Shown: positions 1 to 64,000 of the stretch, piece by piece
How positions within the stretch are numbered: the first letter of the stretch is position 1
Layout: each line of letters starts with the position of its first letter
From: an uncultured Methanosarcinales archaeon
Lineage (GTDB): Archaea; Nanobdellota; Nanobdellia; Woesearchaeales; SM23-78
Reading direction: 5' to 3'
DNA length: 64,000 bases
Assembly (NCBI GenBank): GCA_964354085.1
Contig: CAYGYA010000017.1
Coordinates: 961 to 64,960, forward strand
Translations under genes and position numbers: made by a program
The notes under the pieces: model-generated
What the model saw: the letters and a program-made list of their open reading frames with translations, nothing else
Told to the model about the DNA's origin: nothing
Database searches by the model: none

Positions 1-730
1 GATGTATCTGTTGCTGTTGCATTAAGAGTATAAGTGGTGGTTGTTATGTTTGTGAAATTGGTTGGTTGGTTTATTGTTGTTGTTGGTCCTGTTCTGTCTA
101 TTGTTATGTTTGTGTGTGTGTCGTTTTGTCCTATGTTTCCTAGTGTGTCGTTGGCGTATGCTCTTATTTCATATGTTAGGCTGTCTTGTAGTCCTGTCAG
201 GTTCCATGTGCATATGTATGTTGTTCCTATTCCTGTGTTGTTTCTGCATGCAAGAGTCCATGTTGCTGTGCTGTTTTGTCTGTATAGGAATGTTACTGTA
301 CTTACTGCTGTCATGTCTGTTACTGTTGCATTGAGAGTGTATGTGTTGGTGCTTATATTTGTGAAGTTTGCCGGCTGGTTTAGTGTTGTTGTTGGTCCTG
401 TTCTGTCCAGGGTTATGTTAGTGTGAGTGTCATTATTTCCTAACTTGCCCCATGTATCATTAGCGTATGCTCTTATTTCATAGGTCTTTCCTTCAGGTAA
501 TGCTGATACATCCCAAGTGCATGTGTATGCTGGTCCTCCTGTTTTGTTAGTGCAGATTGTATGCCAACTGTCGCTTGAATTTTGCCTGTACATAAAGGTT
601 AAGGTGTCAACTGCTGTTGTGTCTGTTGCTGTTGCATTTATCAAATATGTACTTGAGCTGATGTTGGCGAAGCTGACTGGGCTTGTCAAAGTTGTTACAG
701 GACCTGTTGTATCAATATGTATTGTATAAT
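1..730 (-). repeat. Intragenic tandem repeat, period ~306-309 bp (~102 aa), two full copies plus one partial copy
   Basis: gttggtcctgttctgtc occurs at 84-100 and 393-409. gcgtatgctcttatttcata occurs at 154-173 and 463-482. Both pairs are offset by exactly 309 bp. A third, more diverged unit carries acaggacctgttgtatc near 699-715. Confidence 0.8.
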
Positions 731-3518
731 TGAACATGTAAGAGCCGCTTAAGGGCACAGTAGCATTATCCCAACAAATTATGTTCCAAAGAATGTTTCC
801 ATCAGGTAAGGTCGCGTTGATTATATTGGCACTGTTGTTTTGCACACTTGTTATGCTTGCGTTTGGAGCCCATGAACCAGTGGCATTAGTGTAGAGAGTG
901 CAATTGTTAAATCCTCTATCCTCACTTACTGTGAAATTAAATGAAATAGTTGATGAGCTTGTTATGTTAGTCATGTTACCAGGATAATTCAGAGCAGTAA
1001 CATTTGGAGGAAGGTTTGAGCTGTTATAATTGACAGTCACATAAATTTGTGTAACCCAGGCTAATCTGCTGGCAGAAGATGAATTTCTCAGGACTCCCCA
1101 TTCCATGTTGTTTATGGTAGTGTAATTCCATGGTTGTCCTGTTGCGGGATTGGTTGTGTAGTTCCATCCAGTAAGGCTATAGGTAGTCCAACTGTTTGAT
1201 AATGCTTGGGTGTTGCCATTATCATAATCAGTTCCTCCTTGTCTGTAGAATATTTCAAGACTGGCTGCTCCTCCTGTGTTTGATTTCATTCCTCGCACAC
1301 TAACAGCGACCCAATTGATAGCTAGAGGATTCTCGCTAAGATTCTGGAATGTGAAAGAATTCCTGCTAGTATCGTCGGGACTAGCTATGTATGTAGTGCC
1401 GTCGTCAGGAGTTGCTTCGGGGTCATCCACTGATTGCCATCGGGTAGCTGCCGGGCTACTGCCTGAGATTGTCCAGCTAACATAATTACCATCTCCGTCA
1501 GGGAGTTCATTTTCGCTTTGAGGGTCAACTGCAAGGTACCAAGGCCTTGCCTCATAGAAAATTCCAGAGTCATAGCTTACAAATGCCGGTCCTAGTTCGT
1601 ATAATTCTGGTGTTATTTTTGGTGGAGTTGCGCTGTAGCTTACAATAGAGTTGTTATTCAGGTTGCTCCATGTTAGATAAGTTTTGTTGTTACCGTTTGT
1701 TATTGTTGCTCCATTGCCATTTACTATTTCAAAACTGTCTGGCAAAACTTCTGTGAAGTTAAAGATTGTTGCGTTTGTGTGTGATATTATTCTTATGCTT
1801 GAGGTAAATGCTCCATTCCATGGGTCTGTTGTTGTTGGAGTGGTTCTAAGAATGTCGAACTCATAGTATGACTTTACTGTGAAGTATGAGTACATTGTAC
1901 TGTTGACATTATTTCCTTGAGCGCTCACTGATAAAGCATAGTTTCCTTCTAATGCTGTTTGGTTATAGCTAGTCTCGTATATCCCTCTACTGGTTTCTAT
2001 TATTTCTCCTCTTGCTGTGGTCAGATTAATAGTGCCATTGTCAGGAGCAGTTATTGTCAAGCTGACATCTGCGTTACTTACAAGGTGTCCCTGGGTGTCG
2101 AGCACCACCATTATTATTTCTGCTGTTTCTCCAGGATAATAAATTGGCTTTTTGGTGTTGATGCTGGCCACTCCTGTTTCTGCATAGCCAGGATCTTCAG
2201 GGCTTATTTCCAATTCATAATCCTGGCCCGGCACCAGGTCCATTATCTTGCTCCAGGTTCCTAGGCACGTCTGGGTTTCAAAGTCCCATTCCTTGCACTT
2301 CCATAATTCTGTGCCCTTTGCAGTTCCTGTGAGTGTTCCATTTGTGAAGTTTAGTGATGATGCATCAATTGCAAAGGCTTTAAGAACATTCTTCTTACCC
2401 CATCCTTTTCCCAAGCCTATATTGTTGAATGGGATTTCATCAATTCCAAGGCTGGTGTTGCGTGAAAGATTAAGCAATAGTTTTTTCAGCACTATTTTCT
2501 TGAATATTCTGTTTTGAGGGATGATTTGTGCAAACTCTGCTTGTTTGATGTCAAGAGTTGCGTTGCTATCATTAACATTAAGGCTTATCTCATTGTTCTG
2601 CTGGTCATAAAGAGTTATAGTAGCGCTTTCAGTAATTCCTTTGCTGCTGACTAATCTGATAACATTATCATTTTTGCCTTGTGGCTGTGGCGTTGGTTCA
2701 CAAGTCTCATTTGTTGAAGGTTGAGGAGTTAATTCTTGGGAGGATGGTTGATACGGTGTGGGTTGAGGAAGAGATTTTTCTAAAACTTGGAATTCATGTC
2801 TTTCTATTTCATTATTATCCTTATCTCTCAGAACTAAATAATGAGTTCCTATTCCTCTTGGTACGAACTTTATTTCTTTTAAGTCGCCCATGTATCTTTG
2901 AACAAAGCCTTGGTATTCATAGTACAATTTGTAATCCTGTTCCTCTGTTAACGACAAGCTAACGCTCGCAATAACAGGCTCTCCAATTGCATAAATTTCT
3001 TTATCAGTGAATATCTTTTTGACTATCTCATTGTTTTGGTTTGTTTCATTAACTTCAATTGTAGTATTTGTTTCATTGCTGGCTTGATTGCTGGTGTTGT
3101 TAATAGCCTCGTTTATTGTTTCATTGATGGTTTCATTTTCTTGTGCTGGTTTTCCTACATAGAAATCCAATGAATCAACAATCACCTGGTTTGTTTTGCT
3201 TGTTAGCTCAACCCTGTATGGTCCTTCTTCTTTTGGGTAGAAGTCAATATTGTTTTTCAGTTCTCCTCCGTACCTATAGAAATTTTGATTAGAGTAAACA
3301 CTCATATCATAATCATTGAGATTGGGTGATGTTATTATGAGAGTTACTTTTTCACCAACATCATAGTAAGGCTTCTCAACAGAGAGGTAAAGGAGCTTCT
3401 GCGGCTGGTCTTCGCTGAGGGTAAGGGTTGCGCTTGCTAGAATAAGGACTATTAAAGCCAGCAGAAGTCCTATGCTCCTCTTTTTTCTATCTGTTTTGTT
3501 TTGGGTTGTTGGTTTCAT
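1..3518 (-). CDS. Giant secreted/cell-surface adhesin-like protein with signal-anchor and Ig-like repeat modules; partial, the C-terminus runs off the left window edge (>1172 aa)
   Basis: ATG at 3518-3516 gives MKPTTQNKTDRKKRSIGLLLALIVLILASATLTL (hydrophobic signal/anchor). I hand-checked the frame at both ends (bases 59-3 read NFTNITTTTYTLNATATDT). It is missing from the ORF track only because no stop lies in the window. Dense N-x-S/T sequons. Three ~100-aa D(R/T)TGP...YEIRAYANDT modules sit at the edge. The + strand ORFs at 34-2962 are V/L/F/C-rich antisense shadows. Confidence 0.85.
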   Translation of the reverse strand, partial: MKPTTQNKTDRKKRSIGLLLALIVLILASATLTLSEDQPQKLLYLSVEKPYYDVGEKVTLIITSPNLNDYDMSVYSNQNFYRYGGELKNNIDFYPKEEGPYRVELTSKTNQVIVDSLDFYVGKPAQENETINETINEAINNTSNQASNETNTTIEVNETNQNNEIVKKIFTDKEIYAIGEPVIASVSLSLTEEQDYKLYYEYQGFVQRYMGDLKEIKFVPRGIGTHYLVLRDKDNNEIERHEFQVLEKSLPQPTPYQPSSQELTPQPSTNETCEPTPQPQGKNDNVIRLVSSKGITESATITLYDQQNNEISLNVNDSNATLDIKQAEFAQIIPQNRIFKKIVLKKLLLNLSRNTSLGIDEIPFNNIGLGKGWGKKNVLKAFAIDASSLNFTNGTLTGTAKGTELWKCKEWDFETQTCLGTWSKIMDLVPGQDYELEISPEDPGYAETGVASINTKKPIYYPGETAEIIMVVLDTQGHLVSNADVSLTITAPDNGTINLTTARGEIIETSRGIYETSYNQTALEGNYALSVSAQGNNVNSTMYSYFTVKSYYEFDILRTTPTTTDPWNGAFTSSIRIISHTNATIFNFTEVLPDSFEIVNGNGATITNGNNKTYLTWSNLNNNSIVSYSATPPKITPELYELGPAFVSYDSGIFYEARPWYLAVDPQSENELPDGDGNYVSWTISGSSPAATRWQSVDDPEATPDDGTTYIASPDDTSRNSFTFQNLSENPLAINWVAVSVRGMKSNTGGAASLEIFYRQGGTDYDNGNTQALSNSWTTYSLTGWNYTTNPATGQPWNYTTINNMEWGVLRNSSSASRLAWVTQIYVTVNYNSSNLPPNVTALNYPGNMTNITSSSTISFNFTVSEDRGFNNCTLYTNATGSWAPNASITSVQNNSANIINATLPDGNILWNIICWDNATVPLSGSYMFNYTIHIDTTGPVTTLTSPVSFANISSSTYLINATATDTTAVDTLTFMYRQNSSDSWHTICTNKTGGPAYTCTWDVSALPEGKTYEIRAYANDTWGKLGNNDTHTNITLDRTGPTTTLNQPANFTNISTNTYTLNATVTDMTAVSTVTFLYRQNSTATWTLACRNNTGIGTTYICTWNLTGLQDSLTYEIRAYANDTLGNIGQNDTHTNITIDRTGPTTTINQPTNFTNITTTTYTLNATATDT

Positions 3519-3546
3519 AGTTTTGATTTTGAGTCTGATTTTGATT

Positions 3547-4140
3547 TCATGGTATCAGCTTTGAGTACCTCAGTTTTAGCTCGTCCTCTATCTCTCTGAT
3601 GTACTCGTAATACTTTTCATAGCCCTGCAGGATGGTGTGCTTTTCATGCAGTTCCTTGGTTTTCAGCATCTCTTTGAGAAAACTCTCTTTGGTGTGAATC
3701 TCTGTCTTGTAATCCTTTATTACCTGCTTTAGAATTGCTTTTTCAAACTGTTCCTTTTCTTCTGGCTTGTCAAGCACAAAAAGAATCCTGTCCCTGCTTT
3801 TGAGCACAAGCTGGAGGTTGATGATTCTCTTGGCTTTGTCAATATAATCAATTACTTGCTGCAGCTCAGGATTTTGTTTCAGCTCAGATGCTTTCTTGTG
3901 TATCTCATTGAGAATGAGCAGATAAATGGTTTCATCATTCTTGAGGTTGAGTGAGCACAGATATGAGCGGCCTATTATGGTCTTCCTAAAGATGTTGTTC
4001 TTTATGAGAAGCGTGACTTTCTTATTGATATAAGGATATTTTTTCCCTAGCTTATGTGCTATCTGGTTTATGCTGTATAGAGAACTGATGTCCTTGGAGT
4101 ACAGGCTGATTATTTCCTGCTCTAGCTTGTTGCCAATCAC
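3547..4140 (-). CDS. Hypothetical protein with N-terminal winged-helix-like DNA-binding region and K/E-rich helical C-terminal half
   Basis: GTG start at 4140. The N-terminal ~70 aa (SLYSINQIAHKLGKKYPYINKKVTLLIKNNIFRKTIIGRSYLCSLN) looks like an HTH plus beta-wing. No family recognised. It sits directly upstream of the giant adhesin gene. Confidence 0.5.
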   Translation of the reverse strand: MIGNKLEQEIISLYSKDISSLYSINQIAHKLGKKYPYINKKVTLLIKNNIFRKTIIGRSYLCSLNLKNDETIYLLILNEIHKKASELKQNPELQQVIDYIDKAKRIINLQLVLKSRDRILFVLDKPEEKEQFEKAILKQVIKDYKTEIHTKESFLKEMLKTKELHEKHTILQGYEKYYEYIREIEDELKLRYSKLIP

Positions 4141-4185
4141 TATGAAACCCTCAAACCCGTCTATTATACCTTTTATAATATAATA

Positions 4186-4258
4186 ATATACTCTTTTAAG
4201 AGCATATTATTTATAAATATTTCGATTTTGCCTTAAGTTATACTCTTAAGAGTATAAT
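4186..4258. promoter_or_regulatory. Two related palindromes (candidate operator pair) upstream of the wHTH gene
   Basis: Perfect 20-bp palindrome TTATACTCTTAAGAGTATAA at 4239-4258. Imperfect 22-bp palindrome ATATACTCTTTTAAGAGCATAT at 4186-4207. Both share the core ACTCTT..AAGAG and lie 46-118 bp upstream of the GTG at 4140. Confidence 0.45.
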
Positions 4259-4396
4259 AAAACGCTATAAAGAAAACTCTCTCCTATGGTGAATAAACCA
4301 TTCTCCCCTCAAAACAATAATTTAAGATCCTGAAACCAAAGTATTTAAGCTTTTCTAAAATCTAAAATTAAAACTAGAACTAAACAAGAGAATTAC

Positions 4397-4726
4397 TTAT
4401 GCTGTTTTAATCTCTTTAAGAACAATATCTGCTCCGCACAAAACCTTTGGCTGTTTACTGCATTCTGGGCATTCAAACAAGGTAAAATCATGGTGCTGGG
4501 CAAGTATTCGCGGAGCTCCTTCATAGCCACACTCGCACTTAACCTTGGCTTTGATGTTGTTCACAATTATCTTAAAATCAGCCATTGCCCTAAGAATTTC
4601 TTTGAGCTCATTTGCTGGCAGATGTGCAAGTTCCCCAACTTCCAGGGTTATTGATTTTATTTTTTTTCCCTTTGCCTTTGCCCTGGCTTCTTTTAGAATT
4701 TCTTTTGCAATAATGGTTTCGTGCAT
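4397..4726 (-). CDS. hypA: HypA/HybF-like metallochaperone (Ni-binding MHE N-terminus plus Zn ribbon)
   Basis: Starts MHETIIAKEIL. Has a CxC...CPxC zinc site (KCECG ... ECPECS). At 109 aa, the layout matches the HypA family. Confidence 0.7.
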   Translation of the reverse strand: MHETIIAKEILKEARAKAKGKKIKSITLEVGELAHLPANELKEILRAMADFKIIVNNIKAKVKCECGYEGAPRILAQHHDFTLFECPECSKQPKVLCGADIVLKEIKTA

Positions 4727-4770
4727 TCTTAAATCGATTTTTTGTTTTTTGTTCTTTTTTCCTATTATTT

Positions 4771-5910
4771 TTATGGCTGTTTTTCTTCTTCCTCATCACT
4801 CAGCCTGCTGGTGATTATCCTTCGCTTCTTTAGTATGTCCCCTAGCCCTAGCTCTGCTGATGGCTTTGCTTCTTTTTTTGGCTCTTCTTTTTGCTCAAAT
4901 GGTTTTTCTTCCATTTGAGGTCTCTTTGCAATACCATCTATTCTTGATAATCCATCTGTCTTAGATACTCCATCTATCTTGTTCAGATACTCTGATTCTG
5001 CTCCAGGCATTTTTTCCTCTCTAACCACGGCCTCATCAAGCATCAAGCCACGGCCTCCCCTTAGCTCGCTCTTTATTTTCTTTACAGTCTCTTTTAGCTC
5101 TATTTTCATGTGTTTTGAACGCTCATCAAGCAGTTTCATAATATTGCCTGTGTGCTTCTCAAATTCTGTGAACCTGTCCATGAGGCTTCCGAACTCCTTT
5201 TTCTCTGCTTTGTTGCTTAGCTGGAGCTTCATATTGTCAAAGTCTCCTTGCATGGCGTGGAAGGTTTTCTCAACCTCGTCAATTGTGCGTTGGAATTTAT
5301 CAAATTCTGCATACTTCTTTTCTAGGTCAAGGAAGATGCTTTCTGACTTGTCAGCATGCCTCTCAATAACTGCCTCAACTTTCTTAATCTCAAGAATCTC
5401 TCCCTTAACCTCCTCATTAAGCTTGACAACCTGCTCTATTCCCTTGTAGAAGTTCATCTGCTGCCTTATCTTTTTCAGCTCTTCCATAAGGTCTCTCATC
5501 ATTGCTTCATTGCTCTCAATATTAGCTTTAAGAGCTTCTGCTTTTCCTTCCTGCTTTCTTATCTCAATCATCAGTTTCTCAGGTTGCACGCTCTCAACAA
5601 GGTCAATTGCTTTGGTAGCGCTCACCTCTATCTTAGACATGGTCTTGTTAGTATCCATTATCATGCCACGCAATTCTCCCATCTGCTCGCTTACTCTTGA
5701 AAATCTCTCAGAATTAGCCTTCCTAATTTCATTCAGGGATTCTAGCTGGGCTTTTATCCTGGTAAGCTCTATGTCTACCTTTGCATTTCCAGAACTGAAG
5801 CTGTCTTCTTTTTTCTCCTGGCCAGCAGCTGACGCCTCTGCCTCTGTCTGGGCAATCCCATCAGCTATGATGTCATCTCTGCTCTTCTTTTTTCCTCCAA
5901 ATAAGCCCAA
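4771..5910 (-). CDS. Coiled-coil protein (about 379 aa), function unknown
   Basis: TTG at 5910 is preceded by the SD GAGAGGTGA and gives MGLFGGKKKSRDD. The longer track ORF (to 5985) begins with TTG inside the end of the upstream gene. E/K/L heptad-rich throughout, with no TM segment. Confidence 0.6.
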   Translation of the reverse strand: MGLFGGKKKSRDDIIADGIAQTEAEASAAGQEKKEDSFSSGNAKVDIELTRIKAQLESLNEIRKANSERFSRVSEQMGELRGMIMDTNKTMSKIEVSATKAIDLVESVQPEKLMIEIRKQEGKAEALKANIESNEAMMRDLMEELKKIRQQMNFYKGIEQVVKLNEEVKGEILEIKKVEAVIERHADKSESIFLDLEKKYAEFDKFQRTIDEVEKTFHAMQGDFDNMKLQLSNKAEKKEFGSLMDRFTEFEKHTGNIMKLLDERSKHMKIELKETVKKIKSELRGGRGLMLDEAVVREEKMPGAESEYLNKIDGVSKTDGLSRIDGIAKRPQMEEKPFEQKEEPKKEAKPSAELGLGDILKKRRIITSRLSDEEEEKQP

Positions 5911-5974
5911 TAGTTCACCTCTCTTTTTTTTATTAAATTGATAATGAAATATTTTAATATATTTATGAATTCGA

Positions 5975-6481
5975 TTAATCTTCAATTACCTTTTCTGTTT
6001 CCTTTGCTACTCTCTCCCTTAGTTTTTGGATAATGTCTTTTTTCACATTAAGCTCTTCTTCTTTTAATGCTTCTTGTAGCTCTGATTCTGCCCTTTTTAA
6101 AATTTGCTCTACTTCATCAAAATCTCGTTGTTCATGGGTCACTTCTGCCATTTTGATCTTGGCATTAGCATTCCTTAGCACCAGGTCTGCTATTAGAGGG
6201 TCTTTGCCTGCCCTCCTCGCATCGCTTATCCTGGATTTTAGCTCTTTTAATGCTTCATTCAAGCGCGTTATTCTTGTCTGATGCATCTCTTCGCTTTTCT
6301 CATCAGGCAAAAGCTTTTTTTTAGCATCCAGCCTTCTCAGCTTCTCATCATAAGCTTCTTCTATTTTCCTGTTGGTCTCGTTTACTTCTTTAACAAGCTT
6401 TCTAATTATAAATCCGTCATCCTCTTGTGCTTCATTGCTTTCTTGCGCTTCATTATTATCCATGCTCTGTTTCTCTTCCAT
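5975..6481 (-). CDS. Acidic coiled-coil protein (168 aa), function unknown
   Basis: ATG at 6481, 10 nt after the stop of the ATPase gene. Acidic N-terminus (NNEAQESNEAQEDD) followed by long helical K/E-rich segments. Confidence 0.6.
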   Translation of the reverse strand: MEEKQSMDNNEAQESNEAQEDDGFIIRKLVKEVNETNRKIEEAYDEKLRRLDAKKKLLPDEKSEEMHQTRITRLNEALKELKSRISDARRAGKDPLIADLVLRNANAKIKMAEVTHEQRDFDEVEQILKRAESELQEALKEEELNVKKDIIQKLRERVAKETEKVIED

Positions 6482-6491
6482 GCTCTATTTT

Positions 6492-9400
6492 TCACCCGCT
6501 CTCTAATGCTTGTAATAGGTTGTTCTTGTCATGAATATTACTTATCTTTTCTGCTAGCTCATCATTATGCAGCCCCTTCTTAACCCAGTCTGCGAACTTA
6601 TTGTAATCTTCGCCAACATAATGCTTGAAAGTGATTTCATCCATCTGGCTGATAATTTTCTTCAGCTCTCCTATTGTTTTTATCTCTTCGCCATTGTCCA
6701 GCTTGAAGGTATATGTTATGGTTGCTTCTATTCCATTAGTCTCTTTTTCTTCTTTATTCACTTTTTTCTCAAGATCATGTTCTGATTTTTTCTTCTCACT
6801 TTCAACTATTTCTGGTGGCTTAGCCATTTCCTCAAAAGCCTTTGCCTCATTTAACTTCTTTACACTGTCAATATTAAGCTTTGGCAGTGGTTTGTTATCC
6901 CTTCTAAGAGCCAGGAGGTCGAGCATCTCTGGTTTTGTGCGGGCTAATTTAAGGTGGTCTGCTAGTTCCTTGTCCTCAACAGCATTCTGTACCCAGTCTG
7001 AAAAGTCATTCTTGGCTCCACTAACGTGCTTTTCAAAGTCCTCGTCTTTCATGGCTGATATCTCGTCAAAAAGGCTAGCCATGTTTATTACTAGCATACC
7101 GTTCACGAGCTTGAGTATTTTTTCAGGGCTCACATCCTTTCTGAAAAGCGCTGCTCCGCTTACTTCTTTTTTCTCTCCTTCTTCTGATTTTGCAGATTCT
7201 TTTTTCATCTCAGCCTCAAACTGCTCTCTTGCCTTTTTGGCTTTTGTAATTGCTTCTTGCAACTCTTCTTCTGAGACCAGTTTTTTCTCGAGCTTCTCAG
7301 GTTTTTTACCTAGCTTAGCCCAGTTCTTCTCTATTCTAGGGGTTAGGCCATCAAGGTATATCTGTACCATGTTGAAGTTGCCTGTTTTTACCTTGTCAGT
7401 TGCGAGCTTAAGCTCAAGCTTTAGGTCAAACACGTCAAGCCCTTCTTTTTCCAGCTGCTCAAGCTCGAATTGCAATTGGTCTATCTTGTCGTTGTATTCA
7501 TTGTACTTCTCAATTTCTTCATCAGTAAGCCTTTGCACACTGTGCAGCAGCGGCCTGAAGGCGATGAAATAAGGCTTACCTCTATTATAGTGTGGGTTCT
7601 CTACCATCCCGCTACCAACAGTTGCCTTTACTAGAGATCGCAGGACTTCTTCTCCGTATTTTACCCTGATTCTTTCCAGGTCTCCTTCATCTCTTGTCCT
7701 CATCTGGATTTCTGTGTTAATGTTAGCTTTGATAGTTCCGACAAAGTCGCTCAAAACCTGTGATATCAACAGCATGCCAAGTCCCCATTTTCTGAACTCT
7801 CTGCATCCTCTTTCTATCTGGAGGAATCCTTCTCCGCTTCCTCCGAATTTGGGCAGCAGCCTGTGAACCTCATCATAAACAAACAATACTTTGAGAGTTC
7901 TGCTCTCTCCAAAGTTTGCCCTGAAAATCTCCCTGATGCTGTTTGATACAAACATATCCATTTCTTTTGGCTCGAGCTTGTGGCAGGCAAAGATTTGTAT
8001 CTCTCCAGGCTTCACATATTTCTTGATATCAATTATTTCTCTTGGATTTGATATCTGCCTTATATTCCCGCTAAATGCTCTTGCATCAGTTGGCTTCATG
8101 CCAAAGAATGGATAGAGTGCAAACATGGTCTTGTCTGTACATTTCCTAAGCATGCCTGTCCACTGAGCTGTTGGGTCAAACACAATCACAGCCACTCCTT
8201 TCAGAAGCATTTCTTCTACAATAGCCTGGGCAGATACTGTTTTTCCTCCTCCTGTGCTTCCTGCATCTATGGTGTGAGTCATAAAGGCTTCAAGGTTGAA
8301 ATAGGTTTTGTGGTCTGTCTCTGCTATTTTTCCAACAAATATGCTTCTTGGCCCTGGCTTTGGTAGCTCATTAAGCTCTACTTTGAGATGGAATTTCTTT
8401 TTGGATTCTATTCTCTTTTTTATTTGCCAGTAAGCTAATAGCCCTAGAGCAACAAGTATTAGGAAGAGCAAGACATGCCATACTCTTATTGGGCCTACCA
8501 GCAATATCAAGTACCAGGGAGTGCTTATCTTGAACATAGTGCTTGTTCCTGCGCTTAATCCGAGATAGTTGGCAGTGACTCTGAGTATGTAGTCTCCGGG
8601 CTTTGCATCTCTCGGTATTATGGCATTCTTGAGCATAGAGAATGATGTTTTTAGGAATACGTTGGTTTCATAGTCCCACAGTGTTTCTTTTCCCTCAACA
8701 TCCTGGATAGTATAATATAGCTGCACAGGGTATTGTAAGTCTGTTAGCAGGTTTCTCAAATCAGTTTTGAATTTTAAGGTGTCACCCGGATAGGCTATTT
8801 TCTTGTTGAGCTCAAGGTCTATTAGTAATGCTTGCACAGGAAGTTTTTCTTTTGACAGTATCTCAATGGTGATAGGTATGCTTGCATTTATATCTCCGCT
8901 CATGAGCAGAGTACCGTTGTATACCCCGACATCCCCGACTCCGAATATGGTAATAGTCATGTAGTCAGAGCCATGAGGCATGAGCACCATTGATATCTTA
9001 TCCATTTTTATGAGGTTACTGACATTTCCCTCAATTGTGAAATAAACAGTTGCTGGCTTTTCCTTGAAGCTGAAAAGGGTAATCTTTTCCTGAAGGAAGT
9101 TTCCTAGGCGCAGTTTCCTGTTAATCTCAGATATTGAGACCACATAATCTGTTCCCTCAATTTTTTGTGGCCTTTGGATTACTGGAGGCATATCATATTC
9201 TGCTGTCTTGGTTTTTGTCCCTTTCGCATCGACTCCTGTATCAAAGGTGTTTCCTGGTTCATCATAGCCAGGCCCTATGCCTGGATTCGGCGGATTAATA
9301 GGCTGCTTTGCCACCATGACAATATTGTGCATAGTTCCGTTTCCTCTTGTTATGTTCACGTTGCTAATATATGTCTCGTATCCTGTTTTCATTGCATAAA

Positions 9401-10283
9401 TAGTCCAGTTGCCCTCTCTTGCAGTCATATTATAGAAGCCAGTTATATTATTGCTATAATTCACAGCATCAGCAACTTGTACTATCACTGATCCTAATGG
9501 GTTGCCAGAGGTATCAGTAACATTACCATATACATAACCAGCCCAGGGTGCTGAGCCTTCTCCTGCTGGGCAATTATCTGTCGGATCAGCCCAGACATAA
9601 TAATCCTGCCATGTGCTGTAATGGATAGGTAGGATTATTTGATAGTTTAGACGCGAGCCTTGGAATCCATTAATAGGAGTATCAAGTATTTTTGTCACAA
9701 TTACGATATTGCTATTATTATCTTTCAATATGCCTGTGACAAATGCTGTTGAATTGATATTGTTCCATGAGTACGTATACATGGCAGGAGCAGTAATGGT
9801 TTGCTCACCTACATTGAAGGTCGCACTTTGTGTGAATGTGTTAGCTGCTGAAGAGAAATCTGAGCTGCTAATGTTCAGGTATGCATCAATTTCTGCTGTT
9901 GTTGCTGCCCTGAGAGAATTGAAAAGTATTTGGTCTTCTGGCGTCATGCTTGCATATATTTCATGCTCCTTATTCGGCTCAAAGCATTCGAATAGCAGGT
10001 GCTTCTCATTATCAACTTGCGTGAGAGTAACATTCCCTGTCAGGTTAAAGTACCATTCAGTAGTCCAGCCAACCCCCCATGCTGTTCCATAAAGAGCAGA
10101 CCAATGAGTAACGTCATAAACTATTGCTAAGTCTATTTCGCTGACTGTTCCTCCTTCTGTTTCAAGATAAGCTGCATAGCCCAGGAACTGGCTAACAATA
10201 ACCAAGCCTTTTACAGCCAGTATTAGCATTATGATTATCAGAATCCTAAATGTAATCTCCTTTTGTTTTGTTCTTACAACCAT
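6492..10283 (-). CDS. Bitopic membrane protein: ~600-aa extracellular Ig/CarboxypepD_reg-like domain, TM, cytoplasmic HerA/FtsK-superfamily (DUF87-like) P-loop ATPase, coiled coil, duplicated C-terminal helical domain
   Basis: TM1 is FRILIIIMLILAVKGLVIV. TM2 is WHVLLFLILVALGLLAYW. Walker A is DAGSTGGGKT (nt 8238-8261). Walker B is VLFVYDEVH (nt 7861-7890). A HerA-like EFRKWGLGMLLISQ motif is present. The extracellular part contains GNVTDTSGNPLGSVIVQV...GYETY (carboxypeptidase-regulatory-like fold). Confidence 0.75.
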   Translation of the reverse strand: MVVRTKQKEITFRILIIIMLILAVKGLVIVSQFLGYAAYLETEGGTVSEIDLAIVYDVTHWSALYGTAWGVGWTTEWYFNLTGNVTLTQVDNEKHLLFECFEPNKEHEIYASMTPEDQILFNSLRAATTAEIDAYLNISSSDFSSAANTFTQSATFNVGEQTITAPAMYTYSWNNINSTAFVTGILKDNNSNIVIVTKILDTPINGFQGSRLNYQIILPIHYSTWQDYYVWADPTDNCPAGEGSAPWAGYVYGNVTDTSGNPLGSVIVQVADAVNYSNNITGFYNMTAREGNWTIYAMKTGYETYISNVNITRGNGTMHNIVMVAKQPINPPNPGIGPGYDEPGNTFDTGVDAKGTKTKTAEYDMPPVIQRPQKIEGTDYVVSISEINRKLRLGNFLQEKITLFSFKEKPATVYFTIEGNVSNLIKMDKISMVLMPHGSDYMTITIFGVGDVGVYNGTLLMSGDINASIPITIEILSKEKLPVQALLIDLELNKKIAYPGDTLKFKTDLRNLLTDLQYPVQLYYTIQDVEGKETLWDYETNVFLKTSFSMLKNAIIPRDAKPGDYILRVTANYLGLSAGTSTMFKISTPWYLILLVGPIRVWHVLLFLILVALGLLAYWQIKKRIESKKKFHLKVELNELPKPGPRSIFVGKIAETDHKTYFNLEAFMTHTIDAGSTGGGKTVSAQAIVEEMLLKGVAVIVFDPTAQWTGMLRKCTDKTMFALYPFFGMKPTDARAFSGNIRQISNPREIIDIKKYVKPGEIQIFACHKLEPKEMDMFVSNSIREIFRANFGESRTLKVLFVYDEVHRLLPKFGGSGEGFLQIERGCREFRKWGLGMLLISQVLSDFVGTIKANINTEIQMRTRDEGDLERIRVKYGEEVLRSLVKATVGSGMVENPHYNRGKPYFIAFRPLLHSVQRLTDEEIEKYNEYNDKIDQLQFELEQLEKEGLDVFDLKLELKLATDKVKTGNFNMVQIYLDGLTPRIEKNWAKLGKKPEKLEKKLVSEEELQEAITKAKKAREQFEAEMKKESAKSEEGEKKEVSGAALFRKDVSPEKILKLVNGMLVINMASLFDEISAMKDEDFEKHVSGAKNDFSDWVQNAVEDKELADHLKLARTKPEMLDLLALRRDNKPLPKLNIDSVKKLNEAKAFEEMAKPPEIVESEKKKSEHDLEKKVNKEEKETNGIEATITYTFKLDNGEEIKTIGELKKIISQMDEITFKHYVGEDYNKFADWVKKGLHNDELAEKISNIHDKNNLLQALESG

Positions 10284-10322
10284 TTGTTTTTCATCTCATC
10301 AATAATATTCTCTTATATTTCA

Positions 10323-13300
10323 TTAAATCAAATTCTTTGTATTCTCAATTGCGATTTGTATCTTGTTGCCAAGGGCTACGAGGGTCGGATGAATCAGTTC
10401 CTTGGTATCATCATCAAGCTGAGTGTATGCTGCTTCAATCCTCTTGTATTCTTCAAGAGAAGCAGACAGCTGGCCGTTGTTAAGCAAACCCTGGATATTA
10501 TTCACCATTACTTTCAGCTCAGCAATATTGCCCTGGGCTTGCATTGCATCGCAATATTCCTTCACCCTCACTGCTGTTTGGGAAATATTTTCATATACAT
10601 CATTCTTTGCAAGAGTTGATAGCTCGCTGTAAGCATCTTTTGCTTCATTATAAAGATCAATGGCTTTCTCATGATCGCCTCCGTCAAGATTGTCATTAAT
10701 CTCATTGAGTATGACGCTGATATAGTGAAGGCTTTTCTTGCCATAAATTCTGTAAGCAAGATACCTGGCTGTGTTGATGCCGTCGTATTTAATTCCTGCA
10801 AACACCAAGCCGCCTAGCAGTATTATTATTACTGGTATGAACATTATTCCTTTGCCTGATGGCATTTTCAGGCCCTTAATTGAGAAGCCAGTTATTTTCT
10901 GTTTAGCCTCAATTGACGCCGGGTCTACAAGCACCACAGTTTTTATTTTCTTCAGCAGTTCCAAGTCTTGATTAGCTTCAAAATAATAAGTTATGGTGGT
11001 GTCGCCTTGTAAGCCAAACTTGATGATTGGGTCTTGCATCACCACTTCATATTTCTGTGAGCTCATGATGTTATCTGCTTTCTCAGCAACATCTTTCGGT
11101 ATTATTTCCATGATGAATGCGCCTTCTGTGATGTTATAGGTTTTTATCTCCCTAAGAATAATGCTTGCATCGCTTTGAGTCCCATCTCTGTAAGTAACCC
11201 TGGCAGTTTTTACCTTGCTGGAGATTAGGACTTCTTGCTGCAAATCATTAATGAATTTCAGGAGCTCTTTCTTGCTAATGCTTAGCGAAACATTGTTTAT
11301 CTCAAGGTACTGGTCGAGCAACGCCTCTATCTCATCTGGTTTTATATAGTCAACAAATGCATCTTTGTTAAGCAGCTCAATACTTATAGGTGTTTTTTGA
11401 TAGGCTTGTTCTGCGTTCAGCACCATTTGTTCCCCTTCTGCCTGCTTATCAGCATCTGTTAGGTCTGTCCTGAAATTAAGAGCATCAAGATCTCTTATGG
11501 TGTTCTTGAAAACAGATATGCTTTCATCTATAATGCTTGAAATCCCAAGAGCTTCTGCCGCTTCTTTCTCATCTTTTGGCAGGGCATTAATGTTATCAAG
11601 GATTTGCTGGAATTCCTTAACCCAGTCGTCATATGTCTTGAAATTCCCGCTACTTGCCTGTGGCTCAGTTGTCTGGGGGGTTGGTAATGCAGCAAGGCTT
11701 CCTACATTGAACACCCAGCTAGTACTCATTCCACTTTTTCCAATCTTATCAACGCATTCAACTTTCCACCAGTAGCTTTTGTTCTCAAGCTCTATAACCC
11801 CGAATGCATGCTCAGCACTGTCACTTACCTCTATACTTCCTAGGTAGGCAAAGAAGCCATCATTTTTCTCATTGATATAGAAGCTGCAGTTAAGTGTCCT
11901 GTTGTATTCTGCTTTGAAAGCCAGCTCTGTTGTTGTGCCTGTTATTCCTGAATTATTTCCTGGCCTTATGAGAGTGATTATTGGCTCCTGGTTAATTACT
12001 GGCTCAAGGAACAGAGTAATGGTTTCGTCTTTTGTAATGTCTAAATCACTGTGGTACATTGTATAATTTTCTTTTAGGACGAATATTCCCTTTTGCCCTG
12101 GTGTTAGGTAATATCCTATTTCTCCATTTGCATCTGTTTCTTTTTCTTCATCATCAATATCAACAGTTGCTCGTGAAATAACTCCTTTTGTTACTGAGTT
12201 TTTTACAACTATTTTTACATAATAAGTATTGTCAACAGTTATGGTTATGCTGCTGTTCTTGGTGTTGTTATAAGCATCTTTAACTGAGACTGTATTGACA
12301 TAGTTCCCTGCTGTCGTATATGTTATGTTGGTTTTTTTGCCATTCTTTACTGAGCCATCGCTTAGATGCCAGGTGTAATTAAGAGTGCCAACTCCTCCTT
12401 TTGCATCTGCTTTAAGAATGACTGGAACATTCCTTCTCTGGTCATCATCAGTATCAATATCTATCTTGATATTGTTTTTTATTTCATAATTCAGTGCTTT
12501 TGCTTCTGTGAAGCCGCTGTAGTTGAAGAAAGCCTCAAGCAGATATTTGCCCTCGTAATTAGTGAACATAAGATATTCCTGGAATGGATAATTCATTACG
12601 TTCTGGGCATTGACAGGAACTTTGCATTCTACAAATCCTGGCTTGTCAGGGCAGACTTCTACCCTTATGCTTGTTCCCTGCGGAGCACTTATGGTCATCA
12701 GGATGTTATCTCCAATATTGTATTCTATTCCCGGGATGGTTATGTTAAATGTTGGCTGTGCTGGCAGCGCTTCAATCCTGAATGTCCTTGTTTCGCTTGT
12801 CTCTGAGTTATTGACATAATCATAGCAGGTTATTCCCCAAGTGTAATTTCCTGTTTCTAATGTGCTTAGCGTGGTTGTTGCAGGCTCGCTGTTTTTGGCT
12901 GTGATGCTTTTGTTCACGTTGTTGTTCAGTGTGATGTCGCAGCTGATGTTCTCTGCAATGTTGTCAAGCACAACAAAGTTGATATCTACACTAGATGCAT
13001 TTATCTGAGTCTTATTAATAGGGAAGAAGAGCACTATGGTTGGCTTTAAACTGTCAATTATGATGGTTCTTTCTTCGCTGCTCTCAGAATTGTTGTTATA
13101 ATAGCATTCAATTCTCCAGCTGTGGTTTCCTGTTGTTAGGTTTTCTGTGAATGCATTGAATCCCGGGTTGGTTATGTTGGTGTTTGTTGCTTTTGTCTCT
13201 GAGTCTATGATGAGCTTGCAATTAGTAACAGTTAGGTTGTCAAGGCCGACATAGTAATCAAAGGTTACGATTTTGTTTGAGTAGGTGTTGTTTGCTGGGG

Positions 13301-13409
13301 TCACAAGGTCAATTGTTGCTGAGGCTAATGATGTACAGAATAGCGCAAAGAGTGCTGCAACTAGCAACAAGCTAATTCTCTTTTTTGCTATTTTGTTTTG
13401 CTCACTCAT
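10323..13409 (-). CDS. Large type-I membrane surface protein with Ig-like modules, PKD domain, CarboxypepD_reg-like domain, C-terminal TM and helical cytoplasmic tail
   Basis: Signal peptide RISLLLVAALFALFCTSLASA. Three modules end in G(N/H)(Y/S)WxIxC. PKD-like GTLNYTWHLSDGSVKNGKKTNITYTTAGNYVNTVSVKDAYNN. TM is IMFIPVIIILLGGLVFAGI, followed by a ~150-aa helical tail. The ATG at 13409 overlaps the upstream stop (ATGAGTGA). Confidence 0.8.
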   Translation of the reverse strand: MSEQNKIAKKRISLLLVAALFALFCTSLASATIDLVTPANNTYSNKIVTFDYYVGLDNLTVTNCKLIIDSETKATNTNITNPGFNAFTENLTTGNHSWRIECYYNNNSESSEERTIIIDSLKPTIVLFFPINKTQINASSVDINFVVLDNIAENISCDITLNNNVNKSITAKNSEPATTTLSTLETGNYTWGITCYDYVNNSETSETRTFRIEALPAQPTFNITIPGIEYNIGDNILMTISAPQGTSIRVEVCPDKPGFVECKVPVNAQNVMNYPFQEYLMFTNYEGKYLLEAFFNYSGFTEAKALNYEIKNNIKIDIDTDDDQRRNVPVILKADAKGGVGTLNYTWHLSDGSVKNGKKTNITYTTAGNYVNTVSVKDAYNNTKNSSITITVDNTYYVKIVVKNSVTKGVISRATVDIDDEEKETDANGEIGYYLTPGQKGIFVLKENYTMYHSDLDITKDETITLFLEPVINQEPIITLIRPGNNSGITGTTTELAFKAEYNRTLNCSFYINEKNDGFFAYLGSIEVSDSAEHAFGVIELENKSYWWKVECVDKIGKSGMSTSWVFNVGSLAALPTPQTTEPQASSGNFKTYDDWVKEFQQILDNINALPKDEKEAAEALGISSIIDESISVFKNTIRDLDALNFRTDLTDADKQAEGEQMVLNAEQAYQKTPISIELLNKDAFVDYIKPDEIEALLDQYLEINNVSLSISKKELLKFINDLQQEVLISSKVKTARVTYRDGTQSDASIILREIKTYNITEGAFIMEIIPKDVAEKADNIMSSQKYEVVMQDPIIKFGLQGDTTITYYFEANQDLELLKKIKTVVLVDPASIEAKQKITGFSIKGLKMPSGKGIMFIPVIIILLGGLVFAGIKYDGINTARYLAYRIYGKKSLHYISVILNEINDNLDGGDHEKAIDLYNEAKDAYSELSTLAKNDVYENISQTAVRVKEYCDAMQAQGNIAELKVMVNNIQGLLNNGQLSASLEEYKRIEAAYTQLDDDTKELIHPTLVALGNKIQIAIENTKNLI

Positions 13410-13677
13410 GCTCTAGTTCCTCAATCATTCTTTTCAGCCGCCTAACCATCTCTTCTTTTATCATATTCTCTGTCTTGAAATCAGTTTTTTTCTCTGCAGG
13501 CTTTTCTTCTTCAAGAGGCTTTATCTCTCCCAGCCTTATCTTGTATTTTCTTACCTGACTCTTGATTACGCTTCTTACTTCCTCGCTTATGTCTAAGAAA
13601 TGGTTATTTTTTGCCAGATCTCTTAGGGTCTGAACCAGGGAGGATGGCATCCTCACACTTACGATAGAAGTTACCAT
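13402..13677 (-). CDS. Ribbon-helix-helix (CopG/Arc-like) DNA-binding protein with K/E-rich tail
   Basis: N-terminal beta-strand plus two helices: IVSVRMPSSLVQTLRDLAKNNHFLDISEEVRSVIKSQV. The start overlaps the upstream stop (ATGGTAA at 13671-13677). Confidence 0.7.
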   Translation of the reverse strand: MVTSIVSVRMPSSLVQTLRDLAKNNHFLDISEEVRSVIKSQVRKYKIRLGEIKPLEEEKPAEKKTDFKTENMIKEEMVRRLKRMIEELEHE

Positions 13678-13877
13678 CCTTCACCCCCTTGCCCAGATTT
13701 TTTTTCCTCATGCAGTTGGCTCTGCACATATTCTCTGGCGAATTCTCGTATAGCTTCTGAGCGCGATTTGAAAACTTTCTTTTTTACCAATTGGTCTAGT
13801 TCTAGAATTAGCTCGTCAGGCAATCTGATGTTGAGTATTTCTGTCTTCTTTGTCAACCTTCTACCCCTGTATGACAA
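13671..13877 (-). CDS. Ribbon-helix-helix (CopG family) DNA-binding protein
   Basis: ILNIRLPDELILELDQLVKKKVFKSRSEAIREFAREYV is a textbook RHH pattern. TTG start at 13877; the exact start is uncertain. Confidence 0.7.
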   Translation of the reverse strand: MSYRGRRLTKKTEILNIRLPDELILELDQLVKKKVFKSRSEAIREFAREYVQSQLHEEKKSGQGGEGW

Positions 13878-13928
13878 ATGTATGTCATATGTATGCTTTT
13901 TGTCAGTTTTCTGTATGCCTGAGTTCTC

Positions 13929-13964
13929 TATACTATGCGAATAGTATACGTAATCGTATAGTAT
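13929..13964. promoter_or_regulatory. Inverted/direct repeat set upstream of the RHH operon (candidate RHH operator)
   Basis: TATACTAT-gcga-ATAGTATA at 13929-13948, plus a third half-site TATAGTAT at 13957-13964. A further inverted repeat ATGACA-aatgta-TGTCAT at 13871-13888 spans the predicted start codon. Confidence 0.4.
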
Positions 13965-14071
13965 TCCCTATGTATTACACTAACTTATATATAAATATTT
14001 TGATTTAGAAGACATATCTTCACTTGGCAATAGAAACCTTTAAATGCCATGAGATAGTTCTTTTTTTTTAG

Positions 14072-14518
14072 GTGATGACTATGGCTGATGCAAAATTCAA
14101 TATATTCTCCAAAGGCTTAGTAAGCTGTTTAGTGGAAACCGCAGGCAAGATACCCAGGTATGCAAGAGGAGAAATACCAGCATATGAAGAGCTGGAAGTC
14201 ATGGCTCAAAATTCTACAATGCCTGTATACCTTGATTTGACAACGCGCCAGCAACAGGATTATGAACTTCTTAGGAGAAACTTTAAGGAATTATTGAAAC
14301 AATACGGCGGGAATAATAAAAAACCAAGTCCAGAGTTGACTCCTGCTGAACACTTAATCTTGCTCCATGCAAGAAGAGCTTCTGGTCATAAAGAAAAACC
14401 AGAGCCTCAATTATCTGAAAGAGAGGGTAGAATCTATGATACACTGAGCTTTTGGCTGAATGAATACGCAAGGAATGCTGCTCTGAGGGCAACAAGAAGA
14501 AAAAAACCTGATTTCTAA
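14072..14518 (+). CDS. Hypothetical protein (148 aa)
   Basis: ORF with GTG/ATG starts at 14072-14083. No motif recognised. Basic C-terminus. Confidence 0.4.
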   Translation: MMTMADAKFNIFSKGLVSCLVETAGKIPRYARGEIPAYEELEVMAQNSTMPVYLDLTTRQQQDYELLRRNFKELLKQYGGNNKKPSPELTPAEHLILLHARRASGHKEKPEPQLSEREGRIYDTLSFWLNEYARNAALRATRRKKPDF

Positions 14519-14568
14519 GCATTGTCTTATCGCAAAATATTAAAAGCCCAGCCTAGTCTAGAATAACC

Positions 14569-15066
14569 ATGGCAGAAGAAAAAGATAAAGACAAAGAAAA
14601 GGAAAAAGATATGACAAAAGAATACGAGGCTCTGAAGAAGAAATATTACTTGCCAGAGCTTAAGGAACTGGACAAGGAGTTCTGTATTGGAAAGCTAGAG
14701 GACACGCAGTTCATCCTAAGAACAATTCTTGGCAAGATAATGGATAGGGTAGAGCTGGTCTTTAAGGCCTTGAGTGATATTGTCCAGCCTGCAGAGAACA
14801 ACCTAGCAACCATGTATGAGGCGGAAGTGTTTTCTGATGATGAAAAAAAGCATATCTTTGACCTGATGAAAAAATTAGCTTATACTCACAGGGACTTGAT
14901 AATCAAGGATTATGAGTACAGCGATGATACTGCAGCAGTTATCATACTCAAGGCTTTCAAGGAATGGAAAGAAATGAAAAAGGATGTTCTTGGGATTATG
15001 GAGAAGCTAAGGGATTCTTGGAAGAATAATAATGAGTCCAAGGCAACTGAAGGATATTTTGGGTGA
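14569..15066 (+). CDS. Hypothetical acidic helical protein (165 aa)
   Basis: ATG start, K/D/E-rich N-terminus. No motif recognised. Directly precedes adk. Confidence 0.45.
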   Translation: MAEEKDKDKEKEKDMTKEYEALKKKYYLPELKELDKEFCIGKLEDTQFILRTILGKIMDRVELVFKALSDIVQPAENNLATMYEAEVFSDDEKKHIFDLMKKLAYTHRDLIIKDYEYSDDTAAVIILKAFKEWKEMKKDVLGIMEKLRDSWKNNNESKATEGYFG

Positions 15067-15070
15067 TAAG

Positions 15071-15703
15071 GTGCAGCGCAACTATATTCTCATAGGCCCT
15101 CAAGGCTCTGGAAAAGGAACCCAGGCAAAACTGATTGCTGAAAAATATAAAATTCCTCACATTTCTACAGGAGATATTTTCAGGGAGATGAAGTATGAAC
15201 AAACAGCGCTAAGCAAAAAAGTCAGAGAGCTCATGGATAAAGGAAACCTTATCCCTGATGGCATAACCAATCAGATTGTTGCGCAGAGAATTATAAAATC
15301 TGACTGTAAAAATGGCTTTGTGCTCGATGGCTACCCTAGGAATATTGTCCAGGCAGAATTTCTTGAGCAAAAAAAACCAGTTAGCAAGTGCATATACATA
15401 GAGATCAGTGACTCAGAAGCCATCAAAAGAATATCTGCCAGGCTTATATGCTCAACTTGCAAATCAGATTATAATACTATATACATTAAGCCTAAAAAAG
15501 CATGGGTTTGTGACAAGTGCAACGGAGCGCTGATACAGAGAGAAGATGACAAGCCAGAGTTTGTGAAGAAAAGGCTTGCAACTTTTCACAAGGAAAACAA
15601 GCCGTTGCTTGATTATTACGAGAAACGAGAAGTTCTTCTAAGAGTTGATGGCTCGCAAGCGATTGAGAAAGTATTTGAGGATATTGTTGCAGTGCTTAAA
15701 TAA
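15071..15703 (+). CDS. adk: Adenylate kinase, bacterial long type with Zn-lid
   Basis: P-loop ILIGPQGSGKGTQA. AMP-binding ISTGDIFRE. Lid cysteines CSTC...CDKC. The track ORF starts at 15032, but the GTG at 15071 gives the usual short N-terminus and removes the overlap with the upstream gene. Confidence 0.9.
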   Translation: MQRNYILIGPQGSGKGTQAKLIAEKYKIPHISTGDIFREMKYEQTALSKKVRELMDKGNLIPDGITNQIVAQRIIKSDCKNGFVLDGYPRNIVQAEFLEQKKPVSKCIYIEISDSEAIKRISARLICSTCKSDYNTIYIKPKKAWVCDKCNGALIQREDDKPEFVKKRLATFHKENKPLLDYYEKREVLLRVDGSQAIEKVFEDIVAVLK

Positions 15704-15713
15704 AATTAATGCA

Positions 15714-16862
15714 TCAAAGTGGGCTTATAAGTCTCAGCTTCTTGATTATCGGCGGCAGGGTTTCAAGCAGGTATTTTATTTCTTCTTCTGTTGTGAACCT
15801 GCTGATGGAAAGTCTCAGGCTTCCGTTTGCTTCTGCTTTGCTTAATCCTATTGCCTGTAGAACATGGCTTGGTTCTAGGCTGTGACTTGAGCATGCTGAG
15901 CCTGTTGATGAGCTTATTCCTTTCAAATCAAGGTAGCCTCCTATTGCTTCTCCTTCTATCCTGCTGAATATGAAATTGATGTTGTTGCACAATCTTTTAT
16001 CTCCGCGTGGACCATCAAGTTTTGATTCGGGGATATTTTTTTCAATGCCTTCAATTATCATGTCTCTTAGCATTGTCATGTGCTTGATGTGCTTGCCACT
16101 GTCTGCTTGCCTGAATGCTTCTGCAAACCCCACGATGCCTGGGATGTTTTCTGTGCCTGAGCGTAGGTTGCGCTCATGTCCTCCTCCGTGCTGCCAGGCT
16201 TTGATATTTGTTCCTCTTCTTATATATAGGGCTCCTACTCCTTTTGGCCCGTGTATCTTGTGAGCATTAAGGGTTAATAGTGAAAGGTTTTGTTTTCTCA
16301 CATCAATCTCTGTCTTGGTGTAGCTCTGGCATGCATCTGAGTGAAAATAAACATTGTGCTTTTTGCACACTTCTCCAAGTGCTTTTAGGTCTTGTATTGT
16401 TCCTATCTCATTATTGCCATGAATTATTGTCACGAGAATTGTTTTTGGAGTTATTGCTTTTTCAAGGTCTTCTGCTCTGACAAATCCTTCCTTGTCAACA
16501 TCAAGATATGTTACTGAGAAGCCTTGAGTTTCAAGCCATTTGCAGGCATTCATTACGCAGTCATGCTCTATCTTGGTTGTGATTATGTGATTGCCTTTGC
16601 TTTTATTGTCAAAGGCTATTGCTTTGAGAGCAAAATTATTTGATTCTGTCCCTCCTGATGTGAAGATTATTTCTTCAGGAGATGCACCTATTGATTTCGC
16701 AATGATTCTTCTTGCATCTTCCATTGCATTCTTTGCTTCTCTCCCCTTGTTATGCGTTGAAGATGCATTGCCGTACTTCACATCAAAGTAAGGCATCATT
16801 TCTTTGAGAACTTTAGGATCAATCTTGGTTGTAGCAGCATTATCCATGTAGATTTCTTTCAT
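15714..16862 (-). CDS. iscS: Cysteine desulfurase (NifS/IscS class V aminotransferase)
   Basis: MDNAATTKIDPKV, TSGGTESNN, HKIHGPKGVGALYIR (PLP lysine) and the catalytic loop SSTGSACSS. The ATG at 16862 overlaps the ArsR stop (ATGA). Confidence 0.9.
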   Translation of the reverse strand: MKEIYMDNAATTKIDPKVLKEMMPYFDVKYGNASSTHNKGREAKNAMEDARRIIAKSIGASPEEIIFTSGGTESNNFALKAIAFDNKSKGNHIITTKIEHDCVMNACKWLETQGFSVTYLDVDKEGFVRAEDLEKAITPKTILVTIIHGNNEIGTIQDLKALGEVCKKHNVYFHSDACQSYTKTEIDVRKQNLSLLTLNAHKIHGPKGVGALYIRRGTNIKAWQHGGGHERNLRSGTENIPGIVGFAEAFRQADSGKHIKHMTMLRDMIIEGIEKNIPESKLDGPRGDKRLCNNINFIFSRIEGEAIGGYLDLKGISSSTGSACSSHSLEPSHVLQAIGLSKAEANGSLRLSISRFTTEEEIKYLLETLPPIIKKLRLISPL

Positions 16863-17155
16863 TTGCGGCACCTCCCTGTGCAGTGCTTCTCAACATGCTT
16901 TTGAACCAGGTCCAGGACTGGCATTATTGTTTCCTTGTTGAGAGAGTAAATCCTTTTCTTACCCTGTTGCTTTACGCTGAGTATTCCGCACTTTGCAAGA
17001 CTAGCTAAGCTATGGGATATTTTACTCTGTTCCTCACCAAGAACTTTCGTGAGCTCCATGACGCTCATTGGCTTGCTCTTCAGGCTCATGACTATATCAA
17101 ACTTGGTCTTATTTGAGAAATTCCTGAAAAAAACCTCGTATGAAGTACAGTTCAT
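16859..17155 (-). CDS. ArsR/SmtB-family winged-helix regulator
   Basis: KFDIVMSLKSKPMSVMELTKVLGEEQSKISHSLASLAKCGILSVKQQGKKRIYSLN is the typical ArsR HTH plus wing. Confidence 0.75.
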   Translation of the reverse strand: MNCTSYEVFFRNFSNKTKFDIVMSLKSKPMSVMELTKVLGEEQSKISHSLASLAKCGILSVKQQGKKRIYSLNKETIMPVLDLVQKHVEKHCTGRCRK

Positions 17156-17226
17156 ATGATTAAGATTTCATTAGTGGTATATAAAGATTGTGATTTTGAA
17201 TCCGAAAGATATTATTTTTAGTTAAA

Positions 17227-17236
17227 TTTATATAAA
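17227..17236 (+). promoter_or_regulatory. TATA-box-like element for the deaminase gene (near-leaderless transcript implied)
   Basis: TTTATATAAA is centred ~25 bp upstream of the ATG at 17257. No SD lies between them. Confidence 0.3.
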
Positions 17237-17256
17237 TAGTTTGGTTTTCATCCATT

Positions 17257-17703
17257 ATGATTCACCCAAACAAAGAAATCATGGTCAAGGCTATTGAACT
17301 AGCCAAGAAGAAATACAAAGAGGGAGGGCATGCTGTAGCAGCCATAGTTGTGAAAGGAGATGATATAATCTCTAAAGCATTTACCACCATTAGGAGAGAT
17401 AATGACCCAACTAATCATGCGGAGATGAATGCTATAAGAGCTGCTGCAAAAAAATTAAAATCTTATAAACTCGAAGGGTGCTGGTTATATGCGACTTTTG
17501 AACCTTGTCCAATGTGCTCTTCTGCATGCGTCTGGGCAAGAATTGAAGGAATTGTATACGGTGCCAGTATGAATGACAGGAATGATAAATACCCGCAAAG
17601 AATACTTATTCGTTGTGAAGACACCCTAAAGAATGGGACCCCTAAACTTAAATTACACAAAGATTTTATGAGAAAGGAATGCCGAGAGCTGCTTCTGCTT
17701 TAA
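17257..17703 (+). CDS. CMP/dCMP-type zinc deaminase (TadA/GuaD-like nucleoside or tRNA deaminase)
   Basis: Zn motifs HAEMNAIRAA and PCPMCSSAC at the canonical spacing. Confidence 0.8.
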   Translation: MIHPNKEIMVKAIELAKKKYKEGGHAVAAIVVKGDDIISKAFTTIRRDNDPTNHAEMNAIRAAAKKLKSYKLEGCWLYATFEPCPMCSSACVWARIEGIVYGASMNDRNDKYPQRILIRCEDTLKNGTPKLKLHKDFMRKECRELLLL

Positions 17704-18699
17704 TTAAGCAAACAATTCCTTGATAACCTCAGTAGCATAGCTGCCCTTAGAAAGCGAGAAGGTTATCCTAACCTTCTTCTTGCCATTGTTCAGCTCGTCA
17801 TCCTCAAGCTTGTCTATCTTCAAATTTTTAATCTCGACAAACATTTCCCTCTCATTCCCTGCGCTGCTAAGGTCAGGTATTGCGCGGATTACAAAGTCGC
17901 TTGGCTTCACATCCTCGTTTTGCAGAATCTTGTCAACAATCTTTTTCACATCATTATCCTGTATCTCTGTTGCAAAACCAATTAAGGGAATCTTTTTATT
18001 AATTAATTGTTCCTCAGACGCTGGAAGGGCTTTACTTTCTTTACTAACGAACTCCTTAGTTGTTTCATTCCATAACTTGCTCTGGTAAGCATGGATGTAC
18101 ATGGTCAAGGTCTTCCAAGGAATCTTCTTGAGCGCTCCTACAAAATCATTCTTGTTCTTCTGCAGGTGCTCAATAACCTTTTTCTCATCTCTGCCAATGC
18201 TCTCAAGCAACCTGTCAACAGCTTTCTTAAAATCTTTCTTGATAATAGCCTTGCCTATCTCTACGTTGTTGGTGCTGAACCTTTGCTCACCAAAATAATT
18301 GATAATCCTGTCAATCTTCTTAGGTTTCTTTATTATGTTCCTGACTACAATCTCAAAGCTGTTGCCTTCAAGGTCTCCAAGGCTGATAGGTTCGCCTGAA
18401 TGGCCTAGAAATTTCAGATTAATATCTTTTAGCTCTAGCTTCTTAACTTTATCCTTGCTGACATTGTGCAGGCTGATGCTCTGCTCTGTGATTGCCTTGC
18501 TGTCCTTGCTGCCAGCATAGCCAATCCTTTTCCTGTCAATATGCAAGCTGTCTACAACCTGCTGAACAGCCTTTTCAGTTGTGTAGTTCTTTTTTTTCAG
18601 CTTGAAAACAGAATACTCGCCACTTGCGACCAGCTTGACACTTGATTCTTCCTTTACAACGAAGTCTTCTGGCAGTTGCTTGATCTTATAATCACTCAT
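17704..18699 (-). CDS. truD: tRNA pseudouridine synthase TruD/Pus7 family
   Basis: N-terminal QLPEDFVVKEE, the catalytic-Asp motif GYAGSKDSKAITEQ, and FGEQRF. Confidence 0.85.
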   Translation of the reverse strand: MSDYKIKQLPEDFVVKEESSVKLVASGEYSVFKLKKKNYTTEKAVQQVVDSLHIDRKRIGYAGSKDSKAITEQSISLHNVSKDKVKKLELKDINLKFLGHSGEPISLGDLEGNSFEIVVRNIIKKPKKIDRIINYFGEQRFSTNNVEIGKAIIKKDFKKAVDRLLESIGRDEKKVIEHLQKNKNDFVGALKKIPWKTLTMYIHAYQSKLWNETTKEFVSKESKALPASEEQLINKKIPLIGFATEIQDNDVKKIVDKILQNEDVKPSDFVIRAIPDLSSAGNEREMFVEIKNLKIDKLEDDELNNGKKKVRITFSLSKGSYATEVIKELFA

Positions 18700-18783
18700 A
18701 CAGAGAAGTGTTGCTCTACTGAATTAAAATGTTTTGCTTATTTTTTAACAAGCTTTTTATAAGGCACAATCTTCCCTGTTCTC

Positions 18784-19260
18784 ATGAACAAAACACTGTT
18801 GCTGGTAATATCAATAATAATCTGCCTTGCTGCAGGCTTCATTGGCTCATTATTTACCACAACAGGGCCTGACAGCTGGTACTCAAACATCAATAAGCCG
18901 AGCTTTAATCCTCCTGGATGGATATTTGGTCCTGTCTGGACTTTATTATACATTCTAATGGGCATTTCGCTTTACCTTGTCTGGCAAAAAGGCATAGCAG
19001 ATCCTCATGTCAAGATTGCCTTGCTCATATTCGCAGTTCAGTTAGTCCTGAACATCCTGTGGTCAATACTGTTCTTTGGCATGCAATCACCTATGCTTGC
19101 ACTGATAGAAATAGTGCTACTATGGGTTTTCATCCTATGGACAATAACGAATTTCTACCCAATATCAAGAACAGCAGCTTACCTGCTAATACCATACATC
19201 GTGTGGGTTAGTTTTGCTGCAATACTTAACTTCTCGATATTCATGCTGAATAAAGCATGA
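18784..19260 (+). CDS. tspO: TspO/MBR tryptophan-rich sensory protein (5 TM)
   Basis: WYSNINKPSFNPPGWIFGPVWTLLYILMGIS and a W-rich multi-TM profile. Confidence 0.85.
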   Translation: MNKTLLLVISIIICLAAGFIGSLFTTTGPDSWYSNINKPSFNPPGWIFGPVWTLLYILMGISLYLVWQKGIADPHVKIALLIFAVQLVLNILWSILFFGMQSPMLALIEIVLLWVFILWTITNFYPISRTAAYLLIPYIVWVSFAAILNFSIFMLNKA

Positions 19261-19333
19261 TACTTATAATAATCTACTTTTCTAAGAAAAAACCATTACA
19301 TTAATAAATAATACTCGACTTTTCTAATGTGCT

Positions 19334-19643
19334 GGACCAGTGGCCTAGTTTGGATACAATAAAATGCCAAAAAGGGCGACAGCCTCCTATCCTAGCGCTG
19401 ATGAAGATTATTTCGCTAGTATCAAATGATATGTGAGAATTAACCGAAGCAATGGGCGAGAGCTGTAAGTCGGGAGTTCGAACAGATTTTTAGGAAAAAA
19501 TCTGGTAACAGAAATGTTCAAAACATTTCTGGAGCAGAAAAGCATTGCTTTTCTGCTAAAAAGACTTAAGGAGGATATTTGCTTCGCAAAATCCTCCGAA
19601 TTGCCAAAAAATCCTAAAACCTACGAAAGTCTCCCCTGGTCCG
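19334..19643 (+). tRNA. tRNA-Arg(CCT) interrupted by three insertions: D-loop ~17 nt, canonical 37/38 ~71 nt, T-loop ~147 nt
   Basis: Acceptor GGACCAG (19334-40) pairs with CTGGTCC (19636-42), discriminator G. D stem GCCT/GGGC with loop AGTTTGGATA. Anticodon stem ACAGC (19379-83) pairs with GCTGT (19462-66). Anticodon loop is CTCCTA|A. Variable loop AAGTC. T stem GGGAG (19472-76) pairs with CTCCC (19631-35), loop TTCGAA. Exons sum to 75 nt. Confidence 0.85.
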
Positions 19644-19669
19644 CTTTATAATTGCGAGCATTGGCTAAC

Positions 19670-20857
19670 ATGAAACTTAATAAAAAGGCACTTAAAATAG
19701 CAGCATCAATTATTCTAGGAGTAACGCTATTTATTGTTGTTGTCTTAAAATACCCTTTTAAGCAGGTTTTTTCAACCTTCAGTCACATAACGCCTTTGCT
19801 TGTTATTGTTTACCTTTGCGTTTCTTTCTCAATTATGTTGCTCTTTGCTATCAGGTGGCGTTTTGTCCTTAAGACATTTGGCCATAACCTTTCTTTTTCA
19901 GAAGCATTCAGTTTCAGAGTTATTGAATACGGGATAAGCTATCTTACTCCTTCTGGAAAGGCTGGCGGTGAGCCAGTAAGAGCTGCCTTGCTTACAAGGA
20001 AGGGAATTAAATTCAAGGAAGGCTTGGCTGCTGTGGTCGCTGATAAGAGCATTGAAATGTCTGTTTCTGTATTGTTCTTTATTTTTGGCTTGCTTACCTT
20101 GGCTATTGATTATGCCTTGCCCAGAGGTCTCAATATACTACTCATAGTGCTTTCCTTATTTCTTCTCTACCTGCTCTGGAAGTTTTATTCCAGGATTCTG
20201 CAGGGTAAGCCTGTTTTTACAGCCCTTTACCAGTTCTTGCGCCTGCATAAGGTTAAGTTCTTGCTCAAATACCAGCAGGTAATTGCTGATTTTGAAAAGC
20301 CGATTATCAAGTTCTATAATCAGGAGAAAAAAGCTTTTTTTGTTGCACTGTCCATTAGCCTACTGAGCCTTTGCCTCTCAATTGTTGAGTATAAGATTTT
20401 AATGCTTATGCTTGGGATAAATGCTCCTCTTAGCATAGTGTTCATAGTGTTCTCTGTGGTGGGAATAGCTTTCCTTGTGCCCGTGCCAATGGGCCTTGGG
20501 AGCCTTGAAGCTTTTCAAGCCTCTCTTTTCTCTGTGCTTGGCCTTGGCTCAGCAGCAGGTGTTGGCTTGGCAATGATTACCAGGGCTAGGGATTTGTTAT
20601 GGGTCTTGGTAGGAGTTATCCTCTCACTTTACATAGGAGCCTTTAAGAGGGTTGTTAAAGAAGCTTATGACAGCAAATATTCAAATCCGATTATGAAGAC
20701 CATGATTTTCAGGAATGGGAGGGCAGAGCCTTTGACAATAAAAATGTTCAGGCATCCTGCTCATGAAAAGAGATTTTTAAGCCTGAAAGAAGTGAAGAAC
20801 AGAGGCAAGCTGCTTTTTAATAAGGGCAAGAGTAATAAGAAAGGCGGGTTAGAGTAG
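19670..20857 (+). CDS. UPF0104 / lysylphosphatidylglycerol-synthase-TM-like (flippase-like) polytopic membrane protein
   Basis: About 8 TM segments. AIRWRFVLKTFGHNLSFSEAFSFRVIEYGISYLTPSGKAGGEPVRA matches the family signature. The ATG at 19670 is preferred over the track TTG at 19652, which abuts the tRNA. Confidence 0.7.
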   Translation: MKLNKKALKIAASIILGVTLFIVVVLKYPFKQVFSTFSHITPLLVIVYLCVSFSIMLLFAIRWRFVLKTFGHNLSFSEAFSFRVIEYGISYLTPSGKAGGEPVRAALLTRKGIKFKEGLAAVVADKSIEMSVSVLFFIFGLLTLAIDYALPRGLNILLIVLSLFLLYLLWKFYSRILQGKPVFTALYQFLRLHKVKFLLKYQQVIADFEKPIIKFYNQEKKAFFVALSISLLSLCLSIVEYKILMLMLGINAPLSIVFIVFSVVGIAFLVPVPMGLGSLEAFQASLFSVLGLGSAAGVGLAMITRARDLLWVLVGVILSLYIGAFKRVVKEAYDSKYSNPIMKTMIFRNGRAEPLTIKMFRHPAHEKRFLSLKEVKNRGKLLFNKGKSNKKGGLE

Positions 20858-20872
20858 ATTTAGAGTAAGGAA

Positions 20873-22018
20873 ATGTGTAATTCAAAAAAGAAAATGATTT
20901 TTATCTATCTCTCAGAAGGCCTGAGGATGTTTAAGAGGAGAATAAGAGTTCTTTTCAAGGGGTTAAGAAAATATCCTGGCAGCGCTGAGCAAATCGCACA
21001 GCAGATAATCCATGACTGTTATAACCAGAAAAAAAATTATTTCATGGTTAGCAGCAGAAACGGGCATTTCTGCGAGTTCTATGCTCGTGATTTTGGCTGG
21101 TGCACAGAGGCTTTGCTTAAGCTTGGCTATAGAAAACAAGTTCTTAGCACTCTTGAATACGCCCTAAAAGTTTTTGAGCGCCATGGAAGAATAGAGCAAT
21201 CCATAAGCCCCAGCGGTAAGCCTTTTACTTTCCCTGACAAGTATTCTCCTGATGCCCTGGCTTTCCTGATAAGAAGCCTTAAGCTTGCAAAAGCATATGA
21301 CCTGATAAAAAAATACGAGGGTTTTCTTAACAGGGGGATTAAGAGGTATTATGACCTGGTTATTGATGAGAATACAGGGCTGGTTAGGAAGGACAAGACT
21401 TATAGCTCTATGAAAGACCATGCTCTTAGGCAGAGCTCTTGCTATGATAATGTGATTACTGGAATGCTTACCAATGATTTGCAGGAGATAAAAATTCTGG
21501 ACAATCCTTTTAAGAAATATGATTACAAAAAAATAGTTGTTGATAATTTCTGGAATCATAAAGGAGGTTATTTCCTTGATGACTTGTCAGGCAACAAGTT
21601 TGTTTGCGGGGATGCTAATGTTATTCCTTTCTGGTCAGGCTTGATAAATGATAAGACTGTGATGAGAAAAGCAATTAGCGCAATAAGGGCTGAGGGCTTG
21701 GACAAGCCATTCCCTCTGAAATATGCTGACAAGAAATTCAAGGAGCATGAGATGATTGCTGGCGAGGTTTTAGCCAGTGGCTATGAGCGCAACTCAATCT
21801 GGGCTCATGTTGGCTTTATGTACATAAAAATTGTTCTTGAAACTGATAAGAACCTAGCAAAAGAATACTTGGAGAAGTACAAGAAGCAAATAGAAACTCA
21901 CCATAATTTTTTGGAGCTATACAATAACAATGGCAAGCCTTTCAGAACTCTTCTTTACTATGCTGATGAGAGCATGCTCTGGGCTGCTAATTATCTTTAT
22001 CTTAAGTCTTTGCTTTAG
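20873..22018 (+). CDS. Possible (alpha/alpha)6-barrel glycoside-hydrolase-like protein (debranching-enzyme/GH63-like)
   Basis: Weak recognition only: GHFCEFYARDFGWCTEALLKLGY, W/Y-rich helical repeats and a C-terminal ADESMLWAANYLYL. Confidence 0.35.
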   Translation: MCNSKKKMIFIYLSEGLRMFKRRIRVLFKGLRKYPGSAEQIAQQIIHDCYNQKKNYFMVSSRNGHFCEFYARDFGWCTEALLKLGYRKQVLSTLEYALKVFERHGRIEQSISPSGKPFTFPDKYSPDALAFLIRSLKLAKAYDLIKKYEGFLNRGIKRYYDLVIDENTGLVRKDKTYSSMKDHALRQSSCYDNVITGMLTNDLQEIKILDNPFKKYDYKKIVVDNFWNHKGGYFLDDLSGNKFVCGDANVIPFWSGLINDKTVMRKAISAIRAEGLDKPFPLKYADKKFKEHEMIAGEVLASGYERNSIWAHVGFMYIKIVLETDKNLAKEYLEKYKKQIETHHNFLELYNNNGKPFRTLLYYADESMLWAANYLYLKSLL

Positions 22019-22914
22019 TCTTCTTCTTCTGCGAACAGCCCTGGCTCAGTAGAGCTTCGTCCGTCAAGCTTAGCCCAGCCGTTCTCTCTTTTGCTCTTCA
22101 TTGACTTCCAGCCATCCTTGAAAACAGCAGGCAGCCTTATTTCTTTTCCGATAACAAAGTTCTTCTTTTTCCTTATAGACTTAAGAAAGTCCTCAATATT
22201 GTCTGCCCTGCTGGCAACAACTGCGCTTCCTAGTTCTGTCAATACGTGGGCGTCGCTTCCAGCGGTAAATGATTTTTTAACTTTAACAGCCCATTTCAGG
22301 GCTTTCTTGTTCATATACCTTCTGTTGGATGCATTAAGAACCTCAATAGCATCAATCTTATTTAGCAAATGTAAGTTTTTTGGCTTTTTAAAAAAAGAAT
22401 GGCTTTTTCTTATGCCAGAAAGATAAGGATGAGGAATGCTTATCAGGCAACTATAATTTTCAGCCCTATTAATTAGCTCTCTTATGGTTAATTGTGACTT
22501 GACTGATGTTACGGTCCTGCCCCAAGCGCTTTTTGGTATGCGATGAAGGGTTGTCTTGTTTCTAATATTCCTTTCGTAGAACTCGTCAAGGTCTTTAACA
22601 GAATAAAAGTAGAACAGGATTTCCTTATTCTCAAGTGCTGCTATCTCAATGCCTGGTATTATCATGACCTTTTTTTGCTTTGAAGCCTCGACTGCTCCTT
22701 TTGCTCGTAAGTGGTCAGTAACAGCGAATCCTATCTTCATCTGAGCTGCTCTCTTAAGGAGAAAGTTAATATTTGTTATTGAGTCATGGGAGTATTTTGT
22801 GTGGACGTGCATGTCAATGAGAGTGTAGTCATTCTTAAAGTCAGCCATTGCAGGAGCATTAAAAGCAATCCTTTTTGCGTAAGTGTTATAAGGTATTTTT
22901 TTCATTGAAATCAC
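22015..22914 (-). CDS. PHP-domain metal-dependent phosphoesterase
   Basis: IDMHVHTKYSHDS N-terminal His motif, a central VTDH, and C-terminal GSDAHV. Confidence 0.8.
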   Translation of the reverse strand: MISMKKIPYNTYAKRIAFNAPAMADFKNDYTLIDMHVHTKYSHDSITNINFLLKRAAQMKIGFAVTDHLRAKGAVEASKQKKVMIIPGIEIAALENKEILFYFYSVKDLDEFYERNIRNKTTLHRIPKSAWGRTVTSVKSQLTIRELINRAENYSCLISIPHPYLSGIRKSHSFFKKPKNLHLLNKIDAIEVLNASNRRYMNKKALKWAVKVKKSFTAGSDAHVLTELGSAVVASRADNIEDFLKSIRKKKNFVIGKEIRLPAVFKDGWKSMKSKRENGWAKLDGRSSTEPGLFAEEED

Positions 22915-22926
22915 TTCTAGCTCTTC

Positions 22927-24345
22927 TCATTTCTTGTGCTTATTCAGCAGCTCCATGGCTTTTTTGCCGTCGATCTTACCTCGATGCTTTGCCATGAGCA
23001 TGCCCATGAGAGCATTAATAGGTGCTTCCTTGTTGTCTTTTATTAATGTTACGATTTCTTTTTCAATAGCTTCATCACTCATTCCCTTGTATTTGTCATA
23101 ATCAGGTTTCTTATCATTTGCAATCTCTGTTAGTATCTCAAACACAGCGCTGGTTGGTATCTCACCCTTGTCTGCTCTTGCAAACAATTCGTCAGCATGC
23201 TTAAAAACATCAATCTCTTTCTTGAACCTTGTTCTTATCTCCTTGGGAGCATTGACAAGGGTTTCGGCAATAAACTTAGGCTTAAGGTTCTTGTACTTGC
23301 TCACGTATTCTTCAAAATTAATTTCTTCTTTTACTATCTGGGATGCGAGCTCGTGGCTTAGCTCAAATTCCTTGGCTAGCTCTTTGGTTCTTTCATCAAT
23401 TGTCTTAACTGTCTTAATCCCTTTTATCTCAGGGATTATTGGGGGGATATCAGTCTCAGGATACATCCTGTCCATGCCAGGCATTGGTCTTAGAAAGCTG
23501 GTGGTGAAGTCAGCTTCTGCTTTCCTAACTTCTGACTCTACTTTCTTGCCTTGCTTTATCAGCTTTAATTGCCTCTCAATTTCATAATTCATAATCTTAG
23601 GAATGCTTCTTAAGTCCTGAAAGCCCTTGATTTCTATTCTCGCGCCAGCCTTGATGCTCAGGTTTATGTCCTGCCTTATTGTGCCTATCCCCCTCTTGCA
23701 AGCTCCTGTGCTCCTGAGAATCATACCTAGTTTTGCAGAAACTTCTTTTGCTTCTTCAGGAGTTGTGATGTCAGGCTTAGTTGCAATCTCAATAAGTGGA
23801 ATTCCTAATCTTGAAAGGTTATAAACATCATATTCTTTTTTTCTCTCAATAATCTGGCAAGCTTCTTCTTCCAGGCAGATCAGGTCTATTCCTATCTTCC
23901 TGTCATTAACCTCAACAAATCCGTGCATGCCAATCATCATGGTCCTCTGGAAGCCAGAAGTATTTGAGCCGTCAATAACAGTCTTCCTCATGACCTGTAT
24001 CTCGTCAACAATCTCGCAGTTAAGCATCTTGGCAACTTGAAGAACAGCTTTGAGAGCTTCCTGGTTTACTGGTATTGGAGGAGATTCATCCAGTTCAACC
24101 TCGCAATTAATATCATTATAGCCTTGGTAAACAAAATATTTCTGCTTTTTTTGCTCATGAAGCGCTGCCTGGTCAACTTTTCCTTCTTCGCCAGCACTAG
24201 CCCTTAGCCTTCGAATTATCTTGAAGTCAGGGTTGTCCTTTCTAATTTCAGTAGGACAGTTGCAGAAAAGCTTATGGCCTTCGAGCTGCTGATGAATCTC
24301 AATGCCGCATTTCAATCCCAGCTCATTATAATTCAGAGTTGTCAT
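22927..24345 (-). CDS. gatE: Glu-tRNA(Gln) amidotransferase subunit E (GatE), compact form without the usual insertion domain
   Basis: GLKCGIEIHQQLEGHKLFCNCPT, VIDGSNTSGFQRT, GIGTIRQDINLS, FLRPMPGMDRMYPETDIPPI (GatE-type rather than the GatB DYRYFPEPDL), and a C-terminal YqeY-like tail. The ATG at 24345 overlaps the upstream stop (ATGA). GatD is adjacent. Confidence 0.8.
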   Translation of the reverse strand: MTTLNYNELGLKCGIEIHQQLEGHKLFCNCPTEIRKDNPDFKIIRRLRASAGEEGKVDQAALHEQKKQKYFVYQGYNDINCEVELDESPPIPVNQEALKAVLQVAKMLNCEIVDEIQVMRKTVIDGSNTSGFQRTMMIGMHGFVEVNDRKIGIDLICLEEEACQIIERKKEYDVYNLSRLGIPLIEIATKPDITTPEEAKEVSAKLGMILRSTGACKRGIGTIRQDINLSIKAGARIEIKGFQDLRSIPKIMNYEIERQLKLIKQGKKVESEVRKAEADFTTSFLRPMPGMDRMYPETDIPPIIPEIKGIKTVKTIDERTKELAKEFELSHELASQIVKEEINFEEYVSKYKNLKPKFIAETLVNAPKEIRTRFKKEIDVFKHADELFARADKGEIPTSAVFEILTEIANDKKPDYDKYKGMSDEAIEKEIVTLIKDNKEAPINALMGMLMAKHRGKIDGKKAMELLNKHKK

Positions 24346-24581
24346 CTTTCCCATACAACCTTGTTTTTTCCCTTAACCCTTCTCACCCTGTGCAACGGAA
24401 TGTGTGTTTCCTCGCCATTCATGTCTATAATCATGAAGGTTTCTTCTGTTCTTATGATGTCTGAATACTTCAGCTTTTTTAATGTTTTGCTAATCCTGTC
24501 CAAATAATAGATTGTATAGTCTTCTGGCTTAAGGTTCTGGTCCCATTTTATCTTGTTAAGGAGCTCGCGGATGGTTATCAT
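24342..24581 (-). CDS. UPF0248/DUF504-family small protein
   Basis: 79 aa. ELLNKIKWD...YTIYYLDR...IPLHRVRRV..GKNKVVWER fits the pattern of archaeal UPF0248. ATGA overlaps on both sides (24578-24581 and 24342-24345). Confidence 0.6.
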   Translation of the reverse strand: MITIRELLNKIKWDQNLKPEDYTIYYLDRISKTLKKLKYSDIIRTEETFMIIDMNGEETHIPLHRVRRVKGKNKVVWER

Positions 24582-25882
24582 ACTAAGAATGTCTCTTTCT
24601 CGCTCCTTTCAGAAATCTCTCCGCGAAGGTTCTTTTCAAATAGCTCTTTAATTTCTTCTTTTTTGTGGTTGCTGAGCAGCCATGCTAACTTGATGAAAGC
24701 AGTCTCAGGTGTCATGTCAGTATAATTGCCAATCACTCCTGCGTCTAATAATTGTCTTCCGGGAGTATAAACATTCATGTTAATCCTCCCATAAATAGTT
24801 TGAGGCGCAACTACTACCGGCATTTTCTTGGCAAGTTCTGTTACCGCTTTGAGAACGTGCTCATTCTCTTCTGTGAATTCATCCACTTTCATGCTTGGAA
24901 CATGCCCAATGCCAAGGAGCTCGATTACTAATCCGTCAAAGTCTTTGTAAGCACGTATTTCTGAAGCAAACATCTGCACATGGGGCTTAACTAAGCCTAT
25001 TTTTAGTTTTTCATTGAATAATTTGAGTGTCACCTTTTTTTTCTTGTCTTTTTTCTCATAATTGGTTATGAAATCTATTTTTTTCTTCTCAACACTAATC
25101 CTTGCTATAGGATTAGCATTAATTGGTCTGAAAGCATCTCTTCGCGAGCTATGCATCTTCCTGGTCTTGCAAGGAGGCAATATAATGCAGCTATCGTCAT
25201 CATTATTCTCGTGCATGCAAATAGCTACTCCTGAGAATTCTGAATGAGTTATGAAATGAGCAGCTGCTAACAGGTTGAGTGCAGAATCACTGCTTCCCCT
25301 GTCACTGCTTCTCTGGCTTCCAACAAGAATAACTGGTATGCCTATATCTTCAAGTGCAAATGCCAATGCTGCTGAGGTGTAGTGCAAGGTATCTGTTCCA
25401 TGAGTTAGGATTATTCCGTCAACTCCTTTCTTTGCTTCTTCCTCTATAGCTTTTGCAAGAAGATTATAATGAGCAAACCTTATCATCTCAGACTGCATGT
25501 TGCGAATTAGCCTGCTATGAATGTTAGCCATTGATTTTAATTCAGGGAACAAGCCAAGGATTTCTGATTCTGTGAACTGGGCTATTACTGCGCCTGTAGA
25601 ATAATCAACCTTACTGGCAATGGTTCCTCCAGTGTGCAGGATAGAAATATTTGGCAATTTTGGATTGGTTGTTTCTTTGTTTTCTTTCTTATCCTCTTCT
25701 TTTCCTGCTTTTGCGTGGTCAAGGCTCTTCTGCTCCTTGATATTCCTCTTAGCAACTCCGATATTATAGCCATTGCTAAGCTTTAGGACTACAAAATCCT
25801 TTTCTTCCTTTATGAACACTCCTTTGAATACCTGGGTGCTGGTGCTAATCTCTAGTTGTTCTCCTTGTTTGAACATTTTCAA
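24578..25882 (-). CDS. gatD: Glu-tRNA(Gln) amidotransferase subunit D (GatD, asparaginase-like)
   Basis: The N-terminal beta domain is followed by ILHTGGTIASKVDY, GIILTHGTDTLHYTSAAL (asparaginase signatures) and ELLGIGHVP. Confidence 0.9.
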   Translation of the reverse strand: MKMFKQGEQLEISTSTQVFKGVFIKEEKDFVVLKLSNGYNIGVAKRNIKEQKSLDHAKAGKEEDKKENKETTNPKLPNISILHTGGTIASKVDYSTGAVIAQFTESEILGLFPELKSMANIHSRLIRNMQSEMIRFAHYNLLAKAIEEEAKKGVDGIILTHGTDTLHYTSAALAFALEDIGIPVILVGSQRSSDRGSSDSALNLLAAAHFITHSEFSGVAICMHENNDDDSCIILPPCKTRKMHSSRRDAFRPINANPIARISVEKKKIDFITNYEKKDKKKKVTLKLFNEKLKIGLVKPHVQMFASEIRAYKDFDGLVIELLGIGHVPSMKVDEFTEENEHVLKAVTELAKKMPVVVAPQTIYGRINMNVYTPGRQLLDAGVIGNYTDMTPETAFIKLAWLLSNHKKEEIKELFEKNLRGEISERSEKETFLV

Positions 25883-25896
25883 TTGACCCCTAAAGC

Positions 25897-26112
25897 TTAC
25901 TTTTTCTTTTTTGCTTTTTTCTTCTTAGGAACAGGTTTTTTCTGCAGATTCATAGCTTCTTTCTTAATCTTCTCAGCGCTGTCCTTCAGGAATTTCACTG
26001 CTTTCTTATCATAGCCTTTCTCATGCATCTTCTTAGCTGCATAAATAGCTGCTCCAATAGCTGCTGCTGCAACTGCTATTCCTGCAACAACCTTTGTTTT
26101 TTTACTCACCAT
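25897..26112 (-). CDS. Small membrane protein with poly-lysine tail
   Basis: One A/G/I-rich TM (VVAGIAVAAAAIGAAIYAA) and a KKKKAKKKK C-terminus. Confidence 0.45.
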   Translation of the reverse strand: MVSKKTKVVAGIAVAAAAIGAAIYAAKKMHEKGYDKKAVKFLKDSAEKIKKEAMNLQKKPVPKKKKAKKKK

Positions 26113-26196
26113 TTTTTAACCTCCAATACATTAACCAACAGTATTCCTTAGTAATAAGGTTGACTTTATATAAATTTTGCTGTTAAGCTCAATAAA

Positions 26197-26724
26197 TTAA
26201 TGCAATAGTACTGATGAGTTTTCCTCAATATAGATGCTTTGGCTGTCTTCTGTTAAATCTTTTGGCATTGTTGTTTTTTTAGTTATTATTATTGTTGAGT
26301 TTTCTTCCAGCTTTATGATTAATACTGGCTTGCTTGTTTCAACCAGGTTGCGTGTTTCTATCGGCTGGTTTAATGCTTGATTGGAGTTAGTTGATTGTTC
26401 TATTTCATTTGCTAAAGAAGCATAGCCTGTTATGTGGCCGGGATTAGTGTAGACCATGCCTATGATTGTCATTATCAGGATTATTGCTGCTAATCCAGCG
26501 ATAACGATTCTTCTATCCTTGCTATAATCTCTATCCTCACTATTCTCTGGCTTAAGGATGGTTGTTTCATTTATTTGATTGCTAGCCACCCTTAGAGAGA
26601 GGGTGTAGTTGCTTTCATCCAGTTCTTTTATGTTTAGATTGCTGTCTGATCCGCCAGTGAACCTATCAATCTTGTAGGTTTTCTGTTCTATTTCCATTAT
26701 TTTTATTTCATTTTCAAGGTTCAT
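26197..26724 (-). CDS. Single-pass membrane protein, function unknown
   Basis: Central TM IVIAGLAAIILIMTIIGMVY. Translationally coupled to the upstream HTH gene (4-nt overlap at 26721-26724). Confidence 0.5.
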   Translation of the reverse strand: MNLENEIKIMEIEQKTYKIDRFTGGSDSNLNIKELDESNYTLSLRVASNQINETTILKPENSEDRDYSKDRRIVIAGLAAIILIMTIIGMVYTNPGHITGYASLANEIEQSTNSNQALNQPIETRNLVETSKPVLIIKLEENSTIIITKKTTMPKDLTEDSQSIYIEENSSVLLH

Positions 26725-26909
26725 TTTTTGGTCAGACCTAACTTTTTGACTATTTGGAGTGTTTGCTCTGCTTCCTTTATCTTGCGGAGAGCATTCTTTT
26801 CAAAATGAGAAACTGCTGCTTGGCTTATGTTGAGTTTTTTACTTACTTCTACCTGGATGAGCTTCTTGGCTCTTAATTCTAGAACCTGTATTTCTTTCTC
26901 AGTTAGCAA
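26721..26909 (-). CDS. Small HTH protein (sigma-70 region-4 / Tfx-like)
   Basis: LTEKEIQVLELRAKKLIQVEVSKKLNISQAAVSHFEKNALRKIKEA is a LuxR/sigma-r4-type HTH. Confidence 0.65.
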   Translation of the reverse strand: MLTEKEIQVLELRAKKLIQVEVSKKLNISQAAVSHFEKNALRKIKEAEQTLQIVKKLGLTKK

Positions 26910-27149
26910 TCTAAATAACCTTAATTAGTTATATAATTTGTTATTGTTATATTTAAATCTTTTGGTTTTGCAAGTAAAAATTAAACAATCATAGAAAAAC
27001 TAGAATAAGATAAACGATATGGTGCTAGCCAGATTGCTATGATTTATGTTTAAGAAAAAATAGTTATAGAAACAAAACAGAAAACTCTAACCATAATAAG
27101 AAGGACGCTGGTCTGGGAGAAAACCTTTGGTTTTCTAACAGCCAGAGGC

Positions 27150-29714
27150 CTATCCGTAATAACTTGGCCTCTGATCTTTCATTTCCTTGCCCCTTGCAGC
27201 CCTGAAGGTCTTTTCTAATTCTGCATAAGCATCTGCTACGTCCTTGGTTGCAGAGGGCCTGACTTTTTCAAGAGCTTTATCAAAGTGCTTCATCTTAATA
27301 GTCTTGGCTTTCATATCCTCACGCAAAGCAAATATAGCTGCTTCCCTTGCAATGCTCTCAATATCAGCTCCAACATAGCCTTCTGTCTTCTCAATGAGCT
27401 GGTTAATATCAACCTCCTTGTCAAGAGGCATTCCCTTAAGATGTACTGAAAAGATTTCCTTTCTGGTCTTCTTGTCAGGGACTGGGACTAGAATAATCCT
27501 GTCAAACCTTCCTGGCCTCATAAGGGCTGTATCCATTATATCAGGCCTGTTAGTTGCTCCGATAATCACAATATCGTTCAAATCCTGTAATCCATCCATT
27601 TCTGTAAGAAGTTGGTTTACAACTCTCTCAGTTACGTGGCCATCGTCCCCGCCGCCTAGTCCTCTCCTGGGAGCTATTGAGTCAATCTCATCAAAGAATA
27701 TGATTGTTGGGCTGGTCTGCCTTGCTTTTTCAAATACTTTCCTAACTGCCTTTTCGCTCTCACCAACCCATTTGCTAAGCATCTCTGGCCCTTTTACAAG
27801 TATAAAGTTGGCTTTAGATTCACTGGCAACTGCTTTTGCCAGTAATGTCTTTCCTGTTCCAGGAGCTCCGTAAAGCAACACTCCTTTTGGCGGCTTAACT
27901 CCCATTCTCTTGAAATCATTCTTGAAATTGAGAGGCCATTCAACAGCTTCAATAAGTTCCTGCTTCACACCGTCCAGTCCTCCTATGTCAGCCCATTTCA
28001 CATTAGGAATTTCGATCAATACTTCTCTGAGAGCACTTGGCCTTACAACCTTGAGTGCTTCCTGGAAATCCTGCTGAGTAAGAACCAGTTTCTCAAGTAT
28101 TTCCTGGGGGATTTGCTCGTTCTCCTTTATTTGCGTGTCTCCGATTACTCTCCTCAGGACTGTCATTGCTGCTTCTCTTGCCAGGCTTGCAAGGTCTGCT
28201 CCTACAAAGCCATAGGTTATGCTTGCTATTTTTGTGAGCAAATCTTCCCTGAGGGCATTTCCTAATTGTGCTTTTTCATCAGCACTCAGAATGGTAACAT
28301 CAATGCTTGTCATAAACTTCTGGAACTCTGATTGCCTTAGCTTGGCAACTTTCTCAAGGATTTTTTTCAGATTATCCTGTTCTGCCTTTTTTCCTTTAAT
28401 AAGCGCTTGGAACCCTTCATCATTGGAATTTGAGTTTTTGGATGATAGTAATATTAAATCCCTGTTAAGCTTGTTAATCTTTTGCTCTAAACCAGATATT
28501 GCCTGTGTAAGCTCATAGTTAGGCTCAATAGGCATGTTCCTGGTATGAATTTTCAGTATTGTAAGCCTTCCCTGTTCATTAGGCACTCCAATCTCTATCT
28601 CCCTGTCAAACCTTCCTGGTCGTCTGAGCGCAGGGTCTAGAACATTAGGAATATTAGTTGCTGCTATTACAATTACTTTTCCTCTTGCCTGCAATCCATC
28701 CATTATTGCAAGCAGCTGAGCAACCACTCTCTTCTCAACTTCTCCTTTGCTCTCTTCTCTTTTTGAAGCAATAGCATCAATCTCGTCAATGAATATTATT
28801 GAAGGAGCTGTCTTCTCTGCTTCTTCAAATTTCTTTCTCAGGTTTTCTTCTGACTGGCCATAATACTTGCTCATTATTTCTGGGCCATTAATAAGTATGA
28901 AATTTGCATGGGTCTCATTTGCAACTGCTTTTGCCAGCAATGTCTTTCCTGTTCCAGGAGCTCCGTGCAACAAAACACCTTTAGGAGCCTCTATTCCCAG
29001 CCTCTCAAATATTTCTGGGTGCTTTAATGGAAGCTCAATCATCTCCCTGACCTTTTTAAGCTCTTCATCCAAGCCTCCAATATCTTCATAAGTAATATCA
29101 ATTGGCTTTTCCTCTTTCACATCAACTGCTTTTGGGCTGAAAATAACTTCAGTATTCTCTGTGATAAGAACTGCCTGCTTAGGATCGCAGCTGACAACCA
29201 CGAATTTCAGGTCTCCAAGGCCCAAGCCCATTGTGGTCTCATTCATCATGCTGAACATTTCATCAAAGAAGGGGTGTCCTTGTCCTGTCATGGTGTTCCT
29301 TCTTCTCTGAGTCCCTCCCAGAGAAACCAAGTCACCTTTAACCACAGGCCTGCCTAGCAAGCCTTGCTTGAAAACCTCAGGATTAGCCCTTATCATCAGT
29401 CCTTCTCTTGCAGGAGCAATAGTCACAGTTTTAGCTTCCTTGACATCAGCTTTCCTTATAACCACAAAGTCGCCGATGCTGGTCTTGGCATTCCTCCTGA
29501 TAAGAGGGTCTGTTCTCATAATATTCAGGCCCATGTCGCCTGGAAGAGCCCTGTCAGCAATGCCAACAGTCTTTCTCTCACCCTGAATTTCAATAATGCT
29601 TCCTGGCCTTACATCAAGCTGCTTTAAGAAACCAGTATCTATCCTGACAATACCCTTATTCACATCTTCCTGGATGGCCTCAGCCACCTTTAGCTTAATA
29701 TCAGCCTTAGGCAT
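27150..29714 (-). CDS. cdc48: Cdc48/VCP/VAT double-ring AAA+ ATPase with ~95-aa coiled-coil insertion in D1 and a C-terminal YYG (HbYX-like) tail
   Basis: Two [15 protein letters not shown] Walker A motifs. Walker B motifs are [11 protein letters not shown] and [14 protein letters not shown] motifs are [11 protein letters not shown] and [12 protein letters not shown]-domain is [25 protein letters not shown]. Confidence 0.95.
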
Positions 29715-29778
29715 TTTAGAAAGGGGATAAAATTAAGAGGTTTATAAGCTTTTTGGACAGACGAGAGCCTTTCTAGCC

Positions 29779-31104
29779 TTATCTTCTCTGGCCTTGCGAG
29801 CTTCTATTCTCTCTATTCCTATTGCCATAATGGCCTTGCCCTTGGCTGTGCTGTGGCCTGGAATCTGATCTACTCTGCCCAGTCCTGTTCTGCCCAAACC
29901 TACTCTGGCCAGGCCTTCCTCCTCTGCCTTGCCCGCCTCTTCCTCCTTGGAATCCTCGCCTTTGCTGTCCAGTGTCTATTTGTACTCTCTCAAACTCAGG
30001 CAATGGCTCGCAGGTTATTTCCAAGGATCTATCGCTCTGCACAGCCCTGAAATTTTCATGGTCCCTGCTGGCTAGTATGCTTATGGCTTTTCCTTTATGG
30101 CCTGCCCTTGCAGTCCTTCCAATCCTGTGTATGTAATCCTTGCTGCTCTTTGGAATATCATAGTTATAGACGTGTGATACTCCTTTTATGTCAAGCCCTC
30201 TCGCAGCTACATCTGTGCAAACTAAAACATACATTTTCTCGCTGTTAAAATCATCCATGGTCCTGTTTCTCTTAGCCTGGGAGAATCCTCCGTGGATAGC
30301 CATTGCTTCAACACCAAGTTTCCTTAAGTTCTTGGCTACAAAGTCAGTGTTTCTCCTGGTGTTGCAGAAAACCATTACCAAGCCTGCTCTCTCGTTTTTC
30401 AGGAGGTGAACTAATAATGAGAATTTCTTGCTGTCAGGCGTATCATAAAAAACTTGTTTTAGTTTTGAAGGGTCTACGTATGATTCTGCAACCAGATTTA
30501 CAGGATTATTCATGTATTTTCTTGCCAGGCGCACTATCTCTTCATATATGGTTGCTGAGAACAATAGGGTCTGCCTTTTTTGCGGGCAATGACTTATTAT
30601 TTCTTGCACATCTTCTATGAATCCCATGTCAAGCATCCTGTCTGCCTCGTCAAGAACCAGGATTTTTATGTGGCTCAGGTTAATAGTGCCTCTGCCCACA
30701 TGGTCAAGTATCCTGCCAGGGGTTCCTGACACAACATCTGCTGTCCTGAGCTCATCTATCTGGTTATTAATAGACACTCCGCCGTACACTGAGGTTATTC
30801 TCAGGGGCTTGTGCCTCGCGAACATCCTTAATGCTTTTGTGTTCTGCTCAGCCAATTCCCTTGTCGGAGTTATGATGAGTGCCTGCAATCCACTTCCTTT
30901 TTCGCAGCTCTGGATTATGCCTGAGCCAAACACCAGGGTCTTTCCAGAGCCTGTTGCTGACTGGGCAATCACATCCCTTCCTGCGATTACAGAAGGTATT
31001 GCTTTCTCCTGAATCTCTGTCGGTGCTTCAAATCTTTGTTCTTCTATTACTCTTATTACTGGTTCTATAATGCCCAGTTTTCTAAACTGTTCCATTTTTT
31101 TCAT
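29779..31104 (-). CDS. DEAD-box RNA helicase with C-terminal RGG/Q-rich low-complexity tail
   Basis: Q motif FEAPTEIQ. AQSATGSGKT, PTRELA, VLDEADRMLDMGF, SAT, HRIGRTARAG. Tail is GFQGGRGGQGRGGRPGQSRFGQNRTGQSR. Confidence 0.95.
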   Translation of the reverse strand: MKKMEQFRKLGIIEPVIRVIEEQRFEAPTEIQEKAIPSVIAGRDVIAQSATGSGKTLVFGSGIIQSCEKGSGLQALIITPTRELAEQNTKALRMFARHKPLRITSVYGGVSINNQIDELRTADVVSGTPGRILDHVGRGTINLSHIKILVLDEADRMLDMGFIEDVQEIISHCPQKRQTLLFSATIYEEIVRLARKYMNNPVNLVAESYVDPSKLKQVFYDTPDSKKFSLLVHLLKNERAGLVMVFCNTRRNTDFVAKNLRKLGVEAMAIHGGFSQAKRNRTMDDFNSEKMYVLVCTDVAARGLDIKGVSHVYNYDIPKSSKDYIHRIGRTARAGHKGKAISILASRDHENFRAVQSDRSLEITCEPLPEFERVQIDTGQQRRGFQGGRGGQGRGGRPGQSRFGQNRTGQSRSDSRPQHSQGQGHYGNRNRENRSSQGQRR

Positions 31105-31416
31105 CTAAGAAAAAGCAAGCAAACACAGGGTTTGCGAGTACAGAAAATCTTTGATAAGATTCTGATGGTAAAGTAATGATTTAATATTTTTGAATATTAT
31201 CGCGCGTCTTACTTTATTGCTTTTTCCTATAAGCCTCGTATTTTATTTTTGTTATTTTATTAATTTGGTTATTATCTTATTATAACCTGTTTTTGCGCGT
31301 TTACTCATAGATTATAGGGGCTATTTATAAGCTTTGTGCAAATAAACTATAATTTCTATTGTATATATCCGCCATTTTACAGCTCAAAACGCAAGAGTTT
31401 TGTAGCTCAAAAGGGA

Positions 31417-33210
31417 TTATCCTATATATCCACCTTTCTGCAGATTCCATAGCTTCATGTAAAGTCCTTCTTGCTTGCAGAGCTGGTTGTGCGTGCCTCT
31501 TTGTATTACTCTGCCTTTGTCAAGCACTATTATTTGGTCTGCGCTCATTATTGTTGACAGCCTGTGGGCTATTATTATTGAAGTCCTGCCCTTCATCAAT
31601 TCTTTCAGGTCATTTTGTATCTCATGCTCTGTCTGCGAGTCAAGTGATGACGTTGCCTCATCCAGGACAAGGATTTTCTTGTTGGCAAGCAGGGCTCTTG
31701 CTATGGATACTCTTTGCTTTTCACCGCCAGACAGCTTAACTCCTCTTTCTCCCACTATGGTCTCTTCCTTGTTTGGGAACTGGCTTACTATCTTGTCAAG
31801 CTGGGCAAATTTCATTGCCTGGAATACTTCTTCCTTGCTTGCGCTCAGGTTTGAGAATGCTATGTTGTTATATATTGTGTCATCGAAGAGCACGCATTCC
31901 TGGGGCACAATGCTCAGTTCAGACCTTAATGATTCCTGCTTGAAATATTTTATGTTCCTGTCATCAACGAGTATTTCTCCTTCATCAAGGTCATACAGCC
32001 TGTAGAGCATCTTTATGATTGTTGACTTGCCTGCTCCTGACGGTCCTACGAGCGCTATCTTCTTATTCCTGGGAATCTTGAGTGTGAAGTTTGAGAGCAC
32101 TTTCCTCTTTTTGTAGCTGAAAGTGACATTCCTGAACTCCAAGGTTCCTTCTTTTATCTTAAGTTCCTTTGCATTTGGCGCATCCTTTACATCATTCTCT
32201 ATTTTTGCGTATTGGAACAGTGAGTCAAACTCGCTCATTGCCCTGTAATAGTTCTTTATCCCATGCACAAACCCGTAGAGATGATTAAATAGGTTCCCGT
32301 ACACAGTGTAAATGAATATTAGGGTTCCTGTTGTTATCTCCTTATTAAGGAAGCGCATGATTGGAAAATATATTATCAGCAGAGTGCCTATTCCCAGGAT
32401 TAATGAATGGCCAAGATCCATGCTCCTGTAATAATTCCAGTTCCTGACCATTGCGCTTTTCACTTTCTCGCTAATGCTGGCGAACTTGGCTTGGATAGTG
32501 TTTTCCTTTCCAAAGTATTTGATAGAGTCAATGTTCATGAATATGTCGCTAATATTTGCTTTTTCAAAGTCTTCTGCATCGTTAACTGCAAGAGTGGCTG
32601 ACTGCTGCACATGGTTTATTATCAGGCCATAGGCTATGAACACAATCACGACAATCATTACAATAATTGCAGATGCCTTGTCAAAGTAAAATAATGAGGC
32701 GCCTACAACAATAAGCTGGAATAATAATGGCGCAGCATTGAATATGAAGACATCAGTCATCCTTTCAATAGCGCTTCCTCCTCTAATAAGGCGGCTGATA
32801 AGCGAGCCTGTCTTGTGTGATGTGTGGAAGCTGTGTGACAGCCTTATGAGATGGTTGAAGAATTTTGTTTTTAAGTCAAGTATCAAGTTTCCTTCCAGCT
32901 TGTTAATAAAGTGCAGGTGAAGCCATTTTAATCCTGCGCGTATTATTGTTGTTGCCAGGAAAATAATAGCAATCATCTTAAGTAATCGGACAAAAGCGCC
33001 TCTTGTTATTTCCGCATTCACAAATTGTGTGGCATGGTCTATTATTACCTTGAAAAGATAGTCCTTAAACACAATTATTGATTCTAGTATGAATACGATT
33101 ATGAGAATCCCAATTATTATAGGAACATATTTCTTCAATAGCCCCAAGTATATTCTGGTGTCATACTTGAAGTCTATCTTTTTCTCTTTTTTGCCTTCTT
33201 GTTCTGCCAT
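31417..33210 (-). CDS. ABC exporter, fused permease plus ATPase (MsbA/type-I exporter family)
   Basis: 6-TM N-terminal half. GPSGAGKST, LSGGEKQRVSIARAL, ILVLDEATSSLD, and the H-loop IIAHRLST. Confidence 0.9.
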   Translation of the reverse strand: MAEQEGKKEKKIDFKYDTRIYLGLLKKYVPIIIGILIIVFILESIIVFKDYLFKVIIDHATQFVNAEITRGAFVRLLKMIAIIFLATTIIRAGLKWLHLHFINKLEGNLILDLKTKFFNHLIRLSHSFHTSHKTGSLISRLIRGGSAIERMTDVFIFNAAPLLFQLIVVGASLFYFDKASAIIVMIVVIVFIAYGLIINHVQQSATLAVNDAEDFEKANISDIFMNIDSIKYFGKENTIQAKFASISEKVKSAMVRNWNYYRSMDLGHSLILGIGTLLIIYFPIMRFLNKEITTGTLIFIYTVYGNLFNHLYGFVHGIKNYYRAMSEFDSLFQYAKIENDVKDAPNAKELKIKEGTLEFRNVTFSYKKRKVLSNFTLKIPRNKKIALVGPSGAGKSTIIKMLYRLYDLDEGEILVDDRNIKYFKQESLRSELSIVPQECVLFDDTIYNNIAFSNLSASKEEVFQAMKFAQLDKIVSQFPNKEETIVGERGVKLSGGEKQRVSIARALLANKKILVLDEATSSLDSQTEHEIQNDLKELMKGRTSIIIAHRLSTIMSADQIIVLDKGRVIQRGTHNQLCKQEGLYMKLWNLQKGGYIG

Positions 33211-33496
33211 TTATATCATCTCTACTCTGGTTTTTATATAGGTTTTGCTTGTTTTCTCGGAAAATTTTCGGCTTTCCGATATATTTTAATACTTAATAAC
33301 CCTTCTTATAAGCATAAATTGCCTAACATAACCCGAAGTTATGGTGATTCTACACCTATAAAACAGTATGAGCTTGATTCTGATGAGGATGAAATATCCG
33401 ATGAAGAGGAATAACCCTTCCCGTCACTAAAATTTATCCTCTGCAAACTGCTGGATTTATTCTACAAGAAAACAAAAAAAGTTTTTATTCTAAAAA

Positions 33497-33922
33497 TCAG
33501 GAAGCGCTCTCGGTTCTTCCCTTATCATCTACCTTTGGCAAGGGTATAGGCGGGGGCAGGTTCATCTTGTCGCTCAGGAATAATGCCTGGATGTTGCACT
33601 TGGCAAGCACATTGTTAAGCACCTTGGTCATCATTTCCTTCTCTATCTTTTTGTTTTTCTTCCAGTTCTTGATAGCCTCATCTGCCTTGGCTTTTTCTGT
33701 TAGATAAATCACTTCTCCTGTCAGGAGAATCTTTCCAATATCAGGCTCATAGGTCGAGGCAAACTCAAAGTCAAGCTTCAGGGCTTTCCTGTCAGAATTA
33801 ATGTTAAGCTTGGTCTCCTCAACATTCTTTATGCCTACATTGTTGTTGATGCTGACTTTGCCTTTAACAGGCGCGTTCTTTTCAACAAGCATTTTTGTAA
33901 AGCTGAATCCGATTACTGTCAT
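33497..33922 (-). CDS. Hypothetical protein (about 141 aa)
   Basis: Probable start at MTVIGFSF. Beta-rich N-terminal half and helical K-rich C-terminal half. No motif recognised with confidence. Confidence 0.4.
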   Translation of the reverse strand: MTVIGFSFTKMLVEKNAPVKGKVSINNNVGIKNVEETKLNINSDRKALKLDFEFASTYEPDIGKILLTGEVIYLTEKAKADEAIKNWKKNKKIEKEMMTKVLNNVLAKCNIQALFLSDKMNLPPPIPLPKVDDKGRTESAS

Positions 33923-34073
33923 GATAAAACACCTCACTTAATTTGTTTTTTATAATGTTTTTTTAAAGGAAGGATAAGGTGTTTTTAAAGGTTGTTGTTT
34001 TAGTCATTTTGATATTAAACAAGACTTTCAATCCACTATTTTTATAAATGCCTGCCTTTAACCAAGCATTATC

Positions 34074-35069
34074 GTGAGCAAAGTTTATCTTATCAGGGAC
34101 GCAAGGTCAATTAAGTATGAAGAAGTATTAGAGAGAGAGCTAAGAAAAAATTTCAAGAGCGGCATGTCTATTGCTGTCAAGCTTCACATGGGTGAGGACA
34201 AGGGCATGTTCAGCCCTGGGCTTACAAAAAGAGCAATAATGATTCTTATCAAGATTGGGTGCAAGCCTTTTCTTTTTGACACGCCAGTTACTTATCCTGG
34301 CAACAGGCATACTAAAGAAAGCTATGAAAAGACTGCTGCAATGCACGGGTTTTCCCAGGAAAAGATGGGCTGCCCTGTTATTATTTCTGACGAATACATT
34401 AATATTAAGACAGAGCATATGGATGTTGAGGTTTCAAAACACCTTGCACAGGCAGATGCCTTGCTTGTATTAACGCATTTCAAGGGCCATGGCTGCAGCG
34501 GAATAGGAGGAGCTGTTAAGAATCTTGCAATGGGTTGTGTTTCTCCAAAGTCAAAAGAAGACCAGCACAGCATGGGAACTCCAAAAGTCAATGATGAAGA
34601 CTGCACTGCCTGTGGCTTGTGCGCAGATATCTGCCCTTTCAAGGCAATCAAGGTTGAGGATAAGGCTGTTATTGACCCTGAAGAGTGCGGTGGCTGCACA
34701 ACCTGCGTCTATAACTGCCCTAATAGTTCTATATCCTCTGATGTCAGCTTTGACTTATTGCTTGCAGAAGCTGCGAGTGCTGCTCTCAAATCAATTAACA
34801 GCAAACCTGTTTTTTATATTAATGATGTAAGGAACATTACTGAGAACTGTGATTGTTTTAAGAATCCTGGCAAGCAGATAGCAAAGGATGTTGGCATTAT
34901 TCTTGGCGATGACATTGTTGCAGTTGAGATGGCAAGCACTGACGCCGTTATCAATCAGGAGAAGAGTAATGTTTTTGAGGAAACTCATCACCACGACCCT
35001 TATCTTCACATAAAAGAAGCTGGAAAGCTGGGGCTTGGCTCTGAAGAGTATGAGCTTGAAATAATTTAG
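34074..35069 (+). CDS. DUF362-like protein with embedded 2x[4Fe-4S] ferredoxin domain
   Basis: CTACGLCADICP and CGGCTTCVYNCP cluster motifs. N-terminal SIAVKLHMGE...PGLTKRAIMILIKIGCKPFLFDT resembles DUF362. Confidence 0.65.
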   Translation: MSKVYLIRDARSIKYEEVLERELRKNFKSGMSIAVKLHMGEDKGMFSPGLTKRAIMILIKIGCKPFLFDTPVTYPGNRHTKESYEKTAAMHGFSQEKMGCPVIISDEYINIKTEHMDVEVSKHLAQADALLVLTHFKGHGCSGIGGAVKNLAMGCVSPKSKEDQHSMGTPKVNDEDCTACGLCADICPFKAIKVEDKAVIDPEECGGCTTCVYNCPNSSISSDVSFDLLLAEAASAALKSINSKPVFYINDVRNITENCDCFKNPGKQIAKDVGIILGDDIVAVEMASTDAVINQEKSNVFEETHHHDPYLHIKEAGKLGLGSEEYELEII

Positions 35070-35075
35070 GGGTTT

Positions 35076-35369
35076 TTGATGGTTAAAAAAGCAAGGATTA
35101 ATTATTGGGTTGATGTTGGATTAGTAGCGTCTTTTATTATCTCACTAATCACAGGCATTGTCAAGTGGCCTGGTTTATTTAGGGCTTTAAGGATTAGTTA
35201 TGCGGGCCTTCCAATGAATCTGATTAGCAAAGCGCATGATATCAGTGGATTGGCTATGGGATTGCTAGTGCTGCTTCATATTATACTTCATTTCAGTTGG
35301 ATGATTAATATGACTAAGAATCTTTTCAAAAGAAAAGACCATCAAAAAGAGGTTGAAGATGAGAATTGA
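35076..35369 (+). CDS. Small 2-3 TM membrane protein, DUF4405-like (conserved His pair)
   Basis: INYWVDVGLVASFIISLITGIVKWPG ... AHDISGLAMGLLVLLHIILHFSWM. Confidence 0.5.
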   Translation: MMVKKARINYWVDVGLVASFIISLITGIVKWPGLFRALRISYAGLPMNLISKAHDISGLAMGLLVLLHIILHFSWMINMTKNLFKRKDHQKEVEDEN

Positions 35370-35607
35370 AATAATACTCATGTTAATTATTTTATGCTTG
35401 GCACTTGCAAGCTGTACTCCGGGAAGTAACACTGTGAATAATACAGAACAAGCTACTTCGCAGGTTGCTTCGCAAATAAGCAGCGATGTATTCTCAAACA
35501 ATGATGCTGCTGCATGTCCGCGAGGAGTTGAAAATGATCCTGCTCCTGGCGCTTGCTGGGAGTATGCTGACACTAATAATGATGGCTTGTGCGACTTAGG
35601 AGAATAA
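35353..35607 (+). CDS. Small secreted lipoprotein with C-terminal Cys/Asp-rich motif
   Basis: Lipobox-like LALASC after a hydrophobic signal. C-terminus is CPRGVENDPAPGACWEYADTNNDGLCDLGE. Overlaps the upstream gene by 17 nt. Confidence 0.55.
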   Translation: MKMRIEIILMLIILCLALASCTPGSNTVNNTEQATSQVASQISSDVFSNNDAAACPRGVENDPAPGACWEYADTNNDGLCDLGE

Positions 35608-35615
35608 TCTTTTAG

Positions 35616-36488
35616 TTAGCTGGTCCCTCTTATCTCAATCCACACCGGATAATGGTCACTCACATCTTCTGTGACATTCTTGTATATTCCGTACCTAACG
35701 TATTCTTCCTGCATGTCCTTGTTGATTATTATCCTGTCATAGGCGCAAATGCTGTTGGTTGCTGTGGTGTCATCATTGTCTTTTATAGCCCAGTACTCAT
35801 TCAGGAAAACAGTCTTGTTATCCTCGTCAAAATAGCCGCAGTCTGCGTTAAAGTCTCCAAGCCATATTCTGTTGCCGGCCCAGCTGCTTGTGTAGTAAAG
35901 CATTTCCAGGTTTTTGAGTTCGATAGTTGCGTTTTCAGGTTTTGTATGGATGTTGGTTGCCCTGAACTCATAGTTGCCAAAGAGAAAAGTTACTTCTACT
36001 GGCGGCCTTTCCCACCAGTCCATTTGATAAGGATTGTAATCAATTAAGCTGGTCATGTTAATTTCTTTCTTATAGATTATGCCGTACTGCTCTTTTGAGC
36101 TGCTCCTGCCTGCTCTGCTGCTAATGTTGCATTTATGCGTCTGGTTTAGCTGGCTGCACAATTCCCGGAATGCTTCTCCGCTCTTATCCCTTATTTCCTG
36201 GATAAATATTATGTCAGCTTTCGGTATCACGTCCAGCATTTTCTCTTTTACATTTGTCTTGTTCCATTTCGCAATGCCGAAAATCTGGACATTCCAGCTC
36301 ATTATTGTTATTGTATCATTGCTGTCAGGTATAAAAGAAGTGATTGCCTGGCTTGGCTGGTTAATTTTTTGTTTTGCCACTTCCTGCCTTATCAATAAAT
36401 AGTAGCTTACTATTACGATTATTATGAAAAGTAATATTAGAATTATCAGGATTATGTTTTTTTTGTTCATAGGCCTAATTAAGAACAT
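35616..36488 (-). CDS. Membrane-anchored extracellular endonuclease/exonuclease/phosphatase (DNase I-like) family nuclease
   Basis: N-terminal TM IILIILILLFIIIVIVSYYLLI. ITIMSWNVQIFG, IIFIQEIRD, LGDFNADCGY and SDHYPVWIEI are EEP-fold catalytic motifs. Confidence 0.8.
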   Translation of the reverse strand: MFLIRPMNKKNIILIILILLFIIIVIVSYYLLIRQEVAKQKINQPSQAITSFIPDSNDTITIMSWNVQIFGIAKWNKTNVKEKMLDVIPKADIIFIQEIRDKSGEAFRELCSQLNQTHKCNISSRAGRSSSKEQYGIIYKKEINMTSLIDYNPYQMDWWERPPVEVTFLFGNYEFRATNIHTKPENATIELKNLEMLYYTSSWAGNRIWLGDFNADCGYFDEDNKTVFLNEYWAIKDNDDTTATNSICAYDRIIINKDMQEEYVRYGIYKNVTEDVSDHYPVWIEIRGTS

Positions 36489-36539
36489 CTTATTAATAAA
36501 ATGCTATGCTTTTTTTGCGGAGAAGTTCCGGATTGTTAT

Positions 36540-37040
36540 TTAACGTGCCCGGTATTTGAGAAGGTCTTCTAATTTTCTTCTTGCAGTTAATAGTTTCAGT
36601 TTATGTGAGTGCTCTTTGGCAATTTGCTCCAGTTTTTTTATGGCGGAATTTTTTCCCCTAGCAATACTACATCCTGAGATCAAGTAAATATTAGGAGTTC
36701 TTAGTAATATAGGATATGACCTGCATCCTTTTGGCTTATCGTTCTCTAGATTGCATATTCTGGTTTCTGGGTTGTAGGCTTGGCAGTGAGGTTGCTGTTC
36801 AGTAGGGTGGATTGATACTGCGTACTCTGGCGTGTCATCTTTTCTCCACCCTGCCAGGAAATAATTTTTGCTTTGCGGTATTTCTTCTCCTGCTTTTATG
36901 CCATAAGCTTTCCTGAATTGTTTTTCTGTCATAAAGATAGCAGTTTTTTCACGGCAGCAGCAGCTTTCAACGCATTCTTCTAGACAGAAAGGCGACAGGT
37001 ATTCTTTCTGCCATTCTTTAAGCTCTAATGCAATCCCCAT
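36540..37040 (-). CDS. Cys-rich putative Zn/Fe-S binding protein (YkgJ/UPF0153-like)
   Basis: CLEECVESCCC cluster near the N-terminus and further Cys (HCQAY, RICNL, GCRSYP), as in CxxCxxCC-family proteins. Confidence 0.5.
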   Translation of the reverse strand: MGIALELKEWQKEYLSPFCLEECVESCCCREKTAIFMTEKQFRKAYGIKAGEEIPQSKNYFLAGWRKDDTPEYAVSIHPTEQQPHCQAYNPETRICNLENDKPKGCRSYPILLRTPNIYLISGCSIARGKNSAIKKLEQIAKEHSHKLKLLTARRKLEDLLKYRAR

Positions 37041-37302
37041 TTCAAAAAGGTCTTATTGCCAGATTTATAAATCTTATTCTGTAACCATTTTATAATGGTT
37101 ATTTAGCGAAAGATTTATATATTAGTTTATCCATTCCATAGTGAAGAAAAAAGAAGGGTTATTTTTAGTCGAAAGGGGATATTACAAGTCTATACTGATT
37201 CATGCTCACCTCTTTTTCCCGGGAAGACCTCGTACTGGGGTCTTCTTTGGGTTTAACACTGCTTAACATGAGAATACAAAAATAAGAAATGACTTTCAGG
37301 AT

Positions 37303-39138
37303 TTACTTTCTTGGCTTTCTCTTTATCCTAAGCTCTTTCTTGTGTTTTTTTCTAGTTATCATAATGCTAAGAATAACGCCGATAATTATGCCCATTACTA
37401 ACGCAGAAACAAAGAATATCACGAGATAGGCATTACTCCTGATAGCCCAAACCCAGGAAACATCAAACCCTTTTTTAGGGAAATAGATCTCGATATTGCC
37501 TAGCTCAAGGGCATATTCTGAGAATATGAGGCTTGAAAATGCATCACCGTTCTCATTGAGGGAATTAGCATACTCATAATAGCTGTAGCCCATTATTGGG
37601 AAGAATCCTCTGCTCTCTTCCTTGACAATAAGCTTCTTAATAGCCTTGAGCTTTTCATCTGCAAGCTCATCAACATGCTCTGAGCCTATTGAAATGCTGG
37701 ATAATAAAAGATTGGACTCTGCCTTTGCAAAGCTGGCTTTGAATAAGCACATTTTATAATTTTCCTTGGCTGCAAAAGCATAGGCCTGGTTAATAGTTTC
37801 CTTTGCGCTCTGTAGTTCAATAGGAATATATACGCCTGCATAATTAATCCTCTCATCTGCTTCTGAGAGCTTCTTATAGCATGCCTGCTTTAAGTATTCC
37901 TTGTTAAGCTGGATTTTTGCTCCTTTCATATTAAAGAAATTAGACCAATACACCCCGCTGTAATAGCGCTCAATTGCATAGGCAAGTTCATCACTTGAGA
38001 TGTTTTCCTTCCCTATAGAGAGGCTTTCTTCTGCTTCCAAAAGGCGTTCCTTAACAGTAATATAAGTCTCCAGCCCTTGGAGCGTTGTTAGGTTAATGCT
38101 CTCCAGGCTTTTGTCAAAATCCTCAACAGCTTTTTTAGTGACCTCATAAATCTCATCTATCTTTTCAGGGCTTTCATTATTAAGCTCTTTTAGATAGGCT
38201 TTTCTCAGCAATACACCAAAGCTAAAACAGTAGCTGGCAGCAGAATAATACTCCTGGGTTTCGAGGGTTTTATTGATGTTAGCCATGAACATATCTGACT
38301 TGTTAATATCGCTCTCATCAGCTAATTTTATTCTCTTGCTCAAATCAAGTGCCCGGCTGCACAAGGATTTTGAAACATTTTTCATAATATCAGTGTAATC
38401 AGATGGGATGCTTATGTTGCCATCAGTCTGTTTCATGGGAGCATCTGTAAAATAAGTCAGAGCTTCCTCCACATTGCTGACCTTAATCACTTCAATACTC
38501 AGGTTAGCTTCTTCAAGTGTTGGCTCTTTATCTATGACATTAACCCTGCTTATGTTAATGTTAGTCTCATTAGTAATATTATTATAGGATAAGCTGAGAT
38601 TAAGCCTGGTCTTATTCACTTCTTCAATATTAAAGGATAATATAGGGATAAGAACTCGCTCAAATCCTGCTTTCTGGGCAGCTGTTGCTTTTTTTACAAT
38701 CCCGCCGACAGGGCCAATGCTTCCGCCAGAATTAATAGTTCCAGTCATCACAGTATCATTTCTTAGCTTAAGATTCCTAAGAGCAGCAATAGTAAGAATA
38801 GTCAATGAGCCGCTAGCACTAGGTCCTCCGACAATTGCAGAATCAGCTCTTATGGTATAGAAGAAATCATAATGCGAGCAGTCCATGTCAAGGTAGTCGC
38901 AGGCAATCTCATTTGCATAACGCGTGCTTATCTGAGTGTCAATTTTGGTTAAGGGAAATGAATCAAGGAAAATCCTTCCAGTGCCGTATTTAACCTGAAG
39001 ATAAGCATCAGCAGTACCCCCAAAAGTTTCATTACCCATCTCTCCAACAGTCAAGAGAATCATATGATAGCTCTTGGCGCTGACCAGCACAAGACTAAGT
39101 AATGCCATTAAAACCAATAGGAGCGCTTGTTTTTTCAT
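37303..39138 (-). CDS. Secreted, C-terminally anchored protein with Lon-protease-like (S16) Ser-Lys domain plus large helical domain
   Basis: Signal LLLVLMALLSLVLVSA. GGPSASGSLTILTIAAL (catalytic Ser context) and GPVGGIVKKATAAQKAGFERVLIP (catalytic Lys context). C-terminal TM YLVIFFVSALVMGIIIGVILSIMI. Confidence 0.7.
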   Translation of the reverse strand: MKKQALLLVLMALLSLVLVSAKSYHMILLTVGEMGNETFGGTADAYLQVKYGTGRIFLDSFPLTKIDTQISTRYANEIACDYLDMDCSHYDFFYTIRADSAIVGGPSASGSLTILTIAALRNLKLRNDTVMTGTINSGGSIGPVGGIVKKATAAQKAGFERVLIPILSFNIEEVNKTRLNLSLSYNNITNETNINISRVNVIDKEPTLEEANLSIEVIKVSNVEEALTYFTDAPMKQTDGNISIPSDYTDIMKNVSKSLCSRALDLSKRIKLADESDINKSDMFMANINKTLETQEYYSAASYCFSFGVLLRKAYLKELNNESPEKIDEIYEVTKKAVEDFDKSLESINLTTLQGLETYITVKERLLEAEESLSIGKENISSDELAYAIERYYSGVYWSNFFNMKGAKIQLNKEYLKQACYKKLSEADERINYAGVYIPIELQSAKETINQAYAFAAKENYKMCLFKASFAKAESNLLLSSISIGSEHVDELADEKLKAIKKLIVKEESRGFFPIMGYSYYEYANSLNENGDAFSSLIFSEYALELGNIEIYFPKKGFDVSWVWAIRSNAYLVIFFVSALVMGIIIGVILSIMITRKKHKKELRIKRKPRK

Positions 39139-39719
39139 CAGTGCTTATACCTCCCTCTCAGCTCAACCTGTTTCAACCTCTGCATAATCGCATCATGCTT
39201 ATCAGCTTTCTTATAGCCTTTCAGAAATTCTTTCAGAGCTTCATCATAAACCTTGAAATGCTTGCTGTCAAGAGCCTGCTTGAACAAATGAATATCAACA
39301 GCCTTGTCCTCAACCTTGTCAGAATGAAAGCTAAGGCCGAAATCAATGAACACAATCTCGCCTTGAGGGTTAACAATCATGTTGCTAGTTGTCAAGTCAC
39401 CATGGATTATGTTATGATTATGCAGTTCTGCAACCAACTCTCCAACTCTTTTTGCAAGCTCAGGCTTCTTGTCAAGTACTTCCCTCAGCTTTTCACCAGG
39501 AATTTTCTCCATGACAATCTTTTGCTTGTCATCAGAATGAATAAGCCTAGGATGGGGGATAGATACTTTCTCAAGCAGATTAGCCTCTCTCCTGGTCCTC
39601 TGCCTTCTAAGCTCCTCGTCAAGCTCCTTAATGCGATAGCTCTTCTTGAGCCTATCCTTTATTATAGTGTTCTTGTCCTCATAAATTACAGATTCTGCGC
39701 CTCTGGCTATTTCCCTCAT
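39138..39719 (-). CDS. bud32: Bud32/PRPK atypical kinase (KEOPS subunit)
   Basis: RGAESVIYEDKN, NIIHGDLTTSNMIV, FIDFGLS. The ATG at 39719 gives the normal ~190-aa size. The stop overlaps the Lon-like gene start (TGATG). Confidence 0.85.
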   Translation of the reverse strand: MREIARGAESVIYEDKNTIIKDRLKKSYRIKELDEELRRQRTRREANLLEKVSIPHPRLIHSDDKQKIVMEKIPGEKLREVLDKKPELAKRVGELVAELHNHNIIHGDLTTSNMIVNPQGEIVFIDFGLSFHSDKVEDKAVDIHLFKQALDSKHFKVYDEALKEFLKGYKKADKHDAIMQRLKQVELRGRYKH

Positions 39720-39778
39720 GGAAAATAGAAAAAAATGCGTGTTTTTAATTGTTTTGAAAATTTTAGATGTAAACAAAT

Positions 39779-40318
39779 CTACTTAAATGCTAATACATAC
39801 CAATCAAATAATTTTTGGTTCTTGTGCTCTGGTGCGCAAACGAGTTTTATGGTGTTATCCTCTTCCTTTTTGATGACAGAATTATTAAGGGAATTATCAA
39901 CTCTTACCAAATATCCTCCTACCCTCACCACTTTTAGGTTCTCAAAAAATTCCTGCCAAGTTTCCTCCCCCATGATTACTAGAAGATCAAGTCCTTCAGC
40001 TTCTTCTGGCAGGTTTGGGTAGTAAGAAACTCTGTGTCTAATATTGTTCAGAGGGTTTAACCCTGCTTTAGGAAAACGATTCCACTCAGTACCTCTTCCT
40101 GTGATTAAAGCTGTTGATGGGCTTTTCTTTATCAGCCTAGAATATGTCTCGTCAAGATGGTCTTCTTTAAGAAAAGAGTAAAGAGGCGCTATTATCAAGC
40201 CTGGCTTTTGCTCTGCAGCCTTCATTATCTTTTCTTCTACTCCAGGATTTTTGTAATACCTTTTAACCCTGTGCTTGATGATTGCGACAGGTAATTCTTT
40301 TGGTTGTTCTTCTATCAT
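39779..40318 (-). CDS. Conserved hypothetical protein, tandem paralogue A
   Basis: Shares VAII..., KPxLIIxPxY, LNPL and RxGGYLxxxDN blocks, in the same order, with the adjacent 181-aa protein. Confidence 0.5.
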   Translation of the reverse strand: MIEEQPKELPVAIIKHRVKRYYKNPGVEEKIMKAAEQKPGLIIAPLYSFLKEDHLDETYSRLIKKSPSTALITGRGTEWNRFPKAGLNPLNNIRHRVSYYPNLPEEAEGLDLLVIMGEETWQEFFENLKVVRVGGYLVRVDNSLNNSVIKKEEDNTIKLVCAPEHKNQKLFDWYVLAFK

Positions 40319-40328
40319 TATTCTTCTC

Positions 40329-40874
40329 CTAGAACTTTAAGTCATACAATGAGCAGTTCTTCATCTTCTTTTCGAGATTCTCTGAAACATTGAAGCCAGG
40401 TTCTTTTCCCTCTACATGCCTGTAAAGTACCATGTGATTCCCAAGATTGTCAAGCATGATAAGATATCCTCCTGGCCTGACACTATTGTGAATAGACTGT
40501 GTAGGTTCTATTTTTCCTTCGCAAAAAAGAAATAGCGCGTCAAGGTTTGCATCTTCTCTGCCTTTGTAAGGAAGATCTGATACTTCATATTTTAGCCTTG
40601 ATAATGGGTTGAGATCCCCTGGGGCCAACGGGTCTATTCTCTGAGGGTATTGTGTTTGTGAGAACATCGCAATATTTGGCTTAAACTTCTTTGCAGCATC
40701 ATATGCCTCAAGCAGTTCGTCCACTTTCATTGTATACCTTGGCAGAATTATCAGGTCAGGCTTTGCCTTCGCTACAGAAGCCACTTGCTTGTTCACTGCT
40801 TTTGTCCTGCTGAATAAGCCTATGTGAGGCTCAATAATTGCAACTGATACATTAATTTCGGTTTCCATTTTCAC
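40329..40874 (-). CDS. Conserved hypothetical protein, tandem paralogue B
   Basis: See paralogue A. Start is the GTG at 40874 or the ATG at 40868. Confidence 0.5.
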   Translation of the reverse strand: MKMETEINVSVAIIEPHIGLFSRTKAVNKQVASVAKAKPDLIILPRYTMKVDELLEAYDAAKKFKPNIAMFSQTQYPQRIDPLAPGDLNPLSRLKYEVSDLPYKGREDANLDALFLFCEGKIEPTQSIHNSVRPGGYLIMLDNLGNHMVLYRHVEGKEPGFNVSENLEKKMKNCSLYDLKF

Positions 40875-41012
40875 ACTTCCCCGAGGAATGCCTCGTCCAT
40901 TTCGAATTTGTTAATTTTTTTCTTGTTAATTATGCTGTTGAAATCCTCTTTCTCTCCATTCTTGTGGAGCTCTTCAAGGATTTGGTCATCTTCTATCTCT
41001 TGGTTCATTATT

Positions 41013-41798
41013 TCACCTTTTATTTAGCTCTCGCTGTCTCAGCTCGCTTATTCTTATCCAGGCATGCTCAGGGGCTAAGTTTATTGCTTCTTGCTCCCTG
41101 ATTAATATTTCTTTTTCTCCATCAGTAAAGTATATCCTGCCATATCTGTTGATCAGATTATTAATTATTTTTTCATGGTCCTCGGGGTTTATGTTATTCT
41201 CTCCTTTGCTTTTTATCCCCCTGATCATTGATGTTGCTTGTATTGCACTTTCATTTAAGAAATATTCATCAACATGGATTATGCTGTTTCCGTCAGCGTC
41301 ATAAAAGCACACAAGGTCTCCTGGATTTATTTTTTTCTCATTGAATTTGGCGCCGTTGAGTGTTTTCATGATTGCAATGGAGGCTGCCTCTATTTGCTCA
41401 GCGCTCATGGCCATGTGTTTACCATTCTCATTGATATATGTCCATATTTCGTTCTTTCTCCAGTAATCCACTCTGGTGTTTTTAGTTGCGCGCACAACAT
41501 ATACTTTGCCTGTGTGCATCTGGTAAGCTTTTCCTGCATCTCGTGAGATTTCTTTGACTAGGCTAAGCTTGCCGTTTATCTTGCTGAAGACATATTCTGT
41601 CTGGTAATCAACAAGTATGTATACAGCCGAGTTTTTTCCAGCTTCTTGCTGGCTGGGTTGTGCCTCTGTTTCCTGGGGCGCACAGCCTGAAATTTTATTC
41701 GGCATTGGTGCAGCATTTAGAAAGGCGTATGCCAAGGCGATGCTTGCTGTTCCTCTTATAGCGGTTCCAGCTTTTTTGATTATGTCTGTTAATATCAT
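41013..41798 (-). CDS. Secreted/lipoprotein-like hypothetical protein
   Basis: The N-terminal hydrophobic segment ends in ISGC (lipobox-like). No catalytic motif recognised. Confidence 0.45.
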   Translation of the reverse strand: MILTDIIKKAGTAIRGTASIALAYAFLNAAPMPNKISGCAPQETEAQPSQQEAGKNSAVYILVDYQTEYVFSKINGKLSLVKEISRDAGKAYQMHTGKVYVVRATKNTRVDYWRKNEIWTYINENGKHMAMSAEQIEAASIAIMKTLNGAKFNEKKINPGDLVCFYDADGNSIIHVDEYFLNESAIQATSMIRGIKSKGENNINPEDHEKIINNLINRYGRIYFTDGEKEILIREQEAINLAPEHAWIRISELRQRELNKR

Positions 41799-41996
41799 CT
41801 TTGCTTTTTATTCCAAACTCTTTAAAAAAACATCTATCTCTGTATTCAGCTTTTGCTTTTGTATCTCAATCATCTGGTCTAGTTCCATTCTTATCAATCC
41901 CCCTTCTAGACGCATTTTGTTGTTTACCAGATGGAGTTTTGCTTATTTATAAAGATTTCGGTTTTGTAATCACTATTAAGTAGCTAAATAATCAAA

Positions 41997-42770
41997 TCAT
42001 CTCTTGGTATAGACATGGTAAGACTTAGAGTGCTGCTTTAGGCCAAGGTCGGTAGGAATTTCCTCTATATCTGGCCCGTGCAAGAACAATTTGGCGTCTT
42101 TTTTTGCATATCTTTTGAACATCTCAATCACTGAGGGCATCTGGAATTTCCAGAGGTAAGCATAGATTATGTCAAAATCAGTGAATGAAATGCCATTCTC
42201 AGAGTAAACATCCTTGTCGCATTTAAGAAATAAAAACGGTCCATCAATTGAGCCATAACCTTCTAAGAATTTTTCTTCCATCCGGACAGCTTTGCTCAAA
42301 TGCTTTTTTTGCCTTTCCTGGAGGTAGTCATCAAGAAACTTCTTAATATAATAGCTGCCCTCGATAATTCTATGGTCCTGACCAGCAAATAGTTCTTTAT
42401 GCCTTGCAAAAAACTCTTTTGAATAAGCAGCAAGAACAGGATTAAGTTCAATTCCCGTGGCAGCATATCCCAAATAATACCATATGGCGAGTGCAGAGCC
42501 AATTCCTGAGCCAATATCAAGAACCTTTTGGTCAGGCGAGATTATTCCTGCCATTTCAGCGCTCCGTATGCTGTCACACAGCCCCTGTCCTGATGTCTCC
42601 TCAGCAATTGTGAGGCAGCTCCAAGGGATTATTTTCTGATCCCTTAAATTGTCAGAATGAGCATTCATTTCAGTGACAAGAGCATTTACCCAGTCAGGCA
42701 AATCATTTTCTCTGCGCTTTTGCAAGATGCTGGCTCTCTCAAGTCCAGATTCAGGTATTATTAATCCCAT
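41997..42770 (-). CDS. Class I SAM-dependent methyltransferase
   Basis: Motif I VLDIGSGIGSALAIW, followed by an acidic residue at the end of beta-2 (ATGIELN). Confidence 0.7.
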   Translation of the reverse strand: MGLIIPESGLERASILQKRRENDLPDWVNALVTEMNAHSDNLRDQKIIPWSCLTIAEETSGQGLCDSIRSAEMAGIISPDQKVLDIGSGIGSALAIWYYLGYAATGIELNPVLAAYSKEFFARHKELFAGQDHRIIEGSYYIKKFLDDYLQERQKKHLSKAVRMEEKFLEGYGSIDGPFLFLKCDKDVYSENGISFTDFDIIYAYLWKFQMPSVIEMFKRYAKKDAKLFLHGPDIEEIPTDLGLKQHSKSYHVYTKR

Positions 42771-42835
42771 GCCTAGGCAAAAATAATGTTAATTAATAAA
42801 TCTTTCGGATTAATAGTTACTTAGAAGTGGTTAAA

Positions 42836-43153
42836 TTATCTCTTGTAAGGAAACCTCATCATCTTCTTGCAGACCTGGCAATAATAAACCAGGTGCTTCT
42901 CCCCCAGCCTAACCCTACAGTTGACTCCTGGCTTTAAGTAAGAGTAGCAGTGCTTGCAAAACCTTTTCTTAAGCTCAGAGCGAATCCTGACCTTTGTCTT
43001 CATGGCAATCTTTCTAGCGAGCTCAACATACCTGTTGCTAAGCTCAGGCTTCTGCTTGAAAGCATTCTCAGCCTCAGAGAAAAGAGTATCAATCCTGTCA
43101 AGAGCAATCTTTCTCTCCTTCATAGGCTTTTGCCTGTGCTTGCGAAGTGCCAT
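42836..43153 (-). CDS. rnp4: RNase P protein component 4 (Rpp21/Rpr2)
   Basis: N-terminal helices IALDRIDTLFSEAE...YVELARKIAMKTKVRI and Zn ribbon FCKHC...CRV...YYCQVC. Confidence 0.85.
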   Translation of the reverse strand: MALRKHRQKPMKERKIALDRIDTLFSEAENAFKQKPELSNRYVELARKIAMKTKVRIRSELKKRFCKHCYSYLKPGVNCRVRLGEKHLVYYCQVCKKMMRFPYKR

Positions 43154-43187
43154 GGTATTAATAGGTTTAGAACATTATAAATAATTT

Positions 43188-44516
43188 GTGCTTGCTATTT
43201 TGTTTGAATGCGTTACTCAGCAATATAAATTGGTTAAATATAAAAATCAGGATATCAAGAGTCTGGTTGTGGTAAGATTATTCACTTTTTTCAGGTCATT
43301 TGAAAGACAGCATTATAACCAGATCATAGTCAGTTCTAGCGAGGGAGCAATTCAGTACGCATTAACAGTTTTCTATGTAATCCTGCCAGTGTTAGTCATG
43401 AGCTTGTACAATGAGACTGTTGCAGGAATATTTCTGGGTGCATTCAACCTTATCCAGGCTTTCTTTTTTAACCCTATTTCTGGAGCATTGACTGATAAGT
43501 TCGGGGCAAAGAAAATGCTTATTGCCAGTTCCCTGATTCTGGGCGTAGATGCTATTTTATTCTTTATACTGCCAATAAGCCTAGTCTCAATTGTTGTGTT
43601 TACCTCAATTTATTTTGTAGCTTACAGCCTTAGAGTCGCTGACACTTACATTCTGAGGATTACTGAGAAGAGATCGGGAGGATTGATGTTTGGGCTTTAT
43701 GAGGATTTAAGAGCTATTGCTTTTTTCCTAGCAGCTCTTTCTATCCCTTTTTTTACAGTTTCAAAGAATTATAAGCTAGCAGGCTTGGTTTTGCTGGCAG
43801 TATCAATTCTTAATTTTTTCATGGTATTAAAAGTAAAGCCAGACCTTAAAATCTCCAAGAGAATCTCACTTAAGCAAACCTTTAATCTTCTCTTCACCAT
43901 CAGGAACGGGTTTCGTTTTATTAAGGAGAACAAGGGCTTCCCTTACTTGGTAATCTCTTCAGCTGTTTTTGAAGGATTTTTTCATGGCACCATCTGGTTT
44001 TTGTTCCCTGTACATTTTATTAATAGCCAGACAACTGGATTTCTAGGCAGCATGCAGTTAGGAATTTATGAGATTATCACTATTCTTTTCGCAGGCTATG
44101 CAGGCTATCTTGCTGATAAGCACAAATGGCATAAGATATTAAAAATTGGTTGGGCACTGACTATCCTTGGAGTTGCATTAATGCCCTTCTTCCCATTTTC
44201 AATCGGTCTAATACTCACCGGAGTCATTATTGCCATAGGCAACAATCTTTTCTCTTTCTCAGCAGAGCACGCTCTTGAGGAGTATGATATAGACCATAAG
44301 GAGGATGGAGAATTCATGGCGTTAAAGAACGTTGTTCTTGACACTTGCTTTGGAATAGCACCAATTATTGCAGGAGTATTGTATGGCTTGGCAGGATTTC
44401 AAGTGACTCTTATAGTATTAGCTGTTTTTATAGGAGGAGTTGGAGTGTTCACTCTTGTTCTTGCATCAAGGCTTATGCACCATAAGAAGAATACTTCTTC
44501 TATCATCAAAGAATGA
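43188..44516 (+). CDS. MFS-type transporter (about 12 TM)
   Basis: Polytopic hydrophobic profile with the MFS loop motif GALTDKFGAKKM between TM2 and TM3. The exact start is uncertain. Confidence 0.7.
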   Translation: MLAILFECVTQQYKLVKYKNQDIKSLVVVRLFTFFRSFERQHYNQIIVSSSEGAIQYALTVFYVILPVLVMSLYNETVAGIFLGAFNLIQAFFFNPISGALTDKFGAKKMLIASSLILGVDAILFFILPISLVSIVVFTSIYFVAYSLRVADTYILRITEKRSGGLMFGLYEDLRAIAFFLAALSIPFFTVSKNYKLAGLVLLAVSILNFFMVLKVKPDLKISKRISLKQTFNLLFTIRNGFRFIKENKGFPYLVISSAVFEGFFHGTIWFLFPVHFINSQTTGFLGSMQLGIYEIITILFAGYAGYLADKHKWHKILKIGWALTILGVALMPFFPFSIGLILTGVIIAIGNNLFSFSAEHALEEYDIDHKEDGEFMALKNVVLDTCFGIAPIIAGVLYGLAGFQVTLIVLAVFIGGVGVFTLVLASRLMHHKKNTSSIIKE

Positions 44517-44605
44517 TGAGATAGAAGTAAAATCATCATAATTCCACAACCAACAAAAGCCTTGCTTTTGAGGTTCTAAAAATTCTTTTTTAGAAACCAA
44601 TATAA

Positions 44606-45859
44606 ATGAGTGCCTCATTATTAATTTCTATAATGGGATTTTTTGATTTTCTTAAGAAAAAAGGGCCTGAGGAGCTAAGCTTTTCCAAGATAGGGGAATG
44701 GCTTGACAAGCAGGTTGCTGACAAGAAGCTGAACCAGAGAGTTGCTAATTCAAAGGACGTCATTAACAGCAAAATCCTTCAGGTTCATAAGCTGCTTGAT
44801 GAGCTTGAAAAAGCAGGCTTGAGGAACGAGAACATTCCTATGAAGGCTAAGCAGATGATGGAAGGCCACAGGAAAGCTTATATTCATAGGCTTAAGAGAT
44901 TTCTCGATGAGATGGAAGTGCCTGATGACTTCTCCCAGATAGGATTCTACGCTGCTAATTTCTCAGAATCCCTCACTAAGCTCAGCGAGGAAACCCAGAA
45001 GAATTTTTTTGTGCTCAAAGAGTTCCTTGAAGAGCCATTGTCAAAAGTGATAAAAGGAGTTAAGAGCATTGAGGATGAGCTTGTAAAGCTCCAGTCAGAT
45101 ATTGAGAGAGAAGGCATTGAGCTTATCAAGGATGCAAAAATACGCCTCAAGCAATACCAGGATGACCTGAAGAGAAAAGCTATGCTTGAAGAGGAGAAAA
45201 TAAGCCAGAGCAAAGAACTGGATTCTCTAAAGGAGAGAAAGTTCAAGCTCGAAGCCAGGCTTGATGAATTGCATCAGACTAAGGAGTATGATGAGTTCAA
45301 GGGATTATTAGATAACAAAAAGACGAATGAGGAAAGATTAAAGCAGATTGAGCATGAATTAAAGATTATGTTTGCAGAGCTGAACAGGCCTCTTAGGAAG
45401 TTCAAGCATTCCTCGCTTCAGGAGAGGCTAATAGATAAGTATTTGCTTGATCCTTTTGGTGCAATAGAGGATGATGCAAGCCTGGTTATTCTGGAAGTGC
45501 TTGCCAAGATGAAGCAGGAGCTTAGCAATCTTGAATTAAGCGATAGCCAGCTTGAAAAAGCACAAGAGCTTATTGAAAAGCTTAGCAGGGAGTTCTTCAT
45601 GGACAAGAGAATGGAGATAGACCGATTGAAAGACCTTAACAAGGATTATGCAACCAGGATTAATCATAGCGTAGTAGCTCTTAACATTGCAGAGACAGAT
45701 ACATTAATAAGAGGCTTGGGTGAGAGGGTAAACGAAGCAGAGAAGTCGCTTGAAGAAGTAAGCAAAGTGCTTGAAGAGATAAACCTTGACTTCCTAAAGC
45801 AAAAAGTAAAGGAAAGAGTAAAGGAAGTTTCTCCTAATATAATAATAAAGGATGACTGA
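44606..45859 (+). CDS. Long coiled-coil protein, function unknown
   Basis: E/K/L heptad-rich for ~400 aa. The alternative ATG at 44633 gives MGFFDFLKKKGPEE. Confidence 0.55.
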   Translation: MSASLLISIMGFFDFLKKKGPEELSFSKIGEWLDKQVADKKLNQRVANSKDVINSKILQVHKLLDELEKAGLRNENIPMKAKQMMEGHRKAYIHRLKRFLDEMEVPDDFSQIGFYAANFSESLTKLSEETQKNFFVLKEFLEEPLSKVIKGVKSIEDELVKLQSDIEREGIELIKDAKIRLKQYQDDLKRKAMLEEEKISQSKELDSLKERKFKLEARLDELHQTKEYDEFKGLLDNKKTNEERLKQIEHELKIMFAELNRPLRKFKHSSLQERLIDKYLLDPFGAIEDDASLVILEVLAKMKQELSNLELSDSQLEKAQELIEKLSREFFMDKRMEIDRLKDLNKDYATRINHSVVALNIAETDTLIRGLGERVNEAEKSLEEVSKVLEEINLDFLKQKVKERVKEVSPNIIIKDD

Positions 45860-45861
45860 AC

Positions 45862-46335
45862 ATGGTAAATCCTGATGATTCTTTTCTTAAAACTTGCCAG
45901 AAATGCAAAGCTACTTGTTGCAAAATGGGCGGGGCAGACCTTACTGAAGAAGAAATGATAAGAATTCTCAAAGCAAACCACCCTAACTTCTTTCGAAAAA
46001 TAGATAAGAACCATTATGAAATGAAAAGCAAGAAAGGAATATGCCCCTATCTGAATAATAATCATAGCTGCCAGATTCAAGACATAAAACCCTTAATGTG
46101 TAGAAGCTGGCCTATTGATACTGATTATAAAGGCAAAAAAGCAGCATTAGTTCTCATCAAATGCCCATTAATGCCATTGCTTTCCTCAAAACAGGTTAAG
46201 GAAATGAAAAAACAGGCAGGCAAAGTTCTGCCTCACATCATAAATGGCGGCTTTTGTAAATCCCAGTTATCAAAATCAGATCTTAATTTAATCTATAAAA
46301 GATTCCAGAAATTCAATAGGAGTAGTTTAACATGA
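45862..46335 (+). CDS. YkgJ/UPF0153 CxxCxxCC Zn/Fe-S-binding protein
   Basis: CQKCKATCCKMGG matches the family signature, with later C..L..N.SC and CRSWP motifs. Confidence 0.7.
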   Translation: MVNPDDSFLKTCQKCKATCCKMGGADLTEEEMIRILKANHPNFFRKIDKNHYEMKSKKGICPYLNNNHSCQIQDIKPLMCRSWPIDTDYKGKKAALVLIKCPLMPLLSSKQVKEMKKQAGKVLPHIINGGFCKSQLSKSDLNLIYKRFQKFNRSSLT

Positions 46336-46778
46336 ACAAGCTTATTTCTTTTGTCAAAGAGTTAACAAAATCAGAAGTTAAAGAGCTTAATAGCTCAGAG
46401 AGAATTGGCAGGAAATACTTTTGCATGAGCAAAGAATTAAAGCAGTTAAAGGACAGCATAAAGCTTGAGCCTTATTCTGCAGGAATATTCCTGGGAGAAT
46501 TAAAGAACAACAAGTTCATGCCCAGCATTGCTCTCCTTGACATCCTTGCAAACTATACAGACAAGAAGCTTTTCATAAACGAGAAAGGGCAGACAATGTT
46601 CCTTTATGGCAGAGATGTTTTCCCAGAGAACTTTGAAAAGTGCAGTGTTAATGAAGGCATTTGCCTTGTGCTTAATGAAGAGAATGAAGTGCTTGGCTAT
46701 GGAGAGCTTAAAAAAGACAAAAAAATAATTTTAAAACATATTCTTGACAGAGGAGACTTTCTCAGGAGGGAGCCCTAG
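46332..46778 (+). CDS. nip7: NIP7-like ribosome-biogenesis protein with PUA domain
   Basis: EPYSAGIFLGELKNNKFMPSIALLDILA, FLYGRDVF and LVLNEENEVLGYGELK follow the archaeal NIP7/UPF0113 pattern. ATGA overlap with the upstream gene. Confidence 0.7.
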   Translation: MNKLISFVKELTKSEVKELNSSERIGRKYFCMSKELKQLKDSIKLEPYSAGIFLGELKNNKFMPSIALLDILANYTDKKLFINEKGQTMFLYGRDVFPENFEKCSVNEGICLVLNEENEVLGYGELKKDKKIILKHILDRGDFLRREP

Positions 46779-47825
46779 CTATTTATTTTTGCCCTTTCCC
46801 CTACCATTCCTCTTGCCAACCACTTTTTTTCTTGACTCTTTCTCATACTTGTGCATAGTCCTTAATATGCTCGAGTCACTGATAGTCATCCCGTTAGTCT
46901 TGCTCTTCAAGTTCTCTTTAATCTCCTTGTAAGACTTGCCAGCAAGATAGTCATTGATAAGCTTCTCTTTTGCACCGAATTTGGTAGAAATGGTGTTATC
47001 ATATTTTCCTCTCGTATAACTCATGCCCGCGTCAAGGCTTAATGCAACCCTGTCAGTAATATCTGAGTAACTGTTAATGCCAGAATAGCCTTTCTTTGCT
47101 GCTTCATTAATAATCCATTTAGTCTTGTAGCCATTGTTGTACATCTCTGCAACCTTTATTGAGTCATCAAGATATTTCTGGTCAGCATTCTGGAGCAGGT
47201 TTTCAAGATAAGTATTCTTGTGTAAAGGTGTTTTCTGCTGGCTTGCCACTTGTTGCTTAGCTTGCGCAGATGCTGGTGCATAGCTCTGGATAATCTTATC
47301 ATTGTCGTACACATCAACCTTGATATCATAGGATGAGTTTATGCTTTTCACTTTTTGCTTGAAATCATTCACCAGGTCATCAAGTCCAGCACTTCTGGCT
47401 GGCGCAACAGGAGATGTTGCTTTTGGTGTTTGCTTTGGTTGCGGTGCAGGTGTTGCAGCTGGCGTTGCTGGTTGGTATGCGGGCTTTTGTGCAGCACTTG
47501 CTGAGGTTCCTGCTGGTTTGCCTCCTTGTGCACTTGGCTTGGCGCCATACTGTCCTTTTCCATTACCCCCTCCTTTGCTAGAAGCATATGCCTTGTTCAA
47601 TGGTTCTAAGATTGAAGGGCTGATTCTAACTTTGCTTTTCATATCATCCCAGATGTCATGCAAGACTTGATTCACAATCCCTCCTATCTTTTCAACTATC
47701 ACGTCGCTGTTCCTATCTAGATAGTCTGGTATGCCTTTGATACTTTTATAAGCACCCATTACTTGCTTAACTCCTTCTTCAAATTCTTTTACTCCTGGAA
47801 TTAACCTATAATTGAATCCTGTCAT
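46779..47825 (-). CDS. Hypothetical protein with central P/A/Q low-complexity linker and basic C-terminal HTH-like region
   Basis: The central stretch AQKPAYQPATPAATPAPQPKQTPKATSPVAPA is locally GC-rich. C-terminus is GKSYKEIKENLKSKTNGMTISDSSILRTMHKYEKESRKK. It is the last gene of the 47.8-55.7 kb operon (3-nt spacer). Confidence 0.45.
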   Translation of the reverse strand: MTGFNYRLIPGVKEFEEGVKQVMGAYKSIKGIPDYLDRNSDVIVEKIGGIVNQVLHDIWDDMKSKVRISPSILEPLNKAYASSKGGGNGKGQYGAKPSAQGGKPAGTSASAAQKPAYQPATPAATPAPQPKQTPKATSPVAPARSAGLDDLVNDFKQKVKSINSSYDIKVDVYDNDKIIQSYAPASAQAKQQVASQQKTPLHKNTYLENLLQNADQKYLDDSIKVAEMYNNGYKTKWIINEAAKKGYSGINSYSDITDRVALSLDAGMSYTRGKYDNTISTKFGAKEKLINDYLAGKSYKEIKENLKSKTNGMTISDSSILRTMHKYEKESRKKVVGKRNGRGKGKNK

Positions 47826-47828
47826 TTT

Positions 47829-48353
47829 TTATCCTCCTCCTGTCTTGAATAATCCTTTAATTATTCTTAATGATTCTTTGACTAGGCTATTTGTGATGGC
47901 TCCTTTGGCCAGGGTGATGATTTCTTCCAGATTAGAATTTTTTTGCTCTAATGCTGATAATTCCTCGCCATTCACAAGAATCATCTTATGATGCTCAGCA
48001 TATCTTTTTGCCCTCTCAGAATAACCTGTGTCACTCACCATGAGGCGAACGACGTTAAAGCCATTATAGTTATTTAGCTTGTGGTCGAACTCTTTCACCT
48101 CTCCAAGGCCAACATCATTATCAGGGTTAAAATGTGATTTGCATTCTATTATGTAGTATTGCCTATTCTGATGATTATACATAACAACATCATATTCTCT
48201 TCTTACAGCAAAATCCCTGTAAGGATGATTGTTTTTGTTCCACTGGTTCTTTTCTACCAGAGCATAGCCTCGCTTATTAAGGGCTTTTACTACTCTCCCT
48301 TCAAGTGAGCGTCCAAGCTCTACAGGATTTTGATATTGGTTGTTTTGCTTCAT
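47829..48353 (-). CDS. PD-(D/E)xK restriction-endonuclease-fold protein (Mrr-cat/NERD-like)
   Basis: GRSLEGRVVKALNKRGY ... EYDVVMY...YYIIECKSH gives a D...ExK catalytic arrangement. Confidence 0.65.
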   Translation of the reverse strand: MKQNNQYQNPVELGRSLEGRVVKALNKRGYALVEKNQWNKNNHPYRDFAVRREYDVVMYNHQNRQYYIIECKSHFNPDNDVGLGEVKEFDHKLNNYNGFNVVRLMVSDTGYSERAKRYAEHHKMILVNGEELSALEQKNSNLEEIITLAKGAITNSLVKESLRIIKGLFKTGGG

Positions 48354-48429
48354 TTTCCCTAATGACTCCTTCTTTCTTTACTCCATTTATCATCAAAAAT
48401 AAAAAAATAAAAAATAATTTTGTGCAAGC

Positions 48430-48690
48430 TTATTGCTGGCCAGTATTTTTAGGTACGTATCCCATTTTTTGCTTGGCATAGTCAGTTGCTTTCTTGAACC
48501 CGCCATTCTCAATTACCTTTGCTATGAGATAACCAATCCCAGCTCCGATTGCTGTATACAATGTTTTCTTTGGATGGTTGCGGACTGTATCTTCAAGCGA
48601 ATGCCCTGCTATATAGCCTGCGCCAGCGCCTATTGCTGTGTTCCTTATCCTGTTTCTCTTAACAGCGTTCTCATCTATTTTTTCATCCAT
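48430..48690 (-). CDS. Glycine-zipper small membrane protein
   Basis: AIGAGAGYIAG and AIGAGIGYLIA are GxxxG-type zipper helices. Confidence 0.6.
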   Translation of the reverse strand: MDEKIDENAVKRNRIRNTAIGAGAGYIAGHSLEDTVRNHPKKTLYTAIGAGIGYLIAKVIENGGFKKATDYAKQKMGYVPKNTGQQ

Positions 48691-48693
48691 TTT

Positions 48694-49080
48694 TTATGCA
48701 CCTCCTCCTTGTTGTTTAGTTGGTTGCTCGCCAGCTTTTTGCTGGCTTGAGTAGTACATCTTTGCCTGTCCTGCTTTTTTTCCAATCACATAACCCAGAA
48801 GAGCTCCTAATAATGCTCCTCCCCCTGTTCCTATGAGCTTGTTCTTTTTGCTGTCAGGCACTTTGCCATCAATTACCACGTCTGTAACTAGGTAGCCGGC
48901 AGTGCTTCCTCCTGCAGTTCCTATAACAGCTCCAAGGACACTGGATTTTTTCTTTTCACTCCAGTCATCTCTTGTCTTGACATACTTGCTAGCAAGATAG
49001 CTAGTCACTGCTACTCCTATACCGCCGATTGAAACGTGTTTTATTCCATCATAAAGTTTCATTTTCATTCCTCCATTCAT
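48694..49080 (-). CDS. Glycine-zipper membrane protein (three zipper helices)
   Basis: IGGIGVAVTSYLA, GAVIGTAGGSTAGYLV and GTGGGALLGALLGYVIG. The ATG at 49080 overlaps the upstream stop (ATGA). Confidence 0.6.
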   Translation of the reverse strand: MNGGMKMKLYDGIKHVSIGGIGVAVTSYLASKYVKTRDDWSEKKKSSVLGAVIGTAGGSTAGYLVTDVVIDGKVPDSKKNKLIGTGGGALLGALLGYVIGKKAGQAKMYYSSQQKAGEQPTKQQGGGA

Positions 49081-49712
49081 CCTTTCCAAATCTTTTCCTT
49101 GAACTGCTTTAGCCACTGCAATCCTCTGTAAACAAAGTAGCCTGAAACATCATTTCTTACTTCATCCATTACGCCCTTTGGATTGCCAAGAATAAAGCCA
49201 GTGCAGGCTTCTGTTTTTTCTAGAAGCTCTTTGTCAGTGCCGTCAAAAAGAGTGCCTCTTACCTGTTTCCATAATTCTCCGAACTGGTACTTTAAGTAGT
49301 CAGGCATTGCTTTGAGAATATCATCAACAGGAACCTTGTCAGTAGGATTATTGCTGCTTGGTTTTTGCGCAGAGTTAAGCTTTCTTAGCAACTCATCAAG
49401 ACTTTCTTGTTCAGTACTTTTCTTGCCATTATTATTGGCATTAGCTTCAACTCCGGGGCTAACATCACTCCCAGCATTGCTGCTTGCATAATTATTGTTA
49501 GGAGCCTCATCAATGCCAGGAGCATTTGTTGGCTCAGCAACAGGAGGAGTATAATTATTATCTTTTAGCTTGGAATCAAGCCCGTTCTCAACTATGTTCT
49601 TCCTTATCCTCTCAAACTTCTTTTCCTCAGGCTTCTTGCCCTGGCTATAGTTAGCCTTGCTGTCTTTGGTCTCATCTTCATACATCCAAAAGTATTTTTC
49701 AGTGCGGTTCAT
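49077..49712 (-). CDS. Hypothetical protein (211 aa), low-complexity N/S/P-rich middle
   Basis: ATGA overlap with the vWA gene stop (49709-49712). No motif recognised. Confidence 0.45.
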   Translation of the reverse strand: MNRTEKYFWMYEDETKDSKANYSQGKKPEEKKFERIRKNIVENGLDSKLKDNNYTPPVAEPTNAPGIDEAPNNNYASSNAGSDVSPGVEANANNNGKKSTEQESLDELLRKLNSAQKPSSNNPTDKVPVDDILKAMPDYLKYQFGELWKQVRGTLFDGTDKELLEKTEACTGFILGNPKGVMDEVRNDVSGYFVYRGLQWLKQFKEKIWKG

Positions 49713-51499
49713 ATATTAATCACCCCGGATTTTGTCAGGTCTTTGATTATAACTCCAGGAATGTCTTCTTCTTTCCTGATATTGTAGAATGCAATCTTGC
49801 TCTTGTCGCTCAGGTGCTGCATTTTCTGCGCGCTTCTTGACCTGGAGCTTCCATCTATGTAGAGAATGCTTATCCTGTTGGTGTTTGACTTGTCGTTCAG
49901 GTTATTCATCACAGAATCAAGATTGTATATGCCTCCGTCTGTTATGAGGATAATGTCTGCTTCTTTTTTTGTGCTTGAAACAAGCTTGTCAATTGCTTCT
50001 CCATCTAGTTCTGTGCCGCCATCCTGGTAATGAATCAGGTTTGAGGCTATTTTAGTATAATCTCTTGAGAATCCATAGGCATATGTTTGGCTGCTGAAAT
50101 TAACCACGCCAATCCTGCTTCCTTTTTTCAGGTATTCCTTGGCTGCGCAGAAAGCTCCAAGAACAGCATTTGATTTTGCTTCAGCAGGATTAGTCATGCT
50201 GCCAGAAGAATCTATCATCAGGATTAGATCGGGGGTTATTTTTGACTTTTGCTTTCCTACAGGGCCACCAGAATAATTAATTGCCTTTGTTATACTAGGC
50301 ATGAACTTCCCATAACTGTTAAAAACATCAATATCATTGAGAGGATTATCAGCTTCCCAGGGCTTTAAGCCTGACCTTTTACTTTCCTTGCCTGAAAAAA
50401 GTGATTCTTTGTCATTAATTCTTATTGGATAATATTCTGCAAGAATGGAATAGTATTCAATGAGCGGGTCCAAGCTTTTTCTTGGCTCTTGGTTTTGTAC
50501 TCTTCCTCTTCCCTTTCCTATCCATTGGTTTTCCTTATTCTCTTCCTTTGCTATTTCTTCTTCTGTTTTCTTAACAAAGTCAGAAATCACAACAAATTCT
50601 GAAGGCTCATCGCTTTCCTCTGCTATTTCCCTCAAAGCCCTTCTTATCTCGTTCTTATCATATGCTCTTATGCCGAACTTGTCCAAGCCTGTTAATGAAT
50701 AGGTTTGTGCTCTAGAACCTCGGCCATTGTATCTGCCACGCCCATTGCCTTTTCCATTACCTATGCCATTTCTCCCTCCCCCACTGAAGTCAGGCTCATT
50801 TTCATCAAGAAGCTCATGCACAATCTCTGCAAAGCGCTCAAGATTCTTAATAAGAACCTTATCATCTCTTTGCGTGAACATAATCTTTTCAAGCTCTAAA
50901 AGCTTGGGCTTTAGTTCTGCAGGTAATGGTAGTGTGTTGAAGTCAAATCCTGTTTTTGATTGATAAACATGGCTTAGCAGCAGGTCAACTCTAGAATCCT
51001 TGCTTAGATTTTTGTAAATATAATAAATGTCTTTGTTGTTCTTGTTAAGCATCAAGTCCAGGTTCAGGCTTACGTCAAGGAAATAATTAGTAACAGCATC
51101 TTTTTTGTCACCGCATATCTGGGATGCTTTGTGGAGCATTCTAAGCAAGTTCTTTAAGTCCCATGGTATGTCTTTGTAATGCCCTGCTTCATGGCTGAGT
51201 ATGCCTTTGAAAATAGACTCGTAGCCCATACCTTTTGCTGACAAGAAATCAACAAAACCCTTATTGATTGTAATCTGATGGTCCTGCATGTTAATGCACG
51301 CAGTTGATGTGCTTGAATCTTCTTTTATCTGAGGAGGAGGAAGCTCATAACAGTAGAGTTTGCCTTGCACTTCTTCCCATGCTTTGTCAAGAGCAGTTTC
51401 TAATGATATTAGATAGGGCTTGGCTTGGTGAGCAGGGTTAGCTCTGTTACTCTTTCCAAAATTCCTGAATATCTTGTCAAAAATAAATTCTTCTATCAT
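49709..51499 (-). CDS. HExxH metallopeptidase-like domain fused to a von Willebrand factor A domain (DUF2201-like partner of MoxR ATPases)
   Basis: GILSHEAGHY (about nt 51180-51200). G/R/N-rich linker GGGRNGIGNGKGNGRGRYNGRGSR. vWA MIDAS LILMIDSSGSMT (about nt 50195-50221), with downstream TDG. Confidence 0.75.
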   Translation of the reverse strand: MIEEFIFDKIFRNFGKSNRANPAHQAKPYLISLETALDKAWEEVQGKLYCYELPPPQIKEDSSTSTACINMQDHQITINKGFVDFLSAKGMGYESIFKGILSHEAGHYKDIPWDLKNLLRMLHKASQICGDKKDAVTNYFLDVSLNLDLMLNKNNKDIYYIYKNLSKDSRVDLLLSHVYQSKTGFDFNTLPLPAELKPKLLELEKIMFTQRDDKVLIKNLERFAEIVHELLDENEPDFSGGGRNGIGNGKGNGRGRYNGRGSRAQTYSLTGLDKFGIRAYDKNEIRRALREIAEESDEPSEFVVISDFVKKTEEEIAKEENKENQWIGKGRGRVQNQEPRKSLDPLIEYYSILAEYYPIRINDKESLFSGKESKRSGLKPWEADNPLNDIDVFNSYGKFMPSITKAINYSGGPVGKQKSKITPDLILMIDSSGSMTNPAEAKSNAVLGAFCAAKEYLKKGSRIGVVNFSSQTYAYGFSRDYTKIASNLIHYQDGGTELDGEAIDKLVSSTKKEADIILITDGGIYNLDSVMNNLNDKSNTNRISILYIDGSSRSRSAQKMQHLSDKSKIAFYNIRKEEDIPGVIIKDLTKSGVINI

Positions 51500-51505
51500 T
51501 TTTTA

Positions 51506-52840
51506 TCATCCTTTTCCTTTCAGGTAATCATAAAATACAGGGTGGTCTATTTGCTTGGCAAGCTTTTTAGCATCCTCAACCTGGTTTTTCCTTAACAGCG
51601 TAATCATCTCATACTGGTCATTTTTTATCTTTGAGAACCTGTCAACCATTTCTCCCACAGCTTCTTTTGTGATGTGCAAATAAGCAAAGTCTGTTCTTTC
51701 ATCATCCTTGAACTTCTTGACGAATTCAGGAGTAAAGTCTATCTTGTGCCATAGAAAAACAGGCTCAAGAGTGATAAGGTGCTTGGTGCTTATCTCGCTG
51801 TCACCCAGAAGCCAGGCAAGTGCCTGGGCATACTTTATTTCTGCTCTCTGGTTTCTTCCAGAGTCACTATTGTTTTTCTTGCCGCAAAGAAAGTCTTTGT
51901 AATGGCATCCCGAATAGCATTCCTCGCCAGATCTCTTTTTCCCAAATCTCATGCACGAGGTAAGCTCTGCCCTGAAAACATCATAGAGCAGGTCTGCTTC
52001 TGGGCTTATCTTAATATTGGTTATTTGGTCCCTGACTTCTTCGAGTTCCTGTGATGTTAAAAGCTCAAGCCCTGTCTTTGCTTCAATTATTTTTTTGAAC
52101 TTGTCCTGCAGAACCTGGGTCTTCTGGATTTTCTCCTCATAAGGCTCGTCTGATTTTAGCACTGCATACATTTCTTTTTCTATCTGGCTATCATTGAGTA
52201 TGTGCTCTCCCAGTTTTCTGCGGGCGCCAAGCATGTTGTGGCGTATGAGCCTGTAATCATTACCGTCTGGCTGGTCAAAAGCTACTGCTATCTCAAACCT
52301 GTCACGAACAGCCTGGCCAAGCGGGTAACCATTAGGGTCATTTGGATTAGACATTGCAAACAATGAATAATCTCCTGTTGGTATCATCTCATTAAGATAA
52401 TTCCAGTTTCCTCTGTCCAATCCTTCTAATACCAAGTTTTGCTTGTCAGGCTTGGTCTTGTTGAACTCATCAAAAATCTTTGGCTCAAGAGTAACAAATA
52501 AAGACCAGTGCACCTTCTCATTTCCTTTGTTTAACTCGCCGAAGTTAAGCCTTCCAATAATCTTTTCAATAGTAAGCTCATCACTTCCTTTGATAGAGCT
52601 TGACACAAGCACTTTTTGTGGTATGCCGTATGTAAAGCTAAGAAGGTATTCTGCAACACTGGTTTTTCCATCTCCAGGCTCTCCTATTGATAGCTGTTTT
52701 CCCTTGTTAATGCATGTAAGCATGCTTAGCAGCAGGTTTGAGTTGAACTTGTCTTTGCCAATTGAAAAATTTGGAGAGCAAAAAAACAGGTTGTTGCTTA
52801 TATAATCACAGCACCTTAACAGCTTTTCTTGCGGGAACAT
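51506..52840 (-). CDS. MoxR-like AAA+ ATPase with Cys-rich C-terminal extension
   Basis: Walker A GEPGDGKTS. Walker B IFDEFNK. MoxR-type block NLVLEGLDRGNWNY...FAMSNPNDPNGYPLGQAVRDRFEIAV. Cys cluster CMRFGKKRSGEECYSGCHYKDFLCG. The ATG at 52840 abuts the upstream TAA and follows the SD GGAGGCAGAGGTGAT. Confidence 0.8.
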   Translation of the reverse strand: MFPQEKLLRCCDYISNNLFFCSPNFSIGKDKFNSNLLLSMLTCINKGKQLSIGEPGDGKTSVAEYLLSFTYGIPQKVLVSSSIKGSDELTIEKIIGRLNFGELNKGNEKVHWSLFVTLEPKIFDEFNKTKPDKQNLVLEGLDRGNWNYLNEMIPTGDYSLFAMSNPNDPNGYPLGQAVRDRFEIAVAFDQPDGNDYRLIRHNMLGARRKLGEHILNDSQIEKEMYAVLKSDEPYEEKIQKTQVLQDKFKKIIEAKTGLELLTSQELEEVRDQITNIKISPEADLLYDVFRAELTSCMRFGKKRSGEECYSGCHYKDFLCGKKNNSDSGRNQRAEIKYAQALAWLLGDSEISTKHLITLEPVFLWHKIDFTPEFVKKFKDDERTDFAYLHITKEAVGEMVDRFSKIKNDQYEMITLLRKNQVEDAKKLAKQIDHPVFYDYLKGKG

Positions 52841-52841
52841 A

Positions 52842-54479
52842 TTAATCACCTCTGCCTCCTGTTCTGTAATGGTTTTTTTGGAGAAAATCATTCTTGCTTA
52901 GAACATCTCTATCGAGGTTAGTGCTTATCTCAACCCTGGGTGGAGGCGTTATGTTTGATGATGCTTGAGATGATTCAGCAAGCCCTCCCCATCCAGCAAA
53001 GGCCCCATCATAGGTTTGGTTAACATACTCAATTACTTCCTTGTCTTCTGGAATTGAGCCATAAGGATAAGCAAAAATATTCTTGACCAGAATGGCTTTG
53101 TCTCCAAGATAATATTCTAATGCTGTTCTTAGCCTAGCCTCTTCTTTTTTTACATCATTAATAGAACCCCTTCTCATATCTGGGTGAGAGTAGGTATGCT
53201 TGCATACTTCAAAACCTTCTTTAAGCAGATAATTGAGCTTTAGCTTTACAAGGCTTTCCTGGATAAAAGGCGCTTCTTCCTTATGATACTGGTCTACAAA
53301 ATCAATAAAGAATGATGCTTTCTTGCCAAAATCAGGGCGCTTGCTGTAGAAATCCATTAATATGCCAATTGCGCAGTCAGGATCTATTACAGGATTGCCG
53401 AATTCATCAAATACTAGCTTGTTGTTGTAAGTTGCAAACCTGAATTGTCCTTCATCAGCATCATCAAAAGTTATTACTGCTGGTTTTTTTCCTGGCTTGA
53501 GTGAGCTAAAATCCTGCTTAAGATATTCTTCTGCGCTTATTAGCTGGAAATCATGCTCATACAACTTTTGAAGATGATTCTTGAAATTCTCAGAAGAGAC
53601 AGTGAACCTGTCCTCTGGGGTTCCTATCTTATGATACATTAGAATAGGAACTTTTCCTGACACAAAAGCAGCATCTTCATTCTCAGAAAAATTAATTCTT
53701 TCATAAACAGGAGGCTCATAAGCCTGCTCTACTTTCTGTTCTAAGCCAGGCTTTTGGTTAAATGGATGAATTATTTTTGCCTTGTAAAGCCCTGTTAATC
53801 CTGCTCCTCCGATTAAAATAGAAAGAGCTGCTATTGCTGCTGGCTTAAACGCTTTGCTTCTCCTCTTGTGCAAGTGCAGCTCAAACCCATTCTCTTTTAT
53901 CAGCTCATAATTATTAAGAAAGAATTCGTGCCCAGCATTGTCAATTAGTGTTTTGCTTTGTTTTAAGCTCCTGTACGCAGATATTAATTTTTCTTTTATT
54001 TCGCTTTTTATTCCCAGGGTTTGTTCATTTGCTGGTTCATCTTCATGATTTCTTAGTTCTCTTTTTAGCCTAGAATATTCTAAGGCAATGTTCTTTAAGT
54101 TTCTTCCAGATTCAGTAAACTTATCAGATAGTAGCTTGATTGAGTTATAGGCAGATAAATATTTTTTTGGTCTGACTCTGCCTTTTTCATCCTTGTAATC
54201 AAATGGTCTTTGCTCAAGCCTGTAAGCCAGATTAAGAATTGATAAAGTTCTGCATTCTTCTTGAACTAAATTGGTTCTTGCATTTCCTAGGCTTATTTCT
54301 AATTCAGAAGGAACATCCTCTTTCTGAACTTCAAAGGGGATTTCTTCTTTCTGCATTTCAGAGGGATGATTATCCTCTACAGGATTTGTAACTATTTTTT
54401 CTAGCTCAGGAGTTTTTTTCTCATACTGAGCATTGTTTTCTTTGCTTTTTTTCTTTTCAAATATCCTTAAGCCGAGCAT
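52842..54479 (-). CDS. Bitopic membrane polysaccharide deacetylase (NodB/CE4) with ~215-aa cytoplasmic helical N-domain
   Basis: TM AAIAALSILIGGAGLTGLY. NodB motifs are VPILMYHKIG, AVITFDDADEGQF, CKHTYSHPDM and FAYPYGS. Confidence 0.8.
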   Translation of the reverse strand: MLGLRIFEKKKSKENNAQYEKKTPELEKIVTNPVEDNHPSEMQKEEIPFEVQKEDVPSELEISLGNARTNLVQEECRTLSILNLAYRLEQRPFDYKDEKGRVRPKKYLSAYNSIKLLSDKFTESGRNLKNIALEYSRLKRELRNHEDEPANEQTLGIKSEIKEKLISAYRSLKQSKTLIDNAGHEFFLNNYELIKENGFELHLHKRRSKAFKPAAIAALSILIGGAGLTGLYKAKIIHPFNQKPGLEQKVEQAYEPPVYERINFSENEDAAFVSGKVPILMYHKIGTPEDRFTVSSENFKNHLQKLYEHDFQLISAEEYLKQDFSSLKPGKKPAVITFDDADEGQFRFATYNNKLVFDEFGNPVIDPDCAIGILMDFYSKRPDFGKKASFFIDFVDQYHKEEAPFIQESLVKLKLNYLLKEGFEVCKHTYSHPDMRRGSINDVKKEEARLRTALEYYLGDKAILVKNIFAYPYGSIPEDKEVIEYVNQTYDGAFAGWGGLAESSQASSNITPPPRVEISTNLDRDVLSKNDFLQKNHYRTGGRGD

Positions 54480-54485
54480 TTCCCT

Positions 54486-55670
54486 TTACCCCTTTATTTT
54501 GCCTGTTTTTGAATCATAGCGAGAAGGATATTCCTTTATTGTGCGCTCTGAAGAAGCTTTTGCTTCAATATTGCCTGGAAGCCAAAATCTTTCCTGCTGT
54601 CCTGGCTTGATGCTTGGTATGAGCTCCTGGTTATACTTCATAATGTCAATAATCTTGTTGAGGCTTATGTTGTTCCTTACCATTGCTTGCGCCAAACTTT
54701 CTCCTTGTTTTTTTACAAAAGAATTCTTAGGCTCTTTGCCTTTTTCAAATGATTCCAGGCTTGCTTGGGTTGTGTATTCTTCAGGTATGACTACCAGGTC
54801 GCCCATGAGAATTTCAATCCTGGGACCATTTCGAGTGCTTTCTATGCTCATATTATTATACTCTGCGAGCTTTCTCCAGTTTGATGAACCGCCTGTGTAT
54901 TTCTGCGCTATTCCTGCCAGAGTTTCTCCTCTTGTCTGAACAAAAACTCCAAGAATCTTATTACTTGATTGCCCTTGTTCTCTTATATAAGGAGCTAGGC
55001 TTTCTTCTTCTCCCTCTGCCCTGTTTTCCAGGCTTGGGCTGGTTGTGATTGCTTTCTTTAGTTGCTCATTCTCAAATTTAAGATTTTCAGTTTCCTTAGT
55101 AGCAAGTTCCAACTGGTTCTTGTACTCGAATTTCATGCCAGTAGTTTTTTCTAATTCGCCTATGATATTCCTTTTTTCATTCTCTTTTGCATCAAGCTCT
55201 TTTTTAGTATAGTCTTTTTGTTTCTGAAGCTCTTGCTCTGTCTGTTTGCTCTTTTCTTCTGCCTGCTTAACTTTCTCCTTGTTGTCAAGAGAATTTTTTA
55301 TTCCTTCATAGCCTTCTTTTACCTCTTCGACCACATAGGTTTTAGCTCCTCCTATCTTGTCAACAACTTCCCTTATATGGCAGACTCCGTATGATAATCC
55401 AATCACTGTTGTAAGAGCAACAGCTTTCCCTAGAAAGCCTCTCTCATTCTTCTCAGGCCCTTTCTTATATTTTACAAACTTATAAGCCTTAGAGCCGACA
55501 TAACCTGCTAATATAACAGGAGCAGCTATTACTGTGCCAGCTCCTATCAGTGTTTTTCTTAGAATATGCTTTTTCTTTGGTTGGCCACTTAATTGCTGGC
55601 TCATCTGAGCTCTTATTTCCTTTTCAGTAACCTGGTCCAGGCTCGGATCTTTTTTAAAAAAGTCATTCAT
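54486..55670 (-). CDS. Membrane protein with two TM segments, coiled coil and two LysM-like domains
   Basis: TMs are LIGAGTVIAAPVILAGYVG and AVALTTVIGLSYGV. LysM-like are TRGETLAGIAQKYTGGSSNWRKLAEYNNM...GDLVVIP and KQGESLAQAMVRNNISLNKIIDIMKYNQ...PGQQERFWLPG. Confidence 0.65.
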   Translation of the reverse strand: MNDFFKKDPSLDQVTEKEIRAQMSQQLSGQPKKKHILRKTLIGAGTVIAAPVILAGYVGSKAYKFVKYKKGPEKNERGFLGKAVALTTVIGLSYGVCHIREVVDKIGGAKTYVVEEVKEGYEGIKNSLDNKEKVKQAEEKSKQTEQELQKQKDYTKKELDAKENEKRNIIGELEKTTGMKFEYKNQLELATKETENLKFENEQLKKAITTSPSLENRAEGEEESLAPYIREQGQSSNKILGVFVQTRGETLAGIAQKYTGGSSNWRKLAEYNNMSIESTRNGPRIEILMGDLVVIPEEYTTQASLESFEKGKEPKNSFVKKQGESLAQAMVRNNISLNKIIDIMKYNQELIPSIKPGQQERFWLPGNIEAKASSERTIKEYPSRYDSKTGKIKG

Positions 55671-55864
55671 TGTACCATCCCTCCATTTTGTTTTAATTCT
55701 TTTTACAGAATTCTGTTTAGGTGAGGTGTTTAAAATAGGCTCCTGCGAAAAAATCGGAGAAAAAGCACAAAACCCGAAAGAATTAACAGGTTGTCCGGAA
55801 GAGGCTTATAAATCGCACAATAAAATCATGCTTGAAATAAACACAGAATAGACCTGATCAAAAA

Positions 55865-56299
55865 TCACTCATTAAAGAACTCTTCCTTTTTTATGTGCTC
55901 AACAACGTCATGGTGCTCTAGCTTCTGGATGTTGAAGTTTCTGAGTTCATCAAGAAAGATATAGAATTCTTTCATTGTGGGAAAAATCGCATCAATAAGG
56001 TAATCATAAGTGCTGATTCTGAACACAGAATTGATGTTCTTTTGGTCGTCAAGGTAGCTGAGCAATTCTTTCTTGTTCCTGCTCTTGACAAAAACAAAAT
56101 TCCTGTAGAAGAAGCCTATTTTCCTGAAGTCAATGAAGGATGAGTGCTTGGTTATGACCTTGTTTTTTCTAAGCTTCTGGTAGTTGTCAAAAACAGTTGT
56201 GACTGGGATGCCTGTCTCCCTGCTTATCTCGCTGAAGTTCTTTCTCGCATTATTCCTGAGGTGCTTTAGGATGAGAATGTTGTTATTGTTCATCTTCAT
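55865..56299 (-). CDS. Lrp/AsnC-family transcription regulator
   Basis: ILILKHLRNNARKNFSEISRETGIPVTTVFDNYQKLRKNKVI is an HTH_AsnC pattern, followed by a RAM-like C-domain. Start taken at MKMNNNN (ATG at 56299). Confidence 0.75.
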   Translation of the reverse strand: MKMNNNNILILKHLRNNARKNFSEISRETGIPVTTVFDNYQKLRKNKVITKHSSFIDFRKIGFFYRNFVFVKSRNKKELLSYLDDQKNINSVFRISTYDYLIDAIFPTMKEFYIFLDELRNFNIQKLEHHDVVEHIKKEEFFNE

Positions 56300-56389
56300 G
56301 AAAAAAAGAATGGAACCACCCATTAATAAACCCTCGCAAAGAAAAAACGAAAAAATTACGGCAAACACAGAAAATTATTAAAAGCAATT

Positions 56390-56659
56390 ATGCACACTAT
56401 ATATTATATGATGGCTAAAGATAAGGATAATAAGGATAATAAAGAAGAGAAATCTTTGAAAGAAGAAAAAGAGCACGCTGATAAAAAAGAGGATGTTGCT
56501 GTCCTGAAAAAGAAGATAGAATACCTTGAAGAAGAGCTTGTTAGAAAGGATAAGCAGTTAGAGAAATTAAAACAAGAAAATCTTATCCTGTTTAAGACAG
56601 CTCTCAAGCATTCTGAAAGAAAAGTTGATAATAAAATAATAGAAGAGAAGAAAGCATGA
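56390..56659 (+). CDS. Small K/E-rich coiled-coil protein
   Basis: 89 aa. ATGA overlap with the ksgA start at 56656. Confidence 0.45.
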   Translation: MHTIYYMMAKDKDNKDNKEEKSLKEEKEHADKKEDVAVLKKKIEYLEEELVRKDKQLEKLKQENLILFKTALKHSERKVDNKIIEEKKA

Positions 56660-57408
56660 TTCCTCCTCTTAAATTAGACCAGCATTTTCTAAAAGATGAG
56701 AATGTTCTTGGCAAGATAGTTGATGCTGCGCAAATAAAGCCGGATGATGCAATCTTGGAAATAGGCCCTGGCAAGGGAATACTAACTGCTGAGCTGGCTA
56801 AAAAAGCAGAAAAAGTAGTGGCAATAGAGTTAGATGAAGAATTCAAGCTATTTCTTGACAAGATGCCAGCTAATGTTGAAGTAAAATACGGCAATGCTCT
56901 TGAGCTCATTGACAAGATTAATTTTAACAAAATAGTTGCCAATATACCTTATAATATAACAGAGCCTTTGTTTGGCAAGCTCTTAAGAACAAGAGTTGAA
57001 ATTACAGTATTATTAATAGGCAAGAACTTCTACAATATATTAACAGGCAAGGACAGCAAATGGTCAGTCATAATCCCGGTTTTCTTTGATGTCACTAAAG
57101 TTGTTGATGTTCCCAGATGGTTTTTTGAACCAATGCCAAGAACAGACTCAGTCGTTATCCTGCTTAAAAAAAGACAAGCCCAGTTAGGCCTCGCAGAGCA
57201 AATAATAAAAGAGTTTGTGCTGCAAGAAGATAAGAAAGTCTTTAACGCGCTGGCTGAAGCGTTTGTAAGGATTGAGAAATTAACTCAAAAACAAGCAAAA
57301 GAAAAGGTTTCTGAACTTAAACTGCCTGATAAATTGTTTGACAAAAAGGTAGCTTACCTGTCAAATAGGCAGTTTCTAACTATTTCCGGCAAAATCCGAA
57401 AACTATAA
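56656..57408 (+). CDS. rsmA: 16S/18S rRNA (adenine-N6,N6)-dimethyltransferase KsgA/Dim1
   Basis: LDQHFLKDENVLGKIV, SAM motif ILEIGPGKGILT, VVAIELDEEF and the NIPYNIT catalytic motif. Confidence 0.9.
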   Translation: MIPPLKLDQHFLKDENVLGKIVDAAQIKPDDAILEIGPGKGILTAELAKKAEKVVAIELDEEFKLFLDKMPANVEVKYGNALELIDKINFNKIVANIPYNITEPLFGKLLRTRVEITVLLIGKNFYNILTGKDSKWSVIIPVFFDVTKVVDVPRWFFEPMPRTDSVVILLKKRQAQLGLAEQIIKEFVLQEDKKVFNALAEAFVRIEKLTQKQAKEKVSELKLPDKLFDKKVAYLSNRQFLTISGKIRKL

Positions 57409-57455
57409 AAATAACCTCCTCAAAGGTTAGGTTTAAGGTTTAAGGGGTAATATTT

Positions 57456-58010
57456 ATGCATCCTGAAGATGAAGAACCACAAGAAGATATAACTGGAGTT
57501 TATGACGAGGAAGGAAGGGAGGATCTCATGACAGACGATGAGATTAAGCCTGAGGAAGAAGCCTTTATGGCAGGCTATGAGTCAGAGGAAGAGAAGAAAG
57601 AGGAACCTGCTGATGTGTATGATAAGGCTTTTGATGAGGAACAAGCAGAGAAGAAAGGAAAGAAAGCTTCAAAGCCAGCTCCTAAGAAAACAGCAAGTAA
57701 AAAAATTGCTGGTTCAAAAAACAAGCGTTTTTTGAAAGCTGTGAAAAAGGCCAAGCCAGCTAAGAAAAAAGCTAAGAAGAAACCTGTTAAGAAAAAAGCA
57801 AAGCCTAAGAAAACAGCAAGTAAAAAACTTGCTGGTTCAAAAAACAAGAGTTTTTTGAAAAAGGCAGCTAAGAAAAAAGCTGTCAAGAAAGCCAAGAAGA
57901 AGGTTGTAAAGAAAAAAGCAGTTAAGAAAAAACCTGCTAAAAAGGTTAAGCCAAAGAAGAAGGTTGCTAAGAAAAAGTCTGCCAAGAAAAGTAAGAAAAA
58001 GAAGAAGTAG
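57456..58010 (+). CDS. Bipartite acidic-N / lysine-rich-C protein (histone-H1-like AKKK tail) with internal 41-aa repeat
   Basis: The N-terminal 60 aa are D/E-rich. The C-terminal 120 aa are K/A/P-rich (PAKKKAKKKPVKKKAKPKK). The repeat is described in the next feature. Confidence 0.6.
   Translation: MHPEDEEPQEDITGVYDEEGREDLMTDDEIKPEEEAFMAGYESEEEKKEEPADVYDKAFDEEQAEKKGKKASKPAPKKTASKKIAGSKNKRFLKAVKKAKPAKKKAKKKPVKKKAKPKKTASKKLAGSKNKSFLKKAAKKKAVKKAKKKVVKKKAVKKKPAKKVKPKKKVAKKKSAKKSKKKKK
57681..57860 (+). repeat. Direct repeat, two 57-bp copies spaced 123 bp apart, inside the lysine-rich gene
   Basis: cctaagaaaacagcaagtaaaaaaAttgctggttcaaaaaacaagCgttttttgaaa at 57681-57737 recurs at 57804-57860 with two substitutions. 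It encodes PKKTASKK(I/L)AGSKNK(R/S)FLK. Confidence 0.8.
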
Positions 58011-58078
58011 AAATAACATTAATCGTCATAACAAACTCAAGCACAGATAACTATCCACTCTGTAATACCTGTTTCTGT

Positions 58079-60043
58079 TTATTTGATTGCTTTATCCTTA
58101 ACCTCGAGAAGCAGCTCTTTGATGAACTCATCAACTTTTTTCTCTCCAAGCACTTCGCTGTTCCTGGTCCTAACATTAACGCTGTGATTCTCTATTTCTC
58201 TATCCCCGACAACAAGGATATAATTAACTCTTTCAACCTGAGCATCCCTGACTTTCTTGTTAGTGCTTTCTGAGCGCTCATCAACCTCAATTCTCAAGCC
58301 AGCTTTGCGCATCTCATCAGCAACTTTTTTTGCATATTCCATGTGCCTGTCTGCTATTGGCAGTATCTTGATTTGTATCGGGCTTATCCATAGCGGCAGC
58401 TTGCCTGCAAAATGCTCTAGCAATACTCCCATGAATCTTTCTGTGCTGCCTATTATTGTCCTGTGTATCATTACTGGCCTGTGCCTAAAACCATCCTTTC
58501 CTTCATAGGTCAGGTCGAATTTCTCAGGCATCTGGAAATCTAATTGAATTGTGCCGCACTGCCATGTCCTTCCAATAGCATCCTTGAGATGGAAATCTAT
58601 TTTTGGGCCGTAGAATGAGCCTTCTCCCTCATTTAACTTATATTTTTTGCCAGTGCTATCCAAGACTTTTTTTAGCTTGCTCTCTGCAAGATCCCACAGC
58701 TTTGGATCTCCCATAGCATTTTCTGGGCGCGTTGATAATTCCATGTGATATTCAAACTTGAATGTGCTATACATCTCTGCCATGAAGTCAATGAGTTCCT
58801 GGATTTGCTCTTCAATCTGCTCTTCTGTGCAGAATATGTGGGCATCATCCTGGGTAAAGCATCTGACCCTGAACAAGCCGTTAAGCACTCCTGATAATTC
58901 ATGCCTGTGAACAAGCCCGAATTCTCCTGCCTTTATCGGCAGTTCCCTGTAAGAATGAAGTGTTGTTTTGTAGATGAGGATGTTGCCTGGGCAGTTCATT
59001 GGCTTGACTGCAAAGTCAGCATTATCAACCTTGGTAAAGTACATATTATCCTTGTAATGGTCCCAGTGGCCTGACTGAATCCACAAGTTCTTGTTCAATA
59101 TCATTGGCGTCTTGTTTATCTGGTAGCCTCTCTTGAGCATTAGTTCTGTTGTGTAATTAACAAGAGCAGTCCATATGAAATTTCCTTTATCATGGTAGAA
59201 AACCATGCCTGGAGCTTCGTCGTGAAAGCTGAAAAGATTCATTTCCCGGCCTATTCTCTTGTGGTCTCTCTTTTTTGCTTCTTCAATCCTTGCCAAATAA
59301 TCTGCAAGCATCTTCTTGTCAGGAAAGCTTATTGCATAAATTCTTGTGAGCATCTTCTTGGTGCTGTCTCCTCTCCAATAGGCTCCTGCTAGTTTGAGCA
59401 ACTTTATCGCTCCTATGATGCCAGAACTAGGGACATGCGGTCCTCTGCATAAGTCCTCGAATTCTCCGAGCTTGTAAGTGGTTAGTTTTTCACCAACTGG
59501 CAAATCATTTATCAAGTCAACCTTGTAAGGCTCATCCTTGAACAGATTAAGCCCTTCTTCCCTGGTTATTTCTCTTCTTGTAAAATGCAGTTTCTCATGG
59601 ATTATTTTCTTAATCTCATCCTCTATCTTTGCAAAGTCCTCATCACTAATCTTTAAATTATCAAAATCATAATAGAATCCGTCCTCAATATTAGGGCCGA
59701 TAGCTACTTTCACGTCTTTATACAGCCTCTTGACAGCTAATGCCATCACATGGCTGCTTGAATGCCTGAAAACATCCATTCCTTCCTTATCATCAAAGGT
59801 CAAGACGCTGAAATCTCCGCCCTCTGTGATAGGCAGGGACAAATCAATTGCTTTGCCATTCAGCTTTGCAATTAGAACTTTATCTGCTTGTTTCCTGAAG
59901 TGCTGCTTAACAATTTCCTGAGCAATGGTTCCCTTAGCAAATTCTGCTTCTGAGCTGTCAGGGAATTTCAACTTTATGCTACCATCTGCTTGGCTCTTCA
60001 TGCTTTCTTGCTCCTTGTTTTCGCCTTTTTTCTTTCCAGCCAT
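58079..60043 (-). CDS. thrS: Threonyl-tRNA synthetase, bacterial-type architecture (TGS, SAD editing domain, class II core, anticodon-binding domain)
   Basis: FRHSSSHVMALAV (editing His motif), RGPHVPSSG, FGLVHRHELSG (motif 2), GSFYGPKIDF, IHRTIIGSTERF (motif 3). Confidence 0.95.
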   Translation of the reverse strand: MAGKKKGENKEQESMKSQADGSIKLKFPDSSEAEFAKGTIAQEIVKQHFRKQADKVLIAKLNGKAIDLSLPITEGGDFSVLTFDDKEGMDVFRHSSSHVMALAVKRLYKDVKVAIGPNIEDGFYYDFDNLKISDEDFAKIEDEIKKIIHEKLHFTRREITREEGLNLFKDEPYKVDLINDLPVGEKLTTYKLGEFEDLCRGPHVPSSGIIGAIKLLKLAGAYWRGDSTKKMLTRIYAISFPDKKMLADYLARIEEAKKRDHKRIGREMNLFSFHDEAPGMVFYHDKGNFIWTALVNYTTELMLKRGYQINKTPMILNKNLWIQSGHWDHYKDNMYFTKVDNADFAVKPMNCPGNILIYKTTLHSYRELPIKAGEFGLVHRHELSGVLNGLFRVRCFTQDDAHIFCTEEQIEEQIQELIDFMAEMYSTFKFEYHMELSTRPENAMGDPKLWDLAESKLKKVLDSTGKKYKLNEGEGSFYGPKIDFHLKDAIGRTWQCGTIQLDFQMPEKFDLTYEGKDGFRHRPVMIHRTIIGSTERFMGVLLEHFAGKLPLWISPIQIKILPIADRHMEYAKKVADEMRKAGLRIEVDERSESTNKKVRDAQVERVNYILVVGDREIENHSVNVRTRNSEVLGEKKVDEFIKELLLEVKDKAIK

Positions 60044-60107
60044 TCTAAAACCCCAGAGTCTAATCTATTTTATAAACGTTTTGGGTAAAGGAGAAAAAAT
60101 AATGCCT

Positions 60108-60305
60108 TTATCGCTTGCCAACGGTGTACTGGTAAGTGTTTCTCTTTCCAGTGTTTCTGTACCTTATGAGATTAGTCTTTCGCAATTTCTTCAAAGACAT
60201 GGTTACTGAGCCAATGCTCACCTTGAGCCTTTCAGATATCTGCCTTGAAGTGAACCATTTGCCTTTGTTCTTGCATAGAAAATCATAAACTTCTTGCTGT
60301 CCCAT
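60108..60305 (-). CDS. Small winged-helix protein (65 aa)
   Basis: VYDFLCKNKGKWFTSRQISERLKVSIGSVTMSLKKLRKTNLIRYR is an HTH plus wing. The SD GAGGTGA lies 3 nt upstream of the ATG. Confidence 0.6.
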   Translation of the reverse strand: MGQQEVYDFLCKNKGKWFTSRQISERLKVSIGSVTMSLKKLRKTNLIRYRNTGKRNTYQYTVGKR

Positions 60306-60435
60306 AATTCACCTCAGTGTATGGGGCTCAAAAAAGCACAAACTTTTTTGTTGTCCCATTTCACCCTCCTCTTTTATTATTAAATGACACTAAGAGTATA
60401 TAAGCCTTTCTCTTTTTAAACCCTCAGTCCTCTTT

Positions 60436-60603
60436 TCACCAGGTAATGAGTGATATCAGAACCATTACAAAGCCTACTCCCTCACCTATCCAGGCGTAGA
60501 GCTCGTACTGTGTCAGGCTCTTGAAATAAGCCTGCACCTTAATAAGAGTCTGGTTAAACCAGAGCTTGACTTTCTGGATAATCTGGTTAACATTCAAATC
60601 CAT
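60436..60603 (-). CDS. Possible small membrane protein (55 aa, below the ORF-track cutoff)
   Basis: My own translation is MDLNVNQIIQKVKLWFNQTLIKVQAYFKSLTQYELYAWIGEGVGFVMVLISLITW*. An amphipathic helix is followed by a C-terminal TM. Support is limited to an intact ORF in an otherwise empty 420-bp gap. Confidence 0.3.
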   Translation of the reverse strand: MDLNVNQIIQKVKLWFNQTLIKVQAYFKSLTQYELYAWIGEGVGFVMVLISLITW

Positions 60604-60725
60604 ACAATAAACCCTGAATTCTTGAATATATAAAGTTTTGTATTGAGTAGAGAGTTAGAAATGGCTTTTAGGTTCAATAACCTTTTTAAACCATCATCTT
60701 ATTCTCACATTATCGAGGTGTTATC

Positions 60726-62177
60726 ATGTCAGAGCAAAAAGAAAAAATCAGTCCTAAAAAGATTAATGATCACTTGTTTGAGATAGAGAAATCTGGGTGC
60801 ATGAAAGTTCCTGTCAGGATTTATGCCAGTGAAAAGCTTATGAAGAAGCTCGGTGAGGATTCTAGCCTACAGCAGGGGATGAATGTTGCTTGCTTGCCAG
60901 GAATTTATGGCAAGAGTATCATGCTGCCAGATGCTCATCAGGGCTATGGCTTTAGTATTGGCGGAGTTGCTGCCCTTGACTTTGAGAACGGATGCATCAG
61001 CCCTGGAGGAATTGGCTTTGACATTAACTGCGGAGTTCGCTTATTAACCACTCCTCTGAAGAAAGAGGATGTTGAGCCTAAGATTAAGGAGCTAATTGAG
61101 TCAATGTTCAGGAATGTTCCTAGCGGCGTAGGTAGTGAGAGCTTCTTGCGCCTTAACAATCAGGAGCTTGATGATGTTCTTAACAGAGGAGCTGAATGGG
61201 CTGTTGAGCAAGGCTATGGATTCAAAGAGGATTTGGAGCGCTGCGAAGAAGGAGGAAGCATGAAAGATGCTGATGCCAGTAAAGTAAGCCAAAGAGCCAA
61301 GTCAAGGGGAAGAGAGCAGCTCGGCACACTAGGAGCAGGCAATCATTTTCTTGAAGTGCAGTTTGTCGAGCATATTTATGACAAGAAAGTAGCAGAGGCT
61401 TTTGGCATAACACAAGAAGGACAGGTTACTGTGATGATTCACTGCGGCTCAAGAGGATTAGGACATCAGGTTTGCTCTGATTACCTGAGAGAAATGGAAG
61501 AAGCAGATCCTCAACTTGCAAAGAGTCTGCCTGAGAAGGATTTGATTTATGCAAAAGCAGGCACTCAGCTGGCTAAGAATTATTTTGGGGCAATGGCTGC
61601 AAGTGCTAATTATGCATGGGCTAACAGGCACATAATCGCTCACCAGGTCAGGAAGAGCTTTAAGCAAGTTCTTGGAATAGAGCCTGAGAATATAAAAACT
61701 GTTTATGATGTTGCACATAACATTGCGAAGATTGAAGAGCATATTATTGACGGAACTAAGAGAAAAGTTTATGTTCACAGAAAAGGAGCTACCAGGAGTT
61801 TGCCAGCAGGCAATCCTGATGTGCCTGAGGTTTACAGGAGTGTTGGTCAGCCTGTTATTATCCCTGGAAGCATGGGAACATCAAGCTACTTGCTCGTCGG
61901 CACACAAGGGGCTTTGGATGAGACCTTTGGAAGCACTGCTCACGGAGCAGGAAGAGTGATGAGCAGGACAGAAGCTCTTAGAAGCTTCAGGGGAGAGCAG
62001 ATAAAGAAGGACTTGGCAGATCACTGCATCTATCTCAGGTCAGGCAGTATGAAAGGAGTGGCTGAAGAAGCTCCTGCTGTTTACAAGGACATTGATGAAG
62101 TAGTTAAGGTAAGCCATGAAGCAGGCATAGGCAACTTGGTAGCAAAGCTAAGACCTATTGGCGTTATAAAGGGCTAG
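60726..62177 (+). CDS. rtcB: RtcB 3'-phosphate RNA ligase (tRNA splicing ligase), no intein
   Basis: PDAHQGYGFSIGGV, GGIGFDINCGVR, GAGNHFLEVQ, HCGSRGLGHQV, PGSMGT, HGAGR. The SD GAGGTG lies 7 nt upstream. Confidence 0.95.
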   Translation: MSEQKEKISPKKINDHLFEIEKSGCMKVPVRIYASEKLMKKLGEDSSLQQGMNVACLPGIYGKSIMLPDAHQGYGFSIGGVAALDFENGCISPGGIGFDINCGVRLLTTPLKKEDVEPKIKELIESMFRNVPSGVGSESFLRLNNQELDDVLNRGAEWAVEQGYGFKEDLERCEEGGSMKDADASKVSQRAKSRGREQLGTLGAGNHFLEVQFVEHIYDKKVAEAFGITQEGQVTVMIHCGSRGLGHQVCSDYLREMEEADPQLAKSLPEKDLIYAKAGTQLAKNYFGAMAASANYAWANRHIIAHQVRKSFKQVLGIEPENIKTVYDVAHNIAKIEEHIIDGTKRKVYVHRKGATRSLPAGNPDVPEVYRSVGQPVIIPGSMGTSSYLLVGTQGALDETFGSTAHGAGRVMSRTEALRSFRGEQIKKDLADHCIYLRSGSMKGVAEEAPAVYKDIDEVVKVSHEAGIGNLVAKLRPIGVIKG

Positions 62178-62208
62178 AAATCCTTAGACAAACTCTCCAG
62201 AATAGAAA

Positions 62209-62730
62209 TCAGAGGTTATTTATAATTAGTTCTGCTCTTTCTTTCACACTAACTGCTGGAATCATTATTATCTCATGGCCTTTGCTCTCATATGCTTGTT
62301 TGATTAACCTTGAAATAACCTTGGCTTCATCCCTGTCTTTCTCAGCTCTGAAGCCTTCCTTGTCAAAGAAATTCAAGGGCTCAAGGAAAAAGACTTTTTC
62401 ATATTTGTAATTCTTGGCTTTTTTTGCAAGTTCTTCTGGTACTTCCTGTTTTCTATGCAGAAAAAAAGCCAGGATGTCATGCACTCCTCTGTCCAGGAAA
62501 ACAATACTAGTGCCTTCTGGGATTCTTGATTCATGCTCAAACTGCGACCTGAGCAGAGCTGGCTGGAAATCCTGTCTTAGCCACGGCTCACTAATGCCTT
62601 TTTCTTGCTGCTCAAGAATATGTGACTTGGCAAGTTCCTTGATAACATGAAAGCCTCTGGCTTCAAGCTCTTGAATTAGAGTTGATTTGCCAGCGCAAGA
62701 AGGGCCTGTTATTATGTATTTCTTGATCAT
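62209..62730 (-). CDS. P-loop NTPase of the AAA_28/COG3911-like predicted ATPase family, paralogue 1
   Basis: IITGPSCAGKSTLIQELEARGFHVIKE, FLDRGVHDILAF, YEKVFFLEPL. Confidence 0.6.
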   Translation of the reverse strand: MIKKYIITGPSCAGKSTLIQELEARGFHVIKELAKSHILEQQEKGISEPWLRQDFQPALLRSQFEHESRIPEGTSIVFLDRGVHDILAFFLHRKQEVPEELAKKAKNYKYEKVFFLEPLNFFDKEGFRAEKDRDEAKVISRLIKQAYESKGHEIIMIPAVSVKERAELIINNL

Positions 62731-62778
62731 TGTGATGAATTTAGTTCTGTTCTTATTATTAAATGTTTCTGGTAAACA

Positions 62779-63294
62779 TTAGAGATGTTTAAACACAAAG
62801 TCAGATCTTTCCTTAACAGCTAGAGGAGGGACAACAATCACTTCGTAATCGAGTTGCTCATACACCTGCTTGATAAGCTCAGAAATCTTTTTCGCATCTT
62901 CTTCTTCCTCAGCCCTGAATCCTGTCTTTTCATAATTAGGCAACTTCTCAAGCAAAAAGACTTTTTCATAATCGCATACTTTCATTGCAAGGTAAAGGTT
63001 TCTTGGCACTTTCTGATTCCTAAACCTGCAATACGCCAAGCCATCAGGAATTCCCCTGTCAATGAAAACAACCGCATTGCCTCTTAGAAGCTCACCCTCT
63101 CTCTTAAGCTGTAAGTCAACTATTTTTTCCTGGAAATTAGTCTGAAGCCAGGGTTCCTTAACTCCTTTTCCTTGCTCTTCAAGAATAATGTCCTTGGCAG
63201 CTTCCTTAACAATCATATATCTTCTTTTTTCTAATTCCTCAAGAAGTGTTGTCTTGCCTGAACCAGGCCCTCCTGTGATAACGTAAAGCCTCAT
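62779..63294 (-). CDS. P-loop NTPase of the AAA_28/COG3911-like family, paralogue 2
   Basis: YVITGGPGSGKTTLLEELEKRRYMIVKE, FIDRGIPDGLAY, YEKVFLLEKL. Start taken at MRLYVITG. Confidence 0.6.
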   Translation of the reverse strand: MRLYVITGGPGSGKTTLLEELEKRRYMIVKEAAKDIILEEQGKGVKEPWLQTNFQEKIVDLQLKREGELLRGNAVVFIDRGIPDGLAYCRFRNQKVPRNLYLAMKVCDYEKVFLLEKLPNYEKTGFRAEEEEDAKKISELIKQVYEQLDYEVIVVPPLAVKERSDFVFKHL

Positions 63295-63417
63295 GATTAT
63301 GTTTATGGCTAACATTCTTTAAATATTTTTTGTAGATTGATATTTTGTATCATAAGCAAAAAATATTTATAAGAGTCAAATAAGGAATAAGCAGGGTGTT
63401 TATGAGGGTAGGTAGTT

Positions 63418-64000
63418 ATGAGCAATGAGATAATCGTAATAAGTGTTGGTGGAAGCCTTATCTGTCCTGACAGTATTGACATAGCTTTTCTTAAGAAGTT
63501 AAAAGAGATAGTTATTGGGCAGATTAAGAAGGGAAAAAGATTTGTCCTGATAACAGGCGGCGGCAAGACTGCAAGGAACTACCAGTTTGCTGCAAGAGAA
63601 GTTGGGCTGCTTGATAACGAGGACTTGGATTGGCTAGGCATTCATGCAACAAGGATTAATGCTCATCTTGTAAGGACTATTTTCAAGGAATATGCTCATC
63701 CTCAAATCATCAAGCACCCTGCTGAAAAAATTGATTTTAAGGAGAAAATCCTTGTGGCTGCTGGCTGGAAGCCTGGCTTTAGCACAGACTATGATGCTGT
63801 TCTCCTTGCAAAGCAGTTTAAAGTGAAGAAAATAATTAACCTATCAAACATTTTCTATGTTTATGACAAAGATCCTGCAAAATACGGGGATGCCAAGCCT
63901 TACAAGACACTGAGCTGGAAGGATTACAGGAAAATGTTCGGTGAGAAATGGAATCCTGGGCTTAGCAGCCCGTTTGACCCTGTTGCCAGCGAAGAAGCAG
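63418..64000 (+). CDS. pyrH: Archaeal-type UMP kinase (amino-acid-kinase fold); partial, continues past the right window edge
   Basis: My own translation from the ATG at 63418 is MSNEIIVISVGGSLICPD...FVLITGGGKTARNYQ...DWLGIHATRINAHLV...AAGWKPGFSTDYDAVLLA. The frame is open to base 64000. Confidence 0.75.
   Translation, partial: MSNEIIVISVGGSLICPDSIDIAFLKKLKEIVIGQIKKGKRFVLITGGGKTARNYQFAAREVGLLDNEDLDWLGIHATRINAHLVRTIFKEYAHPQIIKHPAEKIDFKEKILVAAGWKPGFSTDYDAVLLAKQFKVKKIINLSNIFYVYDKDPAKYGDAKPYKTLSWKDYRKMFGEKWNPGLSSPFDPVASEEA

Follow-up and report, generated by a model that had tools for sequence, protein, structure and literature searches.

A window of 64,000 nucleotides, the whole stretch of DNA analyzed here, contains a block of six co-directional minus-strand genes that a first-pass annotation had read as a candidate surface-attachment and translocation machine, plausible for an episymbiotic archaeon with a small genome. 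The host is a DPANN archaeon of the Woesearchaeota type, and all six ORFs are present. They encode two ribbon-helix-helix (RHH) proteins, a PKD surface protein, an ATPase that combines an ectodomain, a transmembrane (TM) segment and a HerA-type motor, and two coiled-coil proteins (CC1 and CC2), in agreement with the gene content and topology proposed before. The features are listed in the direction of transcription, including the downstream neighbors.

13868..13995, minus strand: promoter and leader with operator-like repeats (from sequence and positions)
13671..13877, minus strand: RHH1, operon gene 1, 68-aa ribbon-helix-helix (CopG/NikR-N/CdrS-like) DNA-binding protein (Pfam RHH_1)
13402..13677, minus strand: RHH2, 91-aa probable ribbon-helix-helix protein (motif, weak Pfam RHH_1 match, profile)
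10323..13409, minus strand: PKD protein, 1028-aa type-I membrane protein (PKD_4, hydrophobic segments, sequons)
6492..10283, minus strand: ATPase, complete 1263-aa gene (ORF, Pfam, hydropathy, AF2, Foldseek)
8514..10181, minus strand: ATPase ectodomain, residues 35-590 (AF2, Foldseek, sequons)
8424..8513, minus strand: second ATPase TM segment (TM2), residues about 591-620 (hydropathy)
7284..8348, minus strand: HerA-clade P-loop ATPase core, residues 646-1000 (motifs, AF2, Foldseek)
6912..7145, minus strand: DUF5752-type repeat 1, residues about 1047-1124 (Pfam DUF5752)
6501..6707, minus strand: DUF5752-type repeat 2, residues about 1193-1261 (Pfam DUF5752)
5975..6481, minus strand: CC1, 168-aa acidic all-helical soluble protein (no TM; variable operon position)
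4771..5910, minus strand: CC2, 379-aa coiled-coil protein (TTG start at 5910)
4397..4726, minus strand: HypA-like gene (Pfam HypA, E 7e-13)
3547..4140, minus strand: 197-aa protein (ORF), part of a facultative downstream unit with the giant adhesin
1..3518, minus strand: giant adhesin-like surface protein, truncated at the window edge, >1172 aa (1184 codons in the open frame)

Coupling, proposed autoregulation and conservation of the operon

The genes are closely coupled. RHH1 and RHH2 overlap in ATGGTAA at 13671-13677 and RHH2 and the PKD gene in ATGAGTGA at 13402-13409, and spacers of 39 nt and 10 nt follow between the PKD and ATPase genes and between the ATPase gene and CC1, all as annotated. 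For CC2 the gene and its coiled coil were confirmed, but the start had to be corrected: the longest ORF spans 4771-5985, and the most likely start codon is the TTG at 5910, which is preceded by GGTGA and opens an N-terminus, M-G-L-F-G-K-K-K, conserved in about 60 orthologues. Thus, CC1 and CC2 are separated by 64 nt and do not overlap.

Upstream of RHH1, a TATA-like sequence, TTTATATATA, is located at 13986-13995, followed by the repeats ATACTAT / CGTATACT / TAGTATAG at 13928-13964 and by four copies of CATACA (13912-13917, 13890-13895, 13879-13884 and 13868-13873), which are spaced 22, 11 and 11 nt apart and extend to the RHH1 start codon. No start codon for RHH1 was found upstream of the TTG at 13877, and the stretch 13878-13964 is a non-coding leader and putative operator. 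Across 52 loci, CATACA is 15-fold enriched in the 150 nt upstream of RHH1 (61 observed, 4.0 expected) and is not enriched over the window as a whole. This conserved phased repeat suggests autoregulation, and we infer that the CATACA region is bound by the RHH proteins.

Two RHH regulators had been annotated. RHH1 is clearly one (Pfam RHH_1, E 5.5e-9, above the cut-off); its NCBIfam matches to the NikR N-terminal domain and to the haloarchaeal cell-division regulator CdrS (E 3.8e-7) reach 30-33 bits and stay below the cut-offs, as does its match to aCcr1 (E 1.2e-3). RHH2 is only a probable RHH protein: it matches RHH_1 with an E of only 0.066, and a profile of 25 sequences matches NikR RHH domains with an E of about 0.05. 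Besides the conserved motif IVSVRMPxSLVxELKxLAxxNHFLDxSEExRSI it has a charged linker and, in its C-terminal part, an amphipathic helix that is conserved as well.

The order RHH1-RHH2-PKD-ATPase-(variable small gene)-CC2 was found in most of 80 species-level genomes of Woesearchaeota, Nanoarchaeota and Pacearchaeota. Counted over loci with sufficient flanking sequence (denominators 52-59), the PKD gene lies upstream of the ATPase gene in 53 of 57 loci, RHH2 and RHH1 each in 50 of 52, and CC2 lies downstream in 47 of 59. A gene order kept in 50-53 of 52-57 loci is beyond chance, and the block is not a fortuitous juxtaposition. The stop/start overlaps are conserved as well, in 82% of loci for RHH1/RHH2, 96% for RHH2/PKD and 55% for PKD/ATPase, which supports co-transcription of the PKD and ATPase genes and argues against separate transcription units. 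The composition of the block is uniform with the rest of the window. In one locus (L004) the same block lies in a different chromosomal context, with an integrase and a restriction-modification system upstream. In a close relative (L001) an unrelated 1156-aa protein replaces CC1 and CC2.

The three genes behind the operon are on the same strand, as annotated, and lie outside the core of the system. HypA was ruled out as a component: it is kept at this position in the three closest loci only, and in L001 a whole hyp cluster lies downstream. The 197-aa protein, which follows a 256-nt AT-rich intergenic region, had been labelled a winged-helix protein, a label for which no Pfam, NCBIfam or PDB match was found. 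The giant adhesin carries a signal-anchor segment and 58 sequons, and the Ig module it was said to have in common with the PKD protein is weakly supported (BLASTP E 1e-4). The 197-aa gene occurs behind the operon in 16 of 43 loci, and a protein of >600 aa matching the giant adhesin or the PKD protein in 25 of 43. Both are neighbors that are only facultatively linked.

The membrane-anchored ATPase and its partners

The 1263-aa protein crosses the membrane once or twice and carries an extracellular chain of beta-sandwich (Ig-like) domains. Its parts are, in order, a signal peptide or first TM segment, an all-beta ectodomain, TM2, the HerA-clade ATPase, a helical bundle or coiled coil and two DUF5752-type repeats; Pfam matches were obtained for DUF87 (1e-6), HerA_C (8e-5), CarboxypepD_reg (8e-5) and DUF5752 (1.5e-7). 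The single TM segment previously described was confirmed at residues about 591-620, but a further N-terminal hydrophobic segment (residues 12-34) had been overlooked, which is probably a signal peptide or an anchor. The orientation is marked by 15 N-X-S/T sequons in the predicted ectodomain versus none in the cytoplasmic part, and by basic residues on the predicted cytoplasmic sides of both hydrophobic segments.

From the N-terminus, the ectodomain runs through a conserved beta module (residues about 37-233), a sandwich of the CarboxypepD_reg-like type and a disordered linker rich in Pro and Gly to two Ig-like domains next to the membrane. Its AF2 model is all-beta (mean pLDDT 78), and Foldseek returned only tandem Ig/FnIII-like proteins (RbmA, ASH-domain and MG-domain proteins), with no enzyme fold among the matches. 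In relatives, the N-terminal module also occurs alone in ORFs of about 250 aa. TM2 contains the conserved motif GPIxVWH, followed on the cytoplasmic side by the basic stretch QIKKRIESKKK; P589 and W602 are invariant. The distance from TM2 to the first strand of the core is only about 25 residues (in the AF2 model, helix at residues 2-29 and strand at residue 48).

The motor core contains a Walker A motif (AGSTGGGKT, K681) and a Walker B motif (VYDEVH, D804/E805); these residues and R831/K832 do not vary among the 16 to 44 homologues compared. The predicted trans-acting arginine finger is R831/K832, which in the alignment match R455/K456 of DUF4297-HerA, where the finger was validated by mutation (PMC11291478). 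The AF2 model of residues 600-1010 has a mean pLDDT of 84. In Foldseek searches of the PDB, Sulfolobus HerA (4d2i, E 6.5e-11) was the best match of the core, beside SIR2-HerA, then FtsK (2ius, E 3.8e-8), the coupling protein TcpA (6o1w) and VirB4 (4ag5). The aligned arginine finger and the HerA and FtsK fold matches bear out the earlier placement in a pumping superfamily and speak against a non-pumping P-loop family. By its motifs, the cytoplasmic part is a HerA-clade ATPase with a complete catalytic set and a member of the FtsK-HerA "pumping" superfamily; it scores below every curated family cut-off, and no HAS barrel, NurA or any T4SS or Ced partner was found.

Between the same pairs of genomes, identity is 69-92% for the ATPase core, 36-58% for Adk and 36-69% for TruD; the motor core surpasses these neighboring housekeeping genes in conservation. 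The locus shares the same Adk neighbor in 20 loci, which points to vertical inheritance. From these comparisons, the locus is in a stable chromosomal context and its motor core is under strong selection. Relatives were found in Micrarchaeota and Altiarchaeota. Those at 50-60% identity, from other DPANN phyla and a metabolically richer archaeon, have a minimal form of one TM helix and the ATPase, without ectodomain or adhesin partner, and some relatives of the operon encode two tandem paralogous ATPases. In many loci, small ORFs behind the ATPase begin with the DUF5752 unit, which is elsewhere fused to KaiC-like ATPases.

In the PKD protein, a signal peptide, an Ig/PKD-type ectodomain and a juxtamembrane alpha/beta region precede a TM segment (residues about 853-875), and a helical tail of about 150 aa lies in the cytoplasm. 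A PKD_4 match (Pfam, E 6e-9) and 25 sequons in the ectodomain versus one in the tail agree with its description as a PKD/Ig surface protein with its own cytoplasmic tail. Residues about 220-1020 can be aligned in about 60 of 66 syntenic orthologues (22-58% identity). CC1 has no TM segment and no Pfam or NCBIfam family match. It has homologues in 43 ORFs (26-65% identity), and elsewhere its place is taken by a different small protein, or by two, in which a DUF5752 unit often comes first. CC2 orthologues are 39-72% identical, with no Pfam or PDB family besides generic coiled-coil matches, and the M-G-L-F-G-K-K-K motif is probably a membrane-targeting sequence. CC2 adjoins the ATPase also in Micrarchaeota (E 8e-39), and a CC2 homologue adjoins the minimal TM-ATPase too (HMM E 8.9e-26); in one locus a ParA/MinD gene lies directly 3' of the CC2 homologue.

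Relation to known HerA-type systems

The window ATPase is like HerA, its best structural match, in Walker A and B, in the arginine-finger motif EG/F-RK-[YFW]-G and in the C-terminal helical bundle. HerA has an N-terminal HAS barrel, whereas the window ATPase is membrane-integral and carries a TM helix and an Ig-like ectodomain instead. HerA systems have a NurA, SIR2 or DUF4297 partner, and the operon has none of these; NurA, Mre11, Rad50, PilB and VirB11 were absent from the larger ORFs scanned in the window. NCBIfam HerA models reach 20-25 bits on the ATPase versus cut-offs of 800-850.

In T4SS coupling proteins (TrwB/VirD4/TraD, TcpA), as here, the FtsK-HerA-type ring ATPase comes directly after an N-terminal membrane anchor, and RHH proteins are encoded alongside them as TrwA/TraY/TraM-type accessory factors, comparable to RHH1 and RHH2. 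TcpA is among the top fold matches; the TraD and TrwB_AAD_bind models match weakly and in the P-loop region only. In contrast to coupling proteins, no all-alpha domain was recognized, the operon has no relaxase, VirB4, VirB6 or pilin genes, the extracellular part is a multidomain stalk of about 560 aa instead of a short loop, and the locus is a conserved chromosomal core locus and not located on a plasmid or ICE. FtsK/SpoIIIE belongs to the same superfamily, pumps dsDNA as a membrane-anchored hexamer and is likewise represented among the fold matches (2ius), but its four-helix TM domain, long linker and gamma (KOPS-reading) domain are missing here.

CedB and CedD of Sulfolobales are archaeal membrane-anchored HerA-clade ATPases, a paralogue pair needed for DNA import (PMC11868833), a pairing comparable to the tandem ATPases in some relatives of the operon. 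CedD is the best NCBIfam match by E-value (9e-7), with 27.9 bits versus a cut-off of 600; the analogy to CedB drawn earlier holds at superfamily level only. The window system differs from Ced in its host phylum, its Ig-like ectodomain and the lack of a VirB4-like N-terminal domain, of CedA/CedA1/CedA2/CedE partners and of Ups pili. The pT26-2 plasmid family of Thermococcales and Methanococcales has an uncharacterized core module of a HerA/VirB4-like ATPase and several membrane proteins, one with CarboxypepD_reg, for which DNA transfer or secretion was proposed and no sequence similarity outside its own family was reported (PMC6972569). Compared by description only, that module is plasmid-borne or integrated, has an integrase and 12 different genes, and keeps ATPase and membrane domains in separate proteins, which in the window are one protein.

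What the motor may move

We tentatively favor, with some doubt, the reading that the region is one autoregulated operon for a membrane-integral ring motor complex. Six copies of the ATPase would form a ring with its N-terminal face directly against the membrane, and their TM helices and that of the translationally coupled PKD protein would encircle the continuation of the central pore. Outside the cell, the Ig-like ectodomains of the ATPase and the PKD protein would build a stalk or cage, and the DUF5752 repeats, the PKD tail, membrane-targeted CC2 and variable CC1 would dock on or regulate the ring from the cytoplasmic side. Driven by ATP hydrolysis, a polymer would be threaded through the ring and reach or cross the membrane; DNA is the most likely one, because HerA, FtsK, CedB/CedD and T4SS coupling proteins all move DNA. 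By binding to the phased CATACA copies of the leader, RHH1 and RHH2 would keep the operon that encodes them repressed, and they might in addition pass DNA on to the motor, like the RHH accessory proteins of conjugative coupling proteins. Several points speak against this ring motor. If the N-terminal segment is cleaved, a hexamer would bring only six TM helices in addition to those from the PKD protein, a small number for a pore that passes dsDNA, and neither the operon nor the syntenic loci encode a polytopic channel protein (VirB6/CedA/ComEC-like), pilin, relaxase or nuclease. The minimal relatives lack ectodomain and adhesin partner, CC1 and CC2 are replaced in L001, and a housekeeping role accounts for the very high conservation of the motor and its stable chromosomal position no less well than host interaction does.

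Since the core exceeds Adk and TruD in conservation in a stable context, such a housekeeping role is a serious rival to host interaction, even if we consider it fairly unlikely. Here, the HerA-clade ring, tethered to the membrane, would clear the division site of chromosomal DNA or segregate this DNA there, as FtsK does. CC2 and CC1 would serve as membrane-bound scaffolds and the RHH proteins as cell-cycle regulators like CdrS or aCcr1, and through the ectodomain and the PKD partner the motor would be tied to septal remodelling of the envelope or S-layer. The shared Adk neighbor, the minimal relatives without adhesins, the sub-threshold matches of RHH1 to CdrS and aCcr1, the ParA/MinD gene behind CC2 and the amphipathic and basic CC2 N-terminus, which resembles membrane-targeting sequences of divisome scaffolds, all fit this proposal. 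However, RHH1 is no more similar to CdrS than to NikR, and there is neither a gamma domain nor an FtsK_SpoIIIE Pfam match. Long linkers let the FtsK/SpoIIIE ring act on cytoplasmic DNA, and the tether here is only about 25 residues. Furthermore, cytoplasmic DNA pumping leaves the ectodomain of about 560 aa and the obligatory type-I PKD partner unexplained.

The polymer could also be protein. A surface motor in the manner of VirB4 or the T7SS ATPases EssC/EccC would energize secretion, membrane extraction, insertion or turnover of proteins, with helical proteins of the CC1/CC2 type, the PKD protein or the neighboring giant adhesins as candidate clients. In this way it would assemble or maintain a structure on the cell surface, for example an adhesion stalk, an attachment organelle or an anchor of the S-layer. 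VirB4 and TcpA are among the fold matches, giant adhesins adjoin the operon in 25 of 43 loci, and translational coupling links the ATPase to a surface protein that evolves fast, is heavily sequon-rich and has its anchor at the C-terminus. T7SS substrates are small all-helical proteins of variable sequence encoded directly downstream, as are the variable small helical proteins behind the ATPase. The pT26-2 module likewise pairs a HerA/VirB4-like ATPase with a CarboxypepD_reg membrane protein (PMC6972569). We still regard protein handling as unlikely: the nearest structural relatives are dsDNA translocases, CC2 has a membrane-targeting-like N-terminus and, at 39-72% identity, varies too little to be a typical secreted effector, no signal or secretion motif was recognized, and the multiple ATPase domains and FHA domains of EssC are missing.

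A receptor or force transducer, in which ATP-driven changes of the ring would move or cluster the ATPase and PKD ectodomains (inside-out control of adhesion) with no polymer threaded, seems improbable. Both large proteins are receptor-like in type-I layout (Ig ectodomain, one TM segment, cytoplasmic domain), genes for channel components are missing, the ectodomain lacks an enzyme fold, and KaiC-like regulatory ATPases carry the DUF5752 repeat too; to our knowledge, however, all characterized members of the FtsK-HerA superfamily thread a polymer, and we know of no precedent for a transducer. Highly improbable, finally, is a mobile-element or anti-virus module, be it HerA-based defense (SIR2-HerA, DUF4297-HerA, MADS) or plasmid or virus transfer or packaging: a PADLOC mad8 match of the core (E 7.5e-15), weak matches of several defense HerA models and of PHROG terminase and unknown-function families, and the integrase and restriction-modification system upstream in L004 stand against a stable context with a motor conserved beyond housekeeping genes, the opposite of defense islands, a uniform composition, no relative among IMG/VR contigs, no further PADLOC component and no effector nuclease, SIR2 or methyltransferase in the operon, so that this reading is largely refuted.

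Taken together, the interpretation in the first-pass annotation is only partly supported, because we still infer that the operon works as a translocation machine and that its parts make up one envelope-spanning apparatus. The operon is conserved across hundreds of related species and appears to be undescribed. As a DNA-threading ring motor it may serve these archaea in nucleotide scavenging or in exchange with a host.

Layout and leader of the operon

The window derives from the chromosome of a Woesearchaeota/Nanoarchaeota-type DPANN archaeon and is unremarkable as a whole, with a uniform GC content of about 0.40 and housekeeping genes encoding GatD/GatE, CDC48, TruD, RtcB, ThrRS and adenylate kinase (Adk); tRNA genes and Rfam families were not detected in it. 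Close homologues of its large ATPase were all located in Woesearchaeota or Nanoarchaeota assemblies. The first-pass annotation had proposed a block of six minus-strand genes, and these were found at the ORF level, arranged head to tail between 4771 and 13877.

Genes of the operon
13671-13877, minus strand: RHH1, small regulator, 68 aa
13402-13677, minus strand: RHH2, small regulator, 91 aa
10323-13409, minus strand: PKD protein, surface protein, 1028 aa
6492-10283, minus strand: ATPase, ectodomain-TM-HerA protein, 1263 aa
5975-6481, minus strand: CC1, coiled-coil protein, 168 aa
4771-5910, minus strand: CC2, coiled-coil protein, 379 aa, revised start

The junctions were as first described: two overlaps, at 13671-13677 (ATGGTAA) and 13402-13409 (ATGAGTGA), and gaps of 39 nt and 10 nt further on. 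The block had first been given as reaching 13964; no usable start for RHH1 was found upstream of 13877, and 13878-13964 is leader sequence. The start codon of CC2 is almost certainly the TTG at 5910 and not position 5985, since GGTGA lies upstream of it and the N-terminus M-G-L-F-G-K-K-K is kept in ~60 orthologues.

RHH1 is a clear ribbon-helix-helix protein (Pfam RHH_1, E 5.5e-9; 36.1 bits versus a cut-off of 20.5). RHH2 is probably one too: it reaches 13.6 bits with RHH_1, which is under the cut-off, and the best PDB matches of a profile built from 25 sequences are all NikR RHH domains, at only E 0.05-0.13. The strand-helix-helix motif is kept across the RHH2 homologues. The following region precedes the two genes.

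Operator-like leader, from sequence and motif enrichment
13868-13995, minus strand: operon leader with operator-like repeats

A TATA-like box (13986-13995, minus strand) is followed downstream by ATACTAT/CGTATACT/TAGTATAG repeats (13928-13964, minus strand). CATACA occurs four times in the leader, spaced by 22, 11 and 11 nt, and its last copy runs into the RHH1 start codon. Within the 150 nt upstream of RHH1 in 52 loci this hexamer is 15-fold enriched (61 observed versus 4.0 expected); it is not enriched in the window as a whole. The arrangement is the picture expected of an RHH-repressed operon, and the repeats are putative binding sites of the RHH proteins. A scan for sigma-70 promoters and terminators, which is of bacterial type and was applied here to an archaeal host, yielded counts at shuffle level.

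Two divergent ORFs of 148 aa and 165 aa without family matches lie upstream of adk (14072-15066, plus strand). The 165-aa ORF is kept beside the operon in many relatives (25-69% identity) and may therefore share a divergent promoter region with it. At the window edge, plus-strand ORFs within 34-729 (e.g. 34-426 and 62-334, rich in V/L/F/C) are antisense to the gene of a giant adhesin, a surface protein, and are almost certainly not genes. Elsewhere, a co-directional minus-strand cluster (49709-54479) comprises genes for three proteins, one with a VWA domain (596 aa), a MoxR-like AAA_5 ATPase (461 aa) and one with a polysaccharide-deacetylase domain (545 aa); it is followed by a 394-aa protein without a matching family (54486-55670).

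The ATPase and its partner proteins

The ATPase contains one or two TM segments in total. An N-terminal hydrophobic segment (residues 12-34) is followed by an ectodomain (residues 35-590) with 15 sequons, and the cytoplasmic part contains none. TM2, the membrane helix before the ATPase core, spans approximately residues 591-620 and is followed by a basic stretch. The model of the ectodomain (mean pLDDT 78) consists entirely of beta-sandwiches, and its Foldseek matches are solely tandem Ig/FnIII-type proteins; an enzyme or lectin fold, which had been considered, did not emerge. The conserved N-terminal beta module of the ectodomain (~37-233), in which Cys, Trp and Asp positions are kept, is found on its own as well, in ORFs of ~250 aa that in some loci sit between the PKD and ATPase genes (L003 9203-9961; L013 7407-8165; L021 16435-17202; L057 315-1076, all related loci).

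The cytoplasmic core (residues 646-1000) starts ~25 residues after TM2. It was inspected for Walker A (GxxGxGKS/T) and Walker B (hhhhDE) motifs, which are present as AGSTGGGKT (K681) and LFVYDEVH (D804/E805); G675, G678, G680, K681 and D804 are invariant both in 16 and in 44 homologues. A trans-acting arginine finger after the Walker B strand appears to be present as well, as the invariant R831/K832 in EFRKWG align with R455/K456 of DUF4297-HerA (8xau), which were identified as the arginine finger by mutation (PMC11291478). The DNA-contacting pore residues of DUF4297-HerA are located in an insertion subdomain outside the region alignable with the window ATPase. In the AF2 model of the core (mean pLDDT 84), the TM helix (601-628) leads through a loop and two short strands straight into the P-loop strand, and a HAS barrel is missing. 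The closest structure is Sulfolobus HerA (4d2i, E 6.5e-11), followed by SIR2-HerA, HerA-NurA, FtsK, TcpA and VirB4; the top 50 Foldseek matches are nearly all HerA, FtsK, TcpA, VirB4 and DndH, and matches in BFVD are HerA-like, FtsK-like and A32-like ATPases. From the motifs, the aligned arginine finger and the predicted fold we assign the protein to the FtsK-HerA superfamily, so that the pumping-type ATPase of the first-pass annotation is borne out.

The C-terminus forms a helical bundle or coiled coil, followed by two DUF5752-type repeats.

DUF5752-type units of the ATPase C-terminus, ~70 aa
6501-6707, minus strand: DUF5752-type unit
6912-7145, minus strand: DUF5752-type unit

This unit is a mobile module. 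In many loci it forms the beginning of small ORFs that follow the ATPase gene, and elsewhere it is fused to KaiC-like (RecA-superfamily) ATPases (proteins P0060, P0066 and P0073); the Pfam model DUF5752 seems to comprise two to three copies of the unit. An exhaustive search retrieved 1218 protein clusters at E <= 1e-3 and a word-indexed search none. Only fusions to HerA-like and KaiC-like ATPases were seen in these clusters, and they gave no functional clue.

The PKD protein is a type-I membrane protein with a signal peptide, an Ig/PKD ectodomain carrying 25 N-X-S/T sequons, a TM helix at approximately residues 853-875 and a helical cytoplasmic tail of ~150 aa with one sequon, for which no match to family profiles was found. 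Residues ~220-1020 can be aligned in nearly all syntenic orthologues, at an identity of just 22-58%. CC1 and CC2 are soluble, helical and belong to no known family, and a CC2 profile matched only generic coiled coils in PDB and Pfam. The N-terminus of CC2 is membrane-targeting-like; a relation to PspA/ESCRT-III, considered because of its MGLFGKKK start, was dropped with zero profile support.

Conservation and distribution of the locus

One genome per species was scanned, and matching stretches numbered at least 581. Of these, the 80 best loci were analyzed, and all of them come from Woesearchaeota, Nanoarchaeota or Pacearchaeota assemblies; titles such as "Methanosarcinales" on some were taken as mislabels, because identity and synteny are the same as in the other loci. 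For the synteny counts, the window proteins were compared by BLASTP with every ORF of these loci, and loci with enough flank were tallied. The PKD gene lies upstream of the ATPase gene in 53/57 loci, RHH2 and RHH1 are each found upstream in 50/52, and CC2 follows downstream in 47/59. Stop/start overlaps are kept at 82% of the RHH1/RHH2, 96% of the RHH2/PKD and 55% of the PKD/ATPase junctions, and one locus (L004) carries the same block in another chromosomal context. Synteny in related genomes, which the first-pass annotation had set as a check, was recovered, and gene order and coupling indicate that the block forms one system. The gap between the ATPase and CC2 genes is variable and contains CC1-like proteins or small proteins opening with a DUF5752 unit; a close relative (L001) carries an unrelated 1156-aa protein instead of CC1 and CC2.

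The genes that had been reported to continue on the same strand, encoding HypA, a "wHTH" protein and the giant adhesin, are not core parts; the last two are frequent neighbours, which in the window lie behind a 256-nt AT-rich intergenic region. Retention of HypA at the operon is limited to the three closest loci. The 197-aa gene called wHTH (3547-4140) follows the operon in 16/43 loci and the giant adhesin in 25/43. The wHTH assignment of the 197-aa protein found no support in Pfam, NCBIfam or PDB. The hypA gene (4397-4726, minus strand) stands alone between CC2 and the 197-aa gene; in L001 a full hyp set, with HypC, HypD, HypE, HypA and HypF together with a NikR_C protein, is encoded downstream of the operon (17822-24203). 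The window HypA therefore seems to belong to an adjacent locus for hydrogenase maturation, outside the system.

Between genomes of the same pairs, identity is 69-92% for the ATPase core, compared with 36-58% for Adk and 36-69% for TruD, and the Adk neighbour is retained in 20 loci. Rather than an island, the operon is a core locus, inherited vertically and very strongly constrained.

At 50-60% identity the family of the ATPase core reaches Micrarchaeota, Altiarchaeota, Aenigmarchaeota and Pacearchaeota. A CC2 homologue lies beside the ATPase in Micrarchaeota (E 8e-39), and another beside a minimal one-TM form (HMM E 8.9e-26), and ATPase and CC2 are therefore the oldest pair. Seemingly short ATPases of Micrarchaeota (366 aa) and Altiarchaeota (443 aa) were discarded as truncated or split calls of long ectodomain-TM-ATPase ORFs: at L089 (3042-9101) an open frame of 2019 aa has the ectodomain-TM-ATPase layout, and at L090 (2-2971) the upstream ORF carries the Ig-TM part. 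Minimal one-TM forms do exist, one of them in a metabolically richer archaeon, as assigned from gene content. At this locus (L091 8001-10752) a minimal ATPase of 402 aa, which shares 53% identity with the window core, precedes a TPR + AAA+ ATPase resembling PAN, CDC48 and CdvC, with genes for PNT transhydrogenase, OapB/C and GAPDH nearby. At L092 (8001-11421) the gene after a minimal TM-ATPase encodes a CC2 homologue and the next one a ParA/MinD-type ATPase, an order that possibly hints at a role in segregation or division.

Some more distant loci encode two paralogous ATPases in tandem.

Related loci with two ATPases
L006, 7756-15226: two ATPase genes
L079, 8181-15070: two ATPase genes
L067, 9191-19150: two ATPase genes
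L007, 22602 onwards: two ATPase genes

The short paralogue (~780 aa) starts with a cleavable-looking signal peptide and has only the two membrane-proximal Ig domains, before a TM helix, the core and one DUF5752 unit. The long paralogue (1400-1740 aa) resembles the window ATPase and has many CarboxypepD_reg repeats.

Relation to known motors and possible function

Comparison with characterized systems places the ATPase outside every characterized family of the FtsK-HerA superfamily. HerA proper, the partner of NurA, has a HAS-barrel N-terminal domain, in contrast to the window ATPase with its Ig-like domains upstream of the TM helix, which scores 22 bits with the NCBIfam model HerA_Thermprot (cut-off 800). 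As stated at first pass, the usual HerA partners NurA, Mre11 and Rad50 are absent from the operon; they are absent from the syntenic loci too. The coupling proteins of type IV secretion systems (VirD4/TraD/TrwB) likewise have an N-terminal TM anchor directly before the nucleotide-binding domain; the match to TrwB_AAD_bind (E 0.0097) is limited to the P-loop at residues 669-709, SXT_TraD gives 25.8 bits versus a cut-off of 366, an all-alpha DNA-binding domain was not recognized, and relaxase, VirB4, VirB6 and pilin genes were not found in the window operon or the loci inspected. Compared with the Ced system, the window system has no VirB4-like N-terminal domain and no CedA-family partner, the operon encodes no polytopic membrane protein, and CedD matches with 27.9 bits (cut-off 600) at residues 651-712 only. 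The tandem ATPases of the distant relatives are reminiscent of CedB/CedD, which are paired archaeal DNA importers (PMC11868833). Unlike FtsK/SpoIIIE, the window ATPase has no FtsK_SpoIIIE Pfam match, no multi-pass N-domain and no gamma domain. The nearest functional analogies are the coupling-protein architecture, CedB/CedD and the core module of pT26-2, an uncharacterized archaeal gene block (PMC6972569).

Among membrane-anchored FtsK-HerA motor systems, the ectodomain-TM-HerA architecture and the partner set are new. Databases name these proteins just "DUF87 domain-containing protein" or "DUF853 family protein", and no description was found in the literature on DPANN or Woesearchaeota with HerA, FtsK, DUF87 or DUF5752, the coverage of which was incomplete, so that absence is no proof.

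A HerA-clade ATPase that is catalytically complete by its motifs is tied through a very short linker to a TM helix and by this helix to an Ig-like ectodomain. Its gene shares the operon, with translational coupling, with those of a further Ig protein of type I, two RHH proteins and a coiled-coil protein. We tentatively read this as a hexameric ring motor that abuts the membrane and threads a polymer to or across it, which is quite possible and the reading we prefer. Six ATPase copies would form a ring with the N-terminal face against the membrane, at the place of the HAS barrel in HerA, and the geometry would therefore be closer to type IV coupling proteins than to FtsK with its long linker. 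The TM helices of the ATPase and the PKD protein would surround the pore axis, and ATP hydrolysis would thread the polymer, most likely DNA, as all close structural relatives suggest. The DUF5752 repeats, the PKD tail and CC1/CC2 may dock on or regulate the ring from the cytoplasmic side; the RHH pair would act as its repressor and might in addition link DNA with the motor.

The serious rival is a housekeeping DNA pump like FtsK, which we regard as unlikely overall: the extreme conservation of the motor, the minimal ATPase forms, CdrS-like matches of RHH1 and the ParA/MinD neighbour in one locus argue for it, and the short tether between TM helix and core and the conserved ectodomain argue against it. 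A VirB4- or T7SS-like motor that handles surface proteins is somewhat less probable still, and an ATP-driven adhesion receptor is improbable. A mobile-element or defence module is largely excluded, since no relative was found in IMG/VR, PHROG matches were weak, the core is conserved above Adk and TruD beside a retained Adk gene, in PADLOC the ATPase (mad8, E 7.5e-15, and HerA models) was the only protein with a match, the other six having none, and the effector partners of HerA-based anti-phage systems (SIR2-HerA, DUF4297-HerA, MADS) are absent beside it. Of the surface attachment and translocation machine proposed at first pass, structure, family assignment and synteny stood, and the function is plausible only. 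A bolder reading, an unrecognized class of archaeal envelope machine in which a hexameric HerA motor, fused across the membrane with its Ig stalk, and the PKD partner would act as a DPANN surface conduit moving DNA or another polymer in from or out to the host or surroundings, is doubtful at present.

DPANN archaea represent a large share of archaeal diversity, and most are thought to live attached to a host without synthesis of nucleotides, lipids and amino acids. We know of no dedicated machinery for uptake from hosts in Woesearchaeota. The operon is a strong candidate: it is present in several hundred species-level genomes, is vertically inherited with a motor conserved above neighbouring housekeeping enzymes, and physically joins an adhesin-like stalk outside the cell to a predicted polymer pump in the cytoplasm. 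It offers tractable parts, namely a soluble ATPase domain, two RHH proteins with a predicted operator and a membrane-targeting-like coiled-coil protein, and it adds a new architecture, ectodomain-TM-HerA, to a well-studied ATPase superfamily. If the conduit reading is true, it would be a DPANN counterpart of competence or conjugation and a handle on how cells without nucleotide synthesis feed from their hosts. The operon is among the best-defined candidates for a host-transfer machine or for the missing archaeal FtsK analogue, and either would be new biology.

Follow-up and report, generated by a model that had tools for sequence, protein, structure and literature searches.

Giant surface proteins of Nanohaloarchaeota, the SPEAREs, have been described together with the notice of relatives in Woesearchaeota, and a laminin-G domain was stated for all of them (Hamm 2019, PMC6642349). 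A re-analysis in 2023 (PMC10266531) gave their layout as signal peptide, Ig repeats, transmembrane (TM) helix, ATPase, and coiled coil, with the 9,409-aa SVXNc_0300 as an example. The SPEARE ATPase was called ResIII-like in the first study (PMC6642349) and VirB4/TraG-like in the second (PMC10266531). In the Sulfolobales, DNA import needs CedB and CedD, which are TM-anchored ATPases of the HerA clade (PMC11868833). Here, we analyzed a stretch of DNA of 64,000 nucleotides (the window) carrying a gene that, on sequence comparison, is a small Woesearchaeota-type member of the already described SPEARE-like family of the DPANN archaea, which are very small symbionts. What is new relative to the published SPEARE work is the assignment of the ATPase to the HerA clade and the conserved operon in which the gene lies.

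Gene structure and membrane topology

The gene (6492..10283, minus strand, as are all features below) encodes a SPEARE-like fusion of an ectodomain, a TM helix, and a HerA-type ATPase, in an intact open reading frame of 1263 aa with an ATG start. It is not a product of chance, because 43 homologues cover the protein full-length at 43-90% identity and the ATPase region (379 aa) shows no indels across 21 aligned sequences. A sequence-only reading of this DNA had claimed such a fusion, and all the motifs it quoted are present. The fusion is confirmed: one gene encodes a glycosylated-type surface domain, one membrane helix, and a cytoplasmic HerA-type ATPase.

A Kyte-Doolittle scan of the protein finds just two hydrophobic segments, at residues 12-30 and 599-617. 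The first belongs to an N-terminal signal-anchor, or TM1 (residues ~6-33; 10185..10268), which has a K/R-rich N terminus, is modeled by AlphaFold as a helix at residues 6-32, and is directly followed in the homologue alignment by an invariant G35 and a nearly invariant Y36. The second belongs to TM2 (residues ~599-629; 8397..8489), which is also seen in the AlphaFold model, ends in a K/R-rich cytoplasmic part, and contains WHVLLFLILVALGLLAYW, a segment quoted in the earlier reading (residues 602-619; window positions 8427-8480). The ~560 aa between TM1 and TM2 hold 15 N-X-S/T sequons, where shuffled sequences lead one to expect 6.5 (p ~5e-4), and the 634 aa C-terminal of TM2 hold none (2.6 expected). 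Three K/R residues lie in the first 11 aa, before TM1, and 7 in the 22 aa after TM2, as expected under the positive-inside rule. These features support the earlier claims that the ectodomain is rich in sequons and that the two large domains lie on opposite sides of the membrane. We conclude from them that the ectodomain (~560 aa, of beta-sandwich type, and N-glycosylated as judged from the sequon count) is predicted to be outside and the ATPase inside, with the N terminus of the signal-anchor also on the inner side.

The ectodomain begins with a distal N-domain (residues ~45-240; 9564..10151), which is modeled well as a mixed beta/alpha fold. It is specific to the family: C100 and C238 are invariant among the aligned homologues, and no sequence relative was found in Pfam or PDB. 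It is followed by a CarboxypepD_reg-like beta-sandwich (residues 248-323; 9315..9542), evident in the AlphaFold model and matched by the Pfam profile PF13620 at 8.3e-5 (23.3 bits, below the 32.3-bit cut-off). Many homologues carry the PF13620 annotation, and the domain is multiplied in three of them (P0041-P0043). A disordered Pro/Gly-rich linker (residues 326-377; 9153..9308; pLDDT below 50 at 330-377) leads to two membrane-proximal Ig-like domains seen in the AlphaFold model (residues 380-476 and 486-588; 8520..9146). These match tandem Ig/FnIII proteins in Foldseek, are kept across the family, and align with the nanohaloarchaeal-type members. The proposal of an Ig/CarboxypepD_reg ectodomain thus stands for the beta-sandwiches and the modeled Ig-like pair, whereas CarboxypepD_reg itself stays below the cut-off in this protein. 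Pfam searches with the fusion protein gave no laminin-G match. A Laminin_G domain was found in a separate protein of 7,039 aa, encoded next to a related operon (locus L002).

The ATPase and the cytoplasmic region

The ATPase core (residues 640-915; 7539..8366) contains the Walker A motif DAGSTGGGKT (residues 673-682; window positions 8238-8267), the Walker B motif VLFVYDEVH (residues 799-807; 7863-7889), and EFRKWGLGMLLISQ, also quoted in the earlier reading (residues 829-842; 7758-7799), which includes the sensor motif LLISQ (residues 838-842). It scores 29.4 bits with the Pfam DUF87/HerA central domain, above the cut-off of 23.2. HerA gave the best matches in the PDB profile search (5e-12 to 3e-7), where FtsK (0.06), IcmO (0.15), and VirB4 (4ag5; 0.29) were far weaker. 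Foldseek placed SsoHerA (4d2i) at the top with 1e-10, followed by TcpA, DndH-C, FtsK, and VirB4; the TcpA and FtsK matches are in the 1e-7 range, and VirB4 ranks 45th. By sequence profile and predicted fold, the ATPase is therefore closest to HerA, with FtsK, VirB4, and VirD4 weaker. The suggestion of a HerA-type ATPase with intact catalytic residues is thus upheld, since the two Walker motifs and the sensor are all intact.

HerA is the helicase that resects DNA ends together with NurA. The protein shares with HerA (SsoHerA, 4d2i; T. kodakarensis, 9x1l) the RecA-like core, the Walker A motif, the hhhhDExH motif, and the ARExRKxGxG...SQ signature. It differs in that the HAS-barrel of canonical HerA is absent, while a membrane anchor and an ectodomain, which canonical HerA lacks, are present; neither canonical HerA nor FtsK has an ectodomain of this size. 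Between TM2 and Walker A there are ~45 aa, modeled as three short strands with no barrel, and TM2 occupies the place of the HAS-barrel. No NurA partner was found among the neighbors of the gene. The 168-aa protein encoded downstream matches NurA_Pyro only in the manner of a coiled coil (0.0067; 15 bits, where the cut-off is 650).

The ATPase is followed by a helical domain (residues 916-1000; 7284..7538), which is helical in the model, is also kept in the nanohaloarchaeal-type members, and has invariant residues that include D950, F952, D953, G968, F970, N971, M972, P982, R983, and W988. The long helices modeled at ~920-1040 indicate that a C-terminal coiled coil is present after the ATPase. 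The remaining tail (6495..7283) comprises this coiled coil (residues 1001-1040), a disordered linker, and two DUF5752-like repeats (residues 1043-1130 and 1193-1263), which match the Pfam profile at 4.3e-4 (20.1 bits, below the 23-bit cut-off) and 1e-5 (25.5 bits).

A large family in DPANN archaea

We found the same ATPase at 579 or more genome loci and in over 400 representative clusters, drawn from Woesearchaeota, Pacearchaeota, Nanoarchaeota, Micrarchaeota, Aenigmarchaeota, Altiarchaeota, and Nanohaloarchaeota. Of the 129 family representatives, 126 have a TM helix in the 80 aa preceding Walker A. The helix is found 53-70 aa ahead of Walker A, and ectodomain lengths span 147 to 5,528 aa. 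The fusion had been regarded as unusual; instead, its layout defines a large DPANN family already published as SPEARE. Of 150 representatives, 148 keep an intact Walker A motif; the D-E pair of Walker B is present in 117 of the 129 scored. In a few members the Walker B Glu is replaced by Gly, and these may use the ATPase domain without normal hydrolysis.

We tested the homology to SPEAREs through two proteins, P0163 and P0175; the named NAR1_1133 and SVXNc_0300 are likened to our protein by their published description. P0163 (Nanohaloarchaeota QJJ-9) is 41% identical to the fusion protein over 639 aa, and P0175 (an acidic protein of 717 aa from JGI) is 42% identical over 549 aa. Both alignments run from the two Ig domains through the TM helix and the ATPase to the helical domain, and with the A2 profile the two proteins give values of 1e-137 to 1e-144. 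Both also give a weak cross-match to ResIII, which explains the original label of "restriction endonuclease." P0175 shares its length and type of source with the 717-aa SPEARE of Lake Tyrrell and may be the same protein.

Like the SPEAREs, the fusion protein has an export signal, an adhesin-type ectodomain of beta-sandwiches, a single TM helix on the C-terminal side, a P-loop ATPase, and a coiled coil, and both are found only in DPANN archaea. There are also clear differences. The giant SPEAREs are 5-7 times larger than the 1263-aa protein, and they are mostly extracytoplasmic, whereas the ectodomain here makes up 44% of the length. Unlike them, the protein lacks laminin-G, beta-propeller, and toxin-like regions and carries a conserved distal N-domain of its own, as well as DUF5752-like repeats at the C terminus. 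Its ATPase groups with HerA, in contrast to the ResIII-like or VirB4/TraG-like assignments of the SPEARE papers, and its gene belongs to a conserved six-gene operon not described for SPEAREs in PMC6642349 or PMC10266531.

Other membrane-anchored ATPases

CedB and CedD resemble the fusion protein in being archaeal and in having a TM anchor and a cytoplasm-facing ATPase of the HerA clade, and the Ced system acts at cell-cell contacts. Unlike the fusion protein, the Ced proteins have no large ectodomain. CedD is the best local match in NCBIfam (residues 651-712 only), but its score of 27.9 bits, where the cut-off is 600, and the lack of a CedA-like gene nearby speak against membership in CedB/CedD. 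Neither the protein nor its operon shows a VirB4-like N-terminal domain, a CedA-type channel, or pilin genes.

Type IV coupling proteins are laid out as TM helix, periplasmic loop, TM helix, and ATPase. The fusion protein has this topology (TM1, ectodomain, TM2, ATPase), with 560 aa in place of a loop of a few tens. More generally, VirD4, TrwB, TcpA, and FtsK/SpoIIIE belong to the same superfamily and anchor their rings in the membrane through N-terminal TM helices. Still, the sequence does not match type IV coupling proteins at the family level: TrwB_AAD_bind in Pfam stays below its cut-off (0.0097; 15.3 bits against 20.5, in the P-loop only), and no all-alpha domain was recognized; SXT_TraD gave 25.8 bits against 366. 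The features of VirB4 are not seen either, given the lack of a Pfam match to PF03135 (the CagE/TrbE/VirB N-terminal domain), a profile value of 0.29, and the 45th rank in Foldseek. FtsK/SpoIIIE combines a polytopic N-terminal membrane domain and a linker with an alpha/beta motor and a KOPS-binding gamma domain; the fusion protein does not have this makeup, with a profile value of 0.06 for FtsK and no FtsK_SpoIIIE or gamma-domain matches in Pfam. The context of the gene contains no genes of type IV secretion systems or the divisome.

A conserved six-gene operon

The operon encodes, in order, two RHH proteins, a PKD/TM protein, the fusion protein, and two coiled-coil proteins. The first gene (13671..13877) encodes a CopG-type RHH_1 protein of 68 aa (Pfam, 5.5e-9) and is present in 56 of 83 related loci. 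The second (13402..13677) encodes an RHH-like protein of 91 aa with profile matches to the N-terminal RHH domains of NikR (0.007-0.05); it overlaps the next gene by 8 nt and keeps its position in 56 of the 83 loci. The two RHH proteins could be no more than ordinary regulators of transcription. The upstream partner (1028 aa; 10323..13409) has a signal peptide, a PKD/Ig ectodomain with 25 sequons, a TM helix at residues 847-865, and a helical cytoplasmic tail of ~160 aa; a homologue lies immediately upstream of the ATPase gene in 71 of the 83 loci. Downstream of the fusion gene by 10 nt is a gene for a coiled-coil protein of 168 aa (5975..6481), which matched no family in Pfam/NCBIfam-type profile searches and has homologues directly after the ATPase gene in 41 loci. 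The last gene (4771..5985), overlapping it by 11 nt, encodes a coiled-coil protein of ~380-404 aa, whose true start is probably near codon 26. Its only matches are of coiled-coil type (SMC, Rad50, JetC), and its homologues occur in 59 of the 83 loci, as well as in the divergent loci L084 and L085.

Order and strand are fixed in the related loci having flanking sequence, each partner being present in 41-71 of the 83. This conservation points to a multi-protein apparatus. The sequence-only reading had placed the coupling of the two sides within one polypeptide; the fusion is real, but that reading understated the operon. The operon encodes neither a nuclease nor a relaxase, nor a polytopic channel like VirB6 or CedA; any pore would have to come from single-pass helices. 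In one divergent locus (L003), two ATPases of this family lie in tandem. A giant MG2-type surface-protein gene is a frequent neighbor of the operon, and the housekeeping neighbors adk, truD, and cysteine desulfurase are syntenic across many species. The conserved ectodomain and these syntenic neighbors fit a core role in the cell envelope as well as they fit a host-specific one.

Possible functions

The explanation we favor, by analogy and with about even confidence, is that the fusion protein could be the membrane-ring motor of an envelope-spanning apparatus that moves a polymer at the symbiont surface. The ATPase would assemble into a ring, as other FtsK-HerA ATPases do, with the axis of its pore perpendicular to the membrane. 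The ~25 residues between TM2 and the first ATPase strand, together with the missing HAS-barrel, imply that this ring would lie directly against the cytoplasmic side of the membrane. Outside, the TM helices and Ig domains may form a bundle or collar, and with the operon partners the protein would span the envelope. ATP hydrolysis would then move the polymer across the membrane at the contact with another cell. DNA would be the most likely polymer, given that the closest relatives translocate DNA. CedB and CedD, anchored by TM helices and needed for DNA import, offer a precedent for such a function.

The protein could instead be a mechanical hub that translocates nothing. A ring of the ATPase, linked to a cytoplasmic coiled-coil scaffold, would then cluster, anchor, remodel, or tension a surface apparatus made of its own ectodomain, the PKD partner, and the neighboring giant MG2-type adhesin. 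Such a role would suit the two coiled-coil proteins and the helical-tailed partner conserved in the operon, the protein-interaction-like repeats of the tail, the lack of a channel, nuclease, or relaxase, and the giant surface-protein gene that often adjoins the operon. It also has a parallel in the Sir2-HerA and DUF4297-HerA defense complexes (among the PDB matches), where HerA rings are assembly platforms. Still, we consider it unlikely, since the extreme conservation of catalytic and ring-type motifs suggests a processive motor over a scaffold, and the closest characterized membrane-anchored relatives (CedB/CedD, type IV coupling proteins, FtsK) all translocate polymers. The polymer could also be a protein: a secretion device has been proposed for the nanohaloarchaeal giant proteins (PMC10266531), and a type IV-like "straw" exporting effectors into the host would have the same architecture and membrane geometry as the motor that we favor. 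The tandem ATPases of L003 echo the adjacent second ATPase in nanohaloarchaea. We find export of effectors decidedly unlikely here, given that the ATPase is nearer to HerA than to VirB4/VirD4, that the operon lacks a VirB4 N-terminal domain, a VirB6-like channel, and any other type IV secretion component, that no candidate effector genes are evident, and that those HerA-clade relatives whose substrates are known move DNA.

A housekeeping role seems very unlikely. The protein would be a membrane-anchored DNA pump that, like FtsK, clears or segregates the chromosome when cells of Woesearchaeota divide, and the coiled-coil proteins would take part in division or segregation. It is indeed a membrane-tethered homologue of DNA translocases, this orthologue and its operon are conserved in many species beside adk, truD, and cysteine desulfurase, and the coiled-coil neighbors have weak SMC/Rad50-type matches. 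Yet these are generic matches of coiled coils, the gamma domain of FtsK is absent, and a division role leaves unexplained the large, glycosylated, adhesin-like ectodomain, which reaches 5,528 aa in paralogues, and the PKD surface partner. An anti-phage defense module built on HerA, to which the PADLOC matches of the ATPase could point (mad8 at 7.5e-15 and HerA at 7.5e-12, the only models matching the protein), was already disfavored and is highly improbable: PADLOC finds no Sir2, DUF4297, NurA, or other effector among the neighbors, the protein has a membrane anchor and a large ectodomain, and the locus, being conserved and syntenic, does not resemble an island.

Returning to the membrane-ring motor, a putative gating from the outside in, by a ligand or by contact with a host, is compatible with the anatomy. 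A further and more speculative proposal, which we think unlikely as it stands, is that the conserved module could be a minimal, self-contained archaeal envelope translocon. The HerA ring, the single-pass helices, and the Ig collar would form a conduit by which DPANN cells take up or deliver DNA at host contacts, and the giant nanohaloarchaeal SPEAREs would be this core fused to an adhesin that is encoded separately here. The module often adjoins a gene for a giant MG2/laminin-G surface protein.

Architecture and topology of the fusion protein

The sequence-only reading had proposed that a large extracellular region is fused, across a single transmembrane (TM) helix, to a HerA-type ATPase, and this fusion proved to be real. 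The open reading frame at 6492..10283 (-) is unbroken and encodes 1263 aa. All the motifs quoted from it were found (TM2, residues 602-619; Walker A, 673-682; Walker B, 799-807; and EFRKWGLGMLLISQ, 829-842), and the HerA central domain of Pfam (DUF87) scores over its cut-off. A hydropathy scan gave two hydrophobic segments and no more, residues 12-30 and 599-617. Between these TM segments, 559 residues contain 15 N-X-S/T sequons, where shuffled sequences would lead one to expect 6.5 (p about 5e-4); the 634 residues C-terminal of TM2 contain none. Lys/Arg residues are found next to TM1 on its N-terminal side and next to TM2 on its C-terminal side. Judged from these segments, sequons, and flanks, the protein has its N terminus inside, the ectodomain outside, and the ATPase inside, which places the large domains on opposite sides of the membrane, as had been claimed. 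We are highly confident of the identity and topology taken jointly.

Two AlphaFold2 models were built from a 43-sequence alignment, one of residues 1-641 (mean pLDDT 78) and one of residues 596-1263 (mean pLDDT 81, pTM 0.63). In the first, a helix (6-32) is followed by a well-predicted distal domain (about 60-240), a beta-sandwich (248-323) where Pfam has a sub-threshold CarboxypepD_reg match (251-323), a disordered Pro/Gly linker (330-377), two Ig-like sandwiches (380-476 and 486-586), and a helix (601-629). Foldseek with the whole ectodomain model returned generic tandem Ig/FnIII matches only (such as RbmA, transglutaminase, and ciliary ASH-domain proteins). The distal domain (residues 45-240) has no Pfam relative and only chance-level matches in a profile search of PDB sequences; its residues invariant among homologues include C100 and C238. 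In the second model, a RecA-like alpha/beta core starts about 25 residues past the TM helix and is followed by a helical domain and a long coiled coil, and the protein ends in two small beta-hairpin-plus-helices domains with a disordered linker between them. These last domains, residues 1043-1130 and 1193-1263 (window 6495..7157 (-)), are two copies of a domain of ~80 aa, a beta-hairpin plus five helices, with the motif F-x-L-x-N-G...H-V...N-D-F-A-x-W. Their only Pfam match is DUF5752, at the C terminus, and they have no PDB relative; we know of no function for DUF5752, and no mention of it was found in the literature searched. Some family members (P0023, P0025, and P0041-P0043) are missing the repeats.

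A DPANN family related to the SPEARE proteins

The nanohaloarchaeal "SPEARE" proteins reach 8,553 aa and are mostly extracytoplasmic, with a TM helix near the C terminus; their intracellular part is the most conserved region and was interpreted as type III restriction-enzyme-like, and similar sequences were recorded in Woesearchaeota, Aenigmarchaeota, Micrarchaeota, and Altiarchaeales (Hamm et al. 2019, PMC6642349). Another such protein, SVXNc_0300 (9,409 aa), has a Sec signal, about 75 Ig-like domains, a TM helix, a "VirB4/TraG-like ATPase," and a coiled coil; a second ATPase gene adjoins it, and the authors of this description proposed a type IV-like secretion "straw" (2023 re-analysis, PMC10266531). 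The ectodomain-TM-ATPase architecture of the window protein is therefore already published, as the SPEARE type. Two family representatives make the connection: P0163, from Nanohaloarchaeota QJJ-9 (41% identity over 639 aa), and P0175, an acidic JGI protein of 717 aa (42% over 549 aa), which has the length that Hamm 2019 gives for a "Lake Tyrrell SPEARE, 717 aa" and may be that protein. Since both alignments take in the pair of Ig domains next to the membrane as well as TM helix, ATPase, and helical domain, we place the window protein in the SPEARE family as a small member. As judged from these alignments, the common core is Ig-Ig-TM-HerA-helical domain and the variable part is the distal ectodomain. 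Both representatives also have a weak ResIII cross-match on the P-loop region, which accounts for the original "restriction endonuclease" label.

An exhaustive profile search with the ATPase gave 3,081 matches, 413 of them at <1e-30. In the best 150 of these 3,081, the ATPase is preceded by an N-terminal extension of about 80 to 5,650 aa, the longest protein among these 150 having 6,253 aa. Of the representatives, 129 have 80 aa or more before Walker A, and in 126 of these a TM helix lies at most 80 aa upstream of that motif. An N-terminal hydrophobic segment is also present in 70 complete representatives, and the ectodomain between segment and helix measures 147 to 5,528 aa (median 836). At least 579 family loci were found in a scan of one genome per GTDB species. 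The fusion had been presented as unusual; it is no one-off, and its known architecture defines a large DPANN family. By source name, its members come from Woesearchaeota, Pacearchaeota, Nanoarchaeota, Micrarchaeota, Aenigmarchaeota, Altiarchaeota, and Nanohaloarchaeota. Many carry the label "uncultured Methanosarcinales," and a few lie on short contigs labelled Patescibacteria, Nitrospirae, Leptospiraceae, or Saccharibacteria. Such labels are probably artefacts of mis-binning or labelling rather than real spread beyond DPANN and, if they are so taken, the family is probably confined to DPANN.

Two paralogues stand in tandem at a divergent homologous locus outside the window (L003:7756-10017 and L003:10001-15226). 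The 753-aa one exposes the two Ig domains and nothing else, keeps its Walker B intact (FDEVH), and carries a DUF5752-like tail; the 1,741-aa one (P0042) has many CarboxypepD_reg repeats and, in Walker B, Gly in place of Glu (YDGIH). P0041 and P0043 share this Gly variant but have no tandem partner. That such variants are always paired with an intact second ATPase holds in L003 and fails in two other homologous loci, L084 and L085.

A conserved operon

The gene lies in an operon on the minus strand whose genes overlap or are at most 39 nt apart. It begins with an RHH_1 protein of 68 aa (13671-13877) and a 91-aa protein with an RHH-like N terminus (13402-13677). There follows a 1028-aa PKD partner (10323-13409), in which a signal peptide precedes a PKD/Ig ectodomain with 25 sequons, and a TM helix (847-865) leads to a helical tail in the cytoplasm. 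The fusion gene itself is next. Two coiled-coil proteins, of 168 aa (5975-6481) and about 380-404 aa (4771-5985), complete it. In a comparison of 83 related loci from different species, homologues of the RHH gene pair turned up in 56, of the PKD partner in 71, of the 404-aa protein in 59, and of the 168-aa protein in 41, at matching positions and nearly always on the same strand. Loci without partner homologues mostly have incomplete flanks, except for a class of shorter paralogues (779-815 aa) that has no operon. The fusion had been read as a device within one polypeptide; by this comparison it belongs to a conserved multi-gene module. The conserved operon and conserved core appear to be a new, if modest, addition to what has been published.

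Apart from RHH, PKD, and coiled coil, the partners match no known family. Matches of the coiled-coil partners to SMC, Rad50, and JetC were dismissed as compositional, and the 404-aa family profile found only generic coiled coils in PDB and Pfam. The listed TTG start of the 404-aa gene (4771..5985 (-)) is probably too far upstream; the homologues start at a conserved M-x-L-F-K-K-K motif, at about codon 26.

The ATPase resembles HerA

The HerA-type assignment was borne out by both sequence and predicted structure. A profile of the ATPase region matched HerA proteins among PDB sequences at 5e-12 to 3e-7, and FtsK, the T4CP IcmO, and VirB4 at 0.06, 0.15, and 0.29. Foldseek on the model placed Sulfolobus HerA (4d2i) first at 1e-10, then other HerAs, with TcpA, DndH-C, FtsK, and VirB4 lower, at about 1e-7. 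These results lead us to reassign the ATPase, formerly labelled ResIII or VirB4/TraG, to the HerA clade, a modest addition of the present analysis. HerA has a HAS-barrel, whereas the window ATPase has none, because only about 45 residues separate TM2 from Walker A. This protein does differ from canonical HerA and FtsK in its ectodomain fusion and inside/outside arrangement, as the sequence-only reading held. The interpretation given there is supported in part; the outside-in gating that it put forward is hypothetical.

The catalytic residues are not degraded. Walker A is intact in 148 of 150 family representatives, and Walker B is D-E in 117 of the 129 scored for it. The 379-residue motor has zero indels across 21 full-length homologues, in which Walker A (G-x-x-G-x-G-K), the Walker B Asp, the sensor S-Q, and many Arg are invariant. 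This conservation suggests very strong constraint, and the ATPase looks active.

Possible functions

DPANN archaea rely on other cells to supply them with nucleotides, lipids, and amino acids. Among candidate devices for the passage of material between symbiont and host, SPEARE-type proteins stand out most. With sizes up to 9,409 aa, they are hard to study. The fold of the compact 1263-aa version is predicted well, and its five operon partners form a fixed set; together with the defined conserved core, this gives biochemistry and cryo-EM a construct of workable size and a definite list of partners.

The motor could assemble into a ring like its relatives, flush against the membrane, with six (or twelve) single-pass helices and Ig domains forming a bundle or collar, and the complex would carry a polymer across the membrane at cell-cell contact. 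What the analysis itself establishes is that TM2 and the motor are joined by a short tether, that the Ig pair next to the membrane is conserved, and that the operon with its membrane and coiled-coil partners is conserved too. HerA and FtsK are dsDNA pumps, and DPANN cells are generally believed to need external nucleotides. In Sulfolobales, CedB and CedD, both TM-anchored and of the HerA clade, are required for DNA import (PMC11868833). For these reasons, and given the revised clade, DNA would be the most plausible substrate. We regard this translocation mechanism as possible, at somewhat less than an even chance; the full explanation, combining identity, topology, and mechanism, we consider evenly balanced.

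The operon encodes no polytopic channel, nuclease, or relaxase, which counts against any translocon reading. The export of effectors put forward in the 2023 proposal seems to us distinctly unlikely. A mechanical or assembly hub with no substrate is a rather unlikely alternative, though one to be kept in mind. An FtsK-like role in division we rate as improbable. Anti-phage defence is rejected as hardly credible, because PADLOC models match the ATPase and no other gene; PADLOC and NCBIfam gave local matches only, of HerA, mad8, and CedD type. A phage origin was dismissed as well, PHROGs giving only P-loop-level matches to a terminase and an unknown family.

Neighboring genes

Just downstream of the operon starts a gene (3..3518 (-)) that runs off the left edge and encodes a giant secreted surface protein; at least 1172 aa of it are visible, with the domains MG2 and Big_3_3 and numerous sequons. 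It is preceded by a wHTH-like gene of no recognised family (3547..4140 (-), 197 aa). In 20 of the 48 related loci with enough flank, a homologue of the giant protein is encoded downstream in the same orientation; homologues also adjoin the divergent P0041 and P0043 loci. Its counterpart at the homologous locus L002 has 7,039 aa, with Laminin_G, CARDB, and MG2, and no ATPase. In nanohaloarchaeal SPEAREs the giant ectodomain is part of the fusion; the giant gene may be its counterpart in the form of a separate gene. The idea that the giant gene is itself an ATPase-bearing paralogue found no support: BLAST against the 150 representatives gave repeat-level similarity only, and no DUF87 match was recorded for the L002 counterpart.

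Between operon and giant gene sits a HypA-like zinc-ribbon gene (4397..4726 (-), 109 aa; Pfam HypA 6.7e-13, under the NCBIfam equivalog cut-offs), with homologues in only 3 of the 83 related loci; neither hydrogenase nor urease genes were noticed in the 64-kb window. Rfam and tRNA scans across the same 64 kb found nothing. Farther along, a run of genes at 49709..55670 (-) encodes a VWA-domain protein (596 aa), an AAA_5/MoxR-like ATPase (461 aa), a polysaccharide-deacetylase-domain protein (545 aa), and an unannotated protein (394 aa), and may be another envelope-related module.

Follow-up and report, generated by a model that had tools for sequence, protein, structure and literature searches.

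A conserved tRNA-Arg(CCU) gene split by three introns in a Woesearchaeota-like DPANN archaeon

The 64-kb stretch of DNA analysed here (the window) carries a tRNA-Arg(CCT) gene at 19334-19643 on the forward strand. The gene is 310 nt long and 76% of it consists of three introns, making it an extreme case of a known type of intron-split tRNA gene. Judged from 12 orthologues with compensatory changes and from the predicted fold of the precursor, it is real and conserved far beyond chance. Very probably the locus is functional and serves a Woesearchaeota-like DPANN archaeon as its tRNA-Arg(CCU) gene, transcribed from its own promoter into a precursor of about 310 nt from which the three introns are removed. 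The intron at 37/38 may in addition carry a guide RNA related to the box C/D family.

Exons, probable promoter and orthologues

Joining 19334-19356, 19374-19389, 19461-19482 and 19630-19643 gives GGACCAGTGGCCTAGTTTGGATAGGGCGACAGCCTCCTAAGCTGTAAGTCGGGAGTTCGAATCTCCCCTGGTCCG, a product of 75 nt that ARAGORN calls as tRNA-Arg(cct) with stems of 7/4/5/5 bp, 7-nt anticodon and T loops and a correctly placed anticodon. An earlier note on this DNA had arrived at the same tRNA by removing 19357-19373, 19390-19460 and 19483-19629, and the call on the product bears this out. When only introns 1 and 3 were deleted, the intron mode of ARAGORN, a check proposed in that note, recovered the second insertion as i(40,71), which is exactly 19390-19460. 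The insertion sites named in the note, one each in the D-loop, at 37/38 and in the T-loop (here 59/60), are likewise upheld. The native 310-nt locus gave no match with ARAGORN, with intron mode on or off, and none with Rfam.

All four exons lie on the forward strand. Exon 1 (19334-19356) comprises the acceptor 5' strand GGACCAG, U8 and G9, the D-stem 5' strand GCCT and the D-loop AGTTTGGATA. Exon 2 (19374-19389) continues with the D-stem 3' strand GGGC, G26, the anticodon stem 5' strand ACAGC and the loop CTCCTA, in which CCT is the anticodon. Exon 3 (19461-19482) holds A38, the anticodon stem 3' strand GCTGT, the variable loop AAGTC and the T-stem 5' strand GGGAG, and ends in the T-loop TTCGAA (54-59); exon 4 (19630-19643) holds T60, the T-stem 3' strand CTCCC, the acceptor 3' strand CTGGTCC and the discriminator G. 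CCA is not encoded after exon 4, and the sequence downstream is T-rich. By direct reading, the universal nucleotides U8, A14, G18-G19, A21, U33, U54-U55-C56 and A58 are all found in the 75-nt product (T8, A14, GG, A21, T33 and TTCGAAT in DNA letters). The exon-exon junctions predicted after splicing are TTTGGATAGGGCG, CCTCCTAAGCTGT and GTTCGAATCTCCC; with ^ marking the splice point, the predicted junctions read TTTGGATA^GGGCG in the D-loop, CCTCCTA^AGCTGT at 37/38 and GTTCGAA^TCTCCC at 59/60. Two shifted cuts in the anticodon loop were considered and rejected. One, after position 36, would yield G37; the other, after position 35, would change the anticodon to CCA. A37 suits a decoder of AGG, and the independent placement by ARAGORN is at 37/38.

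Twelve distinct orthologues were found in Woesearchaeota-like metagenome contigs, with conserved synteny in a shared TruD / (TspO) / tRNA / LPG_synthase_TM neighbourhood. Near-identical loci occur in JGI 3300032164 and ENA ERZ27247688. A Woesearchaeota-like DPANN host fits the earlier note, which named some DPANN lineages among those known for multi-intron tRNAs. Nine of the orthologues have all three introns, one lacks the T-loop intron and two have the 37/38 intron only; the exon junctions are unchanged whether three, two or one introns are present. Among the 7 distinct mature sequences, variation affects 6 of 21 stem pairs (4 of these on both sides) without breaking any. Identity among the orthologues is 83-100% in the exons and falls to 17-56% in the introns. 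Six lineages have identical exons despite differing introns and flanks, and the splice-site motifs stay constant across the orthologues while the intron bodies are swapped out.

Searches further afield returned little. Scanning GTDB genomes with exon 3 gave three loci only, none with the same tRNA; two of the three are Woesearchaeota-type tRNA-Arg(TCT) genes bearing other introns. Viral contigs scanned with exon 2 or with a C-box-plus-guide pattern gave just coding-sequence or phage-tRNA matches, and the TspO of the window has no exact-protein match on record.

Upstream of the gene, at 19287-19309 on the forward strand, an A-rich BRE-like stretch, AAAAAACC, is followed by a TATA-like box, ATTAATAAAT, at 19300-19309, whose end lies 24 nt from the mature 5' end. 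All 12 orthologues have ATTAATAAA(T) at a fixed place, columns -34 to -25, and identity in the rest of the upstream 70 nt drops to 56-64%. By analogy with archaeal promoter architecture, the A-rich stretch and the TATA-like box probably form the promoter.

The 37/38 intron and its box C/D-like element

Intron 2 (19390-19460, forward strand, 71 nt) sits at the canonical 37/38 position. Its 3' end, GGGCGAG, pairs to C32, C34 and C35 with a U33.C mismatch, and the motif GG[CT]GAG is kept in 10 of the 12 orthologues, with L014 one base off. In 11 of 12 the 4-bp helix contains a U33.C/U mismatch, and the bulge A,G^A38 is conserved. A fold constrained to the bulge-helix-bulge lies 5-10 kcal/mol above an alternative with an extended anticodon stem, and the junction, as modelled, is a relaxed and thermodynamically poor bulge-helix-bulge. 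A perfect 11-nt intron in L003 served to validate the splice register. Intron 2 is identical (71/71) in four lineages whose other introns have diverged.

Within this intron lies a box C/D-like small RNA element of 54 nt (19397-19450, forward strand) with a terminal stem GCT/AGC. It comprises, in order, a C box ATGAAGA (19401-19407), a D' guide TTATTTCGCTAG (19408-19419), a C'-like ATGATAT (19426-19432), a D guide (19433-19443) and a D box CCGA (19444-19447). Neither this element nor the modular, hypervariable hairpins of the T-loop intron appear in the earlier note. The element is present in six of the 12 orthologues, which form one sub-clade, and absent in L006, L008, L014, L017, L018 and L021. 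It weakly matches the full model of Pyrococcus sR39 (RF01122): a search of 501 nt gave 19.4 bits (E=0.014), far short of the gathering score, which is 50; the variant in L019 scores 17.7 bits, also below that threshold. Both share the C-box variant AUGAAGA, and the D' guides are nearly identical (UUAUUUCGCUAG vs cAAUUUCGCUAG), both pairing with 23S UAGCGAAAU(U). In contrast to this agreement, the 3' half (C' and D guide) is unaligned. sR39 itself is not known as intron-borne.

From these features it appears plausible that intron 2 also delivers a guide RNA of the box C/D type, degenerate in form and aimed at 23S rRNA. More tentatively, the 37/38 intron of this one Woesearchaeota sub-clade could carry a trans-acting, sR39-related guide that directs 2'-O-methylation of the 23S residue equivalent to C1934 of E. 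coli, the predicted target of the D' guide. It is also quite possible, at a similarly tentative level, that the intron is kept for a role other than guiding, as an L7Ae/k-turn or protein-binding aid to folding or splicing or as a regulatory RNA, and that its likeness to sR39 is due to chance. The sR39 score can be read in this sense, as C/D families reach a noise of 20-25 bits in coding DNA of the relatives. Furthermore, the C and D boxes deviate by one position each from RUGAUGA and CUGA, and the internal boxes are degenerate: the D' position reads UAUC, with no GA, the C' reads AUGAUAU, and the middle of the element is an ordinary 5-bp hairpin. Against a chance likeness stands the correct order of C box, 12-nt spacer, 11-12-nt spacer, D box and 3-bp terminal stem (GCU/AGC) within 54 nt. 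Tandem G.A pairs and a G-C pair are possible between the C and D boxes. The element is the sole match on both strands of the 64-kb window to a relaxed C/D descriptor, one that was written after the element had been seen. The C and D boxes are invariant across three sequence variants, and the differences between these also avoid the D' guide.

The guides themselves bear on both readings. The D' guide forms 9 contiguous pairs with UAGCGAAAU in the 23S rRNA of E. coli, the only 23S compared, a number equalled by 13 of 300 shuffled guides; the site is universally conserved and is the one addressed by the Pyrococcus sR39 consensus, which also has the unusual C box. E. coli rRNA contains nothing that matches the D guide. 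Inspection by eye revealed no convincing complementarity of either guide to the host tRNA, and a self-targeting model after tRNA-Trp was dropped. No Pfam match to fibrillarin, Nop5 or L7Ae was seen among the approximately 50 ORFs of the 64-kb window, which sits more easily with a role other than guiding, and the literature offered nothing usable on the sR39 target or on fibrillarin in DPANN.

The guide reading has a precedent in the box C/D sRNA that the tRNA-Trp intron carries in Euryarchaeota (Haloferax volcanii; Pyrococcus sR50; Clouet d'Orval 2001; Singh 2004; cited in PMC7994747 and PMC4090602). That system is alike in having a C/D-type RNA of about 55 nt within a canonical 37/38 intron, from which tRNA splicing would free it. 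It is unlike the present case in that the host here is tRNA-Arg(CCU), the better-conserved guide matches 23S rRNA and the C'/D' boxes are degenerate.

Splice junctions, the T-loop intron and proposed processing

Folded without constraints, the 310-nt precursor has all four cloverleaf stems in its minimum-energy structure, with probabilities of 0.93-1.00, together with the short helices TTGG/CCAA (p=0.95) and TTCG/CGAA (p=0.89) next to the D-loop and T-loop introns. The earlier note had asked whether a structure of the bulge-helix-bulge type could be drawn at the junctions. One is drawable at all three, near-canonical at 59/60 and relaxed at the D-loop and 37/38.

The boundaries of intron 1 (19357-19373, forward strand, 17 nt) are ambiguous by one base, because removal of 19356-19372 or of 19357-19373 gives an identical product. 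The latter limits, given in the earlier note, hold as regards the spliced product, and helix geometry favours the former (20a/21). The central helix is formed by TTGG (19350-19353) and CCAA (19367-19370) and has a probability of 0.95 when the ensemble is left unconstrained; A,A^A follows it beside the D stem. On the opposite strand three nucleotides stay unpaired, and a 13-nt hairpin loop contains the 5' site (bulge-helix-loop type); in place of two clean bulges, the junction has an internal loop or a hairpin loop. The intron is missing in L017 and L018 and measures 16-43 nt in the other orthologues. Register and geometry deviate in L006 and L014, the former having its predicted bulge on the 'wrong' strand. 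As modelled, the D-loop junction is a relaxed version of the bulge-helix-bulge.

Intron 3 (19483-19629, forward strand) interrupts the T-loop at 59/60 with 147 nt. Its predicted fold contains hairpins at 19483-19504, 19509-19531, 19534-19556 and 19570-19597, and the distal strand 19613-19622 pairs with the intron's own 5' end. CGAA at 19624-19627 pairs with TTCG at 19477-19480, leaving the bulge A,G^T60. The motif runs from the T stem through the bulge A,G^T60, the TTCG/CGAA helix and the bulge A,A^C to the inner helix, with one additional unpaired nucleotide on the 3' strand; in the window and in L006 the T-arm has 4 bp between bulges of 3 nt each. This bulge-helix-bulge is the unconstrained minimum-energy fold of the T-arm substrate, and forcing it on the T-arm costs 0-2.3 kcal/mol in 8 orthologues. 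In all nine intron-bearing orthologues the intron ends in CGAA, CGGA or CGAG followed by AG, and all variants still pair with TTCG (T54-G57) in a 4-bp helix through U-A to U.G changes. The modelled 59/60 junction is near-canonical.

The body of this intron is stable and variable. Its minimum free energy is -51.8 kcal/mol (z = -7.7; orthologues -3.7 to -6.4), and its length ranges from 37 to 147 nt where it is present, three orthologues lacking it. The T-loop introns of the orthologues share no more than 23-56% identity with that of the window, including those from lineages whose exons and intron 2 are the same. The hairpin at 19509-19531 matches a hairpin of L015, L016 and L019 with a compensatory change from T:A to A:T, and another T-loop-intron hairpin is common to L004 and the more distant L014, giving a mosaic distribution. 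We read the T-loop intron as a fast-evolving stack of self-contained hairpins, which would be tolerated because they do not interfere with folding of the tRNA. It is rather unlikely to be a non-coding RNA with a function of its own, stable and probably circular, or a relic of a small mobile element that inserts into tRNA introns. The extreme stability, the compensatory change and the mosaic sharing of hairpins would suit such an RNA or relic, and the low identity, variable length and repeated absence described above oppose it. Furthermore, no further copies of the hairpins were found when the window and about 120 kb of related loci were searched, which gave A-run matches only, and there is therefore no support for a repeated mobile element; nor does the intron have an Rfam match. 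A group I intron or riboswitch was rejected, as Rfam gave noise-level hits only (SAM-II and miRNA families; E 0.7-10). Group I introns possess a catalytic core, P3-P9, and are usually longer than 200 nt (Rfam Intron_gpI). The 147 nt here are simple hairpins, and no group I match was obtained at E<=10 over 19250-19750 or at E<=1 over the window.

Taking the introns as tRNA introns, the following course of processing is proposed. The gene would be transcribed from its own TATA-box promoter into a precursor of about 310 nt, prefolded as a cloverleaf with one extra arm each at 20a/21 in the D-loop, at 37/38 in the anticodon loop and at 59/60 in the T-loop. Every arm would begin with a short helix between nucleotides of the tRNA loop and the 3' end of the intron, flanked by unpaired splice-site nucleotides, and EndA would cut two nucleotides into every bulge, at the predicted sites 19355/56, 19372/73, 19389/90, 19460/61, 19482/83 and 19629/30. 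RtcB would then ligate the four exons into the 75-nt tRNA. CCA would be added after splicing, because it is not encoded. The introns would be released, probably as circles, with predicted circular junctions GGGCGAG^TCCTAGCG and CTACGAAAG^CAGATTTTT.

In archaea, tRNA exons are joined by RtcB, a 3'-phosphate RNA ligase. A full-length gene for it, pointed out in the earlier note, lies 41 kb away at 60726-62177 on the forward strand (Pfam PF01139, E=2.9e-173). EndA gave no PF01974 or PF02778 match among the approximately 50 ORFs of the window, several small ones of which had no hit at all; re-scanning these at E<=1 gave nothing relevant. An EndA of the alpha4 type with an L3 loop has been described in DPANN, including a Woesearchaeota genome, and in the same lineages disrupted tRNA genes are more numerous and the predicted sets of tRNAs incomplete (PMC5829648).

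As the earlier note had stated, the gene appears to be the only tRNA in the 64 kb: no other was found by ARAGORN, by Rfam (gathering score; E<=1) or by scans with a T-arm-plus-acceptor or a 5'-half signature. One signature hit, at 42343-42520 on the reverse strand, was rejected as a tRNA; it is contained in an ORF and its acceptor consists of A and T only. Among the Arg codons in 25 genes of the window, AGG is the most frequent, with a share of 46%. That the locus is a decaying tRNA pseudogene with insertions, AGG being read by a tRNA-Arg(UCU) or by an intact CCU copy elsewhere, is hardly credible: standard finders miss it, its 37/38 junction is thermodynamically poor and the portion of the genome at hand is 64 kb only, but the exons are identical in six lineages with differing introns and flanks, stem changes in more distant lineages are compensatory and leave every pair intact, all 12 orthologues retain the promoter box, the splice-site motifs are kept although intron bodies are replaced, and AGG is the most used Arg codon. 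These compensatory changes, the promoter and the codon usage favour the choice of a gene over a pseudogene made in the earlier note.

Relation to known systems and implications

The closest known parallels are the multi-intron tRNA genes of Thermoproteales (Sugahara et al. 2007/2008; reviewed in PMC4033280 and PMC4090602). These genes also have up to three introns per tRNA gene, one at 37/38 and the others placed non-canonically within the D and T arms, with relaxed bulge-helix-bulge splice sites and processing by EndA and RtcB. Unlike them, the gene of the window comes from DPANN/Woesearchaeota and not from Crenarchaeota, and two of its introns are much longer, at 71 and 147 nt, than the medians of 12-25 nt that are typical, 129 nt being quoted as the upper limit (PMC4090602). 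Spread of one intron sequence from tRNA gene to tRNA gene, described for Thermoproteales, was not seen in the window and about 120 kb of related loci. Within the same superphylum, non-canonical and multiple introns have been reported among the disrupted tRNA genes of DPANN, in connection with an epsilon2 EndA in ARMAN-2 (PMC3239211, PMC3488258) and the alpha4 EndA with an L3 loop (PMC5829648).

The 2014 review gives a range of 11-129 nt for archaeal tRNA introns (PMC4090602). The T-loop intron, placed at the long end by the earlier note, exceeds that range and is the longest archaeal tRNA intron for which we found a figure. The gene extends the reviewed range and places three-intron tRNAs outside Thermoproteales. 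The authors of PMC5829648 infer undetected disrupted genes from the incomplete tRNA sets of DPANN, and a 2026 survey of 208 complete Nanobdellota genomes reports order-specific 'missing' tRNAs, with 26-54 tRNAs per genome (bioRxiv 10.64898/2026.05.13.725050). Neither source mentions this gene, its 59/60 intron or the nested small RNA. The gene provides a comparatively validated example of the suspected 'unidentified disrupted tRNA genes' in DPANN, and genes that are 76% intron and unseen by ARAGORN and Rfam are a plausible cause of the 'missing' Nanobdellota tRNAs. The exon and splice-site rules derived from it could serve as a seed for finding more.

If the box C/D reading is true, tRNA splicing by EndA and RtcB would double as a biogenesis route for an rRNA-modification guide. 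Such a link between tRNA splicing and rRNA modification, so far known only for the self-targeting tRNA-Trp intron, would here be distinct from that system and constitute an archaeal counterpart of the intron-encoded snoRNAs of eukaryotes. Orthologues with one, two or three introns, and with T-loop introns of 37-147 nt, represent a natural experiment on the gain and growth of introns. With this orthologue series, the substrate range of the DPANN EndA (alpha4, L3 loop) becomes directly testable.

Reading and detection of the tRNA-Arg(CCT) gene

Direct reading of positions 19334-19643 (+) agrees with the description in the earlier note, a tRNA-Arg(CCT) gene of 310 nt interrupted in the D-loop (intron 1, 19357-19373), at the canonical position 37/38 (intron 2, 19390-19460) and at 59/60 in the T-loop (intron 3, 19483-19629). 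Joining 19334-19356, 19374-19389, 19461-19482 and 19630-19643 gives the expected 75-nt product, called tRNA-Arg(cct) by ARAGORN with an acceptor stem of 7 bp, a D stem of 4 bp, anticodon and T stems of 5 bp each and the T-loop TTCGAAT. Once insertions 1 and 3 are removed, ARAGORN in intron mode also recovers the second as intron i(40,71) in tRNA-Arg(cct); removal of just one of these two non-canonical insertions is insufficient for a call. The native locus is seen neither by ARAGORN, with or without intron mode, nor by Rfam, at gathering scores or at E<=1 over the whole window. Since the Rfam tRNA model does detect the single-intron tRNAs of a related metagenome contig, L011 (49.8 and 41 bits), the miss is attributed to the three introns. 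The single-intron orthologues L017 and L018 are called natively by ARAGORN.

Orthologues were retrieved from the same intergenic region in relatives via the conserved gene order TruD(-) / TspO(+) / tRNA / LPG_synthase_TM(+) / PHP / GatE, and further loci were added by a metagenome scan with exon 1. Twelve distinct gene versions, window included, were parsed. Intron lengths (D-loop, 37/38 and 59/60, in nt) are 17, 71 and 147 in the window, 16, 71 and 92 in L004, 17, 71 and 92 in L010, 17, 71 and 89 in L016, 17, 70 and 87 in L015, 17, 72 and 88 in L019, 25, 14 and 139 in L014, 41, 36 and 140 in L006, 43, 26 and 37 in L021, 31, 37 and 0 in L008, 0, 39 and 0 in L017, and 0, 37 and 0 in L018.

From its sequence, the locus is most probably a working gene and not a wreck. 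Exon identity to the window is 83-100% (12 orthologues), identity of introns 1 and 3 falls to 23-88%, and that of intron 2 ranges from 17% to 100%. Among seven distinct mature sequences six of the 21 stem pairs vary, four of them on both sides and none broken; among the two-sided changes are a T-stem A-T pair that becomes G-C and an acceptor-stem A-T pair that becomes T-A. A TATA-like box, ATTAATAAA(T), occupies -34 to -25 relative to the mature 5' end in 12/12; outside it, identity over the upstream 70 nt is down to 56-64% in more distant orthologues. AGG is the top arginine codon in 25 window genes (243/533, 46%). All four cloverleaf stems are present in the unconstrained MFE of the 310-nt precursor, with pair probabilities of 0.93-1.00, and most orthologues likewise form all of them.

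The related loci L019/L020 (2100-2500) are at least 93% identical to window 19264-19650 over the tRNA gene plus the 70 nt before it, whereas the downstream LPG_synthase_TM protein is just ~64% identical to the window's and an unrelated 138-aa ORF replaces the upstream TspO gene. Either conservation is much stronger at the tRNA locus than in the genes around it, or lineages have exchanged the locus.

Splice junctions

The junction geometry assigned here follows the canonical motif, which consists of an outer helix, a 4-bp helix and a bulge N N|N on the 5' strand, and of a 4-bp helix, a bulge N N|N and an outer helix on the 3' strand. As a check of the splice register, a tRNA-Arg(TCT) from Woesearchaeota with a perfect 11-nt canonical intron was used (L003, 2500-2680, minus strand as fetched; MAG JAZDMC010000075.1).

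At intron 3 the bulge-helix-bulge sought by the earlier note can be drawn, and it equals the unconstrained MFE of the window's T-arm substrate. In the predicted fold T54-G57 (TTCG, 19477-19480) pairs with CGAA (19624-19627), the 3' bulge A,G|T60 adjoins the T stem, the 5' bulge is A58,A59|C, and the 5' end of the intron pairs with the distal strand 19613-19622, leaving one spare nucleotide. The same fold costs at most 2.3 kcal/mol in seven other orthologues. The T-arm of L006 reads 5 bp, 3-nt bulge, 4 bp, 3-nt bulge and an 11-bp inner helix, with one spare nucleotide opposite the second bulge. On the intron side, the 4-bp helix is formed by CGAA, CGGA or CGAG, and the TTCG pairing is kept in 9/9 genes bearing intron 3.

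At intron 1, TTGG (19350-19353) pairs with CCAA (19367-19370) at p=0.95, followed by A,A|A and the D stem. The insertion itself stands, with an identical product, but the boundaries first proposed shift one base to the left, as the helix puts the predicted cuts at 19355/56 and 19372/73. The motif is relaxed: the 3' site faces 3 unpaired nt, and a hairpin loop holds the 5' site; register and inner hairpin differ in L006 and L014.

Intron 2 is the weakest of the three junctions. Its 3' end is GG[C/T]GAG in 10/12 orthologues, including the single-intron L017 and L018, and in L014 (GGCGAT) the last base alone differs. This motif pairs with C35, C34 and C32, leaving the bulge A,G|A38 and U33 opposite a pyrimidine. 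Constraining the fold to bulge-helix-bulge makes it 5-10 kcal/mol less stable than an alternative with GAG paired to C32-C34.

Make-up of introns 2 and 3

Intron 3 is very stable (-51.8 kcal/mol vs -23.6 +/- 3.7 for shuffles, z = -7.7; -3.7 to -6.4 in orthologues) and is predicted to be built of self-contained hairpins, which are distributed as a mosaic among orthologues. The hairpin 19509-19531 equals that of L015, L016 and L019 save for a compensatory T:A to A:T change, and GTGGGACATTCCTTCGGAAGTCCCA is common to L004 and L014. No further copies of the hairpins were found elsewhere in the window or in ~120 kb of related loci. Intron 3 would thus evolve by rapid hairpin gain, duplication and loss, the hairpins probably being tolerated as self-folding units that do not disturb the arm base.

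The fold of intron 2 is unremarkable (z = -0.9). It is identical at 71/71 positions in the window, L004, L010 and L016, although L016 and the window agree at just 59% of positions upstream and 48% in intron 3. Positions 19397-19450 align to the full Rfam model of the Pyrococcus box C/D RNA sR39 at 19.4 bits (gathering score 50; E=0.014 in a 501-nt search), and the L019 variant scores 17.7 bits. The layout is GCU / (G) / AUGAAGA / UUAUUUCGCUAG / UAUC-AA / AUGAUAU / GUGAGAAUUAA / CCGA / AGC, with one deviation each in the C box (AUGAAGA, the same variant as in sR39) and the D box (CCGA), spacers of 12 nt and 11-12 nt, a degenerate D'/C' pair and a 3-bp terminal stem. Between the three sequence variants, changes fall in the linkers and the D guide and spare the boxes and the D' guide. 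With a relaxed C/D descriptor, written post hoc, the element is the sole match on both strands of the window. Using E. coli 23S as a stand-in for the host's, the D' guide forms 9 contiguous pairs with UAGCGAAAU, a match reached by 13/300 shuffled guides, and the sR39 consensus guide forms 10 pairs at the same site; by the fifth-nucleotide rule, the predicted target is the counterpart of E. coli C1934.

Several findings speak against a C/D guide: C/D-family matches of 20-25 bits arise as noise in the coding DNA of relatives, the D' position lacks GA, and the D guide finds no match in E. coli rRNA. We hold the box C/D reading of this putative element tentatively, at an even chance or somewhat less. 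The element is absent from L006, L008, L014, L017, L018 and L021, and so is a derived feature of one sub-clade.

L011 (4454-4836; JGI contig Ga0209211_10025420) carries two convergent single-intron tRNA genes, both Rfam-detected: tRNA-Arg(TCT), with a canonical intron of ~50 nt, and, by direct reading, tRNA-Cys(GCA), with one of ~53 nt. The Arg(TCT) intron starts with UUGAUAU and ends with CCGAA, with a long AU hairpin between. The C'-like and D boxes of window intron 2 share these box-like motifs, a possible hint that introns in this group have a k-turn at their base.

Genomic context and relation to known tRNA introns

The window has a G+C content of ~40% and encodes the archaeal proteins RtcB, CDC48, TruD/Pus7, GatD/GatE, RNase P Rpp21 and ThrRS; the closest homologues of the gene downstream of the tRNA carry Woesearchaeota or Nanoarchaeota annotation. 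RtcB, already named in the earlier note, lies at 60726-62177, and EndA, fibrillarin, Nop5 and L7Ae were not found among the ~50 window ORFs. Two neighbouring ORFs (39779-40874, -; 179 and 181 aa), beside a Bud32/RIO-like kinase (39138-39776), give no Pfam match even at E<=1; their size is similar to that of EndA subunits, but nothing supports an identification as such. Kaneta et al. applied tRNA gene prediction to four newly sequenced DPANN genomes, one of them from Woesearchaeota, and report alpha4-type EndA with an L3 loop from multiple DPANN lineages (PMC5829648).

Unusually low coding density marks window 1-3500, with only 60-130 aa ORFs, gaps of ~550-580 nt, strongly negative AT skew and no Rfam match. 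A 123-nt unit occurs in two tandem copies (57681-57920, 79% match) inside the ORF 57456-58010 (+), which encodes a lysine-rich protein of 184 aa with no Pfam match. Two adjacent very large ORFs at 6492-13409 (-), of 1263 and 1028 aa, have PKD and carboxypeptidase-regulatory-like domains and a HerA/DUF87 ATPase region; possibly they form a module for the cell surface or for secretion, as is typical of DPANN episymbionts.

Among other tRNA loci, L002 (1302-1399; CAZTBE010000001.1, a MAG labelled Methanosarcinales) is a tRNA-Arg(TCT) with a ~21-nt D-loop insertion in the same place as intron 1, mis-called tRNA-Ala by ARAGORN. Its exons are nearly identical to those of the Woesearchaeota L003 gene, and the Methanosarcinales label therefore looks doubtful. 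In L003 a second copy of the last 19 nt of the tRNA (GGGAATCTTCCCTGGCGCG) lies ~60 nt downstream; integration of an element into a tRNA gene typically leaves behind just such a repeated tRNA 3' end in direct orientation.

Archaeal tRNA introns are given in reviews as 11-129 nt with medians of 12-25 nt, the exception being tRNA-Trp at 65 nt, which nests a box C/D RNA (PMC4090602). The 147-nt T-loop intron, rightly placed at the long end by the earlier note, exceeds that maximum, as do the 139-140-nt introns of two orthologues at the same 59/60 site, and the nested C/D-like RNA lies here in a tRNA other than Trp. Multiple-intron tRNAs have at most three introns and are prominent in Thermoproteales (PMC4033280); the present gene is also at this maximum, but belongs to a different superphylum. 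The type of object is thus already known, and the window gene is an extreme new example. In a 2026 preprint on 208 complete Nanobdellota genomes, 'missing' tRNAs persist with tRNAscan-SE (10.64898/2026.05.13.725050), which makes genes like this tRNA-Arg(CCT) practically relevant.
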